A DNA stretch of 64,000 nucleotides from NCBI GenBank assembly GCA_964535715.1, contig CAZHUO010000002.1, forward strand, positions 16,916 to 80,915. The letters are read 5' to 3'. Source of the DNA: an uncultured Gammaproteobacteria bacterium. GTDB lineage: Bacteria > Patescibacteriota > Patescibacteriia > Buchananbacterales > UBA6539. This document shows, piece by piece, positions 1-64,000 of the stretch (within the stretch, counting starts at the first letter, position 1; every line of letters begins with the position of its first letter). The position numbers and the translations under genes are program-made. The notes under the pieces are model-generated. The model had not been told where the DNA came from, did not search any database, and saw only the letters and a program-made list of their open reading frames with translations.

Positions 1-63
1 GATGAAATTAAAGAAAAAGTGGAGCAGTTAATTAAAAGTCTTGAATTATCTAAATTAAATTGA
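1..63 (+). CDS. 3' end of an upstream CDS (partial; product unknown), reads ...DEIKEKVEQLIKSLELSKLN*
   Basis: Open frame 1 from the window edge to TGA at 61-63. AT-rich like the host background. Confidence 0.3.
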   Translation, partial: DEIKEKVEQLIKSLELSKLN

Positions 64-218
64 TAACAGGTTTTATGCCGCTGTAAGTTAACAGTTTTAC
101 AGCATCAGCTGGACGTTTTTTGAAGAACTTGGTAAGATAAATATAACAATTTAACTAATCAACATAGCGCCGTTTTTGGCGTGTTTTTTAAAACTGCATA
201 ATCACCTTTACGTCATCT

Positions 219-249
219 TTGACGTCTTGACATAAAAAACCCTATAATA
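219..249 (+). promoter_or_regulatory. sigma70-like promoter candidate upstream of the peptide/rSAM cassette
   Basis: Overlapping TTGACG (219-224) and TTGACA (227-232), then TATAAT at 244-249. Spacers of 19 and 11 nt are non-ideal. An adjacent CGTCA..TGACG inverted repeat is present. Confidence 0.35.
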
Positions 250-436
250 TAAGATAAAGCGTTAAATTGGTGGCAAAGACGATTATTTTAGTGGTTAATT
301 TTTGTTGATTTTACCCCTTAAACCTATTATTTTGAGGGAAGTCTAAAAGTATAAACCAACAGAAACTAGCCACTTGCTAGATTGTCCTTTGTCATAAGCG
401 AACAGAATGTGAATGGTCGAAAGGAGGTGACAGGTC

Positions 437-520
437 ATGTTGAAAGAGTTCACGCTCGAGAAGCGGTCAAAGGTATCCAGCCGCACGTTGAAGGACGCGG
501 TGGACATGGACCAGGACTAG
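437..520 (+). CDS. 27-aa Cys-free small peptide MLKEFTLEKRSKVSSRTLKDAVDMDQD; candidate RiPP precursor for the downstream rSAM-SPASM enzyme
   Basis: ATG at 437 lies 7 nt after GAAAGGAGGTGA, the strongest SD in the window. TAG is at 518-520. Its position and GC content match the cassette. It is below the ORF-track length cutoff. Confidence 0.5.
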   Translation: MLKEFTLEKRSKVSSRTLKDAVDMDQD

Positions 521-532
521 GCCGAGAAGCGT

Positions 533-576
533 GGGGAGGATGGTGGCTTTGCTAAAGGCAAGGTGCCATCCTCCCC
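533..576 (+). promoter_or_regulatory. perfect 11-bp stem-loop between the peptide ORF and the rSAM gene, with no T-run; attenuator or mRNA-stabiliser candidate
   Basis: GGGGAGGATGG (533-543) and CCATCCTCCCC (566-576) are exact reverse complements around a 22-nt loop. Confidence 0.55.
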
Positions 577-605
577 CAACATTCATTCAGGAAAGGAAAA
601 AAGTG

Positions 606-2018
606 ATGTATCCAATACTGGTTGATTGCCGAGTAAGGGGGGCTGAAGGTGACTATTACCTTCATCGTTACCGTACGGGTGATGAGTTTGTTCTTGACTC
701 GTTACAAGCACAAATTCTGCAAGCCTGCACAGGAGAGCATGATGTTGAATGGTTGTCCGGAGAGTTCAATCAGCCAGCCGCAGATATCATGATTTTCCTT
801 GACACGCTCCAAGAGGCTGGTCTGGTGATGAAAAGCGAGGGGGCAACAAAGATTGAGTTCGCAGCGCTCACCAAGCCGCCTTACCTCCGCGAAGTTCATA
901 TTGACGCCACAGGCTGGTGCAATCTCTTTGGAAAGTGTAAGCATTGTTACGGCCGACGAACATTCGAAGAAGCTACTAATGACCAGCTAACAACGGAAGA
1001 GATGATACAGCTCATCGAACAGCTTGGCCAGATGAATGTGGCAAACTGCGTAATGTCCGGTGGGGAAGTGTTCATGAGAAAAGATTTACCCCAACTGATC
1101 TCTTGTCTGGCCCAGCAGCACATCCATCTCACCGGTATCTTCACGAATGGAACGATTTATCGCGATGACGTTGTCGATGCGCTTCAAAAGGAAAAGATGA
1201 GGACTCGTTTTCTTGTCAGCCTTGATGGCCACACTCCCGAGATTCATGACTTTATGCGGGGTCACGGTAACTTTCAAAAGACGGTCGATTTCATCGGTCG
1301 GATTCACGCCGCAGGATTTCCGGTAACAATCAATACCGTGGTCATCAAGCAGAACGTTGCGCACCTAATGGCGATGGCTCGTTTCCTGGAAATCCTTGGA
1401 ACGGTTTACCTCTGGCGCATATCGGTACCTCGCGAACAGGGAGAGACGATTGTCAACAAGGAGCTTATTCTGCCAGACTGGAATGACGTTTTTGCAGCCT
1501 ATGAGCAATTGATCAGGTATGCAATCGCTTCCACTGGCGGGATGCAGTACCAGATCAGCTCAATCTTCAAGTCAGCGTTGCTTGAAGAGCCAATCTACTA
1601 CCTGTTCCGCCCGGAAAGTAGTTGCTGCGAATACAAGCGCAACTCCATTACGGTTAAGCCGAATGGCAAGGTTACTCCTTGTACCGCCTTTGACAATTTC
1701 GTCTTGGGTGATGTCAGGCAAAGCTCGTTGGCCGACATCTGGTACAGTGATCTGACGCAGTCATTCAAGGTTCTTCCAGTTCAAGCAACGGCCTGCAGAG
1801 GCTGCGAACTGTTGCCGTATTGTGGAGGTGGTTGTCGCAAAGTGGCATGGGAGATGCACGGCAGCGCTTTGGCTCTGGACGACAGCGCTTGCCCACTTTA
1901 CCGGTTTGCCCGGGATGTTGTCGGGCCCCTTCTGGAGGAACAGGGCGTAACGGCAGAACTGCTTGAGCGCCCCAGTACCTATCGGTTCGATCCACGCATC
2001 ATCGATCACGCGATATGA
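606..2018 (+). CDS. radical SAM/SPASM-domain peptide-modifying enzyme with an N-terminal PqqD-like RiPP recognition element
   Basis: The rSAM cluster is CNLFGKCKHC (Cx5Cx2C), with a GGE-like motif in VMSGGEVF. The C-terminal SPASM Cys pattern is CCEYK...C(T)AFDN...CRGCELLPYCGGGCR...CP. The N-terminal ~85 aa has a PqqD-like pattern. Start is moved from the ORF-track 531 to ATG 606, which has an AGGAAAGGAAAA RBS-like stretch and avoids the hairpin. Confidence 0.85.
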   Translation: MYPILVDCRVRGAEGDYYLHRYRTGDEFVLDSLQAQILQACTGEHDVEWLSGEFNQPAADIMIFLDTLQEAGLVMKSEGATKIEFAALTKPPYLREVHIDATGWCNLFGKCKHCYGRRTFEEATNDQLTTEEMIQLIEQLGQMNVANCVMSGGEVFMRKDLPQLISCLAQQHIHLTGIFTNGTIYRDDVVDALQKEKMRTRFLVSLDGHTPEIHDFMRGHGNFQKTVDFIGRIHAAGFPVTINTVVIKQNVAHLMAMARFLEILGTVYLWRISVPREQGETIVNKELILPDWNDVFAAYEQLIRYAIASTGGMQYQISSIFKSALLEEPIYYLFRPESSCCEYKRNSITVKPNGKVTPCTAFDNFVLGDVRQSSLADIWYSDLTQSFKVLPVQATACRGCELLPYCGGGCRKVAWEMHGSALALDDSACPLYRFARDVVGPLLEEQGVTAELLERPSTYRFDPRIIDHAI

Positions 2019-2033
2019 GCTAATTAAGTTATG

Positions 2034-2075
2034 GAGGGGAGGAGTGAAAACCACGTCTTCCCTCCAATATTTTTA
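2034..2075 (+). terminator. intrinsic terminator after the rSAM gene
   Basis: GGAGGGG..CCCTCC imperfect extended stem (2034-2066) is followed by AATATTTTTAT. Confidence 0.55.
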
Positions 2076-2884
2076 TGAAAATGAAAAAAAATAAAACTAG
2101 GAAAGAGTGGTGGCAAAAAATTTTTGATCAGGATTATATTAAAACTTACATTGATATCACACCACAAGAGCTTACGGACAAGCAAGTCTCTTTTTTAATA
2201 AATAAATTAAAGCCGATTTCCAAAAAGAAAATTTTAGATTTGGGATGTGGTTATGGCCGTCATACTCTAAAGCTTGCTAAGCTCGGTTGTTCGATTATTG
2301 GTCTTGATTATTCCAAATTATTTTTGAATATTGCCAAAAGACAAGCCGCAAAAGAAGGCATTAAAGCAAATTTTGTTACAGGCGATATGAGGAAGCTTGG
2401 ATTTAAAAATAAGTTTGACGCGGTTATTTGTATGTTTACATCCTTTGGCTATTTTAATGAATACACAGATCATGAGGATACAATTAGGGGTGTTGCCAAA
2501 GCCCTTAAGTCAAAGGGAATATTTTTATTAGATTTGAATAACCCAGCTCGTCGGTTAGCAGGGATAATCAAGAATGGTAAGCTGGACAAAAAAAGGAAAA
2601 TTTTAATCACTAAAAAGATTTTTAAATTATCGAACGGTTTGAAAGTTACGATAACGCAAGAATTTGATTTGATTAAAATGCGTTGGAAATTAATTAGGCA
2701 GTGGAAGGAAGGTAAGAGGAATAAAAAGTATTCTTCAGATATTTATTTATTTACCTTGCCGGAAATTAAACACTTACTGGAACACAATGGATTTAAAGTT
2801 GAGAAAACATGGGGCGATTTTGACGGTTCACTGTTTAATCTTGAGAGTCGAAGGTTGATTATTTTAGCAAGAAAAAAATTGTAA
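2075..2884 (+). CDS. class I SAM-dependent methyltransferase
   Basis: ILDLGCGYGRHT motif I, plus motif II/III spacing. Confidence 0.8.
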   Translation: MKMKKNKTRKEWWQKIFDQDYIKTYIDITPQELTDKQVSFLINKLKPISKKKILDLGCGYGRHTLKLAKLGCSIIGLDYSKLFLNIAKRQAAKEGIKANFVTGDMRKLGFKNKFDAVICMFTSFGYFNEYTDHEDTIRGVAKALKSKGIFLLDLNNPARRLAGIIKNGKLDKKRKILITKKIFKLSNGLKVTITQEFDLIKMRWKLIRQWKEGKRNKKYSSDIYLFTLPEIKHLLEHNGFKVEKTWGDFDGSLFNLESRRLIILARKKL

Positions 2885-2895
2885 TATTTTGCATT

Positions 2896-3312
2896 ATGAA
2901 AATTCGTTGGGCTAAAACCAATAAAGATTTTACCTATATTGCTTCTTTATTTAACCCAAAAAATAACCGATATGTTTGGCCGAAAACTCAAACCGCTAAG
3001 CAAGTTAAACAAAACTGCAGTGAAACCAGACGTTATTATATTTTATTAGTTAAGAATAAACCAGTTGGCTGGTTTAACACTCGTTTGTCCGACAGTAAAG
3101 AAGCAACCATTGGAATAATTATTGACTATCCCTACCAAGGTCAAGGTTTTGGCAAACAAGCTATGGCTTTAATTAAAAAGGAAGCAAAAAAATTAGGAAT
3201 GAGAAGATTGCGGCTGGAAGTTTTTTTGGATAATAAATCAGCTATCAATCTTTATAAGAAAACCGGCTTTCGAACAGCAGCTAAAGTGGTGGTAATGGAA
3301 AAGAAAATTTAG
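2896..3312 (+). CDS. GNAT family N-acetyltransferase
   Basis: QGQGFGKQAM....LYKKTGF acetyl-CoA binding motifs. Confidence 0.8.
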   Translation: MKIRWAKTNKDFTYIASLFNPKNNRYVWPKTQTAKQVKQNCSETRRYYILLVKNKPVGWFNTRLSDSKEATIGIIIDYPYQGQGFGKQAMALIKKEAKKLGMRRLRLEVFLDNKSAINLYKKTGFRTAAKVVVMEKKI

Positions 3313-3346
3313 ATATCTAAACTTATTTTGTTAAAAATTATTAACC

Positions 3347-3760
3347 ATGCGAGTACGAGCGATTATAATTAAGGACAATAAAATAATCCTGATTAAAAGA
3401 GTAAGACCTAATGAAACATATTGGGTTTTTCCCGGTGGCGGTGTTGATTCTGGCGAAACAAAAGAAAATGCCCTAGCTAGAGAAATTAAGGAAGAATTGG
3501 GTTTGGATATTGAAGTAAAAGAATTATTTCTAAAAAGGCAATCAGATAAACCGGGAATGGAAGGTATAATGGAATACTTTTTTTCGGCAGATATTATCGG
3601 TGGTGAGCTCGGCAGTGGCGATGGTCCGGAATACCAGAGTGGTACTAATTATGAAGGTAATTACAAAATTGATTTAATTGACATTGGTGATTTAGACCAA
3701 ATCAATTTAAAACCAAAAGAAGCTAAGGATTTGGTTCTAAAATTATCTAGTCAAAAATGA
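3347..3760 (+). CDS. NUDIX hydrolase
   Basis: Nudix box GGGVDSGETKENALAREIKEELGL. Confidence 0.8.
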   Translation: MRVRAIIIKDNKIILIKRVRPNETYWVFPGGGVDSGETKENALAREIKEELGLDIEVKELFLKRQSDKPGMEGIMEYFFSADIIGGELGSGDGPEYQSGTNYEGNYKIDLIDIGDLDQINLKPKEAKDLVLKLSSQK

Positions 3761-4386
3761 AAAGAATTATTTTAACATCCCACGGATTCGAAAAAAATAA
3801 GAAATTAAAGCAGCAACTTCTTGGATTACTGCCATCTTTGACTAAAAATTTATCCGTTGTTATTATAACAACCGCTTCAGCCGAATGGAAGGAAAAAAAT
3901 AAACATGCCGTTTCCGCTAAACAAGCGTTGGAAAATATGGGATTTAAAAAGGTAGCTTTTCTGGACGTAGAATTTGAAAGTCCAAATAAGCTAAAGGATT
4001 TTAATTTAATTTATATTTGTGGTGGAAATCCATTTTATCTTTTATATCACCTTAAGAAAAGCGGAGCTGACAAAGTAATTCAGAAGCTAGCAGACAAGGG
4101 AGTTATCTTAGTTGGTGTTAGCGCTGGTGCTGTAGTATTAGGCCCAAGTATCAAAGTCGCTCAATATTTTGATGATGAGAAAAATATTGTTAAGTTAAAA
4201 AATTTTTCTGCCTTGAAACTAACTGACATTATAATTTTACCTCATTATAAAATAGAATACGAAAATAAAGTAAAAGATTTTGAAAAAGAAAATCATTGTC
4301 AGGTTACTCGTCTAAAAGATAGCCAAGGCGTTACGGTAATTGAAGATAAAATTAAGCCCATTGATTTCGGCGGCCGCAAACCGTAA
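3757..4386 (+). CDS. peptidase E-like (S51 family) / class I glutamine amidotransferase-like
   Basis: GVSAGAVV nucleophile elbow, the ICGGNPFYLL region and a ~210-aa size. Confidence 0.7.
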   Translation: MKRIILTSHGFEKNKKLKQQLLGLLPSLTKNLSVVIITTASAEWKEKNKHAVSAKQALENMGFKKVAFLDVEFESPNKLKDFNLIYICGGNPFYLLYHLKKSGADKVIQKLADKGVILVGVSAGAVVLGPSIKVAQYFDDEKNIVKLKNFSALKLTDIIILPHYKIEYENKVKDFEKENHCQVTRLKDSQGVTVIEDKIKPIDFGGRKP

Positions 4387-4419
4387 TTTGCGGTACAAGT
4401 AGCCTACTTTCAGTATCAG

Positions 4420-4738
4420 AATAATGGAATTGGATCAAATACTAATTACTCAGACTTAAAAACAGGACACACCAGTGTCCGATTTTTGGGACAGCACAAT
4501 ATCCCTGTCCCGTGTCCGATTTGTCCAATTTTGTAGAATTAGGCCTGACCGAGATGCCTCAAACTCGCCTCTAGTAAATACTCTAAATAACCCTTATAAT
4601 GCTTGTAAAGTTTCGGTTCTAGACCGAGGTACACTGCCAGAAAATCGCCGAAGAGGCGTTTTTTTGCCTGTCCGCCTCTCTGGCTCGCCATTCGGTGGCT
4701 TGCGGGGTATAATGTAACTAATAATTAATTCCATTATT
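4420..4738 (+). other. GC-richer structured noncoding element flanked by 12-bp inverted repeats; candidate ncRNA or miniature inverted-repeat element
   Basis: AATAATGGAATT (4420-4431) pairs with AATTCCATTATT (4727-4738). Internal perfect hairpins are GGACAC-acca-GTGTCC (4465-4480) and GGGACAG..CTGTCCC (4488-4511). GTGTCCGATTT is a direct repeat. Confidence 0.3.
4646..4665 (+). terminator. intrinsic terminator inside the structured element
   Basis: CGCC-gaaga-GGCG followed by TTTTTTT. Confidence 0.5.
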
Positions 4739-4754
4739 TTTAACCAATATCATT

Positions 4755-5090
4755 ATGCAATTTCTAATCAATTGGCTAATCTATACTTTAGCCATTATCA
4801 TTACCGCCTATTTGCTGCCGGGCGCAACGATTGAAAGCCTTTTTGCCGCATTTGTTTTGGCTTTGGTTTTGGGGTTGATTAACGCGGTTTTAAAGCCGAT
4901 AATAATTATTTTGACTTTGCCGATTAATATTTTAACCCTGGGACTTTTGACATTGGTGATTAACGCCTTACTGGTGATGCTGGCCGATTTTATTGTGCCG
5001 GGTTTTTCCGTTGGCAGTTTTTGGTGGGCGCTTTTATTCAGCATCATTTTGTCAATTATCAATCTGGTGTTAAGCCGGATTAAAGAGTAA
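4755..5090 (+). CDS. phage holin family IV / DUF360 (YvlD-like) small membrane protein
   Basis: 111 aa with four hydrophobic segments and a typical DUF360 sequence style. Confidence 0.65.
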   Translation: MQFLINWLIYTLAIIITAYLLPGATIESLFAAFVLALVLGLINAVLKPIIIILTLPINILTLGLLTLVINALLVMLADFIVPGFSVGSFWWALLFSIILSIINLVLSRIKE

Positions 5091-5185
5091 ATAATCGAAT
5101 ATAAGTTTTCGTCGTAAAATGTTGTGTGAATTTTTGTCGTAGTCTATCCGCCAAAAGATACCATTTAGTTGTTGATATTTTTTGT

Positions 5186-5214
5186 TTGACTGAGTTTTGA
5201 GGCGGGTATATAAT
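5186..5214 (+). promoter_or_regulatory. sigma70-like promoter
   Basis: TTGACT (5186-5191), a 17-nt spacer, then TATAAT (5209-5214). Confidence 0.5.
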
Positions 5215-5267
5215 ACCAAAGCTAATTATTTAATCGAGATTGTTATGGTAAAAACCGTAAATAATCA

Positions 5268-5366
5268 ACCCCGCACTAATTTTATAATCAATTTTATAAA
5301 TATATCTTTTAATTATAATTATTTAATAATAAATGTATGACTCAAAACACTAAATTAGTGCGGGGT
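5268..5366 (+). promoter_or_regulatory. 15-bp perfect inverted repeat enclosing the start region of the 5337 gene; translational or attenuation control candidate
   Basis: ACCCCGCACTAATTT (5268-5282) and AAATTAGTGCGGGGT (5352-5366) are exact reverse complements. The AT-rich loop between them contains the ATG at 5337. Confidence 0.45.
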
Positions 5367-5663
5367 CAACATAGCGCAACAATTGATGACGTTTTAGAGG
5401 CAGTCAATATTTTTGCCGACGAAACTCATCAGGAGTTTAGTCATGTCAAAGGCGAGATATCGGAGATTAATAGTAACATAACAAGAATGGTTACCAAAGA
5501 TTACCTGGATGACAAGATGTCGGATTTAAGAGGCGATTTAGTAGTGATGATGAGAAAAGAAGATAATAAGCTAAAAACTCTGGTCGGTGTATTAAAAGAA
5601 AAGTCAGTTTTAGATAGCAGTGATGTCAGCCGGATATATTCAATGGAGCCTTTTGCTCAATAA
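5337..5663 (+). CDS. hypothetical protein (108 aa, charged, likely coiled-coil)
   Basis: ORF with the promoter above and the terminator below. No recognisable domain. Confidence 0.55.
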   Translation: MTQNTKLVRGQHSATIDDVLEAVNIFADETHQEFSHVKGEISEINSNITRMVTKDYLDDKMSDLRGDLVVMMRKEDNKLKTLVGVLKEKSVLDSSDVSRIYSMEPFAQ

Positions 5664-5682
5664 TCTGAATTAATTAAATTAA

Positions 5683-5706
5683 AGCCCGCCATTGGCGGCT
5701 TTTTTG
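5683..5706 (+). terminator. intrinsic terminator
   Basis: GCCCGCC-attg-GCGGC followed by TTTTTTGATTTTTTT. Confidence 0.65.
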
Positions 5707-5822
5707 ATTTTTTTAAGTCTCTTTTTTTATAGCTAAGAATTCTATTTCTGCTGTTTTCTCCCAAGCTTGTAAGTAATTATAACCTTATCTATAATGTAAG
5801 ACAGGGAAGTAATTTTATAATT

Positions 5823-6845
5823 ATGGATTTAGATAGAATAAATGAAATACTAAAATCATATCAGTTTTTTCGGCGCAAGCAGGTTGATGAAGCGATTTTT
5901 AATCGCTTGGCTTCTAATTGGTCTGAAGTTTCCAACTTGCCCAAAGATCTGATTGAAATTCTTCAAAATGAATGCCCTTTGGAAATCAAAGCGAAAACCT
6001 TTGAAACCAAAGACAAAAAAACCGTAAAAGCTGCAATTATATTGTCAGACAATAAGGAAATCGAAACTGTTTTAATGCGTCATAAAGACAATCGCAATAC
6101 GGTCTGCGTATCTTGCCAGGTCGGCTGCGCTTTAAACTGCGCTTTTTGCGCAACCGGCCAGCAGGGCTTTTGCCGAGATCTGACATCTTCGGAAATTATT
6201 TTGCAGGTTTTATATTTTGCCCGCTTTTTAAAAAAAGAAAACGCCAAAATTACCAATGTTGTTTTTATGGGCATGGGCGAGCCGTTTTTGAATTATGATA
6301 ATGTAATGAAGGCGATTTATTGGCTGAATGACAAAGATAAATTTAATTTAGGAAGCCGCCAAATTTCCATTTCAACTTCAGGAATTATTGAAGGCATAAA
6401 TAAGCTTGCCAAAGAGCCATTGCAGGTAAATTTGGCTTTTTCATTTCATGCTGTTGATAACGATTTACGAACCAAGCTTATGCCGATTAACCAAACTAAT
6501 TCCTTGAGTAAAGTATTGGAGGCAATCGGCAATTATATTGAGAAAACAAATCGGCGGGTAATGATTGAATATCTAATGCTTGAAAATATTAATGATTCAG
6601 AAAATTCGGCTCTTGACTTGGCCAAGCTTTTAAAGAAAAAACTGCATCGACTTTTTTTTGTCAATTTGATCAGTTACAATGCGACTGAAAAATTTCAGCC
6701 TTCAAACCCGGAAACAATAAAAAAATTCAAAAGCATTTTGGAAAAAGAGGGAATTGTTGTGGTTCAAAGATATCGCTTCGGAACAGATATTAAAGCCGCC
6801 TGCGGCCAGCTGGCTTTAAATAGAGTAAAATTAAAAGACAAATAA
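5823..6845 (+). CDS. rlmN: 23S rRNA/tRNA adenine-C2 methyltransferase RlmN (radical SAM; RlmN/Cfr family)
   Basis: CALNCAFCATG radical SAM motif, upstream Cys in CVSCQVGC, and MGMGEPFLNYDNV. Confidence 0.9.
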   Translation: MDLDRINEILKSYQFFRRKQVDEAIFNRLASNWSEVSNLPKDLIEILQNECPLEIKAKTFETKDKKTVKAAIILSDNKEIETVLMRHKDNRNTVCVSCQVGCALNCAFCATGQQGFCRDLTSSEIILQVLYFARFLKKENAKITNVVFMGMGEPFLNYDNVMKAIYWLNDKDKFNLGSRQISISTSGIIEGINKLAKEPLQVNLAFSFHAVDNDLRTKLMPINQTNSLSKVLEAIGNYIEKTNRRVMIEYLMLENINDSENSALDLAKLLKKKLHRLFFVNLISYNATEKFQPSNPETIKKFKSILEKEGIVVVQRYRFGTDIKAACGQLALNRVKLKDK

Positions 6846-6846
6846 T

Positions 6847-7674
6847 GTGAAAAAACTTTTTTATTTATTTTTATTAATATTTTTTTTCTTTTCATTTTAT
6901 TTAGGCTTAAAATTTTTTTACATTCAGAAAGAAAATAAAAGCCAAATCAATAGAGAAAAATTAGAAGAAACCGAAATCAAAGAGCAAAAAATAATTCCAG
7001 AACACGCCAAGGTGCCGATTCTAGTTTATCATCATATCAGGGATTTTTTGCCAAAAGACAGCGCAAATAGCCGGACTTTTATTGTTCCCGCTTCTGATTT
7101 TGCCAATCAGCTTAAATATTTGAAAGATAATGGCTTTGAAGCAATTTCCTTTAAAAATTTACTTGATTATTTTACCGGTGATTTTTCTATGCCAAACAAG
7201 CCGATAATCATTTCATTTGACGACGGGTTGATTAATCAATACCAAAATGCATTTCCGCTGCTCAAAGAATACGGTTTTTCCGCAACATTTTTTATTTTTA
7301 CAAACCCCATAGGAAAAAGCGAAAATTATATGAGCTGGGAAAATGTCAAAGAATTGAATGATGCGGGAATGGAATTTGGCATTCACGGCCATTACCATCT
7401 TTATTTTGACAAAATCAGCCCTGATGAGCTTGATAAAGAAATTGTTTTCAGCAAACAAGTACTAGAGGAAAAGATTAATAGCATGATCGATGTTATTGCC
7501 TATCCTTTTGGCAGTTATAACGATGAAGCATTGAATAAAATAAAAAAAGCTGGCTTTTTTGCTGCGAGAGGGATTACTAATGGCGTAATACATTATAAAG
7601 ATGATTTTTATGATTTAAATAGTTATTTTATAACGGATGATTTTTCGCGTTTTAAAAATATTGTTGAACAATAA
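6847..7674 (+). CDS. polysaccharide deacetylase family (NodB/CE4) membrane-anchored protein
   Basis: N-terminal TM, IISFDDG, HGHYH. GTG start. Confidence 0.7.
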   Translation: MKKLFYLFLLIFFFFSFYLGLKFFYIQKENKSQINREKLEETEIKEQKIIPEHAKVPILVYHHIRDFLPKDSANSRTFIVPASDFANQLKYLKDNGFEAISFKNLLDYFTGDFSMPNKPIIISFDDGLINQYQNAFPLLKEYGFSATFFIFTNPIGKSENYMSWENVKELNDAGMEFGIHGHYHLYFDKISPDELDKEIVFSKQVLEEKINSMIDVIAYPFGSYNDEALNKIKKAGFFAARGITNGVIHYKDDFYDLNSYFITDDFSRFKNIVEQ

Positions 7675-7832
7675 AATCCGCCTTAAATTGTAATAATATA
7701 TCGGCAAATTACGCCCTTGTCTAATATTTTATACTTAATGATTAAATCAGTCTTAAAAAACAAATGATTTTCTTGGCAAAAATATTGAAATACGCTATAA
7801 TAAATATATAATTAATAATTTTCTTAAAAAAA

Positions 7833-8114
7833 ATGGCTAAAATGACCAAATCTCAAACGCTTGCAGCATTGTCTGAAAGCACTGAGTTAAGCAAAAAAGA
7901 CGTAGCTAATCTACTTGATAAGCTAGTCGAGTTAGCTTATTCAGAAGTCAAGAAAAGCGGCGAATTTGCCATCCCTGGTGTTGGTAAATTAGTAAAAATG
8001 AACAGAAAAGCCAGAATGGGAAGAAATCCTGCCACCGGCGAAGAAATCAAAATCCCGGCAAAAACTGTTGTTAAATTCAGAGTTGCCAAAGCCGCAAAAG
8101 AAGCTGTTTTATAA
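7833..8114 (+). CDS. hup: HU family DNA-binding protein
   Basis: KSGEFAIPGVGKL....FRVAKAAKEA signature, 93 aa. Confidence 0.9.
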   Translation: MAKMTKSQTLAALSESTELSKKDVANLLDKLVELAYSEVKKSGEFAIPGVGKLVKMNRKARMGRNPATGEEIKIPAKTVVKFRVAKAAKEAVL

Positions 8115-8133
8115 AAGCTTTATAAAAATAAAG

Positions 8134-8160
8134 GAGCCTGAAATTTTAGGCTCTTTTATT
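8134..8160 (+). terminator. intrinsic terminator
   Basis: GAGCCT-gaaatttt-AGGCTC followed by TTTTATT. Confidence 0.6.
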
Positions 8161-8230
8161 ATTCTAAGCAAGTTAGCATTTTTTCATTAACCTTTTTTCA
8201 AAAATAATGTATAATTAAAATAATGATTTT

Positions 8231-9583
8231 ATGACAAAAAAATGCGATAAAAAAACAAAAGCCTGGATAGTTTCTGTTGATATGGGTTATGGCCATCAGC
8301 GGCCCGCTCATGCTTTAAGGCACTTGGCAAATAAAGGCAGAGTCATCACCGCAAATAATTATCCCGGCATTCCTTCTTTTGATCGAAAAATTTGGTATGA
8401 AAGCCGGAGATTTTATGAATTTATGTCGCGTTTTAAGAATGTGCCTATTATCGGGGATAAGGCTTGGAAGATATATGATAACATGCAGGAAATTCCGGAA
8501 TTTTATCCAAAACGCGATTTGTCGAAGCTTAGCCTTCAGATCAGGCAGATTTATTCAATTATTGAGTCTAAAAAATGGGGCAGCCATTTAATAAATAAAT
8601 TGTCAAAAAATCCTTTGCCTTTAGTCTCAACTTTTTTTATCTCGGCATTTATGGCCGAAACTTTTAAATATCCGGGAGAAATATATTGTTTGGCTACCGA
8701 TACCGATATTAATCGGGCCTGGGCGCCAAAACAGCCGGCTTCTTCCAAGATAAAATATTTTGCTCCAAGTTATCGAGTGGTGGAAAGGCTTAAGCTATAC
8801 GGCGTTCCGGCCGAAAAGATTTTTTTAACCGGTTTTCCTTTGCCTTTGGAAAACACCGGCAACCTGAATCTTAATATTTTAAAAAAAGATTTAAAAAACA
8901 GGTTGGCTAATTTGGATCCAAATGGCAATTATTGGAAAACGTACCATGATGTTGCCGAAAAACATGCAGGTATTAAAAAATTGCCGGCTAAATCTGATCA
9001 TATACTGACCTTAATGTTTGCCGTCGGCGGCGCCGGTGCTCAAAGAGAAATCGGAGTGCAAATAATTAAAAGTTTGAAAAATAAGATTATTAAAAAGAAA
9101 ATAAGGGTAATTCTGGTGGCTGGAATTCATAATAGCCTAAATCAATTTTTCCGCAAATCAGTTGTGGATAACGGCTTGAAAAAGGAATTGGAAAATGGAG
9201 TAAAGATTATTTTTTCTGCCGGAAAATATGATTATTTTAAAAAATTTAATAAAGCATTGCGTACAACTGATGTTTTATGGACTAAGCCGTCCGAGCTGAG
9301 TTTTTATTGCGCTTTGGGAATACCGATTATTATTGCACCGCCAATAGGTTCTCAGGAAGAATTCAACCGGCGCTGGCTTAGGACTATTGGATCAGCTTCA
9401 AGTCAATTTGATCCAAAATATTGTAACGAATGGTTTTTTGATTGGGTTAATTCCGGCTGGCTGGCTGAAGCGGCAATGCAGGGTTTTGTTGAAGCGCCGA
9501 AATTCGGGACTTATAATATTGAAAAGATAATTTGCCATGAGTTTGAAAAGGCTAAAAAGCCCAAGATGGTTTTGCAGTATTAA
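8231..9583 (+). CDS. GT-B glycosyltransferase, MGDG synthase/UgtP-like (GT28-like)
   Basis: N-terminal VDMGYGHQRPAHAL (GxGH) and C-terminal IIIAPPIGSQEEFNRRWLRTIGSA, which resembles the UgtP/MGD PGQE..N...L...G.A region. Confidence 0.5.
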   Translation: MTKKCDKKTKAWIVSVDMGYGHQRPAHALRHLANKGRVITANNYPGIPSFDRKIWYESRRFYEFMSRFKNVPIIGDKAWKIYDNMQEIPEFYPKRDLSKLSLQIRQIYSIIESKKWGSHLINKLSKNPLPLVSTFFISAFMAETFKYPGEIYCLATDTDINRAWAPKQPASSKIKYFAPSYRVVERLKLYGVPAEKIFLTGFPLPLENTGNLNLNILKKDLKNRLANLDPNGNYWKTYHDVAEKHAGIKKLPAKSDHILTLMFAVGGAGAQREIGVQIIKSLKNKIIKKKIRVILVAGIHNSLNQFFRKSVVDNGLKKELENGVKIIFSAGKYDYFKKFNKALRTTDVLWTKPSELSFYCALGIPIIIAPPIGSQEEFNRRWLRTIGSASSQFDPKYCNEWFFDWVNSGWLAEAAMQGFVEAPKFGTYNIEKIICHEFEKAKKPKMVLQY

Positions 9584-9585
9584 GT

Positions 9586-9670
9586 CATGGAACAGAGAAC
9601 ATAAAACATGGAACAAAAGCTTAATATTGCATGTTCTGTGGTATGTGTTTTATGTTCCATAAATCATGAA
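9586..9670. promoter_or_regulatory. long imperfect hairpin between the GT and OFOR genes
   Basis: GAACATAAAACA pairs with TGTTTTATGTTC, plus flanking partial complementarity. Confidence 0.3.
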
Positions 9671-9693
9671 TTTGTGTTATATTAAAATTACAT

Positions 9694-11442
9694 ATGAAAA
9701 ACAGCCAAAATACTAAAAATAACATTTTCACCTGGAAAATCGGCGGAATTGCCGGCGGGGGACAGCAAGCAGCTGGCCTGATTTTTACTAAAGCTTGTGT
9801 TCGCGGTGGCCTGTATACTTTTGACAGCTCCGAATATCCCTCGCGAATTCGCGGCGGGTTGGTAACTTACCGAGTCAGCATTTCCGAAAAACCGGTAATG
9901 GCAATTTACCAAAAAACTCAGCTATTAATTGCTTTGAATCGTGAAGCTTTTGACTACTGTCTACTGGATATGACCAAAGATGGTGTAATTTTATATGATA
10001 GCGATAATTTTGAAATAAAACCCAGTGAAGCCAAAGGAATTAAAGTTTATCCAATGCCTTTGGAAAAATTAGCTAAAGAAGCCGGCATTAAGCCGATTGC
10101 CGTAAATATTATCATTACCGGCGCTTGTGCGGCTTTGCTTGATTATGACTTAGGCATTCTGGATGAGGTTATTAAAGATTCATTTGCCGACAAGGGTCAA
10201 GAAGTTGTAGACATGAATATTACGGCTTCTAAGTTTGGTTATGACTATGCGGTCAAAAATTTTGATACCAAAAATTTTCCTTATAAATTAAAGCCTTTAA
10301 AGAAAAATAATGATTCGATGATTGTCACTTCCAACGATACGCTTTCTTTGGGAGCGGTTGCCTGCGGCTGTAAATTTTTAGCAGCTTACCCGATGACTCC
10401 AGCTTCTTCGATTATGCACAATTTGGCCGCCTGGGCGGAAAAACATGGCATGGTAGTCAAACATGCCGAAGACGAGATTTCCGCCATGCATATGGCAATT
10501 GGTGCGGGTTATGCCGGAGTTAGGTCAATGACTTGCACATCCGGGGGTGGTTTTGCTTTGATGTCTGAAGCCTTGGCTTTAGCCGGAATTACTGAAACGC
10601 CTGTTGTAATTGCTGAGGCGCAAAGGCCCGGCCCGGCCACCGGCTTGCCGACTTGGACTGAGCAAGGAGATTTGGATTTTCTGCGCCATGCCGGCCACGG
10701 CGAATTTATTCGGGTAATCTTGGCGCCGGGTGATCCTAAAGAAGCTTTTAATTTAACTGTTTTGGCTTTTAACTTGGCTGAAGTCTGGCAAATTCCGGTT
10801 TTTGTTTTGGTTGATAAATATATTGCCGAGGGTCATCAATCAATTGAAGATTTAAGCATTAATAAGATAAAAATTGATCGTGGAGAGCTTCTAAGTGAAG
10901 AACAGCTGGCAAAAATTAAAGACTTTAAGCGATATGAATATTCTAAATCAGGAGTTTCGCCTCGTTCTATTCCAGGCCAAAAAGGCGGAGTCTATTTGGC
11001 AAACAGCGATGAGCATGAAGAACACGGCTATACAATCGAAGGGTACGATGCAAAAACTCGGAAGCTGATGGTTGAAAAAAGAGCTTCTAAATTATCTGGT
11101 ATATTAAAAGATTTGCCCAAGCCGGAGTTATTTGGATCTAAATCAGCCAAGTTAACTTTAATCGGCTGGGGTTCAGTCAAAGGTCCGGTTTTGGAAGCAT
11201 TGAAAGTTTTAGATCAAGTAAATTATGTTCATATAGCCGCTCCTTGGCCTCTTAATGCTGATGAAGTCAGAAAAGTTCTAAAAGGAACCAAGAAATTGGT
11301 TGCTATTGAAAATAATCATACCGGCCAACTGGCTAATATTTTGGAACAAAACGGAATTAAAATTGATGAAAGATTAAACAAGTTCGATGGCGCCCAGTTT
11401 TTTCCGGAAGAAGTCATTGAGTCAGTTAGTAAGTTAAAATAA
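9694..11442 (+). CDS. 2-oxoacid:ferredoxin oxidoreductase, alpha subunit with fused N-terminal gamma domain
   Basis: The N-terminus has a gamma-domain motif. The remainder is a KorA/PorA-like core. Confidence 0.9.
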   Translation: MKNSQNTKNNIFTWKIGGIAGGGQQAAGLIFTKACVRGGLYTFDSSEYPSRIRGGLVTYRVSISEKPVMAIYQKTQLLIALNREAFDYCLLDMTKDGVILYDSDNFEIKPSEAKGIKVYPMPLEKLAKEAGIKPIAVNIIITGACAALLDYDLGILDEVIKDSFADKGQEVVDMNITASKFGYDYAVKNFDTKNFPYKLKPLKKNNDSMIVTSNDTLSLGAVACGCKFLAAYPMTPASSIMHNLAAWAEKHGMVVKHAEDEISAMHMAIGAGYAGVRSMTCTSGGGFALMSEALALAGITETPVVIAEAQRPGPATGLPTWTEQGDLDFLRHAGHGEFIRVILAPGDPKEAFNLTVLAFNLAEVWQIPVFVLVDKYIAEGHQSIEDLSINKIKIDRGELLSEEQLAKIKDFKRYEYSKSGVSPRSIPGQKGGVYLANSDEHEEHGYTIEGYDAKTRKLMVEKRASKLSGILKDLPKPELFGSKSAKLTLIGWGSVKGPVLEALKVLDQVNYVHIAAPWPLNADEVRKVLKGTKKLVAIENNHTGQLANILEQNGIKIDERLNKFDGAQFFPEEVIESVSKLK

Positions 11443-11506
11443 GTCTAGATAAGTCCAGACAAGAATCTTATCTTGACTTATCTCGACTTAATCCTTATTT
11501 CTATTT

Positions 11507-12361
11507 ATGTCTACCGAAAAAGATTTTATAACTCCCATAAAGCCCACTTGGTGTGTCGGATGCGGCAATTTTGGCATTTGGACGGCTTTAAGGCAGGCCT
11601 TGGCTGAATTAGGGTTGGAGCCCCATCAGGTTGCAATGGTTTTTGATATAGGTTGCTGCGGCAATGGCGCCAATTGGCATAACCTGTACGGCTTTCACAG
11701 TCTTCACGGCCGGCCTTTGCCGGTTGCATATGCCGTTAAGCTGGCAAATCATGATTTGAAAGTGATTGCCATTTCCGGCGATGGCGGCGGCTATGGCGAG
11801 GGTGGAAATCATTTTATTCATACTTGCCGAGGAAATATTGATATAACTTATATCATTCATAATAACCACCGCTATAGCTTAACCACCGGCCAATCTTCGC
11901 CGACTTCCGAGCAGGGAGCAAAAACCAAGTCAACTCCGGCCGGACTGATTGAAAAGCCTTTCAACGGCCTTCAGGTGGCAATAACTTGTGGCGCCACCTT
12001 TGTCGCCCAAGGCTATTCTGACGAGGTTGTCCATCTAAAAGAAATATTTAAAAAAGCCATCAGTCACAAGGGATTTTCTTTAGTTGATGTTTTACAGCCA
12101 TGCGTGATATTCAATGACAAAGATATCCGCCAGCAATACCGCGAAAAGACATACAAGCTTGAAGAATCCGGTTACAAGCCAAGCGATAAGCTTGAGGCTT
12201 ATAAAAAAGCAGGGGAGACTGAAAAATTGCCGATCGGCATATTATATCAGGAAGTCCGCCCTAGTTATGAAAGCCAGCTTTCCCAGCTTTTCAAGCAGCC
12301 TTTAGTAAAGCAGAAGGTGGAAAAAGTTGAAATTGCCGAGTTATTAAAAGAATTTAAATAA
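11507..12361 (+). CDS. 2-oxoacid:ferredoxin oxidoreductase, beta (TPP-binding) subunit
   Basis: WCVGCGNFGI and GDGGGYGEGGNHFIH TPP motif. Confidence 0.9.
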   Translation: MSTEKDFITPIKPTWCVGCGNFGIWTALRQALAELGLEPHQVAMVFDIGCCGNGANWHNLYGFHSLHGRPLPVAYAVKLANHDLKVIAISGDGGGYGEGGNHFIHTCRGNIDITYIIHNNHRYSLTTGQSSPTSEQGAKTKSTPAGLIEKPFNGLQVAITCGATFVAQGYSDEVVHLKEIFKKAISHKGFSLVDVLQPCVIFNDKDIRQQYREKTYKLEESGYKPSDKLEAYKKAGETEKLPIGILYQEVRPSYESQLSQLFKQPLVKQKVEKVEIAELLKEFK

Positions 12362-12378
12362 TTTTTGAATAAAAAAGT

Positions 12379-13962
12379 ATGAAAAAATTTTTTATTTTAG
12401 TTGTCCTTTCTTTTTTAGTTATTCCAATATTCTCAGCCAAAGCAGCAGAAACTCTTGCTCAGCGTCTGAAGGGCTATATCCTTCTTCAGGTTGAAGAGCG
12501 CGGGGAAGCCTGGTATGTAAACCCCGATGATTCAAAAAGATATTACATGAAAGACGGGGTAGTCGCCTATGAAATGCTAAGAGAGTTTGGATTGGGTATT
12601 GCTGATGCAGATTTGGCTAAAATTCCAGTAGGCATTGAAGAAAGGTTTGAAGATACTGATACCGACAAAGACGGCTTAGCCGACAGGCTTGAAGAAGGTT
12701 TGGAAACCAATTTAAATTTAGCAGATACTGACAAAGACGGAGTTTCAGACGGCCAAGAAGTAAAAAGCGGCAATAATCCCTTAGGCGCAGGCAAAATGGC
12801 AGTTGACACCAACTTGGTAGGCAGGCTGAAAGGAAAAATTCTCCTTCAGGTTCAAAAAGCCGGCCAGGCCTGGTATATCAACCCAAAAGACGGCAAGCGT
12901 TACTACATGAAAAACGGCGATGCCGCCTACCAAATCATGAGATTTTTAAGCCTGGGTATTACTAATTCCGATTTGGAGAAGATTACAAAGAGTGATTGGT
13001 CTGTTCCTAATATAAGCCAGTCGAAGTCAGATCATTTTTTTGTTAAAAAAATTACAGATAATTTTTTTTCGCCTAAAATTGATAGTAATAACGGCATATA
13101 CTATTTATCAAGAGGTTCGGAAAATAGTTCAGAACTTAGAAAATTTACATTATCAGCCGATTTAATTATTGCAGAAAAAGGATTATGGAACATATATGTT
13201 GATAATAAAAATAATATCTGGGGCTACAATTCTTATGATGATACTGATGACGGGCTTTATTTTTTGGATAATACAAAATTAACAAAGTTTACTGCTGGTG
13301 ATTATTATTTGAAGTGGGTAAAAGTTGCTTCTGAAAATGATTTTTTACCAAGCAGTTCAATATATGATATAGCTTCAAATTCGGAAGGCTTGTGGATTGC
13401 GACAGATAAAGGTTTGGTGTTTTATAATTATAATACCTGGAAAACATTTACTTATAACGATTGGAAACCGGATGATTATTTCAAAGATAATAGAATAGAC
13501 CAGGTTGAAGCAAATGATTCATATGTGGTATTCAGGTCAGTATTTGATACTTATGTTTATAAGGATGGAAAATTTATTGAAATCAGCGATATGGTTGATG
13601 GTATGTCTGATCTTTATTTGGATGGGAATTTTTTATGGCAATATACTAATAATAGTTATATAACTAAAGGCGTATATAGATATAACATCAATACAAAAGA
13701 ACAAAAATTATTTGGTAATGAAGAAGGATTGGATAATCTTAAAATCGACTCTGTTTCAAAAGATTCTCAAGGAAATCTTTGGTTTGCGGCTAATGCAGAT
13801 AAAGATGAATTTGGTGGATTATACAAATATGACGGCAGCAATTTTACTAAATATTTTAGAGACGAAGGCTCAACTAGTTTCAATTTTTATGATTTATTAA
13901 TTGATTCTAATGATAATATTTATGCATGTGGGTTAGGTGATTTATACAAATTGGAATTTTAA
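12379..13962 (+). CDS. secreted repeat protein with tandem ~60-aa domain, TSP3-like Asp-rich Ca-binding repeats and a C-terminal beta-propeller (Reg_prop-like)
   Basis: A signal peptide is present. LKG(Y/K)ILLQV...AWY(V/I)NP.D.KRYYMK appears twice. DTD(T)DKDG...D motifs occur twice. Confidence 0.7.
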   Translation: MKKFFILVVLSFLVIPIFSAKAAETLAQRLKGYILLQVEERGEAWYVNPDDSKRYYMKDGVVAYEMLREFGLGIADADLAKIPVGIEERFEDTDTDKDGLADRLEEGLETNLNLADTDKDGVSDGQEVKSGNNPLGAGKMAVDTNLVGRLKGKILLQVQKAGQAWYINPKDGKRYYMKNGDAAYQIMRFLSLGITNSDLEKITKSDWSVPNISQSKSDHFFVKKITDNFFSPKIDSNNGIYYLSRGSENSSELRKFTLSADLIIAEKGLWNIYVDNKNNIWGYNSYDDTDDGLYFLDNTKLTKFTAGDYYLKWVKVASENDFLPSSSIYDIASNSEGLWIATDKGLVFYNYNTWKTFTYNDWKPDDYFKDNRIDQVEANDSYVVFRSVFDTYVYKDGKFIEISDMVDGMSDLYLDGNFLWQYTNNSYITKGVYRYNINTKEQKLFGNEEGLDNLKIDSVSKDSQGNLWFAANADKDEFGGLYKYDGSNFTKYFRDEGSTSFNFYDLLIDSNDNIYACGLGDLYKLEF

Positions 13963-13981
13963 TTTAAATTAATTTAAAAAT

Positions 13982-14009
13982 AGCACCTTCATTACGGAGG
14001 TGCTTTTTA
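13982..14009 (+). terminator. intrinsic terminator
   Basis: AGCACCT-tcattacgg-AGGTGCT followed by TTTTT. Confidence 0.65.
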
Positions 14010-14334
14010 ATGGTTTTTTTTGCCACCTATGGGCAAAATTTCGCCACAGCGAGAGCATGGCTCGCAGCCTTTTATTTTGTGTCCGACCCATGAACACCAA
14101 AGAGCATACCAAATCCATTTTTTTAGAATAATTTTCCTTTCCTCTGAAATTGAACTCTTGCCGTTTTTTTTTGCGATTTCTTTTGCGCCGTTTCTGTGAT
14201 TTTTTTTCATTTTCTCACCCTTTTAAGTTAGTATGGATTAGTCCTAAACAGCAAAGGATGATACTTTTATATTACTTCAATTTAATAAAAAAAGCCATCT
14301 ATGATGGCGTAGTATTAATATGTAAATTATTATT

Positions 14335-14369
14335 AAATCCTAAACTCTAAATCCTAAATCCTAAATTCC
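14335..14369. repeat. tandem heptamer-like repeat (TAAATCC)n
   Basis: aaatcctaaactctaaatcctaaatcctaaattcc. An inverted partial copy AGGATTTAA lies at about 14470. Confidence 0.5.
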
Positions 14370-14484
14370 AATTCTCCAAACGTTTGGAATTTATAATTTG
14401 TTATTTAGAATTTATTCGCCGAAGGCGAATCGCCGCCATTGGCGGGCAAGCGCCTACGGCGGAGATATTAGGATTTAAAATTTC

Positions 14485-15216
14485 TTATCGGCCTTCTTTT
14501 TTATCAAACTCTTTATTTTGGATTTCAACCAGTGTCGCTTTCGGCACAGTATCAAATAATTCAATGACGTCTTTATTTATCATCCGAATACAGCCATGGG
14601 AAGCCGGCTCGCCGATAAGGCCTTCCTCGTTAGTTCCATGAATAAATATGCCCCTTTGAGCGGAATTATCATTTATTCCTTTTTCCAAACCCTCAAGCGC
14701 TAAAAGCCTGGTAGTCATTAAATCACTAGGTGCTTGGACGTGCTCGGTATATATTGTAGTTTTGCCTTTTTTGCTTTGTTTTTCAAAAACAGTCCCTAAC
14801 TCTGCATTGTCGCCGATTTTAGCAGATATGCGGTGAGTTCCAAAAGGCGTTTTATTGCTATTATTTTTATTGCTAATACCTTTGGCAGCGGTTGAAATAT
14901 TATATGATTTGACAATTTGGTTATCTTTTACAAGAAGCATTTCCTGACGTTCAGGGTTAATGACTATGGCGAATTCTTCGGGTTTTAAATTGAAGTTGCT
15001 GGTTAATTTTTCTACGCTTTCCTTGATTTCTTCCCAGATTTGCTCCGGCGTTCTTTCTTGCTCTTTTTGTTCTGCGTCAGCTGATTTTAAAGAAAGCAGT
15101 TCTTTGGCAGCTAAAGCGCCAAAAAAGGCCTGTTTTAAAAATTCACGACGAGTTGGCTTGTTATTTTTTTCAGTTTTAGATTCTTCCGTTTCCGGATTAA
15201 ATGTTTCTTTTTCCAT
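14485..15216 (-). CDS. L,D-transpeptidase (YkuD domain) with a Tat-like signal
   Basis: SHGCIRM catalytic motif. The N-terminal [16 protein letters not shown] matches the twin-arginine consensus. Confidence 0.8.
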
Positions 15217-15254
15217 AAGAAATAATGTAATTTATTGGCGACGTAGGGCGAGAG

Positions 15255-15357
15255 TCCCGCACCTATTTTACTCATCAATCATTTTCAAGATTAATTTTTT
15301 CTACAGTATAAAATAAATTATTTAACCTAAACAGTGATCAGTAAAATAGGTGCGGGA
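15255..15357. repeat. 18-bp perfect (about 24-bp imperfect) inverted repeat with a 67-nt AT-rich loop; CCCGCAC-core hairpin family
   Basis: TCCCGCACCTATTTTACT (15255-15272) and AGTAAAATAGGTGCGGGA (15340-15357) are exact reverse complements. Confidence 0.6.
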
Positions 15358-15585
15358 TCTAGTTAAGCCGCTACGACGCAGGTTTAATTAATGAATCTTA
15401 TCGTGAAAAGGGAGCCATCAAAGGGTGAAATACCCGAAAGCGCTCCGTCGCCAAAGCGGTACTTATCCAGTTTTGACGCGTCAACGACTTGTCCCGATTA
15501 ATCCTTCGCCTTTGGCGGAGTGAAAAATCTTAGATCCCGTCTTATTCATATCTAATTATAAAGCGGGACTCCGTGGTTAATACCC
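15358..15585. ncRNA. GC-richer structured noncoding region (candidate ncRNA or leader of the LDT gene on the - strand); identity unresolved
   Basis: Multiple local hairpins are present, including GGGTGAAATACCC. TTGACGCGTCAA (15473-15484) is a perfect 12-bp palindrome. No ORF is compatible with the AT-rich host style. Confidence 0.25.
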
Positions 15586-15634
15586 TTTATTAAATATATT
15601 TGGTCGGGCTGGGGAGATTCGAACTCCCGACCTC
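15586..15634 (-). repeat. truncated direct copy of the tRNA-Pro 3' end (positions ~43-76 incl. CCA) plus 15 nt of 3' flank
   Basis: 49/49 identity to 16131-16179. Confidence 0.75.
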
Positions 15635-15790
15635 CCCGCACTAATGTCCGCGAATTGGCATTTTTGAAATTTAAAGTTAGATTAGCGCGAACACCGCCTG
15701 CGGCTGGTATTTCAAGAGATGAGACAAGATAATAGACATGGTGCGGGGCAGGCATCATCCCGAACTTAAGTAAAGCAATTTTTAATTCTC

Positions 15791-15847
15791 TCGGGCTGGG
15801 GAGATTCGAACTCCCGACCTCATCGTCCCGAACGATGCGCGCTAGCC
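15791..15847 (-). repeat. truncated direct copy of tRNA-Pro (positions ~17-73, no CCA)
   Basis: 57/57 identity to 16149-16205. The stop codon of the GIY-YIG ORF lies inside it. Confidence 0.75.
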
Positions 15848-16123
15848 CCCGCCAGAGGCGGGTCGGCCTTTGGCGGAAGCTGCTCTAATAATTATATTAC
15901 GAACTTGTCTTCCAAATCCACTTTTGTAAAATTTTTCTCTCATAATAGCATCCTGTTCGCATAAGTATTTTTCAAAATATAATAATATTAGATGACCATT
16001 CTCACGTGTCCATTTGTTCGATTTCTGATTATGTTGTTTTAATCTGTCTTCTGGATTAATTTTTGAGTAACCGACGTATATCTTTCCATTTTTTATACTT
16101 TTTAAAAAATATACATAAAACAT
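15842..16123 (-). CDS. small GIY-YIG nuclease family protein (UPF0213/YhbQ-like), 93 aa
   Basis: YVYFLKS...KIYVGYS...R..QH GIY-YIG motif. Paralogous to the 31225 gene. The C-terminus reads into the tRNA remnant. Confidence 0.7.
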   Translation of the reverse strand: MFYVYFLKSIKNGKIYVGYSKINPEDRLKQHNQKSNKWTRENGHLILLYFEKYLCEQDAIMREKFYKSGFGRQVRNIIIRAASAKGRPASGGG

Positions 16124-16145
16124 AATGTAATTTATTAAATATATT

Positions 16146-16222
16146 TGGTCGGGCTGGGGAGATTCGAACTCCCGACCTCATCGTCCCGAACGATGCGCGC
16201 TAGCCAGCTGCGCTACAGCCCG
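16146..16222 (-). tRNA. tRNA-Pro (anticodon CGG), 77 nt with encoded CCA
   Basis: Manual cloverleaf fold gives a 7-bp acceptor stem, 4-bp D stem, 5-bp anticodon stem, loop UUCGGGA with G37, 5-bp T stem with T-loop TTCGAAT, discriminator A and 3' CCA. Confidence 0.85.
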
Positions 16223-16313
16223 ATAAATAGCGATTAACCAATAACGGTTAACAGTCAATTATTATAGTTTATATTCTTTTTAGTATAAAATCAAGTTTAA
16301 GCCAAAAAGATAA

Positions 16314-16347
16314 GGCCGCGTCATTTTGCAATAACGCGGCCTTTTTT
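16314..16347. terminator. bidirectional-looking intrinsic terminator
   Basis: GGCCGCGT-cattttgcaata-ACGCGGCC followed by TTTTTT. Confidence 0.6.
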
Positions 16348-16363
16348 GCGGGTTTTGGGGGAA

Positions 16364-16786
16364 TTATTTTTTCATAGAATCCCTTACTCTTTTTCTAGCC
16401 ATTACAAGCCAGAACATCTCGCAGGCGCTTATGTTAAGCGCAATGCCGAGAATCATGAGTAATAATCCAAATATTCCCTTTTGGGATGTCAGTAATGGAA
16501 TCGCAACAAGTGCAATTCCTAAACTTATCTGACATGCCCACCAGTACGGGTATTTGCGTGCGATTCTGCGGTGCGTCTTATTGGTAGCATCGCAAAAAAC
16601 CAAGCTTGCATAGGATATGAAGACGCCTAACCAAATGATTAACGTCCATATCATGCAAAGCATAGCCATCTCGGAAATTTTGCTGTAACGATCCGGATAA
16701 AACCTGTAGACCCAGCCAAACAGCACCATTATGCCGAGCAGCGCACAACACAGCTTTCCCATTCCATTCTTGTAATACCTGGTCAC
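16364..16786 (-). CDS. hypothetical polytopic membrane protein (140 aa), GC-richer than its surroundings
   Basis: Four hydrophobic segments. Composition differs from neighbouring genes. Confidence 0.5.
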   Translation of the reverse strand: MTRYYKNGMGKLCCALLGIMVLFGWVYRFYPDRYSKISEMAMLCMIWTLIIWLGVFISYASLVFCDATNKTHRRIARKYPYWWACQISLGIALVAIPLLTSQKGIFGLLLMILGIALNISACEMFWLVMARKRVRDSMKK

Positions 16787-16973
16787 CTTTTTTCTCCTTT
16801 TTTTTCTGTACAGCCCTGTACAATTTCCTTATCCTGATGCCCAAGAATGGAACTTATAACTATATCATATTTTTAATATTTTGTCAATATTTGAGGTAAA
16901 AATTGGTATTTTGACCGATTTTTGATTTAGAGGTAGAATGAAATAGCTTTAATTTGTTAAAATTTAGCGTTTT

Positions 16974-17666
16974 ATGACCAAAAAACACAATTTAAGCCAT
17001 ATTGGTATTATTATGGACGGCAACAGGCGCTGGGCCAAAAATAAGGGCTTACCGACTTTGGAAGGCCACCAAAAAGGCTACCAAAAGATGAAAAAAGTCG
17101 CCAAATGGTGTATTGACCGAGGCGTTAAGATATTAACAGTTTATGCTTTTTCAACGGAAAACTGGCATCGCCAAAAAAACGAAGTTAATTATCTAATGAA
17201 TCTGTTACGTGATGTTTTTAAAAAAGATTTTGACGAGCTTTCCAAACAAGGAATTAAAATCAAAGTCATTGGCCAAAAAGAGCGCCTGGCTTCTGATATT
17301 CAGCAAATAGTTGAAGAAGTTGAATTGAAAACTAAAAATAATAAAAAATTGCTGTTTCAAATCGCTATTTCTTATGGCGGCAGACCCGATATTGTCCAGT
17401 CGGTTAAAAAAATTGTTTCTCAAAATATCCCCGTTGAAAGAATTACCGAAGATCTGATTTCCAAAAACCTTTGGACTGCGGGAGTTTATGATCCCGATTT
17501 GATTGTTCGGACTTCCGGCGAACATCGTCTGTCTAATTTTTTAACTTGGCAGTCTGCCTATTCGGAGCTGATTTTTATTAAAAAACACTGGCCGGAGTTT
17601 TCTGAAAAAGATTTAGACAAGATTATCGCAGAATATAACAAAAGAAGTCGAAGATTCGGCAAATAA
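16974..17666 (+). CDS. uppS: isoprenyl transferase / undecaprenyl-diphosphate synthase
   Basis: HIGIIMDGNRRWA, YAFSTENW, RTSGE.RLSNFL motifs. Confidence 0.9.
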   Translation: MTKKHNLSHIGIIMDGNRRWAKNKGLPTLEGHQKGYQKMKKVAKWCIDRGVKILTVYAFSTENWHRQKNEVNYLMNLLRDVFKKDFDELSKQGIKIKVIGQKERLASDIQQIVEEVELKTKNNKKLLFQIAISYGGRPDIVQSVKKIVSQNIPVERITEDLISKNLWTAGVYDPDLIVRTSGEHRLSNFLTWQSAYSELIFIKKHWPEFSEKDLDKIIAEYNKRSRRFGK

Positions 17667-17669
17667 TAA

Positions 17670-17760
17670 ATATCTAATATCTTAAATCTAACATCTAATA
17701 TCTACAAATTAAAAGATAAAATTCTTCATATTTTTTAGATTTAAGATCTAAGATTTAAGA
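17670..17760. repeat. AT-rich simple-motif inverted repeat (ATCTAA-type)
   Basis: atcttaaatct pairs with agatttaagat across an A/T-rich loop. Confidence 0.4.
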
Positions 17761-17773
17761 TTGAGCGAAGCGA

Positions 17774-19021
17774 ATGGATTTATTCGACGAAAAACTTAAA
17801 AATGACCTAAAAGCCAATGCACCCCTGGCTGACCGAATGCGGCCGGAAACACTGGCTGATTTTGCCGGCCAAAAAGAAGTTGTCGGGGAAGGCAAGCTTT
17901 TGCGCCAGGCGATTGAAAGCGACCAGATACCTTCAATGATTTTTTGGGGCCCGCCGGGAACAGGCAAAAGCACTTTGGCAAGAATTATTGCAAAAATGAC
18001 CAAATCGGTTTTTGTCCAGCTTTCGGCAGTGAGTTCAGGAGTTAAAGAATTTCGGGAAATTATTAAAGTGGCTCAAGATCAGAGGAAATTCAATGGCCAA
18101 AGGACAATCCTTTTTATTGACGAAATCCATCGCTGGAATAAAGCCCAGCAGGATGGCCTTTTGCCGTATGTTGAACAGGGAATAATTACGTTAATTGGCG
18201 CGACAACGGAAAATCCGAGCTTTGAAGTGGTTTCAGCTTTGCTTTCGCGTTGCCGGGTTTTTGTTTTAAACCAGCTAAGCGACCATGATATAGAAAAAAT
18301 AATTGCCCGAGGTTTAAAAATCGGTTTTCCCGGCTTAAAAATCGGTCTGGATGACGAAACCAGCCGTTACTTAGCGGGCTTGTCAAACGGCGATGCTAGA
18401 GTCGCTTTAAATGCTTTGGAATTTGCCGTTAATTCAACCAGGCCTAATTCAGTCGGCAAAATTATTTTAAATAAAGATACAATTAAAGAATCGCTGCAAA
18501 AGTCAAGCTTTTTGTATGATAAAGGCGGGGATCAACATTATAATATCATTTCCGCCCTGCATAAATCAGTTCGCGGAGGCAATGCCGATGCCGCTTTATA
18601 TTGGCTTGGCCGTATGCTTGAAGCGGGCGAGGATCCGCTTTATATTGCCAGGCGCTTGGTTCGAATGTCTGTTGAAGATATTGGTTTGGCTAATTCCCAG
18701 GCTCTTGAACAAGCTGTCGCCTGTTACCAAGGCTGCCATTTTTTGGGAATGCCTGAATGTAATATAATTTTAGCGCAATGCGTGGTTTACTTGGCAAAAT
18801 CAAAAAAATCGGTTGAAATTTACCAAGCTTATGGTAAGGTTAAGGAAGATGTTAAAGCCACAATGGATGAACCGGTACCGCTTCATTTGCGCAATGCACC
18901 AACCAAGCTGATGAAAGACTTAAATTATGGCAAAGATTACAAGTATTCTCCGGATTATGATTGGCAGGAAGACCAGGAGTATTTACCCGCCAAAATTAAA
19001 GGTAATAGATATCTAAAATAG
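17774..19021 (+). CDS. rarA: replication-associated recombination protein A (AAA+ ATPase RarA/MgsA)
   Basis: [13 protein letters not shown] Walker [10 protein letters not shown] Walker B, and a C-terminal MgsA region. Confidence 0.9.
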
Positions 19022-19109
19022 CTTATATCTGGCATGAAATATTGTAAATTAATCCCTTATGACTTTATAATGACGGCGGGTTTGCCGGAAAAGTTGAAGG
19101 GGAGAAAGT

Positions 19110-19262
19110 ATCTTAAGTAAGCACCAAATTCCAAATTACAAATAATAAACAAATCTCAAATTATAAATTCAAAATTCCAACGGGTAAGCTTAAGGGTTTG
19201 TGATTTGTGATTTTAAACATTGTAATTTGTTTGAAATTTGAGATTTGGAATTTGTAATTTAT
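19110..19262. repeat. AT-rich simple-motif inverted repeat (AAATTCCAAAT / CAAATCTCAAATT type)
   Basis: caaatctcaaatt at about 19150 pairs with aatttgagatttg at about 19237. It overlaps the ORF-track N-terminal extension of the NUDIX gene. Confidence 0.4.
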
Positions 19263-19268
19263 TATTCT

Positions 19269-19715
19269 ATGCTTCGCCAAAAAACAATCGGCATAATCAC
19301 TTTTAAGTTCGAAGGGCGGGGAATCCGCTATCTGCTTTTGCATCACGGCGGAGAATATTGGAATTTTTCCAAAGGCAGGCAGGAAGGGCTTGAAACCGAG
19401 ATAGATTCGGCTTTGCGCGAGCTCAAAGAAGAAACCGGAATTGAAAAAATTAATATTATTGAAGGCTTTAAGGATGAATATGACTATGATTTTGATACTC
19501 AAATTAAGGATGGATTAAGAAAAAAGGTCTGCAAAAAAGCGATATTTTTTTTAGGAGAAGTAATGCAGGATAAAGTAAAAATTTCCGATGAACATATTGA
19601 TTTTGGCTGGTTTGATTTTGAAACTGCTTTAGAAAGGCTATTTTATCAGGAAGGCCGTGATTCTTTGAAAAAAGCTCATCAGTTTATTTTAAAACGGCAG
19701 GATTTTGTGCTATAA
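19269..19715 (+). CDS. NUDIX hydrolase
   Basis: Nudix box GRQEGLETEIDSALRELKEETGI. Start moved to ATG 19269 so it does not cover the repeat. Confidence 0.75.
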   Translation: MLRQKTIGIITFKFEGRGIRYLLLHHGGEYWNFSKGRQEGLETEIDSALRELKEETGIEKINIIEGFKDEYDYDFDTQIKDGLRKKVCKKAIFFLGEVMQDKVKISDEHIDFGWFDFETALERLFYQEGRDSLKKAHQFILKRQDFVL

Positions 19716-19794
19716 TTACGAGCGAGGGACAAATGAAAATTTATTTTCATTTGGAACGAGTGAAGTAATTTCATGGCTGCCGAAGGCAGACATG

Positions 19795-19880
19795 TAATAA
19801 CTACGAATACGAATTCTTACGAATATACGAATCACCATTCTAAGCTATTTGTATATTCGTATTTATTCGTATTTCGTAGA
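19795..19880. repeat. AT-rich simple-motif inverted repeat (TACGAATA-type)
   Basis: tacgaatacgaat pairs with attcgtatttattcgtatttcgta. It overlaps the ORF-track N-terminal extension of pilT. Confidence 0.4.
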
Positions 19881-20927
19881 ATGATGGATATAAATAAATA
19901 TTTTGATTTAGCAATAAAGAAAGGCGCTTCCGATCTTCATTTGGTTGCCGGCTGTAAATCGACTTTGAGAGTTGAGGGGAATTTACAGGTTATTGATGAT
20001 GGAATTTTAGACCAAAAAGAATTAGAAACAGCGGTTTTTTCTTTAATGAAAGAAGAAGATATTGATTTTTTTAAAAAAAACAAAGAGCTTGATTTTGCCC
20101 TGGATATTTCCGGCGGTAATTTTAGAGTTAATCTGCATCAACAGGAAGGTAAAATCGGAATTGCAGCCAGAGTCATTCCTGACAGAATTCCCGAACCTCA
20201 GGATATTATGTTTAGCGAAACAATGTATAATTTAAGCCATTTAAATCACGGCTTAATCCTGATTACCGGACCGTCAGGTTGCGGCAAATCAACGACGCTT
20301 GCAGTTCTGATAAATTTAATAAATAAAGAGCGTCGGGCGCACATCATTACGATTGAAGATCCAGTAGAGTTTATTTTTAATGAAAATCAAAGCATTATTG
20401 AGCAAAGAGAAATCGGCCGTGATACCAAATCCTTTAGCGAAGCTTTAAAAAGAGCATTGCGCCAAGACCCCAATGTCATAATGGTTGGCGAAATGCGCGA
20501 TTTGGAAACAATCTCAGCGACTTTGACTGCCGCTGAAACCGGCCATTTGGTTCTTTCCACTTTGCATACAAGCACAGCTAATGAGACCATTGAAAGGATT
20601 GTCGATATTTTTCCGGCTCACCGGCAAAAGCAGATTTTGCTTCAGCTGGGATCAACTTTGCGGGCAGTAGTCTGCCAGCAGATTTTACCCAAGAAAGGCG
20701 GCGGTTTGATTGTTGCCAGAGAAATAATGATAAATACTCCGGCTATTTCCAGCTTGATTCGGGAAGGAAAAATTGCCCATATCAACTCGGCAATTCAGAC
20801 CGGAAAAAGCGAAGGCATGATTACAATGGATACATCATTGAAAAGTTTGTATAAAGAAGGGTTGATTGAAAAGCAGGTTTATTTAAACAGGACCAGTAAA
20901 AGTGATACTTTAAATACTTATTATTAA
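19881..20927 (+). CDS. pilT: type IV pilus retraction ATPase PilT (PilT/PilU family)
   Basis: LITGPSGCGKSTT Walker A, IMVGEMRDLETI, about 349 aa from the internal ATG. Confidence 0.85.
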   Translation: MMDINKYFDLAIKKGASDLHLVAGCKSTLRVEGNLQVIDDGILDQKELETAVFSLMKEEDIDFFKKNKELDFALDISGGNFRVNLHQQEGKIGIAARVIPDRIPEPQDIMFSETMYNLSHLNHGLILITGPSGCGKSTTLAVLINLINKERRAHIITIEDPVEFIFNENQSIIEQREIGRDTKSFSEALKRALRQDPNVIMVGEMRDLETISATLTAAETGHLVLSTLHTSTANETIERIVDIFPAHRQKQILLQLGSTLRAVVCQQILPKKGGGLIVAREIMINTPAISSLIREGKIAHINSAIQTGKSEGMITMDTSLKSLYKEGLIEKQVYLNRTSKSDTLNTYY

Positions 20928-20937
20928 TTTAAAGGCT

Positions 20938-21276
20938 ATGACCGATGAAAAATGGAATGATATAATTTCTAAAATAAAAGACAATTTTGAGTTGATAAGC
21001 CATAAAAATGAAGATCTTGATGAGGAAATTGGTCCGGGAACGATAGAAATTGTTGAATTTATCGGCCCTTTGGGCAAAATGAAGCTTGAACGCACAACCA
21101 AACCTCTGATGATTGATAAAAAAACAATCGGTTCAAAGCGGATTGGAAGCAATACTACGGTTGAATATCTTTATTCAGACACTGAAAAGGTTCATAAATT
21201 TAAAGCATATCGGTACAATGATAAAGATGAAATCTGGAATGAAATGGAAATGCAGAAAAGCGGAATGTTTTTTTAA
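20938..21276 (+). CDS. hypothetical protein (112 aa)
   Basis: ORF in an operon position after pilT. No domain recognised. Confidence 0.5.
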   Translation: MTDEKWNDIISKIKDNFELISHKNEDLDEEIGPGTIEIVEFIGPLGKMKLERTTKPLMIDKKTIGSKRIGSNTTVEYLYSDTEKVHKFKAYRYNDKDEIWNEMEMQKSGMFF

Positions 21277-21318
21277 TCGTTAAGAGTTAATTTTATTTTA
21301 TTTATTCTAATTTAATTT

Positions 21319-21699
21319 ATGAAAAAAAATATAAAAATCTTAGTTTTTCTTTCTTTAATAGTAATCTTATCTGCCTGTACATTGAAAAAAAATGAAGTTA
21401 ATGATCCGGCCGTGAAAAGCGATGCTGAAAAAAAAGAAAATATAATAAAAGTTGAAAAAGAATATAAGTCGGCGCTTGTTGAGATTCTAAAGCCTTACTG
21501 GGAAAGCCAGCAAATTGCCGGGATTAAAGATAAAATTTTGGAATTGCGGGCTCCGGCGGAGGATTTTAATTTGCATTTTAACCTGGTGGTCGCTTTTGAG
21601 CTTTTGGAACAGGGCCAGGCTGAATCCGATCAGTCTAAGATTGAAGAGGGAATGGAAAAAATCAAAAAACTTCAAGAAGAATATTCATGGATTAAATAA
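21319..21699 (+). CDS. hypothetical lipoprotein
   Basis: Signal peptide with lipobox LSAC. Confidence 0.55.
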   Translation: MKKNIKILVFLSLIVILSACTLKKNEVNDPAVKSDAEKKENIIKVEKEYKSALVEILKPYWESQQIAGIKDKILELRAPAEDFNLHFNLVVAFELLEQGQAESDQSKIEEGMEKIKKLQEEYSWIK

Positions 21700-21704
21700 A
21701 GCAT

Positions 21705-22202
21705 ATGCATACAAAATTAAACAAATGCCAAAAAGGCGTCACTTTAATAGAGTTAATGGTAAGTGTCTTGATTATCATATTGCTTGCAACCATTGGTATG
21801 ATTGCCATAAAGAATTCCCGGGCAAAGGCCAGAGACGCCAAAAGAGTTTATGATTTGCAGCAATACGCAAAAGCAATAAGGCTTTATGCCCAGTCAAGCC
21901 CCTCCGGCACCTATCCGCCAACCGCCGGTTTTCTGGGTAAAAATCATTTATCAGAAGATATTAATGACCAGCTGAAGCTATATATTCCGGATTTGCCAAG
22001 CGATCCGCTGGATTTAGGAGGAGATGTTGGAAATTATTTTTATTATTACATACCTGATAACAGCTGCTATGGCGGTGTTTATCCAACAGTGCATGTTTTA
22101 AACATAGAAACTTCAAATCCTGAATATAAAAAAAATGATTGTACTGACGGAAGTTCTGACAGGGGAGCGAATGCTGCAGACTATCTAATTATTATTCGCT
22201 AA
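21705..22202 (+). CDS. prepilin-type N-terminal cleavage/methylation domain protein (type IV pilin / pseudopilin)
   Basis: KGVTLIELMVSVLIIILLATIG class III signal. Confidence 0.8.
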   Translation: MHTKLNKCQKGVTLIELMVSVLIIILLATIGMIAIKNSRAKARDAKRVYDLQQYAKAIRLYAQSSPSGTYPPTAGFLGKNHLSEDINDQLKLYIPDLPSDPLDLGGDVGNYFYYYIPDNSCYGGVYPTVHVLNIETSNPEYKKNDCTDGSSDRGANAADYLIIIR

Positions 22203-22204
22203 AT

Positions 22205-23008
22205 ATGGAAAAAATCAAAAGGCTTAAAGAAAAATTAAGTAATAAAATTGCAAGAAAAAAGAGCATTAAAACTGGCAAAAATGTGAAATCAAGCTGTTTG
22301 ATGTTTGCGATTATTTTTTTAATGGTTTTTATTTTTATTTTTGTCTTATTGGTTGTTAAAACCGGCGCCGCAAGAGTGCCTATTTTATCGAAGGCTTTTT
22401 ACCAAAAACCTCAGCCAACAAGAGTCATCAGCATAGAGCCGGGCTATAAGGAGGAAGGTGGCGTTTTTTCGGACAAGACCACATTTATTTTAAAAATACC
22501 CGAGAAGAGCTTAACATTTACTTTGAGAGAAGAATTTATTAATAAAAGTCCGAACGCTTTTTTCAGGCCCGATATACAGATAGTTATTACTCCGAATGAA
22601 TTGGAATTTTATTCTTCACTTGTTAAGCCTTCCGATATGGCAATTATTTTTGGCATTAAGCCGGAAATTTCCAATGAAAAAATAGATTTCAAAATTACAA
22701 AGTTAAGAATCGGAAGTTTAAATATCCATCCCAATATTGCGGATTTTGTTATCCGCAAAATTATTGGGCGCAAAGTTACGCCAAATCTTCAAAAAAATAT
22801 AATGGAAAAATTAAACATGCTGGCCGATATAAATAGTTTTGAAATGTCTGAAGGAATGATAAATTTTTCTTTGGTGATGAAAATCAAACCCAACACAGAT
22901 GGTTCTGACTTAACGGAAGAACAGCTAAAATCGCTGGAAAATATCGATCTGACCGAAGAAAAAATAAACATTTTGAAAGAACAGCTCAAATCTAAAAATT
23001 TGCAATGA
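22205..23008 (+). CDS. hypothetical single-pass membrane protein (pilus-associated by context)
   Basis: Basic N-terminus and one TM. Adjacent and nearly overlapping the pilin gene. Confidence 0.5.
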   Translation: MEKIKRLKEKLSNKIARKKSIKTGKNVKSSCLMFAIIFLMVFIFIFVLLVVKTGAARVPILSKAFYQKPQPTRVISIEPGYKEEGGVFSDKTTFILKIPEKSLTFTLREEFINKSPNAFFRPDIQIVITPNELEFYSSLVKPSDMAIIFGIKPEISNEKIDFKITKLRIGSLNIHPNIADFVIRKIIGRKVTPNLQKNIMEKLNMLADINSFEMSEGMINFSLVMKIKPNTDGSDLTEEQLKSLENIDLTEEKINILKEQLKSKNLQ

Positions 23009-23772
23009 AATTACTTAATAAAATAATCCCGTTTTTGACCTCTTTTTCAATTATCGTTTTGCTTGAAATTCTGATAAAATATCCAAAAAGCATTTATTTG
23101 GTTGTAATTATTTCCTCATTATTAATTGTTTTCAGCGTTTATCAGATTACCGGCAGGATTTTATTTAAAAACGGCAATTTTTTAAATTTAGTCACAACCC
23201 CGTTATTTTTATTTGCCGGCAGTTTTATATTCATGATTTTTTTGGAAAATGTAATAGCCAGGCAATTTGTCATTATTTTGCTTTCGGTATTGATATTTGC
23301 GGTTTTACAGTCAACTACATTGAAGTTTAATTTTAGGCCGAAATATCAGCCCCACTCACTGGAAAACATCATTGACCATGCCAATTTGCTTAGCCTGTTT
23401 TTGATTTCTTGCAGCCTTTTCAGCCTGTCGATTTTCTTGGCGGTTCCCTTGTATATTTTGATAATTTCTTTTGTCGTTTTTATTATTTTAATCGCTTCTC
23501 AGCTTTTGTGGTTTAGTGAAACTTCGATCAGATCCAGCTGGCCGTATTTATTTGTAATAATAATTTTGATGCTTGAAACTTTTATTGTTGTCAGTTTTCT
23601 GCCGACCAGTATTTATGTCAACGGTATGATTTTGACTTTGTCTTATTATCTGCTCGGCGGGATATTAAAAAATTGGCTTTTAGGGATACGAGAAAACAAG
23701 GTAATTAAGCGCTATTTATTTGCAAGCGCAATAAGCTTAATAATAATTTTAGCCACCGCCAAGTGGTTTTAA
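23005..23772 (+). CDS. hypothetical polytopic membrane protein
   Basis: At least 7 hydrophobic segments. Overlaps the upstream gene by 4 nt. Confidence 0.5.
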   Translation: MKLLNKIIPFLTSFSIIVLLEILIKYPKSIYLVVIISSLLIVFSVYQITGRILFKNGNFLNLVTTPLFLFAGSFIFMIFLENVIARQFVIILLSVLIFAVLQSTTLKFNFRPKYQPHSLENIIDHANLLSLFLISCSLFSLSIFLAVPLYILIISFVVFIILIASQLLWFSETSIRSSWPYLFVIIILMLETFIVVSFLPTSIYVNGMILTLSYYLLGGILKNWLLGIRENKVIKRYLFASAISLIIILATAKWF

Positions 23773-23776
23773 AAAT

Positions 23777-24955
23777 ATGAATTTGTTTAAAATAAAAAAT
23801 GACCAGAAATTTATTTCTCAAGTTGTTGTCTTATCGATAATTTTCGGCTTTGCCGCCGGAGTGGTGGGGCAAATAGTATCAAACGTCTATTTTGATCCGT
23901 GGCAAAATAATTATATTTATCAAGACACATTGGCGTCTAATGCCAACCCGCTGAACAATGTCGAGCAGATCCCGGAGCTTAGGAGGATAGAGAGGTTTTT
24001 GGGCATTCAGCAGGATTTTGAAGTTAATAATTCAATCCAAAAAGCAAAACCGACAATGGTTGGAATTTATTTTAAAAAATCGCAGGCAACAAAGCCGATT
24101 GACCAGCTTTATTTGTCATCAGGCCTTAAAGCCAATGGCTTTATCTTAACAAATGACGGCTGGGTTATAACCTATGGCGATGTTTTCAAAAATGCAAAAA
24201 ATGAAGATTTTGTCGTAGCTTACGGTGAAAAAATATTTTCGGTTGAAAATATTGTCATTGATTCTGTTACCGGCGTTGTTTTCGTAAAAATTTCGGCCAC
24301 CAATCTGCCGGTGGTAATTTTAGGGGATTCAAAAGACATGACAAACGGCCAGCTTGGCATTGCTTTGAATTTTTTAGATGAAGTTTCTGTCACTAGTATT
24401 AAAAGCGTCAATTATTGGCCGGTATATTCCAAAGATGATTATATTTTATCATCGGAAGCATATAATAAATTATTTTTACTGGCAGATAATCTAGACGGCA
24501 ATTATGTCGGCGGTCCGTTAATTAATTTAGGCGGGGAATTAATAGGCATTATTAAGGAATTTGATTCTAAAAAAGGAGTTTCTACCGTTTTGCCGATAAA
24601 TCAATTTCGTTCGATAATTTTAGATGTGTTGAAAGATAATAAAATTACGAGACCTTATCTTGGGATTAAATATATTGATTTGTCACAATCTGTCGGCTTA
24701 AGCAACGAGTTAAGCCAAAATTTAAATAAGGGAGCGTTGGTTTATCAAAAGCCCGATTTAAATTCACCGGCAGCGGAAATTGGCATTGAACAGTATGACA
24801 TAATAGTTAGCGTTTATGGACAGCAGGTAAGCGAGGAAAATAATTTGGCTGAATTGCTTCAGCAGTATAAAGCTGGCGATAAAATCGAGCTGGAAATACT
24901 TCGCGGCAAAGAAACTATGGTTAAAAGTTTAGCTTTAAGCGCTTTGTCTGATTAG
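23777..24955 (+). CDS. HtrA/DegP-like trypsin-fold protein with C-terminal PDZ domain; catalytic triad apparently substituted
   Basis: N-terminal TM, trypsin-like core (GNYVGGPL in place of GNSGGPL) and a PDZ domain (RPYLGIKY...GDKIELEILRG). Confidence 0.7.
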   Translation: MNLFKIKNDQKFISQVVVLSIIFGFAAGVVGQIVSNVYFDPWQNNYIYQDTLASNANPLNNVEQIPELRRIERFLGIQQDFEVNNSIQKAKPTMVGIYFKKSQATKPIDQLYLSSGLKANGFILTNDGWVITYGDVFKNAKNEDFVVAYGEKIFSVENIVIDSVTGVVFVKISATNLPVVILGDSKDMTNGQLGIALNFLDEVSVTSIKSVNYWPVYSKDDYILSSEAYNKLFLLADNLDGNYVGGPLINLGGELIGIIKEFDSKKGVSTVLPINQFRSIILDVLKDNKITRPYLGIKYIDLSQSVGLSNELSQNLNKGALVYQKPDLNSPAAEIGIEQYDIIVSVYGQQVSEENNLAELLQQYKAGDKIELEILRGKETMVKSLALSALSD

Positions 24956-24975
24956 TTAAATAATTAATTAAAAGA

Positions 24976-25002
24976 CGCGGAAATTATTCCGCGCTTTTGT
25001 TT
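24976..25002 (+). terminator. intrinsic terminator
   Basis: CGCGGAA-atta-TTCCGCG followed by CTTTTGTTT. Confidence 0.6.
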
Positions 25003-25025
25003 ATATAAGTTTTTTTTGTTGATAA

Positions 25026-25307
25026 TTAATTTTTGTTTTTTTCCGCAAGCAGCGGGTTAGGGGAATAAAGCTTATTTTTTATTTTCCACTTATCCACATA
25101 CTGGCCAATTCCGCTATTTGCCAATTTATTTTTTGCGGCGGTCTTTTTTTGTGACCACTCCAGAAGGCTAGAAAAATTGATTTTGTATCTCCCTTGAACT
25201 ACGATGTATTTTACTTCTTCGGATTTGATTATTCGTCTTATTGTTTTTTGATCAACTCCAAAAAGCCTTGAAGCTTCTGAAACCGATACTCTTATAACGT
25301 TTGGCAT
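25026..25307 (-). CDS. small helix-turn-helix DNA-binding protein (excisionase/MerR-like HTH_17)
   Basis: VSVSEASRLFGVDQKTIRRIIK HTH. Confidence 0.6.
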   Translation of the reverse strand: MPNVIRVSVSEASRLFGVDQKTIRRIIKSEEVKYIVVQGRYKINFSSLLEWSQKKTAAKNKLANSGIGQYVDKWKIKNKLYSPNPLLAEKNKN

Positions 25308-25360
25308 AATTATATGTTAATTTTTTTAAATATGAAGGTGGTAGATATATAAATTTGGTA

Positions 25361-25384
25361 TTTTGTCTAGAATAGTCTGGACAA
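25361..25384. promoter_or_regulatory. imperfect 22-bp palindrome upstream of the HTH gene; operator candidate
   Basis: TTGTCTAGAATAGTCTGGACAA has 9 of 11 symmetric pairs. Confidence 0.3.
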
Positions 25385-25530
25385 AATTTATCATTTTAAT
25401 AATATAACATTATAAATAGATTGTCAACATTTAATTTGTTTAATATTTAACTTTATTACTTTATTTACAATATTACTATAATATTTATCGCTATAATGCC
25501 CATTATTCACATATTATTAACTTATTTCTC

Positions 25531-25559
25531 TTGACTTAAAAATGGAAAATCGTTATATT
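25531..25559 (+). promoter_or_regulatory. sigma70-like promoter for the ECF sigma operon
   Basis: TTGACT, a 17-nt spacer, then TATATT. Confidence 0.5.
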
Positions 25560-25614
25560 AGAATCTATTGTTGTAACAATTATTAACTTTTTGCGTCATA
25601 ATTATTGTAACCTA

Positions 25615-26178
25615 ATGAAACCTTTGAAATTCAATGAAAAACTGATTTTACTGAAGCTGAAAAAAAAGGATCCGGAAGCATTTTCTCAAATATATGATCT
25701 GTATGTGACTCCGATATATAGGTTCATTTATTTTAAGGTTGCTACTCGTCAGGATGCGGAGGATTTGACATCGGAAGCTTTTTTAAAAGTTTGGCAATAT
25801 ATTGCTGAAACAGAAAATGAAGTTGAAAATTTAAGAGCTTTTCTTTACAAGACCGCACGCAATTTGGTGATAGATTTTTATCGCCGCAATGCCAAAAGAG
25901 ATATTACCCAGGACATTGAAGTATTGAGCTCCGTACAAGATGAAAGGCAGCAAGATCTTTTATCCAGGATTGAAACCAAGATTGATATGGAAAATATGGA
26001 AACGATTTTGCGCAAGATGAAAGATGAATATCGGGAAATTATAATTTTACGCTACATTGAAGAACTTTCAATCAATGAAATTGCAAAAGTTCTGGAACGT
26101 TCAAAAGGTTCAGCCAGAGTTTTGCTTCATCGGGCATTGAAAGTCGCCAGAGAATTGCTTAAAAAAAATGGAAAATAA
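25615..26178 (+). CDS. RNA polymerase sigma factor, ECF subfamily (sigma-70 regions 2 and 4)
   Basis: Sigma-70 regions 2 and 4 are recognisable. First ATG used; the ORF track starts at TTG 25591. Confidence 0.85.
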   Translation: MKPLKFNEKLILLKLKKKDPEAFSQIYDLYVTPIYRFIYFKVATRQDAEDLTSEAFLKVWQYIAETENEVENLRAFLYKTARNLVIDFYRRNAKRDITQDIEVLSSVQDERQQDLLSRIETKIDMENMETILRKMKDEYREIIILRYIEELSINEIAKVLERSKGSARVLLHRALKVARELLKKNGK

Positions 26179-27052
26179 AATACTCATCAAAGAGATTAAA
26201 AAATTAAGAAAAGAAATTACCCCATCTGAAACATGGGTTAATTTTAGTAAGAGCAGTTTATTAAAGCAAATCAATCCGCAAAATCAATATCATGAAGAAA
26301 AAATCGGTTTGGGGGGATATCTTTATTTATTTACCAATACGTTCCGCCAAACGCTTTTGCAGCCGGCAATAATGATGCTTATGGTTTTAGTTACATTTTT
26401 AGGAAGCAGTCTGTCAATCAATGCCGCTTTTTACAGTCTGCCTGGCGAGTACTTATATAATGTTAAGCTGGCGCTTGAGAAAACTCATATGGCTTTGACT
26501 CCGCAAGAGCAAAAAGCTCAGCTTCAGGTTGAATTTGTCCAAAAGCGGGTTTTGGAGTTTGAAAAGATTGTTTCTCAGCCAGACATTGAGCCTCAGGAGA
26601 TGAAAAGAAGAATTCAAACCGTTGCCAAAGAATTTAAAAATAATATTTCCAATGTAAATAATCAGCTGGCGATAATCAGCCAGAATATGAATAGTACCGA
26701 AATCGGAGATGATGTTTTGGCTCAGGATAAGGAAAAAACTTTGCAAATGGCGGTATCGGTAAGCGAAAAAACGAAAGAATTAGTTAAAACATTCGGTGAT
26801 AAAGTAAATTCGCTTCCGCAAGAGGATTTGACTGAGCTTGAAAATATAGTTATTGATGTCGCTCAGACTGTCGAGGATGTAAATAATTCAGCCGAACAAT
26901 TATCCGGTGATAAAGATAATCCGGCAGATGAAAGCGCTGCCCAGCAGGGAGAAGTTAAAGGAGCTGAAAACACTGATGAAAATAAAATAGAAAATACCGC
27001 AAATACTGAAGCGGAAAAAACCAATGATCAGGATTTAGAAGCTAGTAATTAA
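26168..27052 (+). CDS. putative anti-sigma factor / single-pass membrane protein with an acidic C-terminal tail
   Basis: Overlaps the sigma gene by 11 nt. One TM at about residues 65-90. Assignment is from context. Confidence 0.45.
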   Translation: MENKILIKEIKKLRKEITPSETWVNFSKSSLLKQINPQNQYHEEKIGLGGYLYLFTNTFRQTLLQPAIMMLMVLVTFLGSSLSINAAFYSLPGEYLYNVKLALEKTHMALTPQEQKAQLQVEFVQKRVLEFEKIVSQPDIEPQEMKRRIQTVAKEFKNNISNVNNQLAIISQNMNSTEIGDDVLAQDKEKTLQMAVSVSEKTKELVKTFGDKVNSLPQEDLTELENIVIDVAQTVEDVNNSAEQLSGDKDNPADESAAQQGEVKGAENTDENKIENTANTEAEKTNDQDLEASN

Positions 27053-27311
27053 TTTATTTTAAACCCAACCAAGTTTTAATATAAAGTTGGGAGTTAATTA
27101 GTTCATTAATACTTTTTTGGAGAATTAGGGTCTGAGTTCCCTTGAATTTTTTAGGCAAAGGCCGACTCAATGAGTTGAGGTCTAAAAAACTAAAGGCGAT
27201 CAGGACTTAGGCAGCTTTAAAAAGCTCAGTGATATTGTTAGGTTCGCCTAGGCGTAGCAAGATCACTTGCCTAACCAGAAAAACTAATGAATTAAGAAAG
27301 GAAAATTAAAC

Positions 27312-30300
27312 ATGAAAAAATTATTAACCTACAGCCTGGTAATCACTACCATTGTATGGTCTGTCGGTTTAATCGCAATGCCTTTGGGAGTTGCGGCTGT
27401 TTCTTCTGGAAGCCTTATTAAAAAGGCTGACAGTCCAGCTGTCTACTACTTGGGTGCAGATGGAAAGAGATATGCTTTCCCGCGATCTGAAATCTACATG
27501 ACCTGGTATAGCAACTATTCCGGCGTAGAAGTTGTAAGCGATGAAGTTTTCAACTCTTATGCTTATGGTGGCAGTGTATTCCCGAAACCGGGCGTTAAAT
27601 TGGTTCAATTCGTCGATGGTGAAACACCATGGCACGTTTTGGATCCAAAAGTATATGCAGTTGCCGGTGATGGCGTCTTAAGACACATTACCACTGCTGA
27701 AGCTGCTGTAAGTATATTTGGTGCAAACTGGGAAACAATGATCATCCCGATTATTGAATTGCTTGCTTCTGAATACACTTTCGGCGCAGACATTGTTTCT
27801 GCTTCTGATTTCGACAAAGCTGCAGAAACTGCCGAATCTTCCACAATTAATGAAAATCAGAATTTAGGTGGAGTAGTTTCCGGCGGAACAAGCTTGACCG
27901 TTTCTTTAGCTGCTGACACCCCGGCTTCCGGGATTGTCGTTGCCAATGCCGGCCGAGTTCCATACACCAAAGTTAATCTAACCGCTTCAGCCGATGGTGA
28001 CATCACTATTGACAGTTGGGTAGTTTTAAGAGCCGGTTTAGCCCAGGATGCCGCTTTTTCAAGCGTTGACATCTTAGACGGCGCAACCATGCTTCCGATT
28101 AACGAAACCGGAAAAACCTTCAATTCAACCCACAAAGCTAACTTTACTGAAGATTTTGTTATTCCAGCCGGAACAACCAGATCGATTTATTTAGCCGGTA
28201 ATATGGGTGCCACAGGATCATATGCTGGTGAGACTCCGGCTTTAGCTTTGGAATCAGTTGTCTTAAAGAGCGGTGGTGCAGTTATTGGTTCATTGCCGAT
28301 TACCGGTAATTACCAGACTGTAAACGGTACCATTACTATTGGTACTGCCACTGTCAGCAGAGGTGCATACACCAATGCCACTGACACAACCTTGGAAGTT
28401 GGAAAAACCGCTTACACCTTTTTCTCTTTCAAGATTGAAAATGGTTCTGCTGAAAAAGTATCTTTCAGCAATATAAAAGTTTATCAAAAAGGCAGCGCTT
28501 CTTTGAGCACTGACTTGGATAACTTGGCTTTGTACCAGGATGGCACAAAGGTTGCTGACGGAACAGTTTCCGGCAATTATATCACATTTGTTTTCACCCC
28601 GATTGCTTTTGAAAAGGGTGCAACCAAACAGTATCAGGTAAAAGGCGATATAATTTCCGGCTCTGCCAGGGTTATTGAGCTTGGTATTTACCGCTCAACC
28701 GACCTTTTGGTAAAAGGTGAAACTTACGGTTATAACATTACTCCTACATATAGCGGAACCGGATCTTCTTCAAGCAACCCGGTTTTACAGGACAATGAAT
28801 TTACTGTTTCTCAAGGAACATTTAGAGTCGGTCGATCAAGCACTGTTGGTTCTGAAAACATCGCTGTTGGCGACAATCAGACTTTAGGAGCCTTTGAATT
28901 AGAAGCCAAAGGCGAACCGATTATCGTTTCTGCTTTAACTTTGACTATTGTGTCTTCAACTGTTGGTGCAACCATTCTTGAAGATGCTTTGCAGTCAGTT
29001 AAATTAGTTGATGCTTCCGGAGCTACTGTTGCCGGTCCAACTGATGTTACAAACAACGCTTTAACAGTTGCTTTCACTGATTCATTTACTGTTCCTGTTG
29101 GAGTAAATCATTATAAAGTAGTTGGTAATATTGCTACTAATGGCGGCTGGATCTCAAATAATACTATTTATGCAAAGATTTCCACCCCGGCCACAGCCAT
29201 TACTGCTAAAGGAGAAAATACCGGTTTAAGCATTACCCCAACACCGGCTGCAGACATTACTACTGCCACTCAAACAGTTAAAGCCGCAAATGTAACAGTC
29301 AGCAAGAATTCAACTCCAACCAATAAATCTGTTATTACTAACAGTACCGGAGTTTTAATCGGCAGCTGGTCATTTGATGCAAGTAATTCAGGTGAAGACA
29401 TCAGAATTACCTCAATTGCAATCAAGGCTTCAAGTACCGGCAAGTTGAATAATCTAACCTTAAAAGATGGCTCAACTGCTTTAGATCCGACAAACGATGC
29501 TGTCACTGCAACAACTATTGCTGCTCCGACAACTTCTACCTTTGCTTTATCAGAACCGATTATAATCACTAAAGGCACTTCAAAGACAATTAACCTTTAC
29601 GCTGATATTGGTTCAGATGCATTACAAGGTGAAGTGGATGCTTGGGGCATTACCTCAGGCGCCGCAGTAACTGCTTATGGCGTCACTACTGGTAATTCCG
29701 CCAATGTTTCTGTCACTGCAAGCGATGGTGCATTAGTTACAATTGCAACAGCCGGTACTATTGAATTTCTTGAACATGCAGACTCATTAACACAACGCTT
29801 AGTTGTTGATGGCTCTACTGCCCAGGCCTTGACTGATATGAAAGTTAAAGCTACCAATGAAGATGTAGATATTACTAGTTTAACTATCTATGTCCAAGAT
29901 GGTGGTTTAACCGGTACCGGAGCTGGCAGCTATACCCAGTTATCAAAGGTATATCTTAAATTGGATGGTACAATTGTCGGCAACGTTGATGGTTATAACA
30001 TGGCCGACGCTTCAAAATTAATCAATCTTGAAAGAGGCCAATTAACCATTCCAAAAGGCGATGCTGGTAAAAAATTAAGCATTTTAGGCGATATAGTTGA
30101 AATCGGAACCGGTGAGCCGGGAACTGAAGCTGTTGATATCAAAGTCGGCATTTCTGATCCTGCCACCACTGTTGGTGCAGGTTCTAATGCCAGTGCAGCA
30201 AGGACTTATACAGACGCTTCCGGTTCAGCCGTCATCATTCATGAAGCTGTACCGCAAGTTGCAATCGTTCCGGTAGCAACATTTGGTGGTAGTTTGGCTT

Positions 30301-30881
30301 CCGGGCATCTTCACAGAACCAATATCACAGCAGTCGGCGGTCCTATTGGCATCTGGAGAATGTCTTATGAAGTAACTACCAATACCGCAACTCTTGATGC
30401 TAATACTGCCTATTTGTATTGTGCTTCAGGTTGCAGCGGTATACCAAATGGTACTCAATTATCCGCTACTTCTGATGGTGCCGACGTTGAAGCCCAATCC
30501 CGTGAAAACTTTTTCCTAGAAGTCGATTCCTCTTTTGCTAACAGCAAATCATACGTTCAGATTGCTGAGAACGCAACTGCGGTAATTGACCTTTATGCAA
30601 CTATTTCCGGCCAAAGTACTACTCAAGTTGATAGTGCTGTTGTCAGATTGTTGGGCGACCAAGCTACAACTACAGCTGACAATTTAACCGGTAATGCCGC
30701 TACTACATCAGTCTGGGGTGAAACCGATCAAGTTCATAATAACTTCATCTGGTCATCTCTGTACTCAGACAGCAGTAATTCCGCAGCTGCTTTAGCTGCT
30801 GAACAATGGTTTAATGGTTATTTGGTGAGCGGTATGGGAACAGCAGTCAGTACTACACCTATTAGTATCCCGGAATCATAA
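27312..30881 (+). CDS. large secreted T/S/G/A/V-rich surface protein (1189 aa); S-layer or adhesin-like with repeated Ig-like/beta-sandwich segments
   Basis: Signal peptide with a low-complexity beta-rich composition. A structured 250-nt leader contains the CGCCTAGGCG palindrome. Confidence 0.7.
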   Translation: MKKLLTYSLVITTIVWSVGLIAMPLGVAAVSSGSLIKKADSPAVYYLGADGKRYAFPRSEIYMTWYSNYSGVEVVSDEVFNSYAYGGSVFPKPGVKLVQFVDGETPWHVLDPKVYAVAGDGVLRHITTAEAAVSIFGANWETMIIPIIELLASEYTFGADIVSASDFDKAAETAESSTINENQNLGGVVSGGTSLTVSLAADTPASGIVVANAGRVPYTKVNLTASADGDITIDSWVVLRAGLAQDAAFSSVDILDGATMLPINETGKTFNSTHKANFTEDFVIPAGTTRSIYLAGNMGATGSYAGETPALALESVVLKSGGAVIGSLPITGNYQTVNGTITIGTATVSRGAYTNATDTTLEVGKTAYTFFSFKIENGSAEKVSFSNIKVYQKGSASLSTDLDNLALYQDGTKVADGTVSGNYITFVFTPIAFEKGATKQYQVKGDIISGSARVIELGIYRSTDLLVKGETYGYNITPTYSGTGSSSSNPVLQDNEFTVSQGTFRVGRSSTVGSENIAVGDNQTLGAFELEAKGEPIIVSALTLTIVSSTVGATILEDALQSVKLVDASGATVAGPTDVTNNALTVAFTDSFTVPVGVNHYKVVGNIATNGGWISNNTIYAKISTPATAITAKGENTGLSITPTPAADITTATQTVKAANVTVSKNSTPTNKSVITNSTGVLIGSWSFDASNSGEDIRITSIAIKASSTGKLNNLTLKDGSTALDPTNDAVTATTIAAPTTSTFALSEPIIITKGTSKTINLYADIGSDALQGEVDAWGITSGAAVTAYGVTTGNSANVSVTASDGALVTIATAGTIEFLEHADSLTQRLVVDGSTAQALTDMKVKATNEDVDITSLTIYVQDGGLTGTGAGSYTQLSKVYLKLDGTIVGNVDGYNMADASKLINLERGQLTIPKGDAGKKLSILGDIVEIGTGEPGTEAVDIKVGISDPATTVGAGSNASAARTYTDASGSAVIIHEAVPQVAIVPVATFGGSLASGHLHRTNITAVGGPIGIWRMSYEVTTNTATLDANTAYLYCASGCSGIPNGTQLSATSDGADVEAQSRENFFLEVDSSFANSKSYVQIAENATAVIDLYATISGQSTTQVDSAVVRLLGDQATTTADNLTGNAATTSVWGETDQVHNNFIWSSLYSDSSNSAAALAAEQWFNGYLVSGMGTAVSTTPISIPES

Positions 30882-30940
30882 TAAGATTTTCGCGATCCGA
30901 TATAGATTCTTATAGATAAAATTTCTATAGGATGAATAAA

Positions 30941-30981
30941 ATCAAGAAGCCCTGCCAAAAGCGGGGCTCTTGATTTTATTG
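30941..30981 (+). terminator. intrinsic terminator
   Basis: ATCAAGAAGCCCTGC-caaaa-GCGGGGCTCTTGAT followed by TTTATT. Confidence 0.55.
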
Positions 30982-30999
30982 GGTTTTTGGGTTAAAATG

Positions 31000-31224
31000 A
31001 GGACATATTGTCATTCTGAATTTATTACTGCTTTGTCATCCTGAATTCATTTCAGGATCCAGTAAAGCCTAGAGTGACAAGTCTAGAAAAAAAGCACCCC
31101 CTTTGTCATCCTGAAATTGGTTCAGGATCTGGAAAAGTCTAGAAAGCACCTCCTTGTCATTTCGAGCGACTCACCGAAGCCTAAAAGGCGGAGGTGAGGA
31201 GTCGAGAAATCCCACACGTAAATT
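31000..31224 (+). repeat. four tandem degenerate units (~50-70 nt), each a nested hairpin beginning TTGTCAT(C/T)CTGAA
   Basis: TCCTGAA-ttcat-TTCAGGA and TCCTGAA-attgg-TTCAGGA perfect inverted repeats. AGTCTAGAAA..GCACC recurs. Confidence 0.5.
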
Positions 31225-31521
31225 ATGCAAGAAAAAGAATACTATACATATATCATGATGAACAGGTGGAACACGGTTTCTTATGTCGGAATAAGCGGCG
31301 ATCTTTCCTTTAGGGTTTGGCAGCACAAAGAAAAGGTAAATGAAGGTTTTACTAAAAAATACAACATCAATAAGTTAGTTTATTATGAAACCTATGATAA
31401 TCCCGATGACGCCATTGTCAGAGAAAAACAGTTGAAACGGTGGAACAGAAAGAAAAAGGTTGATTTAATAAAAAAAGAAAATCCTGAATTTAAGGACTTA
31501 TCGGATGGTTGGGAGGTGTGA
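31225..31521 (+). CDS. small GIY-YIG nuclease family protein (UPF0213/YhbQ-like), 98 aa
   Basis: YYTYIMMN...VSYVGIS...R..QH motif. Paralogous to the 15842 gene. Confidence 0.75.
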   Translation: MQEKEYYTYIMMNRWNTVSYVGISGDLSFRVWQHKEKVNEGFTKKYNINKLVYYETYDNPDDAIVREKQLKRWNRKKKVDLIKKENPEFKDLSDGWEV

Positions 31522-31677
31522 GATCTCTCCACTCCTCTTTTAAATAAAACAAAGTCGTCGGTCGAGATGACTAAGCGAGAGATTTTTTTCAGCCCTAGCT
31601 AATGGGATTCTTAAACTAGTTCAGAGTGGCAATAAAGAAAATAAAGCCTCTAAATTTAATCCTTAATCCTTACAAAA

Positions 31678-32421
31678 ATGTCTGAGAAAAAAAGAAAAAT
31701 AATTATATCTTTAGCTGTTGCTTTTGGCATTATTTTAATTATCGCCGGTCTGCTTTTTTATTATCAGAAGCAGGGAATGATAAAAATATTTCCAACCAAA
31801 GAAGAAAAAGAAATTGCCAAAATTTTGGAAATTGACAGAGAAAAGCTTCGTCCGGCTCAGGATTTATCGCAAGAAGATTTTGAAAAGATAATTAAAGAGC
31901 TTGAAAAAGAGAAAGAAAATGTTTTGTCAGATCCAAAAAGCGCAACCGCCTGGCATGAATTTGCAATCCTTAAAAATTTTTTAAACGATCACCAAGGCGC
32001 TGTTGAAGCCTGGGAAATGTCTTTTGAGATTCAGCCAAATAATTTTAGAACGGCGTTGAATTTGGCAAATACTTGTCAGTATTTTGTAAAAGATTATCCA
32101 AAAGCCGAGTACTATTACAGAAAAGTTTTAGAATTACAGCCCCAATTAACCTCGGCATTTGACGGACTAATGGATCTTTATCGCTATAATTATAAAGAAA
32201 AGCAAAGTGAATACGAGCCATTGGTTTTGCAGGGAATTGAAAATGATCAGGCTAATGCCGCGGCTTATTATTCGAGCCTGATTGGGTTTTTTATGTCAGA
32301 AGAGACATCAAATGAAGAAAAGGCCGTCAAGTATTGGGAAAAGCTTAATAGTATTGATTCAGTCAAAGCTGAAGCGGCTTTTGATTCTTATCCAAAACTT
32401 AAAGAACTAGTAGAAAAATAG
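31678..32421 (+). CDS. TPR-repeat protein with N-terminal TM
   Basis: One TM followed by TPR-like helical repeats. Confidence 0.6.
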   Translation: MSEKKRKIIISLAVAFGIILIIAGLLFYYQKQGMIKIFPTKEEKEIAKILEIDREKLRPAQDLSQEDFEKIIKELEKEKENVLSDPKSATAWHEFAILKNFLNDHQGAVEAWEMSFEIQPNNFRTALNLANTCQYFVKDYPKAEYYYRKVLELQPQLTSAFDGLMDLYRYNYKEKQSEYEPLVLQGIENDQANAAAYYSSLIGFFMSEETSNEEKAVKYWEKLNSIDSVKAEAAFDSYPKLKELVEK

Positions 32422-32422
32422 T

Positions 32423-34759
32423 ATGGGTTATAAAAATATTTTAGAAAAAATCAGCATTGGCGCGATTTTTTTTGGAATCGGCGTCACTTTATTTGTTCCG
32501 TTAATTACCAATAGTAATTTTGTTTTTCCTTTTATATTTCCAAAAGTAATTATTTTTCGCGTTGCAGTTTCCTTGATCTTTTTATTTTATTTACTTTTGG
32601 TTTATCTTGATAAAAAATATCTGCCCAGATTGAATTTAATTTTTTGGTTGATCTTTGGTTTTATCTTTATTGCTTTTGTTTCATCATTTTTCGGCCTTGA
32701 TTTTTATTTAAGTTTTTGGGGTGATATTGAAAGAAGTGAAGGTCTAATTTTATGGCTTCATTTGATGGCTTATTTCATAGTCTTATCCGGGGTTTTAAAT
32801 AATGAGAAGATTTGGCTGATTTTTTTTGATGTGTCATTATTTTCCAGTCTCCTTCTTTGTCTTTTTGCTTTAGCCCAGATTTTTAAGGTTGAATCGGTAT
32901 TAAATACAACCGGTGAAAGAGTCTCATCAACTATCGGTAATCCGGCATTTTTAGCGGTATATTTGATGTTTCAGCTGGCATTTTGCGCTTATTTGTTTAT
33001 AAAAAGGCCGATTTATTTAAAGTTTTATTATGTCGCATTGTTTTTATTTTTTTCCTATATCATTATTGAAACCGAGACTAGGGGAGCAGCAGTTGGATTA
33101 GCTGTTGCCTTTTTAGTTTCCGGCGGCTTATTTTTGCTGACAACAAAAAATAAAATAGTCAGGGTAGTATCCTTAATTTTAATTTCTTTTGTTATTTTAA
33201 GCAGCACCTTGATATATATTGGCCGAGATACCGATTTTATTAAAAATGATCCGACTTTGCGCCGCCTAGCTTCCATATCATTAAACAGCCCGACGGTTAA
33301 AACCCGTTTAGTCGCCTGGCAAGCTGCATGGAATGGCTGGCAGGATAGTTTTATTTTGGGTTATGGATTGGAAAATTTTAATAAAATTTTTGACAAAAAT
33401 TTTCCGCCTTCAATTTATGAAGAAGAAGGCTCGCAAGTTTGGTTTGACCGGGCGCATAATTTTATTTTTGACCGAGGTTTAACAAGCGGTATTTTGGGGC
33501 TTTCTCTGTATTTGGCTTTTATTTTATTGCCATCAGTAATATTTTTAAAAAAGATCTTTTTGAAGCCTGATGAGGAGGATGAAAAAGATGAGGCAGATTA
33601 TTATTTGTACATAATCTTTATCAGCTTTACCGTCGGTTTTTTAATTCAAAATTTATTTGTCTTTGAAACAGTCACAACTTATATTATTTTATTTTTCTGC
33701 TGGGCTTTTATTTCTTCTAAAATTGATTTGTTCAGATTAAAATTGGAAATAAACAATAAGATATGGTTTTCAGCATTTGTTTTATTTTTGATTTTATTAA
33801 CCCCTTTAATTTGGTTTTCTGATATTAAGCCGGCTTTGGCAAATGCCGAAGTGGCCAAGGCTTTGCATTTAGAAAAAAATTTAAGCGACCCAAAAGCCAA
33901 GTATGATTTTTTTGATGTGGTTGATGAATTTAAAAAAGGGCTAAAGATTCAAACATATGGCCTGCCGGAATACAGAATTCAATTTATTGAGTTTTTATAT
34001 AATCAGCTGGCGAATGTTGGATCGGTATCAGAAAAAGTCAAGCCCGAACTTTTATATGGCCAGGAAATTATTAATGATCATCTATTGCAAAGGCCCAACG
34101 ATGCCAAAAGCTATCTTTTGGCCATGAGATTTTATAATTACACTTTTAATTCTTTACCAGGCCAAGAAATTGAACGTTTGGACACTTCACTTGTTTTTTT
34201 CCCAAAGCTTAAAGAATTAAGCCCGACTCGGCCGCATGTTTATCAGGAAGCCGGATTTTCTGAGCTTTATAAATTTAGAATATATCAACAAAATAATGAT
34301 TTAGATTTAGCTGAAAAGTCCAAAGAAAAGGCTGAAGAATATTTTAAGCAAGCAGTAAAATTAAATCCGAAGGTTGTTGAGTCGCATATTAATTTAATAA
34401 TGCTTTATTTAAATTCCGGACAAGATGAAAAAATTCAGGAGGTCATAAATAATATGGAAGAAAACGAGGCTGATTTTAGAGATGCTGATTATCTCAGTCG
34501 TTTAATCAGTCTTTCCGTTGGCAATAAAAATTATAAATGGTCAGTTTGGTTTGCCGAAGAATTCATTAAAATAGATCAGAAAAATCTCGGCGCATGGAAT
34601 AATTTGGCCATATCTTATGCATATCTTGGCCAAGATGAAAAAGCAATAGAAATTGCAGAAAAAATGAAAGAAATTTTTTCCGGAACTTATGGTTTGAATA
34701 ACGACATTAATTTGTTTATTCAATCGATTAAAGCCGGAAAATACAAGGAAAAAGATTGA
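32423..34759 (+). CDS. O-antigen ligase (Wzy_C) domain polytopic membrane protein with a C-terminal TPR domain
   Basis: About 12 TM segments and the ETETRGAAVGLAVAF region. The ~330 C-terminal residues are TPR-like. Confidence 0.6.
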   Translation: MGYKNILEKISIGAIFFGIGVTLFVPLITNSNFVFPFIFPKVIIFRVAVSLIFLFYLLLVYLDKKYLPRLNLIFWLIFGFIFIAFVSSFFGLDFYLSFWGDIERSEGLILWLHLMAYFIVLSGVLNNEKIWLIFFDVSLFSSLLLCLFALAQIFKVESVLNTTGERVSSTIGNPAFLAVYLMFQLAFCAYLFIKRPIYLKFYYVALFLFFSYIIIETETRGAAVGLAVAFLVSGGLFLLTTKNKIVRVVSLILISFVILSSTLIYIGRDTDFIKNDPTLRRLASISLNSPTVKTRLVAWQAAWNGWQDSFILGYGLENFNKIFDKNFPPSIYEEEGSQVWFDRAHNFIFDRGLTSGILGLSLYLAFILLPSVIFLKKIFLKPDEEDEKDEADYYLYIIFISFTVGFLIQNLFVFETVTTYIILFFCWAFISSKIDLFRLKLEINNKIWFSAFVLFLILLTPLIWFSDIKPALANAEVAKALHLEKNLSDPKAKYDFFDVVDEFKKGLKIQTYGLPEYRIQFIEFLYNQLANVGSVSEKVKPELLYGQEIINDHLLQRPNDAKSYLLAMRFYNYTFNSLPGQEIERLDTSLVFFPKLKELSPTRPHVYQEAGFSELYKFRIYQQNNDLDLAEKSKEKAEEYFKQAVKLNPKVVESHINLIMLYLNSGQDEKIQEVINNMEENEADFRDADYLSRLISLSVGNKNYKWSVWFAEEFIKIDQKNLGAWNNLAISYAYLGQDEKAIEIAEKMKEIFSGTYGLNNDINLFIQSIKAGKYKEKD

Positions 34760-34761
34760 TT

Positions 34762-37617
34762 ATGTTTTTTAAATTATATTATCGCATAATAAAATCAAAA
34801 AGGATAAAAATTTTTTCAATTTTTTTGGCCATTTTGATTTTAGCTGGTTTGTTTTTTTTGTCTTTTGCAAAAACCAGCTTTGTATCAGTTGAAAGCCGAG
34901 CTGAATTTTTGCGCAGCCATCCGACTATACAGAAGCTTCTGCCGCTTTATTGGAAAATCAGGAAAATTGGTGATATTACATATTTTCCGTATGTTTTTAA
35001 AAAAAATGAATTGCCGACTTATCGACTTGTAATAAAGCCGGAAAACTTAAAGATTTTAAATGATAATCTGCCTGATGAATTCATGTCGGTAATCTATGGC
35101 GATAAAACCTATGTGCCGGCTAAATTTTATTATCAGGAAAAAGAATATGATGTAAAAGTCCGCTATCGCGGTGATACTGCTATTCATTGGAATGCCCCGA
35201 AAAAATCTTATCATGTTAAATTTGACAAAGACCAGCCGTTTAACGGTTTTAGGGAGCTTGCTTTTGTTATTGCGGATGATCGAAAATTTGTTTTAGAATA
35301 TTTTAACAATTATCGCGCAGATAAGTTTGGCTTATTTCACCCGCCAAGCTTTTTTGCTAATTTAAATTTAAATGGCAATAAACAAGGCTTGTATTTTGTG
35401 ATCGAGGGCTGGTCGCAGGAAATGCTGACTAAATGGGAAGTACCCGATGAAGCCAATCTTTATGGCGATGATAATTTTGGCGTCGTGTGGGACAGCCCTT
35501 TTGGCTGGCGCTTGGTGACAAAAGACAGCCAGGATCGGTTTGCCTTTGATAATTTTTCGGCCATGAACTATTTATTGGATCTATTCAGTAATTCAACCGA
35601 TGAGGAATTTTTTTCTCAAATATTCAATTTGCTGGATGAAGAAAATTTTTATAATTGGCAGATTCAAAATCAACTTATTAATTCGTCGCATCAAAACTTG
35701 GGGAATATCCAATTTTATTTTGATGATTCAAGAGGAAAATTTTATATTATTCCCTGGGATGTTATGGGTGATTCGGTCGATACCGATAATTTCACTAACT
35801 ACGGCCCGATTGCCAGGCGGATTTTTACCAATCCGGAATTTTTTCACAAAAAAAATCTAATGCTTTATCAGTATGTATCTGATGAAAAAAATCTTGAAGA
35901 TGATTTAAAGTTTTATGACCAATCCTATAATAGTATTAAGCCGGCTTTATATAAAGATCGGGAAAAAATTTATACAAACGCTTGGGCTGACAGTATTTAC
36001 AAAGAAAACCGGGAAAAAATTATTACGGTTTTTAATCGGCTAAAAGAACATTTAAAATCAGGTTCTATTTTTGCCGAAATTGCCGTTAATGACGATGATA
36101 ATATAAAAATTAATTCAGTAAATTTATTAGCTGAAATCAATCTGACCGCTAAAAGCGTGCCGGAATTTTATTTAATCTCGGTTAAGCCGGAGTTAATTGA
36201 TAATTTGGCAGAAGCTGACTATCAATTATATTATGATTCTAATTCTAATAATGAATTTGATTTAAAAGACCAGAAGCTAGAAGATCCAAAAAAGGTTATG
36301 ATTTATAGCAGGCAAGCAATCAATCCAGTAAACAGCAGGCTTGAGCCGCAATCGACAAAATATAAGTTTTTTCTAGTCAGCAATAATGTTTCGCCGCAGG
36401 AATTTGCAGGCAAGGTAAAGTCTTTTGAGCTTGAATTGGAAAATGCAATCACCGCCGAAATTCTTGAAAAAGAAAATATTGACCTGAAAATAGTCGGTCG
36501 AAATGTTTTTAAATATTTTTCAGCAATAAATGATATAAGCGGTTTTATAAAAAAATACCCGATTTTTAAAGTCGATGAATCAAGCAAGGAAATATTGCTT
36601 GATTCAGGCTTTTATCAAATCAATCAGACAGTTATTGTTCCAAAAGGCTTTACCTTAAAAATTATGGCGGGCGCTAATTTAATTTTCGGCCCAAAAACTT
36701 CATTAGTCAGCTATAGTCCGGTTTTGGCTTTGGGCACAAAAGAAAAGCCAATTATAATTTCCGGGCAATCTGGCAGCCAACCTTGGGGTGTTTTTGCAGT
36801 TTTAGACCAGGGTAAACAAGAAAGCAAATTTAGCTACGTCCAATTTTTAGGCGGAAAAGATGATTATATCAACGGCGCATATTTTTCCGGCCAGCTTTCG
36901 GTTTATTTTTCCGATGTGCTAATTGATAATTGCCAATTTTCCGATGCCAATGCGGATGATTCTTTAAACGTTAAAAAATCAAAAGTTATAATTTCCAACA
37001 GCCTGTTTTTCAACAACAGCGCTGATGCGATAGATTTTGATTTTATTAAAGACGGTGAAATAAACAATAGCCGATTTTTCAATAATGGCAACGATGGAAT
37101 TGATATAAGCGGTTCGGAGGTTTTGCTTAAAGGTAATTATATTGAGAAATCCGGAGATAAGTGCATCAGTATCGGTGAATATTCGCGAGGTTCAAAAATT
37201 TATAATAATGTTTTAAACGGCTGTAATATCGGCATTGAAGTAAAAGACGGTTCTAATCCTTTTATTATTAATAATGTGATAGTAAATAATAATATTGGTA
37301 TAAATGCCTACGTTAAAAAACCGGTCTTTTCCGGAGATCTGATTACGGTTTATAACAGCATCATATGGAATAATAAGGAGCCGATAAAAACCGCAGACAA
37401 CATGTCAATTGAAATTTATTCAAGTGATCTTCCCGTCTACTCTGATAAAAATAATAATTTTGATATTGAGCCAATTTTTAGCAATCCGGATGAAAAAGAC
37501 TTTACAATAAATAAGGATAATGTTAAAATGTCATTTATTGATAAAGGCAATTCAGCTATTTTAGAAAGTGTTTTGAATATTAAAATAAAAAAAGCTCCCA
37601 TTGGTTTAATCAGATAA
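34762..37617 (+). CDS. CotH family (atypical kinase-like) protein with a C-terminal right-handed parallel beta-helix domain
   Basis: N-terminal TM and a CotH-like core. The C-terminus has repeated N(N)xxxGIxI beta-helix turns. First ATG 34762 used rather than TTG 34756. Confidence 0.55.
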   Translation: MFFKLYYRIIKSKRIKIFSIFLAILILAGLFFLSFAKTSFVSVESRAEFLRSHPTIQKLLPLYWKIRKIGDITYFPYVFKKNELPTYRLVIKPENLKILNDNLPDEFMSVIYGDKTYVPAKFYYQEKEYDVKVRYRGDTAIHWNAPKKSYHVKFDKDQPFNGFRELAFVIADDRKFVLEYFNNYRADKFGLFHPPSFFANLNLNGNKQGLYFVIEGWSQEMLTKWEVPDEANLYGDDNFGVVWDSPFGWRLVTKDSQDRFAFDNFSAMNYLLDLFSNSTDEEFFSQIFNLLDEENFYNWQIQNQLINSSHQNLGNIQFYFDDSRGKFYIIPWDVMGDSVDTDNFTNYGPIARRIFTNPEFFHKKNLMLYQYVSDEKNLEDDLKFYDQSYNSIKPALYKDREKIYTNAWADSIYKENREKIITVFNRLKEHLKSGSIFAEIAVNDDDNIKINSVNLLAEINLTAKSVPEFYLISVKPELIDNLAEADYQLYYDSNSNNEFDLKDQKLEDPKKVMIYSRQAINPVNSRLEPQSTKYKFFLVSNNVSPQEFAGKVKSFELELENAITAEILEKENIDLKIVGRNVFKYFSAINDISGFIKKYPIFKVDESSKEILLDSGFYQINQTVIVPKGFTLKIMAGANLIFGPKTSLVSYSPVLALGTKEKPIIISGQSGSQPWGVFAVLDQGKQESKFSYVQFLGGKDDYINGAYFSGQLSVYFSDVLIDNCQFSDANADDSLNVKKSKVIISNSLFFNNSADAIDFDFIKDGEINNSRFFNNGNDGIDISGSEVLLKGNYIEKSGDKCISIGEYSRGSKIYNNVLNGCNIGIEVKDGSNPFIINNVIVNNNIGINAYVKKPVFSGDLITVYNSIIWNNKEPIKTADNMSIEIYSSDLPVYSDKNNNFDIEPIFSNPDEKDFTINKDNVKMSFIDKGNSAILESVLNIKIKKAPIGLIR

Positions 37618-37620
37618 TTT

Positions 37621-38376
37621 ATGCCGAAATTGAATTTACATTTTCAGAGATTTGAATTTAAATATTATCTGCCGAAAAATAAAGCAGATAAAATAATTCC
37701 GGCTTTTTTGGCTCATATGGAATGGGATCCCTATATTCAGGGAACCGGCCGGGATTTTTATGAAGTAAACAGCCTTTATTTTGACAGTTCTAATTTTGGT
37801 TGTTTTTGGGACAAGGAAAGCGGAATTGCTGACCGAAAAAAATTGAGACTCAGGTTTTATGGTCAGGAAATTAATGATAAAACGCCTGTATTTGTCGAAA
37901 TAAAGAGAAAAAAAGATGCTTTGGTAATTAAGGATAGAATCAAACTGGAAGCGGCTGATTGTTTTAATAATGTTTTTGATGAAAAATTACTTGGATTGTT
38001 AAGTAAAGATCAGGAAAATAATTTTTTGCAGGAGTTAGTTTGGTTTAAAAAAAGAAATGTAATGAGGCCAAAGCTTTTTGTATCTTATAATCGCAAAGCA
38101 TTAATCAGCAAAATGGATAAAAGATTCAGGGTGACATTTGATTATAATATTAAAACCAAACTTCTTAATGATTTTAAGGATTACAGCTGCAACAATTTAA
38201 AAGAAGTATATCCTAACGGTTTGATTTTGGAGCTTAAATATAATAATATTTTGCCGGCTTGGTTTCAGCAAATCATCCAAAAATATCAGCTTCAGAGAAT
38301 AGCTTTTTCCAAATACTGCAATTCATTGAGAAAAGTTGTTCCGAACCTTGATGATAATAATTATTCAATAAATTAA
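37621..38376 (+). CDS. VTC domain (polyphosphate polymerase-like, CYTH/TTM fold) protein
   Basis: The EFKYYLP motif, an ExK tunnel signature, and the usual partnering with CotH and DUF4956. Confidence 0.55.
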   Translation: MPKLNLHFQRFEFKYYLPKNKADKIIPAFLAHMEWDPYIQGTGRDFYEVNSLYFDSSNFGCFWDKESGIADRKKLRLRFYGQEINDKTPVFVEIKRKKDALVIKDRIKLEAADCFNNVFDEKLLGLLSKDQENNFLQELVWFKKRNVMRPKLFVSYNRKALISKMDKRFRVTFDYNIKTKLLNDFKDYSCNNLKEVYPNGLILELKYNNILPAWFQQIIQKYQLQRIAFSKYCNSLRKVVPNLDDNNYSIN

Positions 38377-38389
38377 ATTAATAAAAATT

Positions 38390-39076
38390 ATGCCGCAAAA
38401 TTTGTTTAACATCACGCCGATTGGCGAGCCTTTAACTTTATTGACAATAATAATCACTATTTTGTTAGCATTTATATTGTCTTTGGCTGTTGCTTGGGTT
38501 TATAAAATTACCCACAAAGGCCTTTCGTATTCACAATCATTTACTTTTACTTTAATTTTAATCGGCTTATTGCTGTCGGTTATTATGATGGTAATCGGCA
38601 ACAGCTTAGCGATTGCATTCGGAGCATTCGGCGCATTTTCTTTGATTCGTTTTCGCACAGCAATAAAAGATACAAAAGACGTGGCCTTCATTTTACTTGC
38701 TGTGACAATTGGCTTGGCAATGGGGACAAGGAATTTCTTAATTGCCATTATAATTACTGTTTTTACCTTGTTGGTTATTTATATATTGACAAAGATCAAT
38801 TTTGGCTCGATAAAAAAGTATGATTATATTTTGAATTTTTCCGCCAATAGTAATATTTTTTCTAATGAAAAAATGCGCAAGCTTTTTAGCGAATTTTTTA
38901 AATATGATAATTTGTTAAATGTTGTTTCCAAAGAAAATGGCAGGATTCTAGATTATACTTTTAATATTAAATTCATTAAATCCGAAGAATTGGAAGCGTT
39001 TATCAAGAAATTCAGTCAGCTTGAGGGAGTTACCAATATTGACATTATCAGTGCAAAAAACGACATCGAATATTAA
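38390..39076 (+). CDS. DUF4956 domain membrane protein
   Basis: An N-terminal 4-TM block matching DUF4956 style, plus a soluble C-terminal domain. Confidence 0.55.
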   Translation: MPQNLFNITPIGEPLTLLTIIITILLAFILSLAVAWVYKITHKGLSYSQSFTFTLILIGLLLSVIMMVIGNSLAIAFGAFGAFSLIRFRTAIKDTKDVAFILLAVTIGLAMGTRNFLIAIIITVFTLLVIYILTKINFGSIKKYDYILNFSANSNIFSNEKMRKLFSEFFKYDNLLNVVSKENGRILDYTFNIKFIKSEELEAFIKKFSQLEGVTNIDIISAKNDIEY

Positions 39077-39142
39077 ATTCATTAAAAAAACACTTTGTGA
39101 AAGCAAAGTGTTTTTATATTGGTTGTAATTATTTGTAAACTC

Positions 39143-40264
39143 TTATTCGCTATAAATTTTTTTTGTTCTTTCAACCATTTTTTCTAAGCTAAAATAATTT
39201 TCTACATCAATTTTTGCTTGCCTGCCAATTTTTACTGCTAAAACATTATCTTTTAGCAGGCGAGTGATTTTTGTTGCCAAATCAGACGGGCTGAATGGTT
39301 CAACCAGCAAGCCGTTGGTTTCGTTTTTTAACATTTCCGGAATTCCGCCTACTTTTGTGGCAACAATTGGCAAGCCGGCGCGCATCGCTTCCAAAATGGC
39401 ATATGGAAAGCCTTCTTTTATTGAAGGCAAAACGAAAATGTCAAAGGCGTTAAGGTATTTTTTTGCATCCAGTACTTTTGACAAAAAAAAGTTATTTTGC
39501 AAATTAAGACCTCTAATTTTCAATTTTAATTCCTTTTCCAGCTGGCCAAAGCCGATTAATCTGAAAATTATATCAGGAAATTGTTTTGTAATTTCTTTGG
39601 CTGCAGAAATTAAATATGTTAAGCCTTTAGTTTCATAAAAGTTTGCAATAGTTCCAATAACAATTTTATCTGGTGGTAAATCAAGTTTTTGCCTGGCAAT
39701 TACTTTATTTAGAAAATCTATCGGTTCAATGCCGTTATTTATCGTAATAAGCTTATTTTCAGGGGCAATTTTATTTTTTATTCCGGCTTGCCGGTCAAAT
39801 TCCGAAACGCAAATCAGCTTGTCTTTGTATCTGGCGGAAAATTTTTCGGCAAAAGTGTAAATATTTTTTTGCAAGTTGCTCATTGGTTCGTTGAAAACAA
39901 AGCCGTGGACCGTATAGATAATTTTTTTTACTTTAGCATGCTTTCCGGCTATTGCTCCAATTACTCCGGCTTTGCTGCTGTTGAGGTGTAAAACATCGGG
40001 TTTTAATTCATTAATCAATTTTTTTATTTCAAAATATGCCTTTATGTCTTCAAGCGGACTGATTTCTCGAATTAAATGTTTTAATTTATAATTTTTTATG
40101 CCATGTTTGTTCAGTTTACTATAGAGTTCCTCATTTCCGCCGGCCGCTACCATTACTTCATATTTTTCTTGTGGCAAATTTGTCGCTAAATCAAAAATAT
40201 AGTGCTGAGCTCCGCCCCATTCCGATTGAGTAACAATATATAAAATTTTGCTGATTTTAGCCAT
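39143..40264 (-). CDS. glycosyltransferase family 4
   Basis: EGFPYAILEAMRAGLPIVATKVGGIPE GT4 signature. Confidence 0.85.
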   Translation of the reverse strand: MAKISKILYIVTQSEWGGAQHYIFDLATNLPQEKYEVMVAAGGNEELYSKLNKHGIKNYKLKHLIREISPLEDIKAYFEIKKLINELKPDVLHLNSSKAGVIGAIAGKHAKVKKIIYTVHGFVFNEPMSNLQKNIYTFAEKFSARYKDKLICVSEFDRQAGIKNKIAPENKLITINNGIEPIDFLNKVIARQKLDLPPDKIVIGTIANFYETKGLTYLISAAKEITKQFPDIIFRLIGFGQLEKELKLKIRGLNLQNNFFLSKVLDAKKYLNAFDIFVLPSIKEGFPYAILEAMRAGLPIVATKVGGIPEMLKNETNGLLVEPFSPSDLATKITRLLKDNVLAVKIGRQAKIDVENYFSLEKMVERTKKIYSE

Positions 40265-40278
40265 TTTTTTAGAGTAAA

Positions 40279-40310
40279 GTTAACTGTTAACTGTTAAATG
40301 TTAACTGTTG
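40279..40310. repeat. tandem heptamer (GTTAACT)4
   Basis: gttaactgttaactgttaaatgttaactgttg. Confidence 0.5.
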
Positions 40311-40449
40311 AATTAGTGTTGACCAAAAGTTTAATTTATATAATAATGATAAGGTATAATTGTTTAATAATCAAGCTTAATTTTTACTAAATTTACTTAA
40401 TTTAGCAAAACCCTTTTTGGGGGTTTTATTAAATTTTATAATTCAAACT

Positions 40450-41700
40450 ATGGAAACAAAAATTTGTGTTGTAGGGCTTGGATATGTTGGCTTGCCTTTG
40501 GCCTGCCTTTTTTCAAAAGAATATAAAGTCTATGGTTTTGATGTTAATCAAAAAAAGATTGATGAATTAAAAAATGGCTTTGACCGAACCAATGAAGTTG
40601 AAAATCTGAAAAATTACAAGCTGGAATATTCAAGCGATCCGTCAATAATCAAGAAGGCTAACTTTATTATTGTTGCTGTGCCAACACCGATTTTGTACGA
40701 TAAGCGGCCGGATTTAAGCTTAGTTATCAGCGCCTCAGAGATTGTCGGCAAAAATTTGCAGCCTGGCTCAATCGTGGTTTATGAAAGTACGGTCTATCCT
40801 GGTTGTACTGAAGAAAAATGTTTGCCAATTTTGGAAATGGAGTCAGGGCTAGTCTTGGGTAACGGTTTTAAAATAGGTTATTCGCCGGAACGGGTTAATC
40901 CCGGCGATAAAATTCATACGATTGATAAGATTTTCAAAATTGTTTCTGGAAGCGACAAAGAAGCTTTGGAAAAAATCGCTGAAGTCTATGGATCAATTAC
41001 AAAAATTCATAAAGCTCAAAGCATCAAAGTCGCAGAAGCAGCTAAAGTGATTGAAAATGTCCAGCGCGATTTGAATATAGCTTTGATGAATGAGCTGGCT
41101 TTAATTTTTGATCGTTTGGGAATCAACACCCGCGAAGTAATAGAAGCGGCCGGTACGAAATGGAATTTTCATAAATACTATCCGGGATTAGTTGGCGGAC
41201 ATTGCATCGGTGTTGATCCGTATTATCTGACTTACAAGGCGATGCAAGTCGGTTATAATCCGCAGGTAATTTTGGCCGGTCGGGGTATTAATGAATTTAT
41301 GACAGAATTTGTTGCTTCAAAATTAGTAGATTGCCGAAAAATTTTGGTAATGGGCTTAACCTTTAAAGAAAATGTGACGGATGTCAGAAACAGCAAAGCC
41401 AATGATCTGATAAGTAAACTGCGGGGCCAGGGCTCGGAAGTTTACGGATATGATCCGTTGCTGGAAAATTTTAAAGATGCCTTGTCCCGATTTGGCTATA
41501 CTTTGATTGAAGATTTTCCTCCTGATAAAAAATTTGATGCAATTATATTGTTTAGCCCTCATGATATTTTCAAATCGAAAAAATATTCACTTGATAATCT
41601 AAAAAATATTTGTAATGAAAATCCAATTTTATTTGATATGAAAGGTTTTTATAATAAAATTGATGCGGAAAATTCCGGTTTTAAATATTTAACGCTCTAA
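40450..41700 (+). CDS. nucleotide-sugar dehydrogenase (UDP-glucose/GDP-mannose dehydrogenase family)
   Basis: ICVVGLGYVGLP Rossmann motif and GGHCIGVDPYYL catalytic Cys. Internal ATG 40450 used. Confidence 0.85.
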   Translation: METKICVVGLGYVGLPLACLFSKEYKVYGFDVNQKKIDELKNGFDRTNEVENLKNYKLEYSSDPSIIKKANFIIVAVPTPILYDKRPDLSLVISASEIVGKNLQPGSIVVYESTVYPGCTEEKCLPILEMESGLVLGNGFKIGYSPERVNPGDKIHTIDKIFKIVSGSDKEALEKIAEVYGSITKIHKAQSIKVAEAAKVIENVQRDLNIALMNELALIFDRLGINTREVIEAAGTKWNFHKYYPGLVGGHCIGVDPYYLTYKAMQVGYNPQVILAGRGINEFMTEFVASKLVDCRKILVMGLTFKENVTDVRNSKANDLISKLRGQGSEVYGYDPLLENFKDALSRFGYTLIEDFPPDKKFDAIILFSPHDIFKSKKYSLDNLKNICNENPILFDMKGFYNKIDAENSGFKYLTL

Positions 41701-41704
41701 TTTG

Positions 41705-42823
41705 ATGAAAGTATTGATAATTTCATTAGCTTACCCGCCGTTTGTCGGCGGTGCTGAGCTGGCAGTAAAAGAAATCACCGATAGGATTTCCAGTTTAAGT
41801 TTTGACATGATTACAGCAAACCTAGATGGAAGACAAAAAGAGTCTGAAAAAATCGGCAACATAAATATATATCGAGTAGGCAAGGGTGTAGTTTCAAAAT
41901 ATTTGTTTCCATTTATCGGCTTTAAAAAAGCTGAAGAATTACATAAAAAAAATAAATACGATGTTGTTTGGGCAATTATGGCAAATCAGGCCGGTTTAGC
42001 GGCTTTAAAATTTAAAAAGAAATTTCCCAATGTCAAATACATTCTGACTTTGCAGGAAGGGGATTCACTTTTAAGAATTTGGTCTCGAACTTGGTTTATG
42101 CGCTCTCGTTATAAAAAAATTTATCTGAAAGCTGATTTAATCCAGGCAATAAGCAATTTTTTGGCCAATCGGGCGAAAAAATACGGCTATAAGGGAAAAA
42201 TGGAAATTGTGCCAAACGGCGTTGACCTTTCCAGTTTTAGCAGGGAATTTGATTTGCAGGAGTTGCTAGATTTTAAAAAAAGTTTGGGTTTGGCTAAAGA
42301 AGATAAAGTTGTAACCACTATATCTCGTTTAGTCCATAAAAACGGAATAGATACTTTGATAAAATCAGCCAGAAATTTATCGGTAAAAGTTTTGATTATC
42401 GGATCAGGCAAGCTTGAAAACAGGCTTAAGTCATTGGCCCAGGAAACAGGGGTTAGGGATAAAGTTTTGTTTTTGGGCTATATTTCTTCTGAAAAGCTCT
42501 CAAAATATTTAAAAATTTCAGATGTGTTTGTTCGGACTTCCCGTTCTGAAGGCCTGGGCTCGGCGTTTTTAGAGGCAATGGCCGCGGAAGTTCCGGTAAT
42601 TGGCACATGCGTCGGTGGTATTCCTGATTTTTTAAAGCCCGAAGAAACAGGCTTATTTTGCGAGGTCGGAAATCCGACTGACTTGGCAAGTAAAATTTCT
42701 GTTTTACTTTCAAACGAGGAATTAAAAAATAAGTTGGTAAAAAACAGCAAAAAGCTAGTTTTGGAAAATTATGACTGGCAGGCAATTTCCCAAAAAATGG
42801 AAAGCGTTTTTAAATCATTATGA
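41705..42823 (+). CDS. glycosyltransferase family 4
   Basis: EGLGSAFLEAMAAEVPVIGTCVGGIPDF. Confidence 0.85.
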   Translation: MKVLIISLAYPPFVGGAELAVKEITDRISSLSFDMITANLDGRQKESEKIGNINIYRVGKGVVSKYLFPFIGFKKAEELHKKNKYDVVWAIMANQAGLAALKFKKKFPNVKYILTLQEGDSLLRIWSRTWFMRSRYKKIYLKADLIQAISNFLANRAKKYGYKGKMEIVPNGVDLSSFSREFDLQELLDFKKSLGLAKEDKVVTTISRLVHKNGIDTLIKSARNLSVKVLIIGSGKLENRLKSLAQETGVRDKVLFLGYISSEKLSKYLKISDVFVRTSRSEGLGSAFLEAMAAEVPVIGTCVGGIPDFLKPEETGLFCEVGNPTDLASKISVLLSNEELKNKLVKNSKKLVLENYDWQAISQKMESVFKSL

Positions 42824-42962
42824 ATCCCGTCAGAAGTCGCGGTTATGTTAATTACAAAAACTATCAAAATGTTTAATAAACTTATAAATAATTTAATTTG
42901 GCCAAGCGGTATTGATTTATTTTCTTTAGAGATAAGACAGGCCGCCACCTACTTTTAACGGG

Positions 42963-44135
42963 ATGAAATTATTAATTGCCACAGGCATCTACCCGCCTGA
43001 TATTGGCGGTCCGGCGACAATTTTAAAAGCTTTGGCTGACTCTTTAATCGGTTTGGGTATTAGCGTGAAAATAATTACTTACTCAGAGAAAACAGAAGTT
43101 GTTAAAGATAATGAGATTAAAATTTATAAAATAAACAAGAAAAGATTTTTTCTAAGGCGTTATTTTAGATATTTATATAGATTCTCAAAACTAGCCAAGT
43201 GGGCAGATCTAGTTTATGTAACGGATACTTATAGTGTTGGTTATTTTGCTTATTTGTTAAAAAAATTTTTAAATATAAAATATATTGTTCGCTTTGCCGG
43301 CGATAGCGCCTGGGAAATGTCTGTAGCAAACGGCTGGACTAACGATTATATCGTTGATTTTCAAAAGAAAATTTATAGCAAAAAAATTGAAAAATTAAAA
43401 AATCGTCGAAAGAAAATTTTGTTAAATGCCAACAAAGTAATTGCGGTTAGCAATTTTTTAGCCGATATTGCTGAAGCAATCGGTGTTGCCAAAGATAAAA
43501 TAGAAGTTATATATAATTCAATTGACTTTTTGGAAGATCCAATAAATTTAGTCCGAAAAACAGAAAATATTAAATTTAAGTATGGCAGAAATGCAAAAAT
43601 AATCGTTACTGCTTGCCGACTCACCCCTTGGAAGGGAGTGGCCGGAATTATAAAAATTTTGCCGGAATTAAAAAATAGAATTGGCAACGTAAATTTGCTT
43701 GTTTTAGGAGACGGACAAGAATTGGAAAATTTGAAAAGTTCGGCATTTAATTCTGGAGTTAAAGACGAAGTTATTTTTCTCGGTAAAATTAAACATCAAG
43801 ATATTATTAGTTATTTTAAAGCCGCCGATTTATTTATTCTCAATACAAACTATGAAGGTTTATCCCATACTATATTGGAAGCAATGAAATCCGAAGTGCC
43901 AATCATTACAACCAATATTGGCGGTAATCCGGAGGTAATTACCGACGGCAAAGAAGGTATGTTGATTAATTATGATGATCAGAAAGGCATGTTTGATTCA
44001 GCAGTAAAAATTTTATCCGATAAACAGTTTAGTGAAAGTTTAACTAATCAAGCGAAAGAAAAGTTGAAAGTTTTTAATTGGAAAGATGGCATGGAAAAAA
44101 CACTAGAATTATTAAAAAAAGTCAGCAATGAATAA
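42963..44135 (+). CDS. glycosyltransferase family 4
   Basis: EGLSHTILEAMKSEVPIITTNIGGNPEVI. Confidence 0.8.
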   Translation: MKLLIATGIYPPDIGGPATILKALADSLIGLGISVKIITYSEKTEVVKDNEIKIYKINKKRFFLRRYFRYLYRFSKLAKWADLVYVTDTYSVGYFAYLLKKFLNIKYIVRFAGDSAWEMSVANGWTNDYIVDFQKKIYSKKIEKLKNRRKKILLNANKVIAVSNFLADIAEAIGVAKDKIEVIYNSIDFLEDPINLVRKTENIKFKYGRNAKIIVTACRLTPWKGVAGIIKILPELKNRIGNVNLLVLGDGQELENLKSSAFNSGVKDEVIFLGKIKHQDIISYFKAADLFILNTNYEGLSHTILEAMKSEVPIITTNIGGNPEVITDGKEGMLINYDDQKGMFDSAVKILSDKQFSESLTNQAKEKLKVFNWKDGMEKTLELLKKVSNE

Positions 44136-45573
44136 GATATTATTAATAAATCCGGCTTTTAATATTGCCAAAGACAACTACGACAGTTCGATTTCAGTCG
44201 GATTATTAAGTATTGCCACATACTTAGATAGTCAAGGAGTAGGGGTGGAAATAGTTGATGGAGCAAGACAAAATAATTATTTGGATTTAATCAAAGCTAA
44301 AGCCTCAGGTTATAATTTTTTCGGCTTGTCGGTAATGACCACTCAAATCCCTGGTGCTTTAAAAATAAGCCAATTAATAAAAGATTTAAATCCAAACTGT
44401 AAAATTATTTGGGGTGGAACCCATCCAACCTTTTTTCCAAAAGAAACAATCGCACATCCTTTAGTTGATATTGTTTGTATTGGCGAAGGGGAATCTACCG
44501 TTTTGGATATAGCTAGCGGTAAAAGTTTAGAAGGAATTGACGGCATTGTCTATAAAAGGAATGATGAAATTATTACTAATCATCCGCGCAAATTGCACAA
44601 TCCCGCCGATATGCCTATTTTTAAATGGAGCCTGATACCGGAAGTGATTTTAAAAAAGTTGGAATTAGTTCCGTCTTTGACTTCGCGTGGTTGTCCGCAC
44701 CGTTGCACTTTTTGTATAAATGCTATTTTGAAAAATAAGTGGCGTGGTCGTACTGTTGATCAAGTTTTGAGTGATTTGGAAACTATAAAAAATAATATAT
44801 ATTTTAAGGGGAAAAATGTAAGATTTTGGGATGAAAATTTTTTTGTTGATATTAATAGATCTAAAGAAATTATCAACGGTATGATTGAAAGAAGTTTAGA
44901 AATACCGTGGGAAACAACAATCAGGGTTGATTATATTAAGGATGGGCAAGTTGATGATAATTTTTTGGCGAAAATTAAAAAGTCCGGCTGTTATCTTCTT
45001 TCTTTCGGAGCGGAATCGGGGTCATCGGAAATTTTAGCCAAGATAAAAAAGGATATTACTGCTGAAGAAATTTTGAATTCGGCAAGAATGTGTTTAAAAC
45101 ATAATATTATTCCTCAATATTCTTTTATGATCGGGTTGCCGGGTGAAAGCAAAAAGGATATGAAGATGACCCTGAAGGTTATTGATCGACTAGTTAAACT
45201 AAGCGATAAAGTTCAAATTCTTGGTCCTCAGGCTTTTAGGCCATATCCGGGATCCACTTTGTATGAAGAATGTATTACTGCTGGCTGGCAGGCTCCTAAA
45301 ACTTTGGAGGATTGGTCTCATTTGATAGAAAATGAATTAAGTTATCTAACTGTTCAAAATTTTCCCTGGGTTAAATATAAAAATTTTGTTGAATCAATGG
45401 AAGCCTATGTCCGTTTTGGCGCCCATAACATTAAAAGTGCAATGGGTTCAACTGTTAAGGCTAAAAAGCTGGTAAAATTAATTTTTGTTTTAATTTGTAA
45501 ATTAAGATGGAAGTTGAAATTTTTTGCCTGGCCAATAGAATTTAAATTAGCTAAAAGGTTTGTTACCAAGTAA
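44128..45573 (+). CDS. B12-binding domain radical SAM protein (class B rSAM)
   Basis: An N-terminal B12-binding-like Rossmann region followed by SRGCPHRCTFC (Cx3Cx2C). Confidence 0.8.
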   Translation: MNKILLINPAFNIAKDNYDSSISVGLLSIATYLDSQGVGVEIVDGARQNNYLDLIKAKASGYNFFGLSVMTTQIPGALKISQLIKDLNPNCKIIWGGTHPTFFPKETIAHPLVDIVCIGEGESTVLDIASGKSLEGIDGIVYKRNDEIITNHPRKLHNPADMPIFKWSLIPEVILKKLELVPSLTSRGCPHRCTFCINAILKNKWRGRTVDQVLSDLETIKNNIYFKGKNVRFWDENFFVDINRSKEIINGMIERSLEIPWETTIRVDYIKDGQVDDNFLAKIKKSGCYLLSFGAESGSSEILAKIKKDITAEEILNSARMCLKHNIIPQYSFMIGLPGESKKDMKMTLKVIDRLVKLSDKVQILGPQAFRPYPGSTLYEECITAGWQAPKTLEDWSHLIENELSYLTVQNFPWVKYKNFVESMEAYVRFGAHNIKSAMGSTVKAKKLVKLIFVLICKLRWKLKFFAWPIEFKLAKRFVTK

Positions 45574-45576
45574 AAT

Positions 45577-46686
45577 ATGAGAGTTTTAATGATCTCAATT
45601 GATAAAGGACTGCTTGGTCAAGGTCAACTTGGAGATGTAGTTGAGCGTCATATTGAATATGGAAAACAAGTTGAGAGGTTAGATATTATTGTTTTTTCTC
45701 ATAAAGGTTATAGAAATTATAAAATTTCTGAAAAAGTTACTTCTTATCCGACCAATTCAGCAAGTAAGTTTAGATATTTTTCTGATGCTTTAAAAATTGG
45801 AAAATGCTTATTTAAGGATAAACGGTATGACTTAATTGTCACTCAAGAGCCATTTTTAGCAGGTTTAGTTGGTGTTATTTTAAAAAAGAAATTTGGCAGT
45901 AAGTTATTGGTTCATTTTCACGGAGATTTTTGGAAAAATAAAAATTGGTTGAAAGAACATTGGGTTAACTATATATTTTTATTAATTTCAAAATTTGTCG
46001 TGCCAAAAGTCGATGGCATTAGAGTTATGAGTCAAGGACAAAAAGATAAATTAGTTAAAGTGGGAATTGATAAAAATAAAATCAGAGTAATTTCTACGCC
46101 GGTTGATTTGCAAAAATATTTAAATCAAGAATTAAGAATTAAGAGTCAAGAATCAAGAATAGTTTTACATGTTGGTAGGAACGATAAGGTTAAGGACTAT
46201 TCAACTTTAATTAAAGCATTTAAAATAGTCAGCCAAAAATTGCCAAATGCAAAATTTATTCAGGTCGGTGCGGACTCAGAAATTAAGAAAGCAATTGAAG
46301 ATTTTGGACCCATTGAAGTAGATATTTTAGGAAAAGTCAGTTCTGAAAATTTGATTAATATCTATAATCAATCTGACGTCGTTGTTTTAAGTTCAACTTC
46401 TGAAAGTTTTGGCAAGGTCCTAGTTGAAGCCAATGCCTGCGGCAAGCCGGTAGTTTCTACGGCTACGACAGGTGCTAAAGAAATAATCCAAGACGGTTAT
46501 AATGGCTATTTAGTATCGATCGGTGATGCTGAGGACTTGGCTGAGAAAATTTTATATCTTTTAAATAATCCAGAAGATGCCAAAGAGATGGGGAAAAAGG
46601 GCCGTAAACTGGTCAAAGAAAAATTTGGCAACAATATGGAAAGGATAATTAATTTTTGGCAAGAATTAACTTATGGCAAAAAGTAA
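45577..46686 (+). CDS. glycosyltransferase family 4
   Basis: ESFGKVLVEANACGKPVVSTATTGAKEII. Confidence 0.8.
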   Translation: MRVLMISIDKGLLGQGQLGDVVERHIEYGKQVERLDIIVFSHKGYRNYKISEKVTSYPTNSASKFRYFSDALKIGKCLFKDKRYDLIVTQEPFLAGLVGVILKKKFGSKLLVHFHGDFWKNKNWLKEHWVNYIFLLISKFVVPKVDGIRVMSQGQKDKLVKVGIDKNKIRVISTPVDLQKYLNQELRIKSQESRIVLHVGRNDKVKDYSTLIKAFKIVSQKLPNAKFIQVGADSEIKKAIEDFGPIEVDILGKVSSENLINIYNQSDVVVLSSTSESFGKVLVEANACGKPVVSTATTGAKEIIQDGYNGYLVSIGDAEDLAEKILYLLNNPEDAKEMGKKGRKLVKEKFGNNMERIINFWQELTYGKK

Positions 46687-47284
46687 ATTGTTTGAAGAAA
46701 AAATAATAAAAATTTTTACTGAAAAAAATAAAATTATTGATATTGGCGGGGGATTAAGAATTAATTCCGAAAAGAATAATCGTTTTGATGAAAATAACAA
46801 ATGGTTAAAGCCTTATTTGGAAAAGGTGAATTACTTGATTTTAGACAAAGTTTCAAGCTATAACCCCGATATTGTTGGCGATATTCACCAGCTCCCTTTG
46901 GCGGATAATTCCGTTGATGCGATTATTTGCATTGCGGTTTTGGAACATGTAGAAAATCCAATTAAGGCTTGTGAAGAAATTTATCGTGTTTTAAAACCCG
47001 GCGGCTATGTTTTTATTTATGTACCGTTTCTTTATTATTATCATCCAATGGAAGGGTATTATCAAGATTTTTATCGTTTTACAATCGATGGTGTAAAATA
47101 TCTGTTGCGCAATTTTAGAAATCTGGAAATAGAAAAAGTCAGAGGACCGCTAGAAACATTAAATAATTTATTGCCGGGAAAGATTTCTCGCCGAACTGCT
47201 TTTATCGCCAGATTTTTTGACCGGTTTATAAAGCGGCCAAGAAACAATGTTGTTAGCGGATTTTATATATTTTGTGTTAAATAG
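46673..47284 (+). CDS. class I SAM-dependent methyltransferase (Methyltransf_11-like)
   Basis: IIDIGGG motif and VLEHVENPIKACEEIYRVLKPGGYVFI. Confidence 0.7.
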   Translation: MAKSKLFEEKIIKIFTEKNKIIDIGGGLRINSEKNNRFDENNKWLKPYLEKVNYLILDKVSSYNPDIVGDIHQLPLADNSVDAIICIAVLEHVENPIKACEEIYRVLKPGGYVFIYVPFLYYYHPMEGYYQDFYRFTIDGVKYLLRNFRNLEIEKVRGPLETLNNLLPGKISRRTAFIARFFDRFIKRPRNNVVSGFYIFCVK

Positions 47285-48322
47285 ATGAAATTATTAATGA
47301 TAACCAGAAAAGTTGACAGAAACGAGCATTTAGCCGGGTTCATTTATAATTGGGTTAAAAAAATTGGAGAGCAAGTTGAAGAGCTTAGAGTCATTAGCTG
47401 GCAGGAAGGGGACAGCTCTGGCTTGCTGGAAAATATCAAAGTTTGGCATTTGCCGACTAATGGCAATAAGCTTATAAAGATCATAAAATTTAAATTATTA
47501 GTTTGGAAAAATCTAAATGGTGTTGACGGAATTTTTTGTCATCAAATGCCAATTTATACTATCATCGCCGGATCTTTGGCCCGTTTACGTGGCAAAAAGG
47601 TGGTGAGCTGGTACATGCATCGTCAGATTGACCTTAAGGTAAGGCTGATGGAAAAAATCGCTAATGTAATTTTGTCTGCTTCAAAGGAAAGTTTTAGGCT
47701 CCCCTCTAAAAAATTGGTCACTACTGGCCACGGGATTGATACAAAGCTTTTTAAGCCGGCTGAAAAAATGCCAGAAAATATTTTTAAAATAATCAGTATT
47801 GGACGGATTTCGCCAACCAAAGATTATGAATCAATGATTAAGGCAGTTGATATTTTAGCCGAGCAGGGGATTGATAATATAAAATTAACTATCATCGGCG
47901 ATGCCGGATTGTCTGATCAAAAATCTTATTTTGAAAATTTAAAACAGATGACAGAAAAAATGAATTTGTCCGAAAAAGTTGAGTTTTTAGGGCCAAAACC
48001 CAATCATGAAATTCCCCTTTATTTACAACAGTCGGATTTGTTTATTAATATGAGCAAAACAGGAAGTATTGACAAGGCGGTTTTGGAAGCAATGAGCTGC
48101 GGTTGTTTGGTTTTAACTGCTAATGAATCTTTTCTTGAAATTTTACCACCCGAGATGCAGACTGAAAGGGATAATCCGCAGAAGTTGGCAGAAAAGACCA
48201 AGCGGCTGATAAATTTATCGCCGGAAAAAACCAGACAGTTTTATCAGCAGCTAAGGCAAGAAGTTGTCAATAATCATAATCTGGATAATTTAGTAAAAAA
48301 AATTATTAATCAGTTTTCCTAA
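47285..48322 (+). CDS. glycosyltransferase family 4
   Basis: DKAVLEAMSCGCLVLTANESF in the C-terminal GT-B half. Confidence 0.7.
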   Translation: MKLLMITRKVDRNEHLAGFIYNWVKKIGEQVEELRVISWQEGDSSGLLENIKVWHLPTNGNKLIKIIKFKLLVWKNLNGVDGIFCHQMPIYTIIAGSLARLRGKKVVSWYMHRQIDLKVRLMEKIANVILSASKESFRLPSKKLVTTGHGIDTKLFKPAEKMPENIFKIISIGRISPTKDYESMIKAVDILAEQGIDNIKLTIIGDAGLSDQKSYFENLKQMTEKMNLSEKVEFLGPKPNHEIPLYLQQSDLFINMSKTGSIDKAVLEAMSCGCLVLTANESFLEILPPEMQTERDNPQKLAEKTKRLINLSPEKTRQFYQQLRQEVVNNHNLDNLVKKIINQFS

Positions 48323-48326
48323 AATA

Positions 48327-49238
48327 ATGAATTTAAAAAATATTAAATTGCAATTTTTTTATCTTCGCAAGTCTTTTTTTCAATATAAAAAAGGTTTTGA
48401 ATATGTTTATTATAAACATATTTTAGCTCCAAAAATTTTAAAAATTAATAAAGTTTTAGAAAAGCCAATTAACAATAATGATTTGTCAATTCATATTTTG
48501 ACTTGCCATAAGGATTTAGTAATAACGGTCTGGTCACTGGCAAGTTTTTACAACAATATTGAGTTATCTGGTCAACTATTCATTCATAATGATGGAAGCT
48601 TAAACTCAGCAGATCAAGATATATTGAAAAAATTTTTTCCAAACTCAAAAATAATCAACCCGAATTACTTATTTGAAAAGTATAGTGATAAATTGGATGC
48701 CTATCCGATGATAAAAAAATTTAGGTTGGAATTTAATGGCTATTTTTTGCTAAAAAAATTGATTGATCCCTATTTTATTTCTGACAAAAAAATTCGATTG
48801 GTTATTGATTCAGATTTGTTATGGTTTTTTCCGCCGACGGAAATTATCGACGCCATTAATGGAAATGGAATAGGAAGTCGGTCATTAATGATGAAAAACA
48901 ATAGAAGTTGTTATATCTATTTTAATGACGGCAAGTTAAACGATGATTTAGCTTCTTTTAATTCCGGAATTGTTCTATATAGCAAGGCTGATTTTAATTT
49001 AGATAAATTATCAGATTATTTAAGTAAGATTGATATTGAAAATAAGGAAAATGCCCATTTTATTGAACAGGCTGGTTATGCCTATTGTCTAAATAATCTA
49101 ATTTCGTTGCCTGAAAATTTATATACTATAAAAGATAAAGTTGAAGGTAATACAGTGGTTAAGCATTATACCAGTCCGCGTCGTCCGTTATTTTTTATTG
49201 AGGGTTTGAAAAATTTAAAAAATAAATTATTAAAGTAA
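48327..49238 (+). CDS. hypothetical protein in the glycan locus (possible GT-A-like transferase)
   Basis: DSD and HNDGS motifs only. No firm family. Confidence 0.45.
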   Translation: MNLKNIKLQFFYLRKSFFQYKKGFEYVYYKHILAPKILKINKVLEKPINNNDLSIHILTCHKDLVITVWSLASFYNNIELSGQLFIHNDGSLNSADQDILKKFFPNSKIINPNYLFEKYSDKLDAYPMIKKFRLEFNGYFLLKKLIDPYFISDKKIRLVIDSDLLWFFPPTEIIDAINGNGIGSRSLMMKNNRSCYIYFNDGKLNDDLASFNSGIVLYSKADFNLDKLSDYLSKIDIENKENAHFIEQAGYAYCLNNLISLPENLYTIKDKVEGNTVVKHYTSPRRPLFFIEGLKNLKNKLLK

Positions 49239-51083
49239 ATGTGTGGTATAAATGGTTTTAATTGGCAAGACGAAGGATTGATAAAAAAAATGAATCAGCG
49301 AATTAGTCATCGTGGTTTTGATGATAGTGGATTTTTTCTTACTCAAAATGTTTCTCTTGGCCACCAGCGACTATCAATTCTTGATTTGTCAGAAAAAGGC
49401 CACCAGCCGATGAGTTTCAAAAATTTGACCATTATTTATAATGGTGAACTTTATAATTATCAGGAGATTAGAGATGAATTAAAAAAAAGCGGTCATCAAT
49501 TTGAATCTGATACGGACACGGAGGTAATTTTAAAAAGTTACTATGCCTGGGGAACTAAATGTTTAGATAAATTTAATGGGATTTTTGTTTTAGCAATTTT
49601 GGATCAGAAAAAACAGGAGTTATTCTTAGCGCGCGATCAAATTGGAGTTAAGCCTTTATTTTATTATTTAAAGGATAAAACATTTATCTTTTCTTCAGAA
49701 ATTAAGGCAATCTTAGAACATAAGATTGATAAGACTATCTTACCGGAACGAATAAGTTTTGTTTACAAAATGTCTTGCCTGCCCGGGGAATTGACCATGT
49801 TTAAATACATTCATCAATTACCGGCTGCCCATTATGTTGTTTTTAAAAATAATTTTTTGGTTAAAAAATGTTATTGGCAATTGACCGATTTTACGGATAT
49901 AAATAATAAAGATGAAATAGCAACAAAAATAAGGGAAATTTTGAACGATTCAGTAAAAAAGCAAATGATTAGCGATGTGCCATTGGGAGTTTTTTTGTCT
50001 GGTGGTATTGATTCTAGCGTGATAACGATGTTGGCAAGTCGGCATTCCCATCAGCCGGTTAAAACTTTTTCCGTTGGTTTTGATGTCGAGCAAGAATCAG
50101 AGAAGTTCAATGCCGATTTTTATTTAGCGCGCCAGACTGCTCAATATTTTAAAACTGATCATCAAGAATTATTTTTAAAAAAAGGACAAGCTCTCCAATA
50201 TATGGATTTTTTGGCTGATAATTTGGAAATGCCTAACAACATGACGACTTCTATTCCGAGTTTTTGGTTATCAAAATGGGCTAAAAAACAGGTTAGTGTA
50301 GTTTTAGGCGGAGATGGCGGAGATGAACTTTTTGGCGGTTATCAGCGCTATCAGCTTAGCCTAATTATTTCCAATTGGTTAAGAATTCCTTCGTTATTAC
50401 GCAAGGTGGCACCTTACAAATTAATTGAGGTGATTGCAAAAAAGAGAGATTTGATCTCTCGGCTTAGAACTGAGGATGAACTTAAACGCTATCTTAGCTT
50501 TAAGTGCCACCGAGATGAAGATGCACCAGCTATTTTTAAAGAAATTTATAAGCCCGAATTGGTTGATGAATATTTAGCTGAAAATTTTTTTAGGAAGCCT
50601 TTGCCGACTAAAGATTTTGAAAAATATTTTATGCTTGTAGATTTACAAACTTGGCTTGTTGATCATTCATTAATTAGATCAGACAAGGTGACAATGAACT
50701 TTGCCTTAGAAGAACGTGTTCCAATGCTTGATCGTAGATTAGTTGAGCTTTCTGTAAAAATTCCAACAAAATATAAACTAGATTCAAGAAATACAAAAAA
50801 GATTTTCAAAGAAACTTTTAAAAATGATTTGCCAGAATTTTTGTTTAATCAGCCAAAGCGTGGCTGGCTTGCGCCGGCGGCAAAATGGTTAAGATTTGAA
50901 ATGAAAGAATTTGCTTATGATGTTTTATCTGATAATTTTGTTCCGGAATCAAAAAATTATTTTGATTTAAAATTAGCTAGAGATTTGCTAGATAAACACA
51001 TAAAAGGCGAACGGTATAATCTTCATTTGCTTTGGATATTAATAACTTGGCAGCTTTGGTATAAAAAAAATATTTTGAGATAA
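49239..51083 (+). CDS. asnB: asparagine synthase (glutamine-hydrolysing) family amidotransferase
   Basis: N-terminal MCGI Cys2 nucleophile and SGGIDSS PP-loop. Confidence 0.85.
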   Translation: MCGINGFNWQDEGLIKKMNQRISHRGFDDSGFFLTQNVSLGHQRLSILDLSEKGHQPMSFKNLTIIYNGELYNYQEIRDELKKSGHQFESDTDTEVILKSYYAWGTKCLDKFNGIFVLAILDQKKQELFLARDQIGVKPLFYYLKDKTFIFSSEIKAILEHKIDKTILPERISFVYKMSCLPGELTMFKYIHQLPAAHYVVFKNNFLVKKCYWQLTDFTDINNKDEIATKIREILNDSVKKQMISDVPLGVFLSGGIDSSVITMLASRHSHQPVKTFSVGFDVEQESEKFNADFYLARQTAQYFKTDHQELFLKKGQALQYMDFLADNLEMPNNMTTSIPSFWLSKWAKKQVSVVLGGDGGDELFGGYQRYQLSLIISNWLRIPSLLRKVAPYKLIEVIAKKRDLISRLRTEDELKRYLSFKCHRDEDAPAIFKEIYKPELVDEYLAENFFRKPLPTKDFEKYFMLVDLQTWLVDHSLIRSDKVTMNFALEERVPMLDRRLVELSVKIPTKYKLDSRNTKKIFKETFKNDLPEFLFNQPKRGWLAPAAKWLRFEMKEFAYDVLSDNFVPESKNYFDLKLARDLLDKHIKGERYNLHLLWILITWQLWYKKNILR

Positions 51084-51086
51084 TTT

Positions 51087-51710
51087 ATGTCCGATTCTAA
51101 CATTTTAAACCCGGATGAATATTTAGGAAGATCCTATCTTAATAAAGAAAGATGGGTTAGTTATTCATTGCAGATAAAACTTATCAGCGAGTTTGTTGCT
51201 AAAGGGGAGATTTTAGAAATAGGAGTCGGAAATAAAATTGTAGCTGATTTTTTAAGTAAAAAATATAAGCTAACTACAGTTGATATTAATCCCGACTTAA
51301 AGCCTGATATTATAGCCTCAGTAAATAATTTAATCAGCTTGGTTGATCGTAAATTTGATGCCTCGCTTTGTTTTGAAGTTTTGGAACACTTGCCTTATAG
51401 TGAATTTAAAAATTGCTTGTCAGAGTTAAGACGTGTCAGCCGAAGCTATGTTTTATTGTCTTTGCCGTACTGGGGATATACTTTCGGCTTTAAGATAAAA
51501 ATTCCTGTTTTGGGCGAATGGGTTTTTAAATTTAAAGTTACTTCTTTAAAAAAACATCAGTTCAACGGCCAGCATTACTGGGAGCTAGGAAAGAAAGGTT
51601 ACCAGCTTAGGAGAATAAAAAAAGATATCATTGATTCTGATTTTAAAATAGTTAAATCATTTTGGGATTTGGATGATCCTTATCATTATTATTTTGTATT
51701 AATGAAATAA
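51087..51710 (+). CDS. class I SAM-dependent methyltransferase
   Basis: ILEIGVGN motif I and FEVLEHLP region. Confidence 0.65.
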   Translation: MSDSNILNPDEYLGRSYLNKERWVSYSLQIKLISEFVAKGEILEIGVGNKIVADFLSKKYKLTTVDINPDLKPDIIASVNNLISLVDRKFDASLCFEVLEHLPYSEFKNCLSELRRVSRSYVLLSLPYWGYTFGFKIKIPVLGEWVFKFKVTSLKKHQFNGQHYWELGKKGYQLRRIKKDIIDSDFKIVKSFWDLDDPYHYYFVLMK

Positions 51711-51713
51711 AAT

Positions 51714-52889
51714 ATGAAAATTTTATATATTGCTAACGCCCGAATACCGACAGAAAAAGCGCATGGTTATCAGATTATGAAAATGTGTGAATCATTTTCT
51801 AAAATTGGTTTTAAGCTTGAACTGATATTGCCAACCAGAAGGAATAAAGAATTAAGCGGCATAATACTGTTTGATTATTATAGAGTGAAGAATATTTTTA
51901 AAATAACTAAAATTTTTTGTCCTGATCCGTATTTTTTACTTAAATTTCCAAAAGGTGTATTCATTAAATTTCAAACTTTATTTTTTGGCATTAGCTTATT
52001 TTTTTATTTACTTTTGAAAAAAAATAAAAAAGGATATATTTTTTACACCCGTGATGAGCATTTATTACCAATTTTATTTTTATTTTCAAAAAAGGTTGTG
52101 TGGGAGAGTCATAATTTGCCCAGTCATAAATTAAAATATTCAGCCATTTGGAAAAAATGTTTTAGAATTATTGCCATAACACAAGGTTTAAAGGATGATT
52201 TAATTAAATTAGGTATTGGTTCAAAAAAGATTTTAGTTGCGCCTGATGGCGTAGACTTGGCAGATTTTGATAATTTACCTGATAATCAAAATGAACTAAG
52301 ATTGGAATTAAAGCTTCCGTTGGATAAAAAAATAATTCTTTACTCAGGGCATTTGTATGATTGGAAAGGTGCCCTTATTTTTGCTGAATCTGCCAAATTT
52401 TTTTCGGAAAATAGTTTAGCTGTTTTTCTTGGAGGTACAGATGATGATATAAAAAGCTTCAAGACAAAGTATGGAAATTATGGCAATATTTTAATTTTAG
52501 GAAGAGTGGAAAAAAGTCAGGTTGCAAAATATTTAAAAGCAGCGGATATATTGGTTTTGCCTAACTCCGCAAAACTGGAAATCTCAGCCAGATATACCTC
52601 TCCGCTAAAACTTTTTGAATATATGGCATCAGGCAAGCCTATTGTGTCCAGTAATCTCCCGGCCATTAGAGAGATATTGAGTGAAAACAGCGCTTTATTG
52701 GTTGAGCCGGATAGCGCCAAAGACTTGGCTGATGGTATTTTTAAATTGCTTAGTGATGATATTATTTCTCATCATTTGTCAAAACAAGCTTTACTTGGCG
52801 TTCAAAAGTATTCTTGGGAAAAAAGAGCTGACAATATTTTAGACTTCATTAAAGATGGTAATTTGGCAAAAAATCAAGAAAAATTGTAA
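51714..52889 (+). CDS. glycosyltransferase family 4
   Basis: GT-B layout with a C-terminal E-x7-E region (FEYMASGKPIVSSNLPAIRE). Confidence 0.7.
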   Translation: MKILYIANARIPTEKAHGYQIMKMCESFSKIGFKLELILPTRRNKELSGIILFDYYRVKNIFKITKIFCPDPYFLLKFPKGVFIKFQTLFFGISLFFYLLLKKNKKGYIFYTRDEHLLPILFLFSKKVVWESHNLPSHKLKYSAIWKKCFRIIAITQGLKDDLIKLGIGSKKILVAPDGVDLADFDNLPDNQNELRLELKLPLDKKIILYSGHLYDWKGALIFAESAKFFSENSLAVFLGGTDDDIKSFKTKYGNYGNILILGRVEKSQVAKYLKAADILVLPNSAKLEISARYTSPLKLFEYMASGKPIVSSNLPAIREILSENSALLVEPDSAKDLADGIFKLLSDDIISHHLSKQALLGVQKYSWEKRADNILDFIKDGNLAKNQEKL

Positions 52890-52982
52890 TTTAGCAAATT
52901 AGCCCAATGGCTAAATATTAATTTGTCAGCAGTGGTTTTTTTTGATATAATTAGTATAATTTATTTTTTATTTATTTGAAAA

Positions 52983-53720
52983 ATGCCAGAAAATATTACA
53001 GTCAATAAGTTTTCGATTTCAGTTTTTTTTCCCTGTTATAATGATAAGGGGACTATTGCCACTTTGGTAATAGAAGCAAAAGCGGTATTAGAAAAAATTA
53101 CTGATGATTATGAAATAATCGTTATTGATGACGGCTCAACCGATGGCAGCCGTGATTTGCTTTTGGAATTAAAGGCAAGTGTTCCTCAGCTGCGCATAGT
53201 TTTTCATCAACAAAACGAAGGATATGGTTGCGTATTACAGACCGGTTTTAAGACGGCAACCAAAGAATTAGTTTTTTATACCGATGGCGATGGCCAATAT
53301 GATGTTAAAGAATTGCCAAAATTATTGGAAAAAATGGCTGAAGGCATTGATATAGTTAACGGTTATAAAATTAAGCGTTCCGACCCATTACATAGGATTA
53401 TTATCGGATATACTTATCAGGAAGTGATGCGCTTGGCTTTTTGGCTGCCGATTAAAGATCCTGACTGCGATTTTCGGCTAATGCGGCGAAAAATTTTTGA
53501 TAAAGTAAGTTTGAAAAGCAAAACAGGAACTGTCTGCATCGAGCTTGTTAAAAGGATAGATCGGGCCGGGTTTAAATTTGCTGAAGTCGGAGTGAGCCAT
53601 TATTTCAGAACATATGGTAAATCTCAGTTCTTTAACTTCCCTAGGGTTTTCCGAAGCTTGGTTCAGCTTGGACTTTTATGGCTCGAATTAATGATTTTTA
53701 ATAGGAAAAATATAAAATAA
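52983..53720 (+). CDS. glycosyltransferase family 2, polyprenyl-phosphate sugar synthase-like (GtrB/ArnC/DPM1-like)
   Basis: ISVFFPCYNDKG, IIVIDDGSTDGS, YTDGDGQY (DxD). Confidence 0.85.
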   Translation: MPENITVNKFSISVFFPCYNDKGTIATLVIEAKAVLEKITDDYEIIVIDDGSTDGSRDLLLELKASVPQLRIVFHQQNEGYGCVLQTGFKTATKELVFYTDGDGQYDVKELPKLLEKMAEGIDIVNGYKIKRSDPLHRIIIGYTYQEVMRLAFWLPIKDPDCDFRLMRRKIFDKVSLKSKTGTVCIELVKRIDRAGFKFAEVGVSHYFRTYGKSQFFNFPRVFRSLVQLGLLWLELMIFNRKNIK

Positions 53721-54307
53721 TGAAAAATATGCTTAAAAAATTTTTGACAGTTCCTTGGGTTTCAATTTTTTTAAGAAGAATTGTTGAAAATAATTTTAAA
53801 AAGGAAAAAGAGTTAATAAAAAAATATTTTTCAATTATTAATGATCAGATATTGGATTTAGGTTGCGGAACCGGAGAATTCTCAGTTTTTTTTCCCCCAG
53901 AAAAATATATCGGAATTGATATTGATTTGGAAAATATCAAATATGCTTCTTCCCATTATAAAGGAAATTTTTTAGTTGCTGATGCTAAAAATATGCTTTT
54001 TCCAGACAACAGTTTTTCTAATGTTCTGGTTATCGGAGTTTTTCATCATCTATCTGACCAGGATTGCCAACTAGTCTTGGCAGAAATTAAAAGAGTTTTG
54101 AAGCCGCAAGGCAGATTATTGATTATGGAAGATACTATCGATAAAAATATGCTTTCAAAAATTATTAATTATTTTGATCAAGGGAAATACATCAGAAAAA
54201 AGGAAGAATGGAAAAGAATTTTCAGCGAATTGTGGCATATTGAAAAAGAATCTGATTTCAGAGCCGGAATTTGCTTTTACTCCGCCTATTTATTAAAAAA
54301 TAAATAA
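53720..54307 (+). CDS. class I SAM-dependent methyltransferase
   Basis: ILDLGCGTGEFS. Confidence 0.8.
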   Translation: MKNMLKKFLTVPWVSIFLRRIVENNFKKEKELIKKYFSIINDQILDLGCGTGEFSVFFPPEKYIGIDIDLENIKYASSHYKGNFLVADAKNMLFPDNSFSNVLVIGVFHHLSDQDCQLVLAEIKRVLKPQGRLLIMEDTIDKNMLSKIINYFDQGKYIRKKEEWKRIFSELWHIEKESDFRAGICFYSAYLLKNK

Positions 54308-54323
54308 ATTTTAACTTAAAATT

Positions 54324-55586
54324 ATGAACGAATTTAATCATGATGTCTCATTGGGAAAATTAGACAGGTGTCAAATAACTGGTTCCAAAAATCTATTCGA
54401 AGCCATTGATTTGGGACATCAGCCGCCTTGTGATGCCTTGTTAAACGAAGAAGATTTAGATAAGCCGGAAACGACTTACCCGTTAAAGCTGATGATTTGT
54501 CCTGATTCCGGTCTTGGTCAGCTGGATTTTGTTGTTGACGGCTCCATTATTTATCCGCCTAATTATCCCTACCGTGCCGGCATATCAAAACCTTTGCGCG
54601 AATACCAGCAATCATTTGCCGATGGTGTAGTTGATAAATATAAAATTGAAAAAGATTCGTTGTGTGTTGATATTGGCAGTAATGACGGAACTTTGCTTAC
54701 CGGCTTTAAAAAACATGGAATGAAAACACTTGGAGTTGAACCGACAAACATGTCAAAATTTGCTGTTTTAGAAAATAATATCGAAACTATACAGGAATTT
54801 TTTACTGAAAAAGTTGCCGCCGAAATAGTTGAAACAAGGGGATACGCCAAGGTTATAACAATGACGAATGTTTTTGCCCATATGGCGCCTCTTGGCGAAG
54901 TTATGCGCGGTATAAACAAGCTAATGGATAAAGATGGTATTTTTATCACTGAAAGCCAATATTTATTGGATGTTTTAGAAAGCAACCAATTTGACGGGAT
55001 TTACCATGAGCATATAAGAACCTATAGTTTTAAATCGCTGGTAACGCTTTTCTCTTATTATGATATGGAAGTTTTTGATGTCCAGCGCGCAAGTCGGTAT
55101 GGTGGTAATATTCGGGCTTATATTGCTCGCAAAGGTGTAAAAAAAATCAGTCCGGAAGTTAAAAAATTACTTGATTTGGAAGAGAAAGTCGGACTGCATA
55201 GGCCTGAAGCTTGGGCCAAGTGGCACAAAAGAGTAATGGATAATCGGATTAAATTTATGGAACATGCCTATAGCGTTAAAAGTAAAGGTCAAAAATTAGT
55301 TGCTGATTCATGCCCTGGCCGTGGAGCGGTTTTAGTTAATTATTATGGTATTGACCACAACTTAATGCCATATATAGCCCAATTGCCCGGATCTGAAAAA
55401 ATTGGAAAATATTTGCCGGGAACCCATATTCCGATTGTTGATAATAAAATTATATTGGAAGAGCAGCCGGATTATATTGTGATTCTTGCCTGGCATTATA
55501 GCGATTATATTATAGATAATTGGCGCAAAAAAGGAGTAAAATCTAAATTTATCTTGCCTTTGCCGGAATTTAAAATTGTTGATTAA
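54324..55586 (+). CDS. SAM-dependent C-methyltransferase family protein (N-terminal Zn-ribbon Methyltransf_13-like plus C-terminal C-methyltransferase domain)
   Basis: CQITGS...C.DSG Cys pattern, then [11 protein letters not shown]. Confidence 0.6.
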
Positions 55587-55588
55587 AT

Positions 55589-56686
55589 ATGATTCAATTT
55601 TTGAACTTAAAAAAAATAAATGCCATTCATCGGGAAGAATTAATTGATGTGGTCAAAGGTGTTATCGACTCTGGATCTTATATATTGGGAGAAAAAGTTA
55701 AAGATTTTGAAAAAAAGTTTTCTGAATATTGTGGTGTCAGCCATACCGTTGGTACGGGTAATGGTTTAGACGCATTAACTTTAATTTTTCGATCATATAA
55801 GGAAATGGGAGCATTAAAAGATAATGATGAAGTTTTGGTGCCGGCTAATACCTACATTGCGACTATTTTGGCTATCACAGAAAATAATTTAAAGCCGATT
55901 TTGATTGAACCAGATATTGCTTCCAGTCAGATTAATATTGATTTTTTAAAAAAAAGCATTAATAAAAAAACCAAAGCATTAATTGTTGTACATCTTTATG
56001 GTCAAATTGATTTTTCCGACGATATAATAAGGATTGCAAAAAAGCATAAGCTGATTATTATTGAGGACTGTGCTCAAGCTGCCGGCGCGATTTATCAAGG
56101 AAAAAAAGCTGGATCGCTGGGTGATGCAGCCGGATTTAGCTTTTATCCGTCAAAAAATTTGGGGGCGTTAGGTGACGCCGGTGCGATTACGACAAGCAAT
56201 AAAGAATTAGCTGAAATTGCCAGGGCATTAAGAAATTATGGAAGTCACAAAAAGTATCATAATATATTCAAAGGCGTTAATAGTCGCTTGGATGAAATTC
56301 AGGCGGCTGTTTTGTTGGTTAAGCTTAAATATCTTGATCAAGAAAATAGCAAGCGAAAAGAAATTGCCAAGCTTTATTTAAAAAAAATTAAAAACGATAA
56401 ATTAAAAATGCCGACTTTGAACTCAGAAGAATCGCATGTCTGGCATTTATTCGCTTTAAGGACTGCTAATCGGGATGAGTTTGGCAAATTTTTATTGAAA
56501 AATGGGATTGAATATTATATTCATTATCCCATTCCTCCTCATTTTCAGCCGGCTTTCTCCGAGTGGAAAAATGAAAAATTTCCAGCCAGTGAAGAAATTC
56601 ATAAAACAACTATTAGTTTGCCATTAGACATATCAATGACAGCTGATGAAATAGAAAAAGTTATAGAAGTATGTAATGCTTATTAG
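55589..56686 (+). CDS. DegT/DnrJ/EryC1/StrS family PLP-dependent sugar aminotransferase
   Basis: [18 protein letters not shown] with the active-site Lys. Confidence 0.9.
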
Positions 56687-56713
56687 AGGTTTACTTTTAA
56701 CATAAATAAATTT

Positions 56714-57085
56714 ATGAATCCAATAATTTTTTTGCTTATAGCTGACGTTTTAATGGCGGTTTGCGGACAGTTGCTTTTAAAAAAAGGAATGACAATATTA
56801 GGGCCGATTGATTTTAACTTAAATAATATTTGGGTTTTAATAATCAGCGCCTTAAAAAATATTTATATTTGGATTGCAGTGATTTGCTATGTGCTGGGCT
56901 TGGTTTTTTGGCTTTTTATTCTGTCAAAAGTCAAACTTTCAGTGGCCTATCCGATAACAGCATTAGTATACGTTTTAGTCGTATTCAGCTCATGGCTTTT
57001 ATTAAAAGAAGAAATAGGTGTATATCAAATTGTTGGAACAGGCTTAATAGTTTTTGGCTTGTTGTTCATGTTTAAATTTTTATAG
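56714..57085 (+). CDS. small 4-TM DMT/SMR-like protein (GtrA/ArnE/ArnF-like lipid-linked sugar flippase subunit)
   Basis: 123 aa with 4 TM. It sits between the GT2/aminosugar genes and a GT-C-like transferase. Confidence 0.55.
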   Translation: MNPIIFLLIADVLMAVCGQLLLKKGMTILGPIDFNLNNIWVLIISALKNIYIWIAVICYVLGLVFWLFILSKVKLSVAYPITALVYVLVVFSSWLLLKEEIGVYQIVGTGLIVFGLLFMFKFL

Positions 57086-57086
57086 A

Positions 57087-58874
57087 ATGAACCAAAAAAT
57101 AAAAATTTTTTTTACACGCCATTATCTAGCAATTTTATTTTCTATTTTAGTCGGCTTGATTTATATTTGGCCGCATGTCTGGTTTATCGCATCAAATAGC
57201 GATATTTATCAAGGAATACCCTTAATGCAGATTGATAATGAGGATTTTTACTTAGCCCGAATGCAAGAAATTTTAGACGGTCATCCATCATTAGGGTCGC
57301 CGGCTTTTTTTGAATATAAAGATCAGCCGCCAATGTCTCCGCCAACAGTTGAGATTTTATATGCATTGCCGACTATCTTTTTAGGTATTCCGTTGATAAT
57401 TACGCTTACCGCAAGTAAATTTATTTTACCGTTAGTTCTTTTTTTACTTATTTATTCGTTTATTTTTTCATTGCTTGGCCGTGAAAATAATTTAGCAAAT
57501 AAAATCAGCTCTATTGCTGGCGCAGCCCTTATTTTATTGGGTTATGATTTAATTGATTATCGTTATATTTTTAATTTATTATCAGGGTCTATAGAGCCGA
57601 GCAGATGGCTGATTTGGACAAGACCAGTAAATCCTATAACCGGCGCTATTTTCCTATTTTCTTTTTTATTATTTCTTAAAGCTGCGGTTTGTAATACTAA
57701 AAAATCACTAATACCAGCTATTGGGGCGGGATTTTTTTTGGCCTTGATGTTTTCCAGTTATTTTTTTAGCTGGGGAATTGCACTTTCGATATTAGCTATG
57801 ATGGGATTCTTTTATATTTTACGGCGTAATTATTATGTTGTTAAACGCATTATATTAATATCAATCCTTGGAATATTTTTATCCCTTCCTTACTGGTATT
57901 CATCATGGCAGGCAAAACAAAATATTTGGTACGATGAGGCTTTATTAAAAAGCGGTTTGTTTTATACCCACTACCCATTATTTAATAAAGTATTGATTGT
58001 ATCCTTTCTAATCTACCTCTTATTTTTACTTTTTAAGTTTTTTAATAATTCTCGTCGTTTCAATTTTGAAGACAATGATTATTTTATTTTGGCTCTTTTG
58101 ACCGGTGGCTTATTTGCCTTTAACCAGCAGGTTATTACCGGAATGACTGTTTGGCCATTTCATTTTGTCCAATATACTATTCCTTTTTCGATTATTGCCG
58201 GAATTATAGTATTACATAATATCACATATAAACACTGCAGGGTTGTTTGGCTAATGGCTATAGGTATTATCATTTTGGCTTCATCGTCTTACGGAATATA
58301 TATTCAATTTGCTACATATTCTAATTATTTGGAATATAATAAGTCGGTTCAAGACTATGCGGCATTATTTAAATGGATTAATAGCCAGGAAAAAGACTGC
58401 GTTGTTTTAGTTGCCGGTGATCGCAGGCAATTTAAAGAGCTGAGTGGCTTGGTTCTTGCTTTTACTCATTGCAATCAATATAGTAATGAATGGGCATATA
58501 CCTTAATGCCTTCGGAAAGAGTTTATCATAACTATTTAGTTAATTTGAGAATGAAAGGAATATCAGCTGATGGGTTTGAAGAATATTTACAAAAAAATTT
58601 CTCAGAAGCAAGATCTTTTTTGTTTTCTAATTGGGCGGGATTATACGGAGTTTCTACATTTCCTGACTTTACAGATGAAAAATTACAAGAAAGAATCAAA
58701 GGGTTGCCTGGTGATTATCATGAGTTTCTAAAAAAAGATTTTAAAACAGAACTAAATAAATATCGTTTGGATTTTATTATATCTTTTGGGCCCTTGTCGG
58801 AGCAGGCTATGAGTCAATTAAGTGATATAAAATTTCTTGAAAAAATAAATAATTTGTTCATTTATGAATATTAA
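57087..58874 (+). CDS. GT-C fold-like polytopic membrane glycosyltransferase (ArnT/PMT-like) - tentative
   Basis: At least 10 TM segments. An acidic DNEDFY motif lies in the first external loop. Assignment leans on context. ATG 57087 used. Confidence 0.45.
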   Translation: MNQKIKIFFTRHYLAILFSILVGLIYIWPHVWFIASNSDIYQGIPLMQIDNEDFYLARMQEILDGHPSLGSPAFFEYKDQPPMSPPTVEILYALPTIFLGIPLIITLTASKFILPLVLFLLIYSFIFSLLGRENNLANKISSIAGAALILLGYDLIDYRYIFNLLSGSIEPSRWLIWTRPVNPITGAIFLFSFLLFLKAAVCNTKKSLIPAIGAGFFLALMFSSYFFSWGIALSILAMMGFFYILRRNYYVVKRIILISILGIFLSLPYWYSSWQAKQNIWYDEALLKSGLFYTHYPLFNKVLIVSFLIYLLFLLFKFFNNSRRFNFEDNDYFILALLTGGLFAFNQQVITGMTVWPFHFVQYTIPFSIIAGIIVLHNITYKHCRVVWLMAIGIIILASSSYGIYIQFATYSNYLEYNKSVQDYAALFKWINSQEKDCVVLVAGDRRQFKELSGLVLAFTHCNQYSNEWAYTLMPSERVYHNYLVNLRMKGISADGFEEYLQKNFSEARSFLFSNWAGLYGVSTFPDFTDEKLQERIKGLPGDYHEFLKKDFKTELNKYRLDFIISFGPLSEQAMSQLSDIKFLEKINNLFIYEY

Positions 58875-58943
58875 TTAATTATTTCTCAGTTTCTTAATTT
58901 TTTGGCTTATCTTAGATAAAAAAAGTAATTTATATGATACTTG

Positions 58944-58982
58944 TTGACACCTATTGACACCATCATAAATTGCAGTTATAAT
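58944..58982 (+). promoter_or_regulatory. sigma70-like promoter with duplicated -35
   Basis: TTGACA at 58944 and at 58954. From the second, a 17-nt spacer leads to TATAAT (58977-58982). Confidence 0.45.
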
Positions 58983-59007
58983 TTAGAGTATTAATCCTAA
59001 TCATTAT

Positions 59008-59256
59008 ATGAATCAAGAAATTAAGCCAAACGCAGTTTATACTACCGAGGAAACTCAAGAATTACTTAAAATCAGCAGGAGTACTATTAAACGAATGCTT
59101 AAGAAAGGCTTGATCCGAGCAAATAAAGTTGGCGCCCAATATCGAATTTTAGGTAAAGAGATTTTAAGATTAGTTTCGCCTGAAATTGAGAAAGAGGCGG
59201 CTAAGCGCTACATGAAGGTTAAGGGTAAGGTAGTTGAAACCATTAATAAATGGTAG
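59008..59256 (+). CDS. small helix-turn-helix DNA-binding protein (excisionase/MerR-like HTH_17)
   Basis: YTTEETQELLKISRSTIKRMLKKGLI HTH. Confidence 0.55.
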   Translation: MNQEIKPNAVYTTEETQELLKISRSTIKRMLKKGLIRANKVGAQYRILGKEILRLVSPEIEKEAAKRYMKVKGKVVETINKW

Positions 59257-59272
59257 TTTTTTTTATTTTATT

Positions 59273-61069
59273 ATGACAGCCAAAAATAATCGCGTCGTTA
59301 CAATAATTAAATTATCCAATAAAGCTTTTGGTAAGTATAAAAAGCAGATTTTAATTTTGATTCTTTTAGGATTTGCTGGGGCATTTTTGGAAGGCATTGG
59401 AGTAAATGCCATTATTCCGCTTTTTTCTTTTGTTATTGGCGATACTCAAAATAATAGCGATATGATTTCGCAAGTAATTGAACAGTTTTTTGGATTTATA
59501 AAAATTGATTTCAATGTAAACTATTTGCTGATTTTTATCATAATTATGTTTGTCTTAAGATCATTTATTAAAGTTTATCTTGATTATGTAAGAATAAAGA
59601 TTACTGCAGAGTATGAGAATGAAACCCGTAACTTCATTTTTCAGAAAATATTAAAATCTGATTGGCCACATTTAATAAAACAAAAATTAGGATACCTCGA
59701 AAATATTATGCTAATAGACGTTCCTTATAGTGCCCTTATCCTTCGGGAAATTAGTACTATTATAATGTTAGCTACGAGTTTGATTGTTTATCTTTTGGTG
59801 GCTTTTAATATTAATTTAATAATTACACTTTTAACCTTAGCTTTGGGGTTGATAATTTTTTTGGTTTTAAAGCCCCTAAATTATAAGACAAAAGTCTTAT
59901 CTACTGATTCTGCCAAGCAGAATAAAAACATTACTCACCATATTACGGAAAATATTTTAGGAATTAAAACCGTAAAAAGTATGTGGGTTTCTTCCGGTGT
60001 TGAAGAAAAAGGAAAATATTTTTTTGATAAACTCTATAATATTAAAATAAAAATTTTTGTTATCAAAAGTATTATTAGTTCGTTTATTCAGCCAATAGGT
60101 TTAATTTTTGTTTGTTTGGTTTTTGCTTTTACTTATAAATCCTCGAGTTTTAATCTAGCTTCTTTGGCGGCAATTATTTATTTAATTCAGAAAATTTTTA
60201 CTTATATTCAACAACTTCAGCAAAGTCTAAATATTATGAATGAAAAATTGCCTTATTTAAAAAGTTCTCTTGATTATCAAGAGCAAGCCATTAAAAATGA
60301 AGAAGAAAATTATGGAAATAAGAAGTTTGTCTTTAATGACGAATTAAGATTCAACAATGTTAATTTTAAATATAGTGAAAACGATAATGAAAGAAAAGTG
60401 CTGAATGATATTAGTTTTACTGTTAAAAAAGGAGAGATGGTCGGTATGATTGGTCCTTCTGGCGTGGGTAAAACTACTTTAGTCGATTTAATATTAAGAC
60501 TTTTGAAACCGGATAGCGGCAGTATTACCTTGGATGGTGAAGATATATCAAAAATTGATCTAAAATCTTGGCGTAAGAATATTGGATATATATCTCAAGA
60601 TATGTTTTTAATGAATGACACAATTGCCAATAATATTAAATTTTATGATAATTCTATTACTGATGATAATTTAATTAAAGCGGCTAAGATGGCAAATATT
60701 TACGAATTTATTGAAAATTTACCGGATAAATTTGAAACCAACATCGGCGAACGGGGAGTCAGGCTTTCCGCCGGTCAGCGCCAGAGAGTAGTGATTGCTC
60801 GTATTTTAGCTCATGGTCCGGAGATTTTAATTCTTGATGAAGCTACTAGTGCTCTTGATAATCAATCAGAAATTAAAATACAAAAAGTTTTAGATAATTT
60901 AAAGGGTAATATTACAGTTTTGGCAATTGCCCATCGGTTAACAACGGTCGAAGGATCGGATAAGCTTTTAATTGTAGAAAATGGATGTATCAGCGAACAA
61001 GGGCTTCCTCAGGAGTTATTAAAGAACAGGGAGTCTTATTTTTCTAAAACGTATAATCTAAAAAAATAA
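59273..61069 (+). CDS. ABC transporter, fused permease/ATP-binding exporter (MsbA/PglK/Wzk-like)
   Basis: Six TM segments, then GPSGVGKTT, LSAGQRQRVVIAR and ILILDEATSALD. First ATG used. Confidence 0.85.
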   Translation: MTAKNNRVVTIIKLSNKAFGKYKKQILILILLGFAGAFLEGIGVNAIIPLFSFVIGDTQNNSDMISQVIEQFFGFIKIDFNVNYLLIFIIIMFVLRSFIKVYLDYVRIKITAEYENETRNFIFQKILKSDWPHLIKQKLGYLENIMLIDVPYSALILREISTIIMLATSLIVYLLVAFNINLIITLLTLALGLIIFLVLKPLNYKTKVLSTDSAKQNKNITHHITENILGIKTVKSMWVSSGVEEKGKYFFDKLYNIKIKIFVIKSIISSFIQPIGLIFVCLVFAFTYKSSSFNLASLAAIIYLIQKIFTYIQQLQQSLNIMNEKLPYLKSSLDYQEQAIKNEEENYGNKKFVFNDELRFNNVNFKYSENDNERKVLNDISFTVKKGEMVGMIGPSGVGKTTLVDLILRLLKPDSGSITLDGEDISKIDLKSWRKNIGYISQDMFLMNDTIANNIKFYDNSITDDNLIKAAKMANIYEFIENLPDKFETNIGERGVRLSAGQRQRVVIARILAHGPEILILDEATSALDNQSEIKIQKVLDNLKGNITVLAIAHRLTTVEGSDKLLIVENGCISEQGLPQELLKNRESYFSKTYNLKK

Positions 61070-61070
61070 T

Positions 61071-62567
61071 ATGAAGGTTTGTTTTTTACTACAAAGAGAA
61101 TTTGCTTATATAGGCCATGATTTAGCTGTTCATTTGAAAAACCGTCATGGAATTGAAGAATTTTGTGCTTATGTATTAAATCGTCCGAGTTACAGGTTTC
61201 TTAAATTTCAAAAAGAAATTAATTATTCCAGTTTACTTTTAGATGAAGATCTTCACCGCAAGGCCGAAAAAGAAAAATTGGATTTGAAGTATGTAAAATT
61301 TTTAGAAGAAGAATATGGTATTCCTAATCTTTGGCCGTATGTTGAAGTCGACAGAATTATCCGTCTTAACCAATTGGTCAGAGAATATCCCATGGAAGCC
61401 AGAAAGTATACTCACGAGCAAATGATGATTCAAATTCAAGTTCGAGCCAAAGCCATTATTGAGATGCTGGAAAAAGAAAAGCCTGATTATTTGTTTTGTA
61501 CTGTTGTCGGCGGCATAGGGGGGCTATTACTTTTTAATATTGCCAAAAAAATGGGAATAAATGTCCGCATGATAATGCCGGGAAAAGTTGGGACAAGATA
61601 TCTAATTTCCGAGGCTTATGACAGTTTTGTAGAAATTGACAAGGAACTTGATTCTCTCATTGCAGACGGCAAAAATGTAGATAACTATGAAGAGGCTAAA
61701 AAAATTCTGATTGATTTTAGAAATCATCCGACTTCATATGCAAAAATGACAAATTTTTATTTAGAACGTGCCAGACAAATCAAACAGTTTGATTTTATTC
61801 TACCATCAAAAGTGGTCAGATATTTAAATTGGCTTTTTGGCAGGGTGTATTATTATTTTTCCCAAGAAGATAAATATGATTATACTTATATAAAAATTTT
61901 ACCAAAAATAAAGGATCAAATAGTTCGTAAATTGCGGGCAGTAAGGGGAATGAATGATCTCTTCGATGATATTGATTTGGATAATGAAGACTTTGTTTTT
62001 TTTCCTCTCCATATGGAACCAGAGACTACCTTGCTTCTTTATGCTTATAGATATACAAATCAGATTGAAGTAATAAAGCAGGTTGCAAAATCTTTGCCAA
62101 TTCATTTTAAACTTTATGTTAAAGAACACCCCCGCATGGTTGGTTTTAGGACTCGTAAATATTATAAGGAATTAAAGAAGATTCCCAACGTTAAATTAGT
62201 AAGACATCAGGCTAGCAGTCTGGAATTAATAAAGAAAGCCAGGCTGGTTACTGTCATTAGCGGTTCGGCTGGCTGGGAAGCTATTCAGCTGAAAATTCCA
62301 GTCATTACTTTTGGCGGAGTATTTTTTAACAAGCTTTCAATGGTCAAAAGTTGTGATAGTTATAATAAATTATCTAACATTGTAAAGCAGCAATTGGAAA
62401 ATTTTGATTATAACGAAGAAGAGATTATTAATTATGTTGGATTAATACTAAAACATAGCGTACTTGTTGATTTAAGACATCTTTGGCATCATGAATCAGA
62501 TAAAAAGAAAAAAAGAGAAGATCTAACAATATTAGCTGATTTAATTGCTGAGTATATAAAAAAATGA
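61071..62567 (+). CDS. hypothetical; possibly capsule polysaccharide biosynthesis (KpsS/KpsC-like Capsule_synth) family
   Basis: YVKEHPRM....VISGSAGWEAIQLKIPVITFGG resembles the KpsS/C C-terminal region. Weak, from memory. Confidence 0.35.
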   Translation: MKVCFLLQREFAYIGHDLAVHLKNRHGIEEFCAYVLNRPSYRFLKFQKEINYSSLLLDEDLHRKAEKEKLDLKYVKFLEEEYGIPNLWPYVEVDRIIRLNQLVREYPMEARKYTHEQMMIQIQVRAKAIIEMLEKEKPDYLFCTVVGGIGGLLLFNIAKKMGINVRMIMPGKVGTRYLISEAYDSFVEIDKELDSLIADGKNVDNYEEAKKILIDFRNHPTSYAKMTNFYLERARQIKQFDFILPSKVVRYLNWLFGRVYYYFSQEDKYDYTYIKILPKIKDQIVRKLRAVRGMNDLFDDIDLDNEDFVFFPLHMEPETTLLLYAYRYTNQIEVIKQVAKSLPIHFKLYVKEHPRMVGFRTRKYYKELKKIPNVKLVRHQASSLELIKKARLVTVISGSAGWEAIQLKIPVITFGGVFFNKLSMVKSCDSYNKLSNIVKQQLENFDYNEEEIINYVGLILKHSVLVDLRHLWHHESDKKKKREDLTILADLIAEYIKK

Positions 62568-63496
62568 TTACCATAAGTTCAATTTGTTATCATTATATTG
62601 CTAGAGGGGATGAATTTAAAAGGATTTGGGGGCACAGCTTTGAGCTTTTCAAAGAGCATATAGATTTTTTTAAAAAGAATAAAAGAATTATTGACCCGCA
62701 AGATGTTTTGCATGAAAGATTTGAAGAAGGGAATAATTATATTCTTTTGACATTCGATGATGGTCTGAAAGAGCATATTAGGATAGCTGATTATTTAGAT
62801 AGTCTAAAGCTGAAAGGGATTTTTGCTATCCCAACTTGCATATTAAGAGAAGAACCTTCAAATCCCCAGATAATCCATTTTGGCTCGGCCTATTATGGAA
62901 TAAGAAAATTCTATAGCTTCGTTGCCAAAGAAATAGAAAGTAATTTTTCTCAAGATTATTTTTTGCTGGCAGAGAAGCCAAATAGATTAGACATCAATGA
63001 GTTGCACAGAACTACTAAAGATATTTTTAAACGCAGAGTGGCACCGGTAATAGGCAGGAGGATATTATTAAATATTTTTAATAACAAAATTAAAAAGGAT
63101 TTTCCAAATTTTATGGAATTGGTGCATTTAAATAAGAAAGACATTGTTAATTTGGTAAAAAAAGGGCATACTGTTGCGGTTCACTCCGATACCCACCCTG
63201 TTGTTAGGAATATTGAAACAGATAAAGGCTTAATTTCAAAAGAAATTATGAAATCAAAGGCAAGTCTTTCCGGTTTAATTGGCCGGGAAGTGGAAATTTT
63301 TGCTTATCCTTTTGGAGAAAAAAATGATATTATAAATGATACAACAATTTTGACTGAAGCTGGCTATAAACAAATTTTAACCACTTATCAAGCCGGATTA
63401 GATTTTAATCAGTTGAATCTGGGTAGATATTGTTCACAAAGCCAGGATCAAGCTGAAAATTTGGCTAACCAGCTTTGGAAATATAAAGTTAAATAA
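62564..63496 (+). CDS. polysaccharide deacetylase-like (NodB homology) protein
   Basis: ILLTFDDGL and HSDTHP motifs. Confidence 0.55.
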   Translation: MITISSICYHYIARGDEFKRIWGHSFELFKEHIDFFKKNKRIIDPQDVLHERFEEGNNYILLTFDDGLKEHIRIADYLDSLKLKGIFAIPTCILREEPSNPQIIHFGSAYYGIRKFYSFVAKEIESNFSQDYFLLAEKPNRLDINELHRTTKDIFKRRVAPVIGRRILLNIFNNKIKKDFPNFMELVHLNKKDIVNLVKKGHTVAVHSDTHPVVRNIETDKGLISKEIMKSKASLSGLIGREVEIFAYPFGEKNDIINDTTILTEAGYKQILTTYQAGLDFNQLNLGRYCSQSQDQAENLANQLWKYKVK

Positions 63497-63500
63497 TATT

Positions 63501-64000
63501 ATGAATATAAAAAAAGTAGTATTGCTTAATAAAGTCGGGGATATTATTGATGGAATCGAAAAACCTGTTGATTCCTATAATTCAGGCAATATTTATCCTC
63601 TAGTGATTGAAAATTATGTTTGGAACAAAGAGATGCAAAGAAACAGTGCTGAAATTTATAAGGATAAAATTAAAAGGGTTTATGATATAGATAATATTCC
63701 CGGAGAAACTAAAAAAATGGTTGAAGATGATATATGCAGAATAGATTTAATAAAGACTTTTGACTATGGACCCAAGGTGTTGGAAGTTGGTTGCAGTGAT
63801 GGAACTGTCAGTATCAAACTTGCTGAATTACCGACCACTGAATTAATTTTAGGAATTGATATACGCCAATCTGCTATTGATGATGGACATAATTTGATTG
63901 ACAAGCTAGTTAAGGAAAAAAAATTAACCAATGAAGCGGCAAAAAAAGTCAGGCTGGAAGAATTTAGAATAGAAGATTTACCGGTTAATTATGGTAAATA
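63501..64000 (+). CDS. class I SAM-dependent methyltransferase (5' partial; runs off the window)
   Basis: VLEVGCSDGTVS motif I. Open to the window end. Confidence 0.6.
   Translation, partial: MNIKKVVLLNKVGDIIDGIEKPVDSYNSGNIYPLVIENYVWNKEMQRNSAEIYKDKIKRVYDIDNIPGETKKMVEDDICRIDLIKTFDYGPKVLEVGCSDGTVSIKLAELPTTELILGIDIRQSAIDDGHNLIDKLVKEKKLTNEAAKKVRLEEFRIEDLPVNYGK

Follow-up and report, generated by a model that had tools for sequence, protein, structure and literature searches.

Gene content and organization of the locus

The first 3312 nucleotides of the window (i.e., the whole stretch of 64,000 nucleotides analyzed here) carry, on the forward strand, the end of an arsC-like gene, a short open reading frame (ORF), the gene of a radical SAM enzyme, and the genes of a methyltransferase and an acetyltransferase, together with a promoter-like site and several hairpins (Table 1). 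A first-pass annotation had read positions 64-2075 as a compositionally foreign, self-contained cassette of about 2 kb, horizontally acquired by an AT-rich genome. The layout that it described, with a promoter-like site, a strong Shine-Dalgarno sequence (SD), and attenuator-like and terminator hairpins, is present and recurs in homologous loci.

Table 1 Features at the 5' end of the window, with the evidence for each.
Feature	Position	Strand	Evidence and remarks
3' end of arsC-like / low-molecular-weight phosphatase gene	1-63	+	gene calls, Pfam on contig L001; ~31% GC, host-like
Intrinsic-terminator-like hairpin with T run, ending the upstream gene	167-190	+	terminator scan
Sigma-70-like promoter, TTGACG-18-TATAAT	219-248	+	promoter scan; 11/12 matches, in AT-rich DNA
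Conserved leader element, AGAAACTAGCCACTTGCTAGATTGTCCTTTGTC	359-393	+	alignment with L014; flagged as terminator-like in scan
Strong SD, AAGGAGGT	421-428	+	8 nt 5' of peptide ATG at 437
Putative precursor peptide gene, 27 aa, MLKEFTLEKRSKVSSRTLKDAVDMDQD	437-520	+	conserved directly 5' of enzyme gene
Intercistronic stem-loop	533-576	+	folding, repeat analysis; perfect 11-bp outer arms, no U tract behind
Predicted RRE - radical SAM - SPASM peptide maturase, 470 aa	606-2018	+	Pfam, invariant columns, AlphaFold model, Foldseek
Terminator-like hairpin (2032-2066) with U tract	2032-2073	+	folding; abuts methyltransferase start codon
Class I SAM methyltransferase, 32% GC	2075-2884	+	Pfam/NCBIfam
RimI-like GNAT N-acetyltransferase, 34% GC	2896-3312	+	Pfam, tblastn

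The upstream gene, rightly taken to end in host-like AT-rich sequence, has NCBIfam arsenate-reductase-like matches below cut-off; ahead of it, the longer contig L001 has genes for a single-domain response regulator and a HisKA_7TM-GAF histidine kinase. The sequence of its terminator-like element is conserved in L014, a diverged relative that carries the same locus (window/L014 alignment). Matches comparable to the sigma-70-like site are common in the window (12 found vs 6.6 expected); reading 18 upstream sequences by eye showed TTGACA...TATAAT-like pairs at most homologous loci, 5' of the peptide gene. The leader element consists of a short stem-loop (CTAGC-CACTT-GCTAG) with a U-rich run behind it and is almost the same in L014 despite synonymous sites at or near saturation. 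An Rfam scan of positions 1-2200 returned no riboswitch or known RNA, with sub-threshold chance matches only.

Throughout the family, as judged from 18 upstream sequences, a strong SD is kept ahead of the peptide gene. Within the window, AGGAGGT at 422-428 is one of three copies, and the other two (34437-34443 on the forward and 31148-31154 on the reverse strand) precede no listed ORF start. The shorter GGAGG is under-represented (32 vs 53 expected), with 9 of the 32 occurrences in the first 2.1 kb.

Both hairpins flanking the enzyme gene have counterparts elsewhere. The one between peptide and enzyme, present as first described, lies in a 96-nt segment folding at -36.3 kcal/mol (z = -3.3) and occupies the same intercistronic position in five loci (the window, L014, L016, L018, and L020), with differing sequences, suggesting an attenuator or an mRNA-stabilizing element that sets the peptide:enzyme ratio. 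The hairpin and U tract behind the enzyme gene (-24.1 kcal/mol, z = -4.7) have equivalents in L014, L016, L054, L055, L056, and L007, the last with a weak U tract, i.e., in seven loci with the window. This terminator is probably leaky.

A predicted radical SAM maturase paired with a short peptide

The enzyme was correctly recognized from its sequence as a radical SAM-SPASM protein. Pfam assigned both domains (Radical_SAM, E = 9.5e-25; SPASM, E = 4.1e-12), and all cluster cysteines are invariant in the family. The three-Cys motif of radical SAM enzymes, which holds the SAM-cleaving [4Fe-4S] cluster, is canonically CX3CX2C. Here it reads C105-X5-C111-X2-C114, a CX5CX2C spacing found in the window's subclade, with CX3CX2C in the remaining family. 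The SAM-binding GGE motif (G152, G153, E154) is invariant in 48 sequences. Also invariant are seven cysteines (C341-X12-G354-X4-C359, C397-X2-C400-X5-C406-X3-C410, and C429) arranged in the SPASM pattern CX9-15GX4C ... CX2CX5CX3C ... C, which corresponds to two auxiliary clusters.

The AlphaFold model (pLDDT 93) retrieved SkfB, SuiB, PqqE, and CteB with Foldseek. SuiB is the best full-length structural match (TM 0.65 over 469 columns, ~17% sequence identity), and PqqE leads the PDB profile matches (E = 7e-21), which also include SkfB, CteB, and TigE. Ahead of the catalytic barrel, residues 1-77 are modeled with strands (2-5, 9-11, 18-20, 27-29) and three helices (32-39, 47-53, 58-70) at pLDDT 92-97, consistent with a winged-helix domain of the RRE type; the profile alignments with CteB and TigE begin at enzyme residues 26 and 19. 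Pfam PqqD matched only 2 of the 48 family members at E ≤ 1 (best E = 0.01), and the basis for calling it an RRE is therefore the predicted fold. Other winged-helix families matched a few more members (e.g., HTH_47 in 8). Of 73 matches to NCBIfam rSAM/SPASM models, the 25 best all stay below their curated cut-offs. Because no curated family fits, peptide and enzyme constitute an undescribed radical SAM peptide family, found mostly in Patescibacteria.

The short ORF is genuine and conserved. It occurs in one copy per locus, co-oriented and directly 5' of the enzyme gene, in every homologue with enough flanking DNA and at least 43% enzyme identity except L053, whose enzyme is 72% identical and which has no recognizable peptide ORF within its 293 nt upstream. 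Comparison with L005 (dN 0.16, dS 1.09; dN/dS ~0.15) indicates purifying selection on the ORF. Across about 30 peptide variants (a 20-variant alignment plus further called peptides), T17, K19, V22, and D23 are invariant, with no conservation of any Cys or aromatic residue; the core likewise lacks a conserved Trp, Tyr, Phe, or His. The window's peptide contains no Cys at all, and Cys12 is confined to the CX3CX2C subclade without being invariant there. We infer a leader, MLKxFxLxxR, followed by the core T17-x-K19-x-x-V22-D23 and a short acidic tail. The peptide matched no Pfam or NCBIfam model, and a profile search, led by the longer family members, yielded just 14 short 'hypothetical' proteins and nothing larger that carries the motif, so we rejected the notion of a peptide that imitates part of a longer protein. 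Given the conserved pairing, the enzyme most likely modifies the 27-residue peptide.

Composition of the enzyme gene and extent of the operon

GC content is 50.8% in the enzyme gene and 34.7% in the remainder of the window, bearing out the value of about 50% obtained earlier from hand counts, and lies well outside the 50 other ORFs (mean 34.6%, sd 3.8, max 44.7; z = 4.3). GC3 behaves likewise (0.56 vs 0.32 in other ORFs, sd 0.054, z = 4.4; 0.89 in the peptide ORF), and outside the block all 1413-nt windows stay at or below 44.1% GC. Tetranucleotide distance peaks within the contig in the interval starting at 401 (0.61 vs a median of 0.22). Codon usage departs from that of the host (TTA 4 vs 39%, AAG 81 vs 23%, ATC 55 vs 15%, ACG 47 vs 8%), as does the share of Lys (4.2 vs 9.4%). 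GC1 and GC2 of the enzyme are raised too, and part of the offset is therefore amino-acid content. We noticed a second GC-rich block, encoding an outer-membrane-type protein and a methyltransferase, that is kept in both the window genome and L014.

In 100-nt windows, GC climbs at ~380-420 and drops at ~2030-2070, so the deviant segment spans ~395-2050 instead of 64-2075. The promoter-like site falls within positions 64-390, where GC is 30-35%, as in the host. The cassette does have its own promoter-like element, which sits in AT-rich DNA outside the segment to which the label of compositionally foreign applies.

Nor does the unit end where the GC falls. The methyltransferase, whose ATG lies 8 nt past the terminator stem, is the next gene after the enzyme in six lineages (the window, L014, L016, L053, L055, and L056), and its tree agrees with that of the enzyme (r = 0.94 for pairwise identities; neighbor-joining trees with few taxa). 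The acetyltransferase is orthologous to the one directly 3' of the maturase in seven other loci (L007, L011, L029, L030, L034, L037, and L054), with pairwise identities correlated to those of the enzyme at r = 0.68. These patterns indicate that the two AT-rich genes co-evolve with the enzyme. Because the methyltransferase shares the enzyme phylogeny and the acetyltransferase is orthologous across loci, the GC step at ~2050 is not the edge of the co-inherited unit; the operon probably reaches 3312. The claim of a foreign, self-contained unit of ~2 kb therefore holds only in part, and the terminator hairpin, although present, would not close the unit. A scan of the forward strand showed no promoter-like match between the pair at 219-255 and one at 3341. 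The best curated match of the methyltransferase is the daptide N-methyltransferase, below cut-off, and the acetyltransferase scores 55.7 bits against NCBIfam rimI (cut-off 86.4); the two may serve as amine-methylating and amine-acetylating tailoring enzymes, respectively.

Genes for a protease, an exporter, or immunity are not conserved alongside the peptide-enzyme pair, an uncommon situation for a secreted RiPP. A HisKA_7TM kinase lies near five distinct loci and is missing from about half of those with enough flanking DNA; response regulators at the loci have no DNA-binding domain.

Distribution of the family and origin of the GC offset

The peptide and radical SAM pair recurs across Patescibacteria. 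In a genome scan with a 41-sequence alignment, the distribution of the family is patchy among Patescibacteria lineages and crosses phyla: a clade from MAGs labeled as Alphaproteobacteria nests within it, and MAG labels in the family are inconsistent. The genes occupy unrelated contexts (e.g., between MetRS and LeuRS in L020), often embedded among housekeeping genes, and their GC departs from that of the host in either direction (29.7 vs 38% in L018, 50.8 vs 35% in the window). Overall, the family looks mobile over evolutionary time, and to this extent the notion of a horizontally acquired module survives. It does not extend to a recent transfer here. In L014, the same locus lies within the same eight-gene synteny and is equally GC-rich (49.5%), even though the two have diverged at synonymous sites to saturation or close to it (by NG86, dS is undefined in the enzyme gene and 2.1-3.8 in its neighbors); because of this, the acquisition was not recent, and the comparison indicates a locus that is old in the window's lineage and not strain-specific.

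In all 13 locus comparisons, the enzyme had a higher GC content than its partner gene (by 6-19 points, and by 0.07-0.27 in GC3), which makes the offset a trait of the operon family and not of the window genome. The high GC is a persistent, gene-specific property common to a diverged relative, not the scar of a fresh transfer. What maintains it might be an ongoing force on the transcript or gene instead of ancestry, e.g., selection for a structured, stable, RNase-resistant peptide-enzyme mRNA or for a certain translation speed of a three-cluster enzyme, with the read-through tailoring genes drifting with the host AT bias. We regard this explanation as tentative. It accords with an enzyme richer in GC than its partner in 13/13 comparisons at any absolute GC, with GC3 of 0.56 and 0.53 in two lineages separated by saturated or nearly saturated synonymous sites, and with GC3 of 0.75-0.89 in the peptide ORF of three lineages. 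However, enzyme GC is below that of host genes in L018, L020, and L009, part of the offset comes from amino-acid content, and the second GC-rich block shared by both genomes fits mosaic ancestry equally. Translational selection for high GC3 is unlikely since AAG, ACG, CTG, and GAG are raised as much as the C-ending codons.

A recent transfer of the ~2-kb peptide and enzyme block from a donor of ~50% GC, not yet ameliorated, would account for the sharp GC steps at both ends, the outlying GC content (z = 4.3), and the foreign codon and amino-acid usage, and would suit a family that is elsewhere patchy and compositionally discordant. We nevertheless judge it improbable. The locus in L014 has the same flanks and the same GC richness at synonymous saturation or close to it, and by our estimate a one-off GC3 excess would be mostly gone after such turnover; moreover, the AT-rich methyltransferase has the tree of the enzyme. 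The block borders carry no integrase or att signature and no mobility genes, direct and inverted repeats there are at chance level (one 10-mer), and no tRNA is near, the only one being 14 kb off. The family is absent from PLSDB plasmids (only Bacillus rSAM genes at ~26% identity), INPHARED phages, and IMG/VR. Between the same flanking genes, where the earlier reading of an acquired cassette had called for a look at presence or absence, we found the enzyme in syntenic L014 (one related genome) and in all contigs with the exact flanking methyltransferase (six samples), none of them empty. An assembly or binning chimera containing a GC-rich block of another organism, which the abrupt GC change and the inconsistent MAG labels could bring to mind, is rejected with near certainty, as both junctions are spanned identically in independent contigs from six sequencing runs and recur in the diverged L014, with the non-coding DNA over the 5' junction conserved between both.

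Proposed mechanism and product

We consider it likely that a ribosomal-peptide modification operon, from a family not described before, has its core at 64-2075 and extends to 3312; it would work and have evolved as follows. Transcription would start from the sigma-70-like promoter, giving a transcript with a 188-nt leader, and the strong SD would drive translation of the 27-residue precursor. Because the intercistronic stem-loop is proposed to lower or stabilize transcription into the enzyme gene, the peptide would be made in excess. The RRE-type winged-helix domain, as judged from its fold, would bind the MLKxFxLxxR leader, SAM would be cleaved at the [4Fe-4S] cluster on the unusual CX5CX2C motif, and radical chemistry, with the two auxiliary SPASM clusters, would modify the invariant T-x-K-x-x-V-D core. 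As a first guess, we favor an intramolecular cross-link within T17...V22/D23, e.g., a Thr-oxygen ether as made by TqqB; epimerization and dehydrogenation are alternative chemistries. Read-through of the leaky terminator would express the methyltransferase and the RimI-like acetyltransferase, which probably cap an amine, either on Lys19 or at a new N-terminus exposed by putative leader removal. The unit would have moved between Patescibacteria lineages and into Alphaproteobacteria, and would be old in the lineage of the window.

The product need not be a secreted antimicrobial-type RiPP. It could be an intracellular peptide-derived cofactor or metabolite (like PQQ or mycofactocin), or a signal for a 7TM kinase, an option we find possible but not probable. 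Bacteriocins typically have diversified cores, in contrast to this single-copy peptide with a core nearly invariant across phyla. The missing exporter, protease, and immunity genes, the frequent housekeeping surroundings, the HisKA_7TM kinases near five distinct loci, and PqqE as top PDB sequence match all point the same way. Against it, neither cofactor-finishing enzymes nor dependent oxidoreductases are conserved in the neighborhood, the kinase is lacking in about half of the loci with enough flanking DNA, and the response regulators are devoid of DNA-binding domains. An ambitious combination, in which a new aliphatic/polar cross-link in T-x-K-x-x-V-D, capped by methyl or acetyl groups, yields the cognate signal of a HisKA_7TM kinase and selection for stability of the signal mRNA accounts for the GC content, strikes us as a long shot; if true, it would mean a peptide signaling circuit in Patescibacteria, perhaps one that serves among symbiont cells or is directed at the host bacterium. 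That the enzyme acts on a protein, cofactor, or lipid other than the short ORF's product, as the non-RiPP SPASM members anSME, AhbD, and NirJ among the weaker NCBIfam and fold matches might suggest, is very unlikely given that sequence, position, strand, and SD of the ORF are all conserved (homologues of at least 43% identity with flanking DNA, L053 excepted), that the ORF is under purifying selection, and that the enzyme has a predicted RRE-like peptide-binding domain, as do SuiB and CteB.

Genomes of Patescibacteria are tiny, with very few specialized-metabolite genes known from them. A conserved operon of peptide, radical SAM enzyme, and candidate amine-capping enzyme in this group implies a function worth keeping. 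Because its precursor has none of the residue types (Cys, Trp, Tyr, His) used in characterized radical SAM peptide cross-links, the enzyme is a good candidate for new chemistry. At 27 and 470 residues, the system is small enough for direct testing in E. coli, and the recurrent 7TM sensor kinase offers a testable handle on signaling in an uncultured group. Additionally, the locus calls for caution, as its sharp GC island marks neither a recent transfer nor the edge of the transferred unit, and the persistence of that island through extensive synonymous turnover calls for explanation.

Comparison with known systems

Our literature search returned no paper with these peptide motifs or with a radical SAM peptide system in Patescibacteria; the nearest report concerns graspetides in candidate phyla radiation bacteria (PMC8939145). 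Among curated models, the best NCBIfam match is ScmE (TIGR04250, SynChlorMet) at 136.8 bits over enzyme residues 95-434, but the cut-off is 400 bits and the N-terminal domain falls outside the alignment, so the enzyme is not a member.

The operon resembles PqqA/PqqE and MftA/MftC in having a very short single-copy precursor with few invariant residues and no exporter. Unlike those systems, its peptide contains neither the Glu-X3-Tyr of PqqA nor the C-terminal Gly-Val-Tyr of MftA, its RRE would be fused to the enzyme instead of forming a separate PqqD or MftB, and equivalents of PqqB/C or MftD/E/F are missing; the NCBIfam scores are 105 bits for PqqE (cut-off 381) and 94.5 bits for MftC (cut-off 265).

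SCIFF and CteB, of the ranthipeptides, form a widely conserved gene pair of a peptide and an RRE-rSAM-SPASM enzyme, for which we know of no function. The conserved two-gene arrangement is similar here, SkfB and CteB are among the top structural and sequence matches, and the model of the sactipeptide synthase StsB scores 123 bits on the enzyme. In contrast, CteB, SkfB, AlbA, and StsB need Cys thiol donors, and the core cysteines that serve as thioether donors in sactipeptides and ranthipeptides are absent from the window's peptide.

TqqB, the radical SAM-SPASM enzyme of threoglucins (rotapeptides), sets a precedent for linking aliphatic residues, as it joins a Thr side-chain oxygen to an alpha-carbon and needs no Cys or aromatic residue (PMC13361665). 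The window's peptide has an invariant Thr and no T-Q-Q motif, and no TqqB-type curated model is among the 25 best of the 73 NCBIfam matches; the likeness is a guess from conserved residues.

Streptococcal RaS-RiPPs are small cross-linked peptides, each made by one enzyme (PMC13361665). The peptide has no conserved aromatic core acceptor of the kind found in streptide, WGK, Trp/Tyr-linked RaS-RiPPs, darobactin, and triceptides, and, unlike the streptide systems, the locus has no Trp or other aromatic acceptor in its peptide, no Rgg/SHP regulator, and no exporter, its enzyme uses CX5CX2C and is only ~17% identical, and its hosts are Patescibacteria. What it shares with streptide (SuiA/SuiB; StrA/StrB) and the other streptococcal RaS-RiPPs is a short precursor gene directly 5' of a predicted single-chain RRE - radical SAM - SPASM maturase, with SuiB as the closest full-length fold and the NCBIfam WgkB model scoring 118 bits on the enzyme.

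Compositional contrast and its borders

We show that the gene of the predicted RRE-radical SAM-SPASM maturase (606-2018) has a GC content of 50.8%, against 34.7% in the remainder of the window (z = 4.3 relative to 50 other long ORFs; mean 34.6%, sd 3.8, maximum 44.7), and a GC3 of 0.56 against 0.32 (sd 0.054; z = 4.4). All other 1413-nt intervals have at most 44.1% GC, and the top tetranucleotide outlier of the contig begins at 401. Codon choice deviates, with TTA supplying 4% of leucine codons in the enzyme and 39% elsewhere, AAG 81% and 23% of lysine codons, ATC 55% and 15% of isoleucine codons, and ACG 47% and 8% of threonine codons; amino-acid content also deviates (lysine, 4.2% vs 9.4%). 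The first-pass annotation had proposed a foreign, self-contained cassette of about 2 kb at 64-2075. Its observation of a GC-rich enzyme in an AT-rich host is thus confirmed, its interpretation partly supported.

In 100-nt steps, GC climbs at ~380-420 and drops at ~2030-2070, which delimits a deviant segment of ~395-2050. The foreign composition claimed for the whole block therefore holds for that segment but not for the initial 330 nt, which are host-like, promoter-like site included. The parts listed for the block (promoter, short peptide, hairpin, enzyme and terminator) are all present. Assembly chimerism is ruled out because identical junctions recur in contigs of six independent sequencing runs (SRR29243436, SRR29243437, SRR29243440, SRR11845619, SRR11845633 and SRR11845634). 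Elsewhere in the window, a 1189-aa ORF (27312-30881; 43% GC) without an NCBIfam match is the second strongest tetranucleotide outlier (intervals starting 28801-29601).

Features of the peptide-maturase operon in the window
Feature	Position	Strand	Remarks
Promoter-like TTGACG-18-TATAAT	219-248	+	11/12 matches
Shine-Dalgarno AGGAGGT	422-428	+	8 nt before ATG 437
Peptide ORF, 27 codons	437-520	+	conserved upstream of enzyme
Stem-loop, perfect 11-bp outer arms	533-576	+	96-nt segment -36.3 kcal/mol, z = -3.3
Maturase gene	606-2018	+	470 aa
Hairpin and U tract	2032-2066 (hairpin)	+	-24.1 kcal/mol, z = -4.7
Methyltransferase gene	2075-2884	+	
GNAT gene	2896-3312	+	

A conserved peptide and its predicted maturase

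The proposal of a peptide-modification module is supported by a conserved peptide ORF next to a radical-SAM/SPASM enzyme. Wherever the flank suffices and enzyme identity is 43% or higher, the enzyme gene is immediately preceded by a co-oriented ORF of this family, in exactly one copy per locus; L053 is the sole exception. In that contig the enzyme is 72% identical, yet the 293 nt upstream (1-293) hold no recognisable peptide ORF, and the neighbours downstream of the enzyme (2768-3752) have 53-65% GC, so L053 is either a mosaic contig or a locus in a much GC-richer host.

Twenty distinct peptide variants give the consensus MLKxFxLxxRxxxxARTLKASVDxDGxx, in which R10, T17, K19, V22 and D23 are invariant. 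A further twelve peptides from databases, each of them short and annotated 'hypothetical', retain T, K, V and D, and the outlier L039 (37% identical) keeps T-x4-V-D while losing the lysine. Relative to the homologous locus L005, the ORF has a dN of 0.16 and a dS of 1.09. The family has no conserved cysteine or aromatic residue, and the peptide of the window lacks Cys, Trp, Tyr and His altogether. A database profile search found the motif in no larger protein, and it appeared in no paper of the literature searched.

Of the three models that the first-pass annotation named for an HMM search, Pfam identifies Radical_SAM and SPASM in the enzyme; the third, PqqD, matches only 2 of 48 family members, so the RRE assignment depends on the predicted fold. 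In the confident AlphaFold model (41 sequences; pLDDT 93, pTM 0.91), residues 1-77 form a separate N-terminal domain, built from three helices and four short strands, ahead of the barrel. Foldseek neighbours of the model are SkfB, SuiB (469 aligned columns, TM 0.65), PqqE, CteB, TigE and anSME, the same set that a sequence profile search recovers. The enzyme start at ATG 606 (MYPIL) agrees with family N-termini. NCBIfam yields 73 weak matches; the top 25 all stay under their cut-offs, led by ScmE (137 bits vs a cut-off of 400).

Across 48 relatives, no variation is seen in the three cluster cysteines, the seven SPASM cysteines or the GGE motif. The cluster loop of the window's subclade is two residues longer (CX5CX2C, CNLFGKCKHC) than the usual CX3CX2C of the rest of the family; it occupies residues 105-114 (window 918-947). 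At loci that allow both the enzyme motif and the peptide to be assessed, CX5CX2C enzymes go with His, Lys or Asn at peptide position 12 (window 470-472) and CX3CX2C enzymes almost always with Cys, a pairing that may reflect enzyme-substrate co-variation near the active site.

Expression signals and extent of the operon

Promoter-like matches are common in the AT-rich DNA of the window (12 observed vs 6.6 expected). An inverted repeat of operator-like appearance (210-225, ACGTCA-TCTT-TGACGT) overlaps the promoter-like site at its -35 hexamer; the repeat is not kept in L014, a diverged syntenic relative. A leader element of ~33 nt (359-393), consisting of a small hairpin (CTAGC-CACTT-GCTAG) and a U-rich run, is nearly identical in L014 despite synonymous sites at or near saturation. 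It has no Rfam match and may serve as an attenuator in the leader or as a site that binds protein or RNA.

Strong Shine-Dalgarno sequences precede the peptide gene family-wide. That of the block had been described as the only strong one in the window; AGGAGGT occurs in three copies in the 64 kb, but only that of the peptide gene stands before a listed ORF start. GGAGG is depleted window-wide (32 copies vs 53 +/- 8 expected), and 9 of the 32 fall within its first 2.1 kb. A classical Shine-Dalgarno sequence seems to be missing from most host genes, whereas that of the peptide gene is perfect.

The same block had been taken for a self-contained 2-kb unit, a view that the downstream genes contradict. 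A class I methyltransferase lies immediately 3' of the enzyme in the window and in L014, L016, L053, L055 and L056; its tree and that of the enzyme share one topology, with a correlation of r = 0.94 between pairwise identities. At seven other loci (L007, L011, L029, L030, L034, L037 and L054) this place is taken by a RimI-like GNAT, clearly orthologous by common motifs to the window's GNAT (r = 0.68 with enzyme identities). The window has both of these putative tailoring genes, which extend the operon. The methyltransferase ATG lies 8 nt past the terminator stem, and from the promoter-like pair at 219-255 to the next plus-strand promoter-like site, at 3341, none was found in between. A hairpin with a U tract occupies the equivalent place in L014, L016, L054, L055 and L056; in L007 the hairpin is present and the U tract weak. 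We infer that the primary transcript covers peptide and enzyme and that the tailoring genes are reached by attenuated read-through.

Different runs yield at least five independent Logan contigs that stop at one point (window ~3003), 108 nt or 36 codons into the GNAT gene, a coincidence that suggests strain variation or a repeat in the source communities. In L055, ThiF-like and nitroreductase-like genes and a 504-aa unknown gene (1523-5225, minus strand), divergent from the cassette, may form a second peptide-modification cluster.

Host and genomic surroundings

On sequence affinities, the host is a bacterium of the Patescibacteria (candidate phyla radiation); the named best matches of the window's RlmN are all Patescibacteria but one, labelled Pacearchaeota. 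Loci L005/L014 (CAZCCC010000023.1) and L011 (CAZZBC010000058.1) belong to MAGs labelled 'Gammaproteobacteria'. For L014 this label looks wrong, since the locus shares synteny with the window and the window's RlmN falls among Patescibacteria.

On L001, a longer contig of the same locus, a HisKA_7TM-GAF histidine kinase, a receiver-only response regulator and an arsC-like phosphatase lie upstream of the peptide gene. HisKA_7TM kinases adjoin or neighbour the cassette also in L014, L016, L007 and L020, a raw count of five distinct loci among roughly ten with enough flank. Beyond these AT-rich genes lies a second GC-rich block (L001 3955-6173, ~4.2 to 3.2 kb upstream of window position 1), present with the same composition in L014 (4098-6464). 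It encodes a FadL/OmpP1-type outer-membrane beta-barrel (52.6% GC, GC3 0.61), unexpected in a Patescibacteria genome, and a methyltransferase (49.4%).

Further along the window, the 370-nt gap between an S51 peptidase gene and the next gene (4387-4754) holds no convincing ORF and has no Rfam match at the gathering threshold. A weak Rfam tRNA (15791-15861, minus strand; 30.6 bits, gathering score 29), absent from the ARAGORN output, adjoins a clear tRNA-Pro (16146-16222). An asparagine-synthase-family gene (49239-51083) exceeds the AsnB cut-off and falls well below that of the lasso-peptide cyclase model (240 vs 525 bits); given an MsbA/HepA-type ABC exporter among its neighbours, a second RiPP locus here is unlikely.

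Transfer history and the origin of the GC offset

The family is rare: clustering at 90% identity gives ~50 clusters, and of 1.84 billion representatives about a dozen reach 370 bits or more. It is scattered across several Patescibacteria lineages, and nested within it is a clade whose MAGs bear the label Alphaproteobacteria or proteobacterium and whose loci have TolC-type and DUF2497 neighbours. Cassette contexts are unrelated (L020, for instance, lies between MetRS and LeuRS), and cassette GC may be lower than that of the flanks (L018, 29.7 vs 38%; L020, 36 vs 42%) or higher (L007, 44 vs 35%; window, 51 vs 35%). Horizontal acquisition, as first proposed, thus holds in the sense of mobility over long times, but not as a recent event. 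Between the same flanks, L014 (enzyme 77% identical) carries the block in an identical eight-gene order from the outer-membrane-type gene through the methyltransferase, with the same gene-by-gene GC pattern and with common conserved non-coding blocks across the 5' junction. Synonymous sites between the two are at or near saturation (NG86 dS undefined for the enzyme, 2.1-3.8 for neighbours), and conserved residues share the same codon in only 46% of cases. Enzyme GC3 is nevertheless 0.56 in the window and 0.53 in L014, against 0.33 and 0.29 in the adjacent methyltransferase; by a two-state relaxation argument, we estimate that so much turnover should have erased most of a one-time excess.

Nor does the GC edge at ~2050 mark a block border. 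Enzyme GC exceeds that of the partner gene at its locus by 6-19 points in 13 of 13 comparisons (extremes: L034, 30 vs 20%; window, 51 vs 32%), making the step a property of the operon family rather than a transfer junction. Border repeats or a tRNA around the block, and plasmid, phage or viral copies of the family, were not found. Candidate explanations for the offset are mosaic ancestry, which fits the second GC-rich block that is conserved 5 kb upstream; selection acting on the peptide-enzyme segment, through its mRNA stability or its translation; and repeated replacement from a GC-richer gene pool.

Putative product and relation to known systems

Domain architecture, cofactor ligands, a conserved partner peptide and a conserved operon layout are established. 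The RRE domain would bind the N-terminal MLKxFxLxxR part of the peptide, a 5'-deoxyadenosyl radical would abstract a hydrogen within T17...D23, and two auxiliary clusters would finish a two-electron transformation. We favour a Thr17-to-Val22/Asp23 macrocycle as the candidate product, because Thr, Val and Asp are kept even in L039 and because TqqB sets a precedent for bonding a Thr oxygen to an aliphatic carbon (PMC13361665). Alternatives to the macrocycle are epimerisation as by EpeE, itself a weak Foldseek match of the enzyme model, and anSME-type dehydrogenation.

The methyltransferase and GNAT would then cap an amine. Their best curated matches, both below cut-off, are a daptide N-methyltransferase (73 bits) and RimI (56 bits); both are amine-acting, which by analogy suggests Lys19 or a new N-terminus as a possible capped site. 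No conserved exporter, protease or immunity gene accompanies the pair at the family loci; together with the near-invariant core and the kinase neighbours, this points more towards a signal or cofactor-like molecule than a bacteriocin.

No description of this peptide-enzyme system was found in the literature searched. The closest report concerns graspetides in candidate phyla radiation bacteria (PMC8939145), and next come compendia that treat radical-SAM RiPP enzymes in general and make no mention of these phyla (PMC10288494). The system would work in the manner of SuiB/streptide, SCIFF/CteB and PqqA/PqqE, but departs from the features that define them: the window's peptide has no Cys, aromatic acceptor or Glu/Tyr, and the enzyme scores far below the curated cut-offs of its 25 best NCBIfam matches. 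We rate the product as a putative radical-SAM-modified ribosomal peptide whose core motif and host range are unprecedented.

Follow-up and report, generated by a model that had tools for sequence, protein, structure and literature searches.

A conserved small open reading frame next to a radical SAM/SPASM gene, mostly of Patescibacteria: a putative RiPP precursor with a residue that co-varies with adjacent class-I aminoacyl-tRNA synthetases

In the 64,000-nt stretch of DNA analysed here (referred to as the window), the 27-codon ORF at positions 437..520 of the plus strand is well supported, on the basis of sequence comparisons, as an unannotated RiPP precursor gene for the neighbouring radical SAM (rSAM)/SPASM enzyme; no product has been observed. 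The encoded peptide belongs to a family with a nearly invariant X-(D/N) pair, and the type of the residue X was observed to equal the type of the neighbouring class-I aminoacyl-tRNA synthetase in 11/11 lineages with such a synthetase adjacent, with Ile and Met represented by one lineage each. This match suggests an undescribed peptide family that may be aimed at those enzymes. RiPPs of the rSAM/SPASM kind are known; what appears to be new is the precursor family and its hitherto unreported tie to class-I aminoacyl-tRNA synthetases.

The ORF starts with ATG 437, ends with TAG at 518-520 and encodes the 27-aa peptide MLKEFTLEKRSKVSSRTLKDAVDMDQD, whose assignment as a precursor relies on the family alignment and on pN/pS. 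Zero Cys, Trp, or Tyr residues occur in the translation of 437-520. A Shine-Dalgarno region, GAAAGGAGGTGA, is situated at 419..430 on the plus strand and has GGAGG-type equivalents upstream of the orthologous small ORFs. The original prediction of a 27-aa ORF free of Cys, Trp, and Tyr with a near-consensus ribosome-binding site upstream of an rSAM/SPASM gene was confirmed in the sequence in all of these points. Between the end of the ORF and the rSAM/SPASM start at ATG 606, 85 nt remain, and this gap holds a GC-rich intercistronic hairpin of about 20 bp (533..576, plus strand; MFE -35.7 kcal/mol, z -5.3), which lacks a U-run in the window. Farther upstream, a sigma-70-like promoter (TTGACG, 18 nt, TATAAT; 219..248, plus strand) fits the consensus in 11/12 positions and is supported by this match only, and 5' of the promoter-like site a terminator-like hairpin at 167-182 closes the upstream gene. 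A conserved 5' UTR element of 33 nt, AGAAACTAGCCACTTGCTAGATTGTCCTTTGTC (361..393, plus strand), contains a small palindrome; apart from the window lineage, it was found in L001 alone, where 32/33 positions are identical despite the diverged surrounding UTR. It may represent an operator or an RNA element. Since an Rfam scan of positions 1-5000 gave noise only, including a spurious miRNA match at the intercistronic hairpin, no known riboswitch or sRNA is indicated in this region, and a scan of positions 1-9000 for tRNAs found none.

From 47 loci that were fetched, 29 lineages with readable DNA upstream of the rSAM gene were obtained, and a homologous small ORF 5' of this gene was observed in every one of them (29/29), mostly in Patescibacteria. 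Homologous cassettes without a small ORF had been named beforehand as an outcome that would refute the prediction, and this outcome did not arise. For orthologue pairs, pN/pS ranges from 0.15 to 0.30 (0.15-0.22 for the window compared to L001 and L002), third codon positions vary freely, and many synonymous changes are found within the invariant core. Loci with an ATG start carry a GGAGG-type Shine-Dalgarno site 6-9 nt upstream, and at most loci a stable hairpin with compensatory changes (z -4 to -7) is located 3' of the small-ORF stop codon. These post-stop hairpins differ in sequence from locus to locus, are equivalent in structure, and often have a U-run next to them. A chance, untranslated ORF could be argued from its shortness and its absence from gene calls, and from a profile search in which 5.8 billion protein clusters yielded only 10 related called peptides, all annotated as 'hypothetical'. 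Due to the homologues in 29 lineages, the purifying selection, the conserved Shine-Dalgarno site, and the post-stop hairpin, this explanation is rejected; we regard it as effectively refuted by the comparative data, with a negligible remaining probability. Judged from these comparisons, the small ORF is a real, translated, and conserved gene.

The peptide consensus reads (M)LKxFxLxxR, followed by about 6 residues, (R/H)T-LK[AS][ST]-X-[DN], and an acidic tail. The window peptide corresponds to this with a leader-like part, MLKEFTLEKR, and a core, TLKDAVDMDQD, whereby the split into leader and core is inferred. Its only nearly invariant residues are Val22 and Asp23, the X-[D/N] site encoded by the codons at 500..505 of the plus strand; V-D was observed in 25/26 aligned peptides, and variants are given by I-N in L031 and L043 and by M-N in L045. 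In the family alignment the D/N position lies 3-7 residues from the peptide C-terminus. Conservation of a short upstream ORF with an acidic C-terminus had been proposed as a check, and both the ORF and its acidic tail were recovered, but it is Val22-Asp23 and not the acidic C-terminus as such that constitutes the conserved site. We infer that X-(D/N), here Val22-Asp23, is the site of modification and of specificity, while the chemical change remains unknown. Due to the conservation of D/N whatever X is, D/N is more likely the chemical handle.

The partner of the small ORF is a radical SAM/SPASM maturase of 470 aa (606..2018, plus strand), identified as such by Pfam (Radical_SAM, E 9.5e-25; SPASM, E 4e-12) and modelled by AF2 with a pLDDT of 94. 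As all homologues begin there in the family alignment, ATG 606 (MYPILV...) is almost certainly the start codon of the gene, and the mechanically assigned ORF from GTG 531 is probably too long. The members of the enzyme family (P0001-P0052) have a length of about 470 aa and share 29-100% identity with full-length coverage; they are mostly hosted by Patescibacteria MAGs, and some occur in low-GC Alphaproteobacteria-like and Lachnospiraceae MAGs. The three Cys residues of the rSAM cluster are invariant. In the window clade, they are spaced as C105-x5-C111-x2-C114 (CNLFGKCKHC, CX5CX2C), which corresponds to a two-residue insertion, and family members outside this clade have the canonical CX3CX2C. 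The SPASM domain contains the full set of 7 Cys for two auxiliary [4Fe-4S] clusters, arranged as CX9-15GX4C ... CX2CX5CX3C ... C, with C341, G354, C359, C397, C400, C406, C410, and C429 being invariant, and an invariant CxYK signature is present at the first SPASM Cys. At about residues 1-90 a winged-helix RRE-like domain is found, for which the AF2 model gives N-terminal beta strands followed by three helices (residues 1-77). We refer to this domain as RRE-like and not as a proven RRE, due to the fact that its sequence matches are only sub-threshold or borderline (Pfam PqqD with E 0.04-0.06, below the cut-off, and HTH_47 at the cut-off in one member) and that peptide-binding data are lacking.

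In a full-length Foldseek comparison, SkfB, SuiB, TigE, PqqE, and CteB are the nearest structures, with 14-19% identity. The conserved small ORF, the RRE-like winged helix, and this likeness to RiPP maturases lend support to the original prediction that the peptide is a RiPP precursor for the adjacent enzyme. The layout resembles SkfA/SkfB, SuiA/SuiB, CteA/CteB, PqqA/PqqE, and MftA/MftC, in which a short precursor gene is likewise located directly upstream of an rSAM/SPASM enzyme gene, a hairpin separates the two genes, and the enzyme carries the full 7-Cys SPASM and an N-terminal winged-helix domain, which is merely RRE-like in the family described here. Yet, although these systems are the best matches in sequence and structure, identity amounts to only 14-19%, the core described here is devoid of the Cys, Trp, and Tyr that the chemistries of those systems need, and the enzymes of the window clade differ from theirs by the CX5CX2C cluster motif. 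To our knowledge, linkage to an aminoacyl-tRNA synthetase is a feature of none of the Skf, Sui, Cte, Pqq, and Mft systems.

No NCBIfam equivalog cut-off was reached by the enzyme, and several candidates for known chemistries had to be discarded. The best NCBIfam score, ScmE of SynChlorMet (TIGR04250), is 137 bits compared to a cut-off of 400, and membership in this family was rejected. A sactipeptide or ranthipeptide was dismissed, as Cys is missing from the window peptide and is no conserved feature of the family, and as the scores for AlbA and StsB fall far short of the respective cut-offs. For a streptide-type (KxxxW) or other aromatic crosslink, a conserved aromatic core residue is missing, and WgkB scores 118 bits compared to a cut-off of 650. 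PQQ formation would require a Tyr for Glu-X3-Tyr, which the peptide lacks (PqqE, TIGR02109, 105 bits, cut-off 381), and mycofactocin a terminal Gly-Val-Tyr in place of DMDQD (MftC, TIGR03962, 94.5 bits, cut-off 265). That thioether, Lys-Trp, Glu-Tyr, and Val-Tyr chemistries are excluded, as originally proposed for the window peptide alone, holds for the whole family, in which none of Cys, Trp, and Tyr is conserved. The peptide itself matched no family in Pfam or NCBIfam. A literature search, with subscription-only papers and supplementary tables outside its scope, retrieved nothing on the peptide motif, the rSAM family, or a synthetase-linked rSAM RiPP. The idea of a new precursor class is consistent with this lack of peptide, equivalog, and literature matches and with database copies that are solely 'hypothetical'.

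Cassettes with a V-D peptide are located beside a ValRS gene in 9 lineages; the genes are arranged in at least 5 ways and represent 3 ValRS types. The ValRS gene directly follows the cassette in the same orientation in L004, L011, L015, L018, and L021; it is situated divergently upstream in L042 and L028, in convergent orientation after the methyltransferase gene in L032, and upstream in the orientation of the cassette in L040. The adjacent ValRS types NF004349, NF000540, and NF009687 share 27-66% mutual identity. The five cases of identical arrangement may go back to a single ancestral event; for at least 5 independent ValRS adjacencies, the binomial probability of a chance occurrence is 3e-9 to 7e-7 (28 lineages, 0.002-0.006 per lineage). 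Two more distant family members, L043 and L045, were obtained by a profile search of 1.84 billion representatives, which points to several dozen 50%-identity clusters with scores above 300 bits. In L043, the peptide ends in ...NLKSSINIAD (Ile-Asn) and an IleRS gene begins 11 nt after the rSAM gene (TIGR00392, 901 bits, cut-off 621). In case of L045, the peptide MKKMTSGKMRPIARHTNLKATMNNDNA contains Met-Asn and the operon comprises an rSAM gene, a methyltransferase gene, a second rSAM gene, and a MetRS gene, whose truncated product reaches 387 bits for TIGR00398 (cut-off 336). Upstream of the L043 cassette, a 43-codon ORF represents a remnant of a different ileS allele (48% identical to residues 3-29 of the intact IleRS), and these sequences give the impression that the resident gene was displaced by a module that brought along its own ileS.

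Downstream same-strand synthetase genes account for 7/11 cases and other positions for 4/11, whereas in 18/29 lineages a cognate synthetase is absent. Other loci, including the window, carry a GNAT and/or a methyltransferase gene instead. Exceptions are given by L007, in which a V-D cassette is followed by ThrRS, and by L018, which also has MetRS upstream. No IleRS was found on the 4.6-kb contig of L031 (I-N), and no ValRS is encoded within the 64 kb of the window. By their scores, the synthetases next to the cassettes are ordinary housekeeping enzymes, and this, together with L007, L031, and the window, counts against a synthetase-directed product. Due to the observation that X tracks the synthetase while D/N and LK[AS][ST] are constant, we infer that X provides specificity, with the X-(D/N) junction being the part that the enzyme modifies.

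For the 7/11 cases with a synthetase gene downstream on the same strand, the co-variation could also be expected of an attenuator, in which the small ORF senses the charging of tRNA-X by ribosome pausing at the X codon and, together with the hairpin, controls read-through into the rSAM gene and any synthetase gene present, the peptide not being a substrate. The hairpin directly after the ORF, with a U-run next to it at many loci, the match of X to the downstream synthetase in L043, L045, and the rSAM-then-valS arrangement, and the L045 peptide with 4 Met in 27 residues are in agreement with this explanation. However, in L028, L042, L032, and L040 the synthetase gene is divergent, convergent, or upstream and thus out of reach of attenuation, and most cassettes, including that of the window, lack any synthetase. 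There is one aligned X codon and no run of regulatory codons, conservation at the amino acid level covers the entire peptide with its D/N and its leader motif, the window hairpin is devoid of a U-run, and the partner enzyme bears an RRE-like domain. Altogether, we consider regulation by attenuation unlikely.

A further explanation is an ordinary structural RiPP, in which Val is epimerised as by YydG/EpeE or converted to a cyclopropylglycine as by TvgB/TigE, and in which the synthetase neighbourhood is coincidental or historical. Both rSAM epimerases and cyclopropyl synthases are known to act on Val and Ile; TvgB/TigE convert Val or Ile to cyclopropylglycines and possess a strictly conserved GYW motif, whose Tyr is a ligand to Aux I (PMC10878394). 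Similar to the cassettes described here, whose enzyme has an RRE-like domain, TvgB/TigE combine rSAM/SPASM with an RRE and act on a conserved Val or Ile of the precursor, TigE is among the top structural matches, and many loci have no synthetase. Nevertheless, a cyclopropyl synthase was rejected, as GYW is absent in 52/52 family members and the precursor offers one site, unlike the tandem TVGG/TIGSVS repeats of the TvgB/TigE precursors. Met, found at the site in one lineage, is unfit for a chemistry specific for beta-branched residues, and the epimerase EpeE (YydG-type) is merely a weak structural match (Foldseek rank 45, E 1e-7, TM about 0.4). Furthermore, chance would have to account for at least 5 independent ValRS arrangements, with P in the order of 1e-7 or less, a value by which a merely coincidental neighbourhood is statistically ruled out; the cases with Ile and Met point in the same direction. 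An ordinary structural RiPP is therefore considered quite improbable.

Flanking ORFs of the loci were clustered and typed by Pfam and NCBIfam, which revealed three recurrent partners, namely GNAT, class-I methyltransferase, and ValRS. In the window, a class-I SAM methyltransferase gene (2075..2884, plus strand) and a GNAT N-acetyltransferase gene (2896..3312, plus strand), both typed by Pfam, follow the rSAM gene. The methyltransferase occurs in 7 lineages; orthologues adjoin the rSAM gene in L001, L002, L032, and L008, and a class-I methyltransferase is also present in L031 and L045. Its best NCBIfam matches, daptide_MTase and glycine/sarcosine N-MTase, remain below the cut-offs. The GNAT is likewise found in 7 lineages, with orthologues of 34-61% identity directly 3' of the rSAM gene in L003, L005, L016, L017, and L020. 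GNAT and cognate synthetase were never observed together (0 overlap of 7 and 11 lineages among 29; hypergeometric P about 0.02, not corrected for phylogeny), and the GNAT is a candidate self-protection gene, this role being inferred. For the NUDIX and S51 peptidase genes of the window, no conservation was seen among the clustered neighbours of other loci. The Val22-Asp23 site, the synthetase co-variation, and the recurrence of GNAT and methyltransferase had not been part of the original prediction.

In composition, the peptide and rSAM genes stand out from their surroundings as an island, with a GC content of 0.51-0.55 and a GC3 of 0.56-0.89, compared to a GC3 of 0.25-0.37 for the flanking genes. 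This contrast in GC and GC3 is also present in L001, L003, and L016. The methyltransferase and GNAT genes have the GC content of the host, unlike the cassette, which counts against the antimetabolite explanation favoured below. The host genome is one of Patescibacteria near Candidatus Buchananbacteria, and its 2-oxoacid oxidoreductase alpha subunit shares 72-78% identity with named MAG proteins. MFS transporter genes are located directly upstream of the cassette in L007 and L039, and integrase or T4SS genes were found near it in L024 and L021. As far as can be told from gene content and composition, the MFS transporters, the integrase and T4SS genes, and the deviating cassette GC and GC3 would fit an exported, mobile trait. 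Members of the family were found neither among PLSDB plasmids nor among IMG/VR viral contigs.

The patchy distribution and mobile appearance (GC island, nearby integrase or T4SS genes) argue against a scaffold for a cofactor or small molecule in the manner of PQQ and mycofactocin, where X-(D/N) would be modified and excised for the cell's own use and the synthetase would serve fidelity or supply. Such a scaffold would agree with a minimal two-gene unit that at most loci lacks a dedicated protease or exporter, with PqqE and MftC being among the best relatives in sequence and structure, and with hosts of reduced genomes, in which a retained cassette suggests a cellular function. In addition, translation-fidelity genes adjoin and mark biosynthetic pathways for amino-acid analogues (PMC13149037), a finding that likewise serves as a related precedent for a synthetase-directed product. 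On the other hand, an X that may be Val, Ile, or Met would be strange for a single cofactor, the scores for PqqE and MftC fall far short of the family cut-offs, and among the typed neighbours no partners similar to PqqB/C/F or MftB/D/E/F were seen. We regard this explanation as possible but doubtful.

We consider it moderately probable that the cassette represents a new RiPP family in which modification at the X-(D/N) site gives rise to a synthetase-directed antimetabolite, with self-protection by a synthetase or a GNAT; its chemistry is unknown, and no product was observed. The precursor / hairpin / maturase layout is usual in RiPP operons, and post-stop hairpins are also known from bacteriocin operons. 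In this two-gene RiPP cassette, the precursor mRNA would have its own strong ribosome-binding site and end in the hairpin, by which the transcript of the peptide would probably be more abundant than that of the enzyme. Binding of the leader LKxFxLxxR would probably be the task of the winged-helix RRE-like domain, and the enzyme may then use the 5'-deoxyadenosyl radical and two auxiliary clusters for modification of LK[AS][ST]-X-[D/N], and the methyltransferase would act as a tailoring enzyme. Epimerisation, desaturation, an intra-site crosslink, and decarboxylation are options for the reaction; the original prediction had suggested epimerisation or a crosslink on aliphatic or acidic residues. 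X (Val, Ile, or Met) would be the specificity residue, matched by the synthetase next door in related cassettes, and the mature or proteolytically released product would most likely be an antimetabolite or inhibitor of the cognate class-I aminoacyl-tRNA synthetase. Protection of the producer may come from the co-inherited synthetase, for which an extra or resistant copy has not been shown, or, as in the window, from the GNAT by acetylation of a free amine. Both the targeting and the immunity logic are inferred.

Synthetase copies are known as self-resistance genes in biosynthetic clusters, and GNATs detoxify amino-acid analogues. Examples of a synthetase copy linked to biosynthetic genes are MupM/IleRS for mupirocin, ThrRS for borrelidin, SerRS for albomycin, and LeuRS for agrocin 84. 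In these clusters the synthetase gene is physically linked, as in the cassettes described here, and its type predicts the target of the product; their products are polyketides or nucleoside conjugates and not rSAM-modified ribosomal peptides. In microcin C, a residue of a ribosomal peptide sets the synthetase that is hit, Asp/Asn is situated at the warhead, and the GNAT MccE acetylates the processed toxin and provides immunity. Similarly, next to the cassette there are a GNAT gene and a SAM-dependent transferase-like gene. Different from microcin C, the cassette has no ThiF/MccB-like adenylyltransferase, its enzyme is a radical SAM protein, X-(D/N) is not C-terminal, the proposed targets are the class-I enzymes ValRS, IleRS, and MetRS in place of AspRS, and attachment of a nucleotide has not been shown. 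A ThiF-like gene was found neither in the window cassette nor at most loci; solely near L032 a ThiF-domain gene is located, on the other strand.

A more speculative version of a synthetase-directed product is a codon-programmable synthetase poison, in which the X-Asp/Asn junction would be turned into a non-hydrolysable aminoacyl-adenylate mimic that blocks ValRS, IleRS, or MetRS depending on X, again with immunity by the synthetase or the GNAT. For instance, Asp/Asn could be desaturated and the 5'-deoxyadenosyl radical then be added, so that after uptake and trimming the product would consist of X linked to an adenosine-bearing Asp. Due to the rarity of natural rSAM adenosylation (bioRxiv 10.64898/2026.05.21.726688), we consider such a mimic rather improbable. 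If it were true, Patescibacteria would be the main carriers of a system that parallels microcin C with a radical SAM enzyme.

For the synthetase-directed antimetabolite that we favour, the relation between a precursor residue and the type of the neighbouring synthetase yields a directly testable prediction of the product target. An rSAM/SPASM reaction on a Val/Ile/Met-Asp/Asn site without known chemistry is thereby flagged as well. Due to the tiny genomes and the few recognised biosynthetic clusters of Patescibacteria (CPR), a widespread, mobile two-gene peptide cassette is notable in these organisms, and it illustrates that ORFs below the length limits of gene callers can hide entire RiPP families. 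The data suggest a peptide scaffold that may be re-aimed at another synthetase by one codon change, which would help the discovery of antibiotics and provide genome mining with a rule.

The compositional anomaly at the cassette is confined to the genes of the precursor peptide and the radical SAM (rSAM)/SPASM maturase. In window positions 437-2018, GC3 reaches 0.89 for the peptide gene and 0.56 for the rSAM gene vs 0.25-0.37 for the genome, whereas the adjoining orthologous genes encoding a class-I SAM methyltransferase and a GNAT N-acetyltransferase have a host-like composition. The same contrast between island and neighbouring genes is also present at L001, L003, and L016, three of the loci carrying homologous cassettes in other lineages. 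As the GC island is limited to these two genes, it is suggested that only the two-gene core was transferred or replaced. Mobile-element carriage is suggested for the cassettes of two further loci, since a tyrosine recombinase gene of the phage integrase family (L024, 314-1807) and a gene encoding a TrwB/TraD-like T4SS coupling protein (L021, 1082-2785) are situated just 5' of them.

In case of L043, which carries an IleRS gene downstream of the cassette, a 43-codon ORF at 274-405, MNIPEIEEKILAFWQKNKIFEKS..., represents the remnant of an IleRS N-terminus. This remnant belongs to an allele distinct from the complete ileS that follows the cassette, the two being 48% identical over 27 residues. 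As far as can be judged from sequence, this implies that the resident ileS would have been replaced by the incoming module.

Within the clade of the window, the maturase displays the cluster motif CX5CX2C (CNLFGKCKHC, rSAM residues 105-114, window 918-947) due to a two-residue insertion; family members outside this clade have the canonical CX3CX2C. In a single lineage (L041, 1066-2653) the rSAM gene is broken into fragments whose products have 54, 92, and 344 residues, and no precursor was found in the region examined. This cassette is probably decaying.

In the precursor mRNA, the 5' UTR contains a 33-nt element, AGAAACTAGCCACTTGCTAGATTGTCCTTTGTC (window 361-393), which includes the palindrome CTAGC-N5-GCTAG. 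Sequence comparison with L001 revealed 32 of 33 identical positions in this element, with the remaining UTR diverged, and it may represent an operator or an RNA element. Downstream of the GNAT gene and on the same strand, a NUDIX hydrolase gene (window 3347-3760) is followed, with a 4-nt overlap, by a peptidase S51/aspartyl-dipeptidase-like gene (window 3757-4386). Neither was found among the conserved neighbours of the other cassette loci. Both could serve in the further detoxification or processing of a nucleotide-like product that contains Asp. The following region of approximately 370 nt (window 4387-4754) has a raised GC content of 0.40-0.48 and is without ORF, tRNA or Rfam match. It comprises two occurrences of GTGTCCGATTT, at about 4477 and 4512, as well as the terminator-like sequence GGCGTTTTTTTGCC, and could be an uncharacterised RNA or regulatory region.

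Directly 3' of the maturase gene, four loci possess lineage-specific additional genes, namely a second rSAM gene of 341 aa (L045, 2540-3565), an asparagine-synthase-like amidotransferase gene (L030, 5455-6990), a GT28/EryCIII-like glycosyltransferase gene (L025, 4330-5514), and a nitroreductase gene (L040, 3920-4426), all of which possibly encode tailoring enzymes. The window itself has, at 49239-51083 and 59234-62567, an asparagine-synthase-family gene, which also scores weakly on the lasso-cyclase model, and MsbA/HlyB-type ABC exporter genes, the latter approximately 50-60 kb from the cassette. In one lineage only, an operon encoding a Glu/Leu/Phe/Val dehydrogenase, a PaaK-like adenylating enzyme, and a ThiF-domain protein is situated on the minus strand 5' of the cassette and divergent from it (L032, 1-3546); this operon is of interest with regard to amino-acid or adenylate chemistry.

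What the first reader, a model, noticed from the sequence alone, without database searches (positions are those of the whole stretch)
606..2018. rSAM-SPASM enzyme with a non-canonical Cx5Cx2C radical SAM cluster motif and N-terminal PqqD-like RRE
Only three Cys occur in the AdoMet-cluster region (CNLFGKCKHC), spaced 5 and 2 rather than 3 and 2. The SPASM half has the full seven-Cys auxiliary-cluster pattern. The N-terminal ~85 aa look like a winged-helix RRE. That combination is typical for RiPP maturases, but the Cys spacing is rare.
Basis: partly seen in the sequence, partly recalled or inferred. Interest (0 to 1): 0.6.

Follow-up and report, generated by a model that had tools for sequence, protein, structure and literature searches.

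The report
Peptide-modifying radical SAM enzyme with precursor
This gene encodes an iron-sulfur "radical SAM" enzyme with an unusual but functional-looking cluster motif. It almost certainly modifies a tiny, unannotated 27-residue peptide encoded just upstream, and relatives of this gene pair sit next to valyl-tRNA synthetase and acetyltransferase genes surprisingly often.

Summary
ORF 606..2018 encodes a 470-aa radical SAM/SPASM protein whose only cluster motif is C105-x5-C111-x2-C114; there is no canonical Cx3Cx2C. The seven SPASM cysteines are invariant. The N-terminal ~80 residues give no Pfam PqqD hit, but a profile-profile comparison (95% probability) and a high-confidence AlphaFold model (three or four strands, then three helices) show a PqqD-like RRE.

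The Cx5 spacing is a real two-residue loop insertion (CNLW-C to CNL[FY]Gx-C). It is fixed in one clade of an uncharacterised, mostly CPR/Patescibacteria family and arose again in a distant paralogue clade. CXnCX2C variants are already documented, so the motif alone is modest news.

It has a strong Shine-Dalgarno site, a hairpin before the enzyme gene and an invariant Val-Asp dyad.

The peptide-enzyme cassette is a GC island (GC3 0.56 and 0.89, against 0.32 for the window).

In about half of the related lineages the cassette lies beside an aminoacyl-tRNA synthetase gene, nearly always ValRS (three ValRS types), and often beside a GNAT. This resembles the genomic signature reported for tiarin aaRS inhibitors.

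The chemistry is unknown. It is a new RiPP family of a known kind.

The parts
219..255 (+). sigma-70-like promoter(s) for the cassette (TTGACG-18-TATAAT; overlapping TTGACA-17-TAAGAT), just after the terminator of the upstream phosphatase gene (167-182)
   Evidence: Consensus scan, 11 of 12 and 10 of 12 matches. This is a pattern match only.
355..436 (+). 5' untranslated leader, where the GC-rich island begins. Contains the palindrome CTAGCCACTTGCTAG (366-380) and the Shine-Dalgarno site AAGGAGGTG (421-429)
   Evidence: The segment is conserved with the closest relative L012 only, not family-wide. Composition rises from 0.33 to 0.53 here.
437..520 (+). unannotated precursor peptide gene, 27 aa: MLKEFTLEKRSKVSSRTLKDAVDMDQD. 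N-terminal leader (L2, K3, F5, L7, R10) and core around invariant T17, K19, V22, D23
   Evidence: A homologous small ORF lies at the same position in every related locus with enough upstream sequence. Invariant residues are written with all synonymous codons: R10 with 6 codons, V22 with 4. There is no NCBIfam match.
533..576 (+). intercistronic stem-loop between the precursor and enzyme genes (20 pairs), without a U-tract
   Evidence: RNAfold on 518-606 gives -35.7 kcal/mol. Hairpins of unrelated sequence occupy the same place in L012, L013, L024, L057, L058 and L059.
606..2018 (+). RRE - radical SAM - SPASM maturase, 470 aa
   Evidence: Pfam; NCBIfam, all hits below equivalog cut-offs; AF2 pLDDT 93.6; Foldseek top hits SkfB, SuiB, PqqE, TigE, CteB.
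606..890 (+). N-terminal PqqD-like RRE domain (about residues 1-95; strands 2-5, 8-11, 18-21, 26-29; helices 32-39, 47-53, 58-70; strand 74-77)
   Evidence: hhalign 95.4% probability against PqqD-positive N-termini; AF2 secondary structure; no PF05402 hit.
918..947 (+). radical SAM cluster loop C105-NLFGK-C111-KH-C114 (Cx5Cx2C). F108-G109 correspond to the two-residue insertion
1623..1892 (+). SPASM auxiliary-cluster cysteines: C340, C341, C359, C397, C400, C406, C410, C429
   Evidence: Seven are invariant in A1 and A2; C340 is present in most aligned relatives but not all.
2032..2066 (+). intrinsic terminator-like hairpin followed by AAUAUUUUUAU; end of the GC-rich island
   Evidence: RNAfold on 2016-2080 gives -24.1 kcal/mol in total (two hairpins); composition.
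2075..2884 (+). class I SAM methyltransferase, probable tailoring enzyme. Conserved downstream of the enzyme gene in this sub-clade (L012, L013, L061)
   Evidence: Pfam Methyltransf_25/11. Nearest curated and solved relatives include the RiPP N-methyltransferases for daptides and CypM. Synteny.
2896..3312 (+). GNAT N-acetyltransferase. Orthologues lie directly downstream of the enzyme gene in L014, L018, L028, L029, L033 and L036
   Evidence: Pfam Acetyltransf_1 1.9e-16; tblastn 36-44% identity in 6 further lineages; nearest PDB hits are YycN, N-terminal acetyltransferases and RimI.

Best explanation
Window 437..2066 is a self-contained two-gene RiPP cassette with its own promoter, precursor gene, intercistronic hairpin, maturase gene and terminator.

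**Proposed mechanism (inferred, not shown).**
- The maturase's N-terminal PqqD-like RRE binds the N-terminal leader of the 27-aa peptide (hydrophobic and basic pattern L-K-x-F-x-L-x-x-R).
- The [4Fe-4S] cluster held by C105, C111 and C114 cleaves SAM to the 5'-deoxyadenosyl radical.
- The radical abstracts a hydrogen from the C-terminal core at or next to the invariant Val22-Asp23 dyad.
- The two SPASM auxiliary clusters take up the electron.
- The outcome would be an intramolecular cross-link or another oxidative change, or an epimerisation, at that dyad.

**What is shown.** The domain architecture, the invariant cysteines, the conserved translated precursor and the conserved synteny.

**The Cx5Cx2C spacing.** It is a lineage-specific two-residue lengthening of the cluster loop (W replaced by F/Y-G-x). 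It leaves the three ligands and the SGGE SAM motif intact. It is most likely a tolerated or fine-tuning change rather than a new cofactor arrangement.

**Tailoring and immunity.** The downstream methyltransferase and GNAT are probable tailoring or self-protection enzymes.

**Origin.** The cassette is compositionally foreign to its host. It has probably been moved or replaced horizontally as a unit.
For: - **Domains and cysteines:**
- **RRE:**
- **Structural neighbours:** the closest solved structures are peptide maturases (SkfB, SuiB, PqqE, TigE, CteB).
- **Precursor:** a small ORF with a strong Shine-Dalgarno site is present in more than 20 lineages. It persists down to 29-37% enzyme identity (L038, L057-L060). 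The core block [KR]-R-T-x(2-3)-[AS]-[SA]-V-D is shared and the substitution pattern is synonymous-rich.
- **Hairpin:** one is conserved in position but not in sequence.
- **Insertion:** it is fixed in one derived clade and has a second independent origin.
- **Literature precedent:** extended CXnCX2C loops still bind the cluster, for example QueE CX14CX2C and HmdB CX5CX2C. RadicalSAM.org lists CX4 to CX11 (PMC4389238, PMC9477430).
- **GC island:** rSAM GC3 0.56 and peptide GC3 0.89, against a median of 0.32 for 46 long ORFs. The rSAM ORF has the highest GC3 of those 46.
- **Tailoring genes:**
Against: - No Pfam PqqD hit.
- No curated family reaches its cut-off; the best is ScmE at 137 bits against 400. 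No chemistry can therefore be transferred by homology.
- The window peptide has no Cys, Trp or Tyr, so the well-known thioether and aromatic cross-links are excluded and the reaction is unknown.
- No protease or exporter is conserved in the locus.
- Peptide-enzyme docking could not be run.
- Cluster loading on a Cx5 loop is inferred from precedent, not shown here.
- The methyltransferase diverges in step with the enzyme among the window, L012 and L013 (73% and 60% against 77% and 69%) yet has host-like GC. The history of the GC island is therefore not simple.
Confidence: 0.8

Rival explanations
1. Biological role A. The product is a processed, Trojan-horse-type or direct inhibitor of valyl-tRNA synthetase. 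The residue before the conserved Asp/Asn (Val here) sets target specificity. The GNAT protects the producer by acetylating the processed warhead. This would be the logic reported for tiarins and microcin C, but built by a radical SAM enzyme.
For: - **aaRS neighbours.** An aaRS gene lies within one or two genes of the cassette in 14 of about 26 lineages examined.
- **ValRS.** It is the neighbour in 12 lineages: L015/24-26, L020, L023, L027, L030, L031/54/55, L034, L036, L017/52, L061 and the paralogue L060. Three different ValRS families occur (PRK05729-type of 713 aa, alt_ValS NF000540, PRK13208-type), in five different arrangements.
- **Other aaRS neighbours.** The paralogue in L024/L026 follows MetRS, and its peptide has Met-Asn where the others have Val-Asp. 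One paralogue sits beside ThrRS.
- **GNATs.** They flank the enzyme gene in 7 or more lineages.
- **Control.** The more distant SPASM loci fetched by the same scan (L039-L051) show no ValRS or MetRS neighbour.
- **Precedent.** bioRxiv 10.64898/2025.12.02.691738.
Against: - The window itself has no ValRS in 64 kb.
- Whether the neighbouring aaRS genes are second, resistant copies could not be tested. In small CPR genomes they may be the only copy.
- The specificity match rests on one Met case. One Val-Asp peptide sits next to ThrRS (L057), and L054 has both MetRS and ValRS.
- No exporter or importer bait is evident.
- No chemistry is known by which a radical SAM enzyme would make an aminoacyl-adenylate mimic.
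Confidence: 0.3
2. Biological role B. The modified peptide is a signalling molecule (pheromone) sensed by the neighbouring 7-TM histidine kinase and receiver-only response regulator.
For: A HisKA_7TM (+GAF) kinase lies 0.4-6 kb upstream in five lineages. These are the window contig (L001, about 1.5-3.7 kb upstream of the enzyme gene and outside the 64-kb window), L012, L013, L014/L056 and L054/55. They span enzymes only about 50% identical.
Against: - The response regulators have no DNA-binding output domain (146, 128 and 130 aa).
- No exporter is present.
- Many loci lack the kinase.
- The kinase has host-like GC while the cassette does not.
- Association with ValRS and GNAT is more frequent.
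Confidence: 0.15
3. The Cx5Cx2C motif marks a degenerate or non-SAM-cleaving ("pseudo-rSAM") enzyme, or a protein that modifies something other than the small peptide, such as a cofactor (AhbD/NirJ-like) or a large protein (anSME-like). On this reading the small ORF would be fortuitous.
For: - NCBIfam lists heme-pathway and pseudo-SAM families among the weak hits: AhbD 106 bits, NirJ2 101 bits, pseudo_SAM_Halo 71 bits.
- The AF2 cluster loop has lower confidence, with mean pLDDT 74 for residues 111-120.
Against: - All three cluster cysteines, the SGGE motif and seven SPASM cysteines are invariant over sequences down to about 25% identity.
- The insertion is maintained, with a conserved aromatic-Gly, through a whole clade under evident purifying selection.
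- An RRE is present.
- The small ORF is conserved at the amino-acid level with synonymous turnover.
- All these hits are far below their cut-offs.
Confidence: 0.05

Closest known systems
SuiB/StrB (streptide Lys-Trp cyclase) and other RRE-rSAM-SPASM RiPP maturases with solved structures (SkfB, CteB, TigE)
   Same: Same three-domain layout: N-terminal RRE, rSAM barrel, SPASM with two auxiliary clusters. Foldseek E 1e-14 to 1e-17, with SuiB aligned over 470 columns. A small precursor gene lies immediately upstream.
   Different: - Only 14-18% identity.
- Cx5Cx2C instead of Cx3Cx2C.
- The precursor has no Trp or Cys, so the reaction cannot be the same.
- No NCBIfam equivalog is reached.
PqqE and MftC (peptide-derived cofactor maturases) and ScmE (SynChlorMet cassette)
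   Same: These are the best sequence-level relatives: PqqE is the best PDB sequence hit at 8.8e-15, and ScmE scores 137 bits, PqqE 105 bits and MftC 94 bits in NCBIfam. They act on short peptides at a specific residue pair, such as Glu-Tyr or Val-Tyr.
   Different: - Scores are far below the curated cut-offs.
- The RRE is fused rather than a separate PqqD or MftB.
- The precursor motif ...RT-x-K-x-x-V-D... is unrelated.
- No PqqB/C or MftD/E-type partners are present.
Radical SAM enzymes with expanded cluster loops (HmdB/HcgA CX5CX2C; QueE CX14CX2C; RadicalSAM.org megaclusters with CX4 to CX11)
   Same: The first spacer of the cluster motif is lengthened and the CX2C end is kept (PMC4389238, PMC9477430).
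   Different: These are unrelated subfamilies without SPASM or RRE. Here the expansion arose inside a SPASM RiPP-maturase family whose sister lineages keep Cx3. I did not see an expanded first spacer described for a SPASM RiPP maturase in the papers read.
Tiarins (trifolitoxin family) and microcin C: RiPP aminoacyl-tRNA synthetase inhibitors
   Same: The genomic signature is the same: a small precursor with a strong Shine-Dalgarno site, an RRE-bearing core enzyme, frequent neighbouring aaRS genes and GNATs, and a variable residue before a conserved polar residue (searches compared).
   Different: - The core enzymes are entirely different: FMN dehydrogenases TfxB and TfxC, or the ThiF-like MccB, against a radical SAM/SPASM enzyme.
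- Duplication of the aaRS and inhibition are unproven here.
- The window locus itself has the GNAT but no aaRS.

Membership tests
Radical SAM superfamily (PF04055) | Significant match to the Radical_SAM HMM | tested here: met
   88.1 bits against a cut-off of 29.5, residues 102-261.
Radical SAM superfamily (PF04055) | Canonical CX3CX2C cluster motif | tested here: not met
   The only motif is C105-x5-C111-x2-C114; there is no Cx3Cx2C anywhere. The three Cys are invariant and align with the canonical motif of relatives with a two-residue gap. CXnCX2C variants are accepted members (PMC9477430).
Radical SAM superfamily (PF04055) | GGE-type SAM-binding motif after strand 2 | tested here: met
   G152-G153-E154 are invariant and S151 nearly invariant (at least 90%) in alignments A1 and A2.
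Radical SAM superfamily (PF04055) | Reductive cleavage of SAM by a [4Fe-4S] cluster | not testable with these tools
   Needs biochemistry.
SPASM domain (PF13186 / TIGR04085) | HMM match and the seven-Cys pattern CX9-15GX4C ... CX2CX5CX3C ... C | tested here: met
   PF13186 at 46.6 bits against a cut-off of 21.5. C341-x12-G354-x4-C359, C397-x2-C400-x5-C406-x3-C410 and C429 are all invariant.
PqqD-like RiPP recognition element (PF05402) | Match to the Pfam PqqD HMM | tested here: not met
   No hit at E <= 1. None of the close homologues carries a precomputed PF05402 hit.
PqqD-like RiPP recognition element (PF05402) | Homology to bona fide PqqD domains by profile comparison | tested here: met
   hhalign of the family N-termini against the N-termini of PF05402-positive relatives: 95.4% probability, E 1.9e-8, 62 columns.
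PqqD-like RiPP recognition element (PF05402) | Winged-helix fold: three-stranded sheet followed by three helices | tested here: met
   The AF2 model has strands 2-5, 8-11, 18-21 and 26-29, then helices 32-39, 47-53 and 58-70, with pLDDT 95-97. The model aligns over its full length with SuiB. No domain-only fold search was done.
PqqD-like RiPP recognition element (PF05402) | Binds the leader of the precursor peptide | not testable with these tools
Named RiPP maturase equivalogs (ScmE, StsB, WgkB, PqqE, MftC, DynA, AlbA, ...) | Score at or above the NCBIfam curated cut-off | tested here: not met
   Best scores: ScmE 136.8 against 400, StsB 123 against 625, WgkB 117.6 against 650, PqqE 105 against 381, MftC 94.5 against 265.
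RiPP biosynthetic cassette | Conserved precursor peptide gene adjacent to the maturase | tested here: met
   The ORF at 437..520 has homologues in more than 20 lineages and shows amino-acid-level selection.
Tiarin-like / Trojan-horse aaRS-inhibitor RiPPs | TfxB and TfxC-type FMN dehydrogenase core enzymes | tested here: not met
   None is present in the window locus; the core enzyme is a radical SAM/SPASM protein.
Tiarin-like / Trojan-horse aaRS-inhibitor RiPPs | An aaRS gene in the cluster whose specificity matches a core residue, and which is a second copy in the genome | tested here: inconclusive
   At family level, ValRS lies beside Val-Asp peptides in 12 lineages and MetRS beside one Met-Asn peptide. 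There is one ThrRS exception. No aaRS is present in this window. aaRS copy number was not testable.
Tiarin-like / Trojan-horse aaRS-inhibitor RiPPs | Associated GNAT immunity acetyltransferase | tested here: inconclusive
   A GNAT is present at 2896..3312 and is orthologous to the GNATs next to the enzyme gene in 6 other lineages. Its substrate is unknown.

The most novel reading that the evidence does not exclude
This cassette belongs to a previously unrecognised, radical-SAM-built family of aminoacyl-tRNA synthetase-directed RiPPs found mainly in CPR/Patescibacteria. The X-(Asp/Asn) dyad of the core (Val-Asp here) would be converted into a warhead whose X residue selects the target synthetase, ValRS in this case. 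The neighbouring GNAT, and elsewhere a co-located ValRS or MetRS, would give self-protection. This would be a second, mechanistically unrelated solution to the strategy recently described for tiarins.
Probability: 0.25. Interest if true: 0.85.

Novelty: new variant of a known kind. Interest (0 to 1): 0.62.

Why it matters
RRE-rSAM-SPASM maturases are a well-known kind of enzyme. This family, however, has no curated model, no characterised member and a precursor without Cys or aromatic residues in the core. Its chemistry at the invariant Val-Asp dyad is therefore likely to be new or at least unassigned.

It is one of the few RiPP systems that appear widespread in CPR/Patescibacteria, organisms with tiny genomes and little known secondary metabolism.

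The repeated juxtaposition with ValRS (three unrelated ValRS types) and with GNATs gives a concrete, testable hypothesis about function. If that hypothesis is right, it would add a new scaffold for aaRS inhibition.

The natural Cx3/Cx5 pair within one family is also a clean system for asking what an expanded cluster loop does to a radical SAM active site.

Tried and rejected
1. **Canonical motif or frameshift artefact.** Rejected: there is no Cx3Cx2C anywhere, and the insertion is shared by 27 homologues.
2. **Pfam PqqD.** No hit. I replaced it with hhalign.
3. **Peptide search against NCBIfam.** Nothing found.
6. **T-box or other known RNA upstream of the peptide-rSAM-valS operons, or in the window.** None found.
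7. **A family-wide conserved 5'-UTR element.** Conservation is seen only between the window and its closest relative.
8. **Strict link between the Cx5 loop and the VD[MA]D core type.** Rejected as a functional correlation. Cx3 paralogues also have VDMD or VDRD (L057, L058, L060), so the pattern is phylogenetic.
9. **Fixed Thr-to-Val spacing as a sign of a Thr-Val/Asp macrocycle.** Weakened: paralogues have a spacing one residue shorter.
10. **Viral contig scans.** The other found no relatives.
11. **Radical adenosylation of the peptide as a route to an adenylate mimic.** Considered and set aside on mechanistic grounds. It would need an olefin acceptor, and SPASM enzymes are oxidative cross-linkers. 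This rests on my own knowledge, not on a test.
Full report
**1. The observation**

ORF 606..2018 (+) translates to a 470-aa protein starting MYPILV, the N-terminus shared by all homologues. Pfam gives Radical_SAM (9.5e-25, residues 102-261) and SPASM (4.1e-12, residues 341-401). The protein has 15 cysteines. A pattern scan finds no Cx3Cx2C and exactly one CxnCx2C, namely C105-NLFGK-C111-KH-C114.

HMMER aligns this stretch to SkfB's CNL--SCSFC with a two-residue gap. In a 39-sequence alignment C105, C111, C114, G152-G153-E154 and the seven SPASM cysteines (C341, C359, C397, C400, C406, C410, C429) are invariant.

**2. How unusual the spacing is**

A cluster motif was found in 253 of the 265 retrieved relatives. 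Of these, 221 have Cx3 and 27 have Cx5. All the Cx5 cases lie in this family or its paralogues. The ancestral form in the family is CNLWCKHC. The derived form is CNL[FY]G-x-CKHC, in which the Trp is replaced by Phe or Tyr plus Gly plus one more residue.

A neighbour-joining tree places nearly all Cx5 sequences in one derived clade nested among Cx3 lineages. A second, independent Cx5 group (CNQANQCRHC, CNLARHCPHC, CNLYQYCQHC) occurs in a distant paralogue clade. So the loop tolerates this expansion and has acquired it at least twice.

The literature already records CX4 to CX11 variants in RadicalSAM.org clusters. It also records HmdB with CX5CX2C and QueE with CX14CX2C, which has a canonical cluster on an extended loop (PMC9477430, PMC4389238). 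The spacing is uncommon among the SPASM relatives sampled here, but it is not a new principle.

**3. The N-terminal domain**

PF05402 (PqqD) is not detected even at E <= 1. Three other lines of evidence support a divergent PqqD-like RRE:

- A profile of the family's N-termini matches a profile of the N-termini of PF05402-positive relatives with 95.4% probability (E 1.9e-8, 62 columns).
- The AlphaFold2 model built on 37 homologues is confident (mean pLDDT 93.6, pTM 0.92). It shows strands 2-5, 8-11, 18-21 and 26-29 followed by helices 32-39, 47-53 and 58-70.
- Foldseek's best PDB matches are RiPP maturases (SkfB, SuiB, PqqE, TigE, CteB), and SuiB aligns over 470 columns.

**4. The missed substrate**

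At 437..520, seven to eight bases after AAGGAGGTG, lies a 27-codon ORF: MLKEFTLEKRSKVSSRTLKDAVDMDQD. The same small ORF precedes the enzyme gene in every related locus with enough upstream sequence. Examples are:

- MLKGFQLKKRQKASSRTLKDAVDMDAD
- MLKVFRLVPRKCMRAHTLKASVDSFGPDD
- MLKDFKLTRRKHAYARTMKASVDADSYE

It is also found in front of paralogues only 29-37% identical...KRTYSAVDMDWD......KRTYASVDRDDEY...KRTHASVDMDQPD...KRTFSSVDRDADL. In the main family R10, T17, K19, V22 and D23 are invariant. These residues are encoded by six, three, two, four and two different codons respectively, so selection acts on the peptide and not on the DNA.

A strong stem-loop (533-576; the 518-606 segment folds at -35.7 kcal/mol) separates the peptide and enzyme genes. 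Hairpins of unrelated sequence occupy the same place in other loci. A promoter-like site (219-255) and a terminator-like hairpin (2032-2066) bracket the pair. The peptides match no NCBIfam model. The enzyme reaches no NCBIfam equivalog cut-off; the best is ScmE at 137 bits against 400.

This is an uncharacterised RiPP family. It is named in public records only as "radical SAM protein" or "hypothetical protein". Most named members come from CPR/Patescibacteria MAGs: Komeilibacteria, Portnoybacteria, Parcubacteria, Falkowbacteria, Paceibacterota and Saccharibacteria. The organism of the window itself was not identified.

**5. Likely mechanism**

By analogy with solved RRE-rSAM-SPASM enzymes, I propose the following sequence:

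- The RRE binds the N-terminal leader.
- The Cx5Cx2C cluster cleaves SAM.
- The 5'-deoxyadenosyl radical abstracts a hydrogen in the C-terminal core.
- The auxiliary clusters handle the electron.

The site is most likely the invariant Val-Asp dyad. The only variants seen at these aligned positions are Met-Asn and Ile-Asn. The window peptide has no Cys, Trp or Tyr, so thioether and aromatic cross-links are excluded. A cross-link, another side-chain modification or an epimerisation at the dyad remain possible. This step is inference; nothing here shows the chemistry.

In the Cx3 clade most peptides have a Cys five residues before the conserved Thr. Peptides of the Cx5 clade have Lys, Asn or His there. 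The apparent link between Cx5 and a VD[MA]D core is phylogenetic, because Cx3 paralogues also have VDMD or VDRD.

**6. Context in the window**

Downstream lie a class I methyltransferase (2075..2884) and a GNAT (2896..3312). The methyltransferase's nearest curated or solved relatives include the RiPP N-methyltransferases of daptides and cypemycin. NUDIX and peptidase S51 genes follow. The methyltransferase is conserved after the enzyme gene in the window's sub-clade (L012, L013, L061). The GNAT is orthologous to GNATs directly after the enzyme gene in six other lineages.

Upstream on the source contig, outside the window, are a HisKA_7TM-GAF histidine kinase, a receiver-only response regulator and a low-molecular-weight phosphatase. 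Such kinases recur near the cassette in five lineages.

**7. Composition**

The stretch from about 355 to 2066 has about 50% GC in a 33% GC window. GC3 is 0.56 for the enzyme gene and 0.89 for the peptide gene, against a median of 0.32 for 46 long ORFs; the rSAM ORF has the highest GC3 of those 46. The closest relative (L012, 77% identity) shows the same contrast.

The cassette looks horizontally acquired or replaced as a unit. However, the flanking methyltransferase diverges in parallel with the enzyme, so the history is unresolved.

**8. An unexpected family-level pattern**

In about half of the lineages with usable flanks the cassette lies beside an aminoacyl-tRNA synthetase gene, and this is nearly always ValRS. 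It is seen in L015/24-26, L020, L023, L027, L030, L031/54/55, L034, L036, L017/52, L061 and the paralogue L060.

The ValRSs belong to three different families: a PRK05729-type of 713 aa, alt_ValS NF000540 and a PRK13208-type. They occur in five arrangements: overlapping downstream, after the GNAT, convergent after the methyltransferase, divergent upstream and co-directional upstream.

In L024/L026 a second, paralogous cassette follows MetRS. Its peptide (…NMKAAMNDSSSE) has Met-Asn where the others have Val-Asp. One paralogue lies beside ThrRS (although its peptide has Val-Asp), one beside an AsnB-like amidotransferase and one beside a glycosyltransferase. The more distant SPASM loci fetched in the same scan (L039-L051) have no ValRS or MetRS neighbour. 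No T-box or other known RNA explains the linkage.

Three features recur here: aaRS genes near the core operon, frequent GNATs, and a variable residue before a conserved polar residue. This combination was recently used to predict, and for trifolitoxin to prove, that tiarins are Trojan-horse aaRS inhibitors. In that system a GNAT acetylates the processed warhead (bioRxiv 10.64898/2025.12.02.691738).

I rate the same role here as possible, at about 0.25-0.3, for these reasons:

- The window has a GNAT but no ValRS in 64 kb.
- aaRS copy number could not be checked.
- The specificity match rests on one Met case with one ThrRS exception.
- Conserved synteny with housekeeping translation genes remains an alternative.

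**9. Verdict**

The Cys spacing is a clade-specific loop insertion of modest novelty. The greater interest lies in three things: the unannotated precursor with an invariant Val-Asp core, the uncharacterised mostly-CPR family, and the aaRS/GNAT neighbourhood.

I class it as a new variant of a known kind, a new RiPP family made by an RRE-rSAM-SPASM enzyme, and score interest at about 0.6.

Noticed in passing
window 340-2066: A sharp compositional island: about 50% GC against 33% in the flanks. GC3 is 0.56 for the enzyme gene and 0.89 for the peptide gene, against a window median of 0.32. It covers exactly the 5' leader, peptide gene, hairpin, enzyme gene and terminator. The same contrast is seen in the closest relative, L012.
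   Followed up: partly
window 4390-4754: An intergenic stretch with raised GC (0.40-0.48), no Pfam-bearing ORF and no Rfam hit. It folds better than shuffled controls (z -2.3 on the + strand, -3.0 on the - strand). A long closing stem is formed by terminal inverted repeats (AATAATGGAATT... / ...AATTCCATTATT). It may be a MITE-like insertion or an unknown structured RNA.
   Followed up: partly
L024 4423-7770 (- strand); same in L026: A Portnoybacteria contig carries two paralogous peptide-rSAM cassettes facing each other, each beside an aaRS. One is peptide(Val-Asp)-rSAM-ValRS. The other is MetRS-peptide(Met-Asn; MKKSLTKARLIMLKRNINMKAAMNDSSSE)-rSAM.
   Followed up: partly
L061 1-4546 (- strand) and 7424-9841: Divergent from the cassette is an operon encoding a nitroreductase-like protein, a ThiF-like adenylyltransferase (Rv1355c family), a PaaK-like ligase and an amino-acid dehydrogenase (ScyB-like). 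A PRK13208-type ValRS lies convergent downstream. This may be a second RiPP-like cluster sharing the ValRS.
   Followed up: no
L015, L020, L031/L054 (for example L015 1797-3938): The cassette-linked bacterial-type ValRS is only 713 aa. It matches the PRK05729 profile to position 696 of 860, so the C-terminal part of the profile is missing, while the HIGH and KMSKS motifs are intact. I could not tell whether this is normal for CPR or special to these copies.
   Followed up: no
window 5823-6845: A second radical SAM protein in the window, with a Pfam Radical_SAM hit and a canonical CALNCAFC (Cx3Cx2C) motif. By recollection it looks RlmN/Cfr-like, but this was not tested. It is a useful internal contrast to the Cx5 enzyme.
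   Followed up: no
window 3347-4386; L054 824-4564: A NUDIX hydrolase and a peptidase (S51 in the window, S66 in L054) recur near the cassette and the 7-TM kinase in two distant lineages. S66 is the family of the microcin C immunity peptidase MccF (from my own knowledge). The significance is unknown.
   Followed up: no
window 15791-15861 and 16146-16222 (- strand): tRNA-Pro(CGG) at 16146-16222. A weak second tRNA-like Rfam match (30.6 bits) at 15791-15861 was not called by ARAGORN.
   Followed up: no
window 4755-5090: A 111-aa membrane protein of the Phage_holin_4_2 family (7e-33), standing alone after the structured intergenic region.
   Followed up: no
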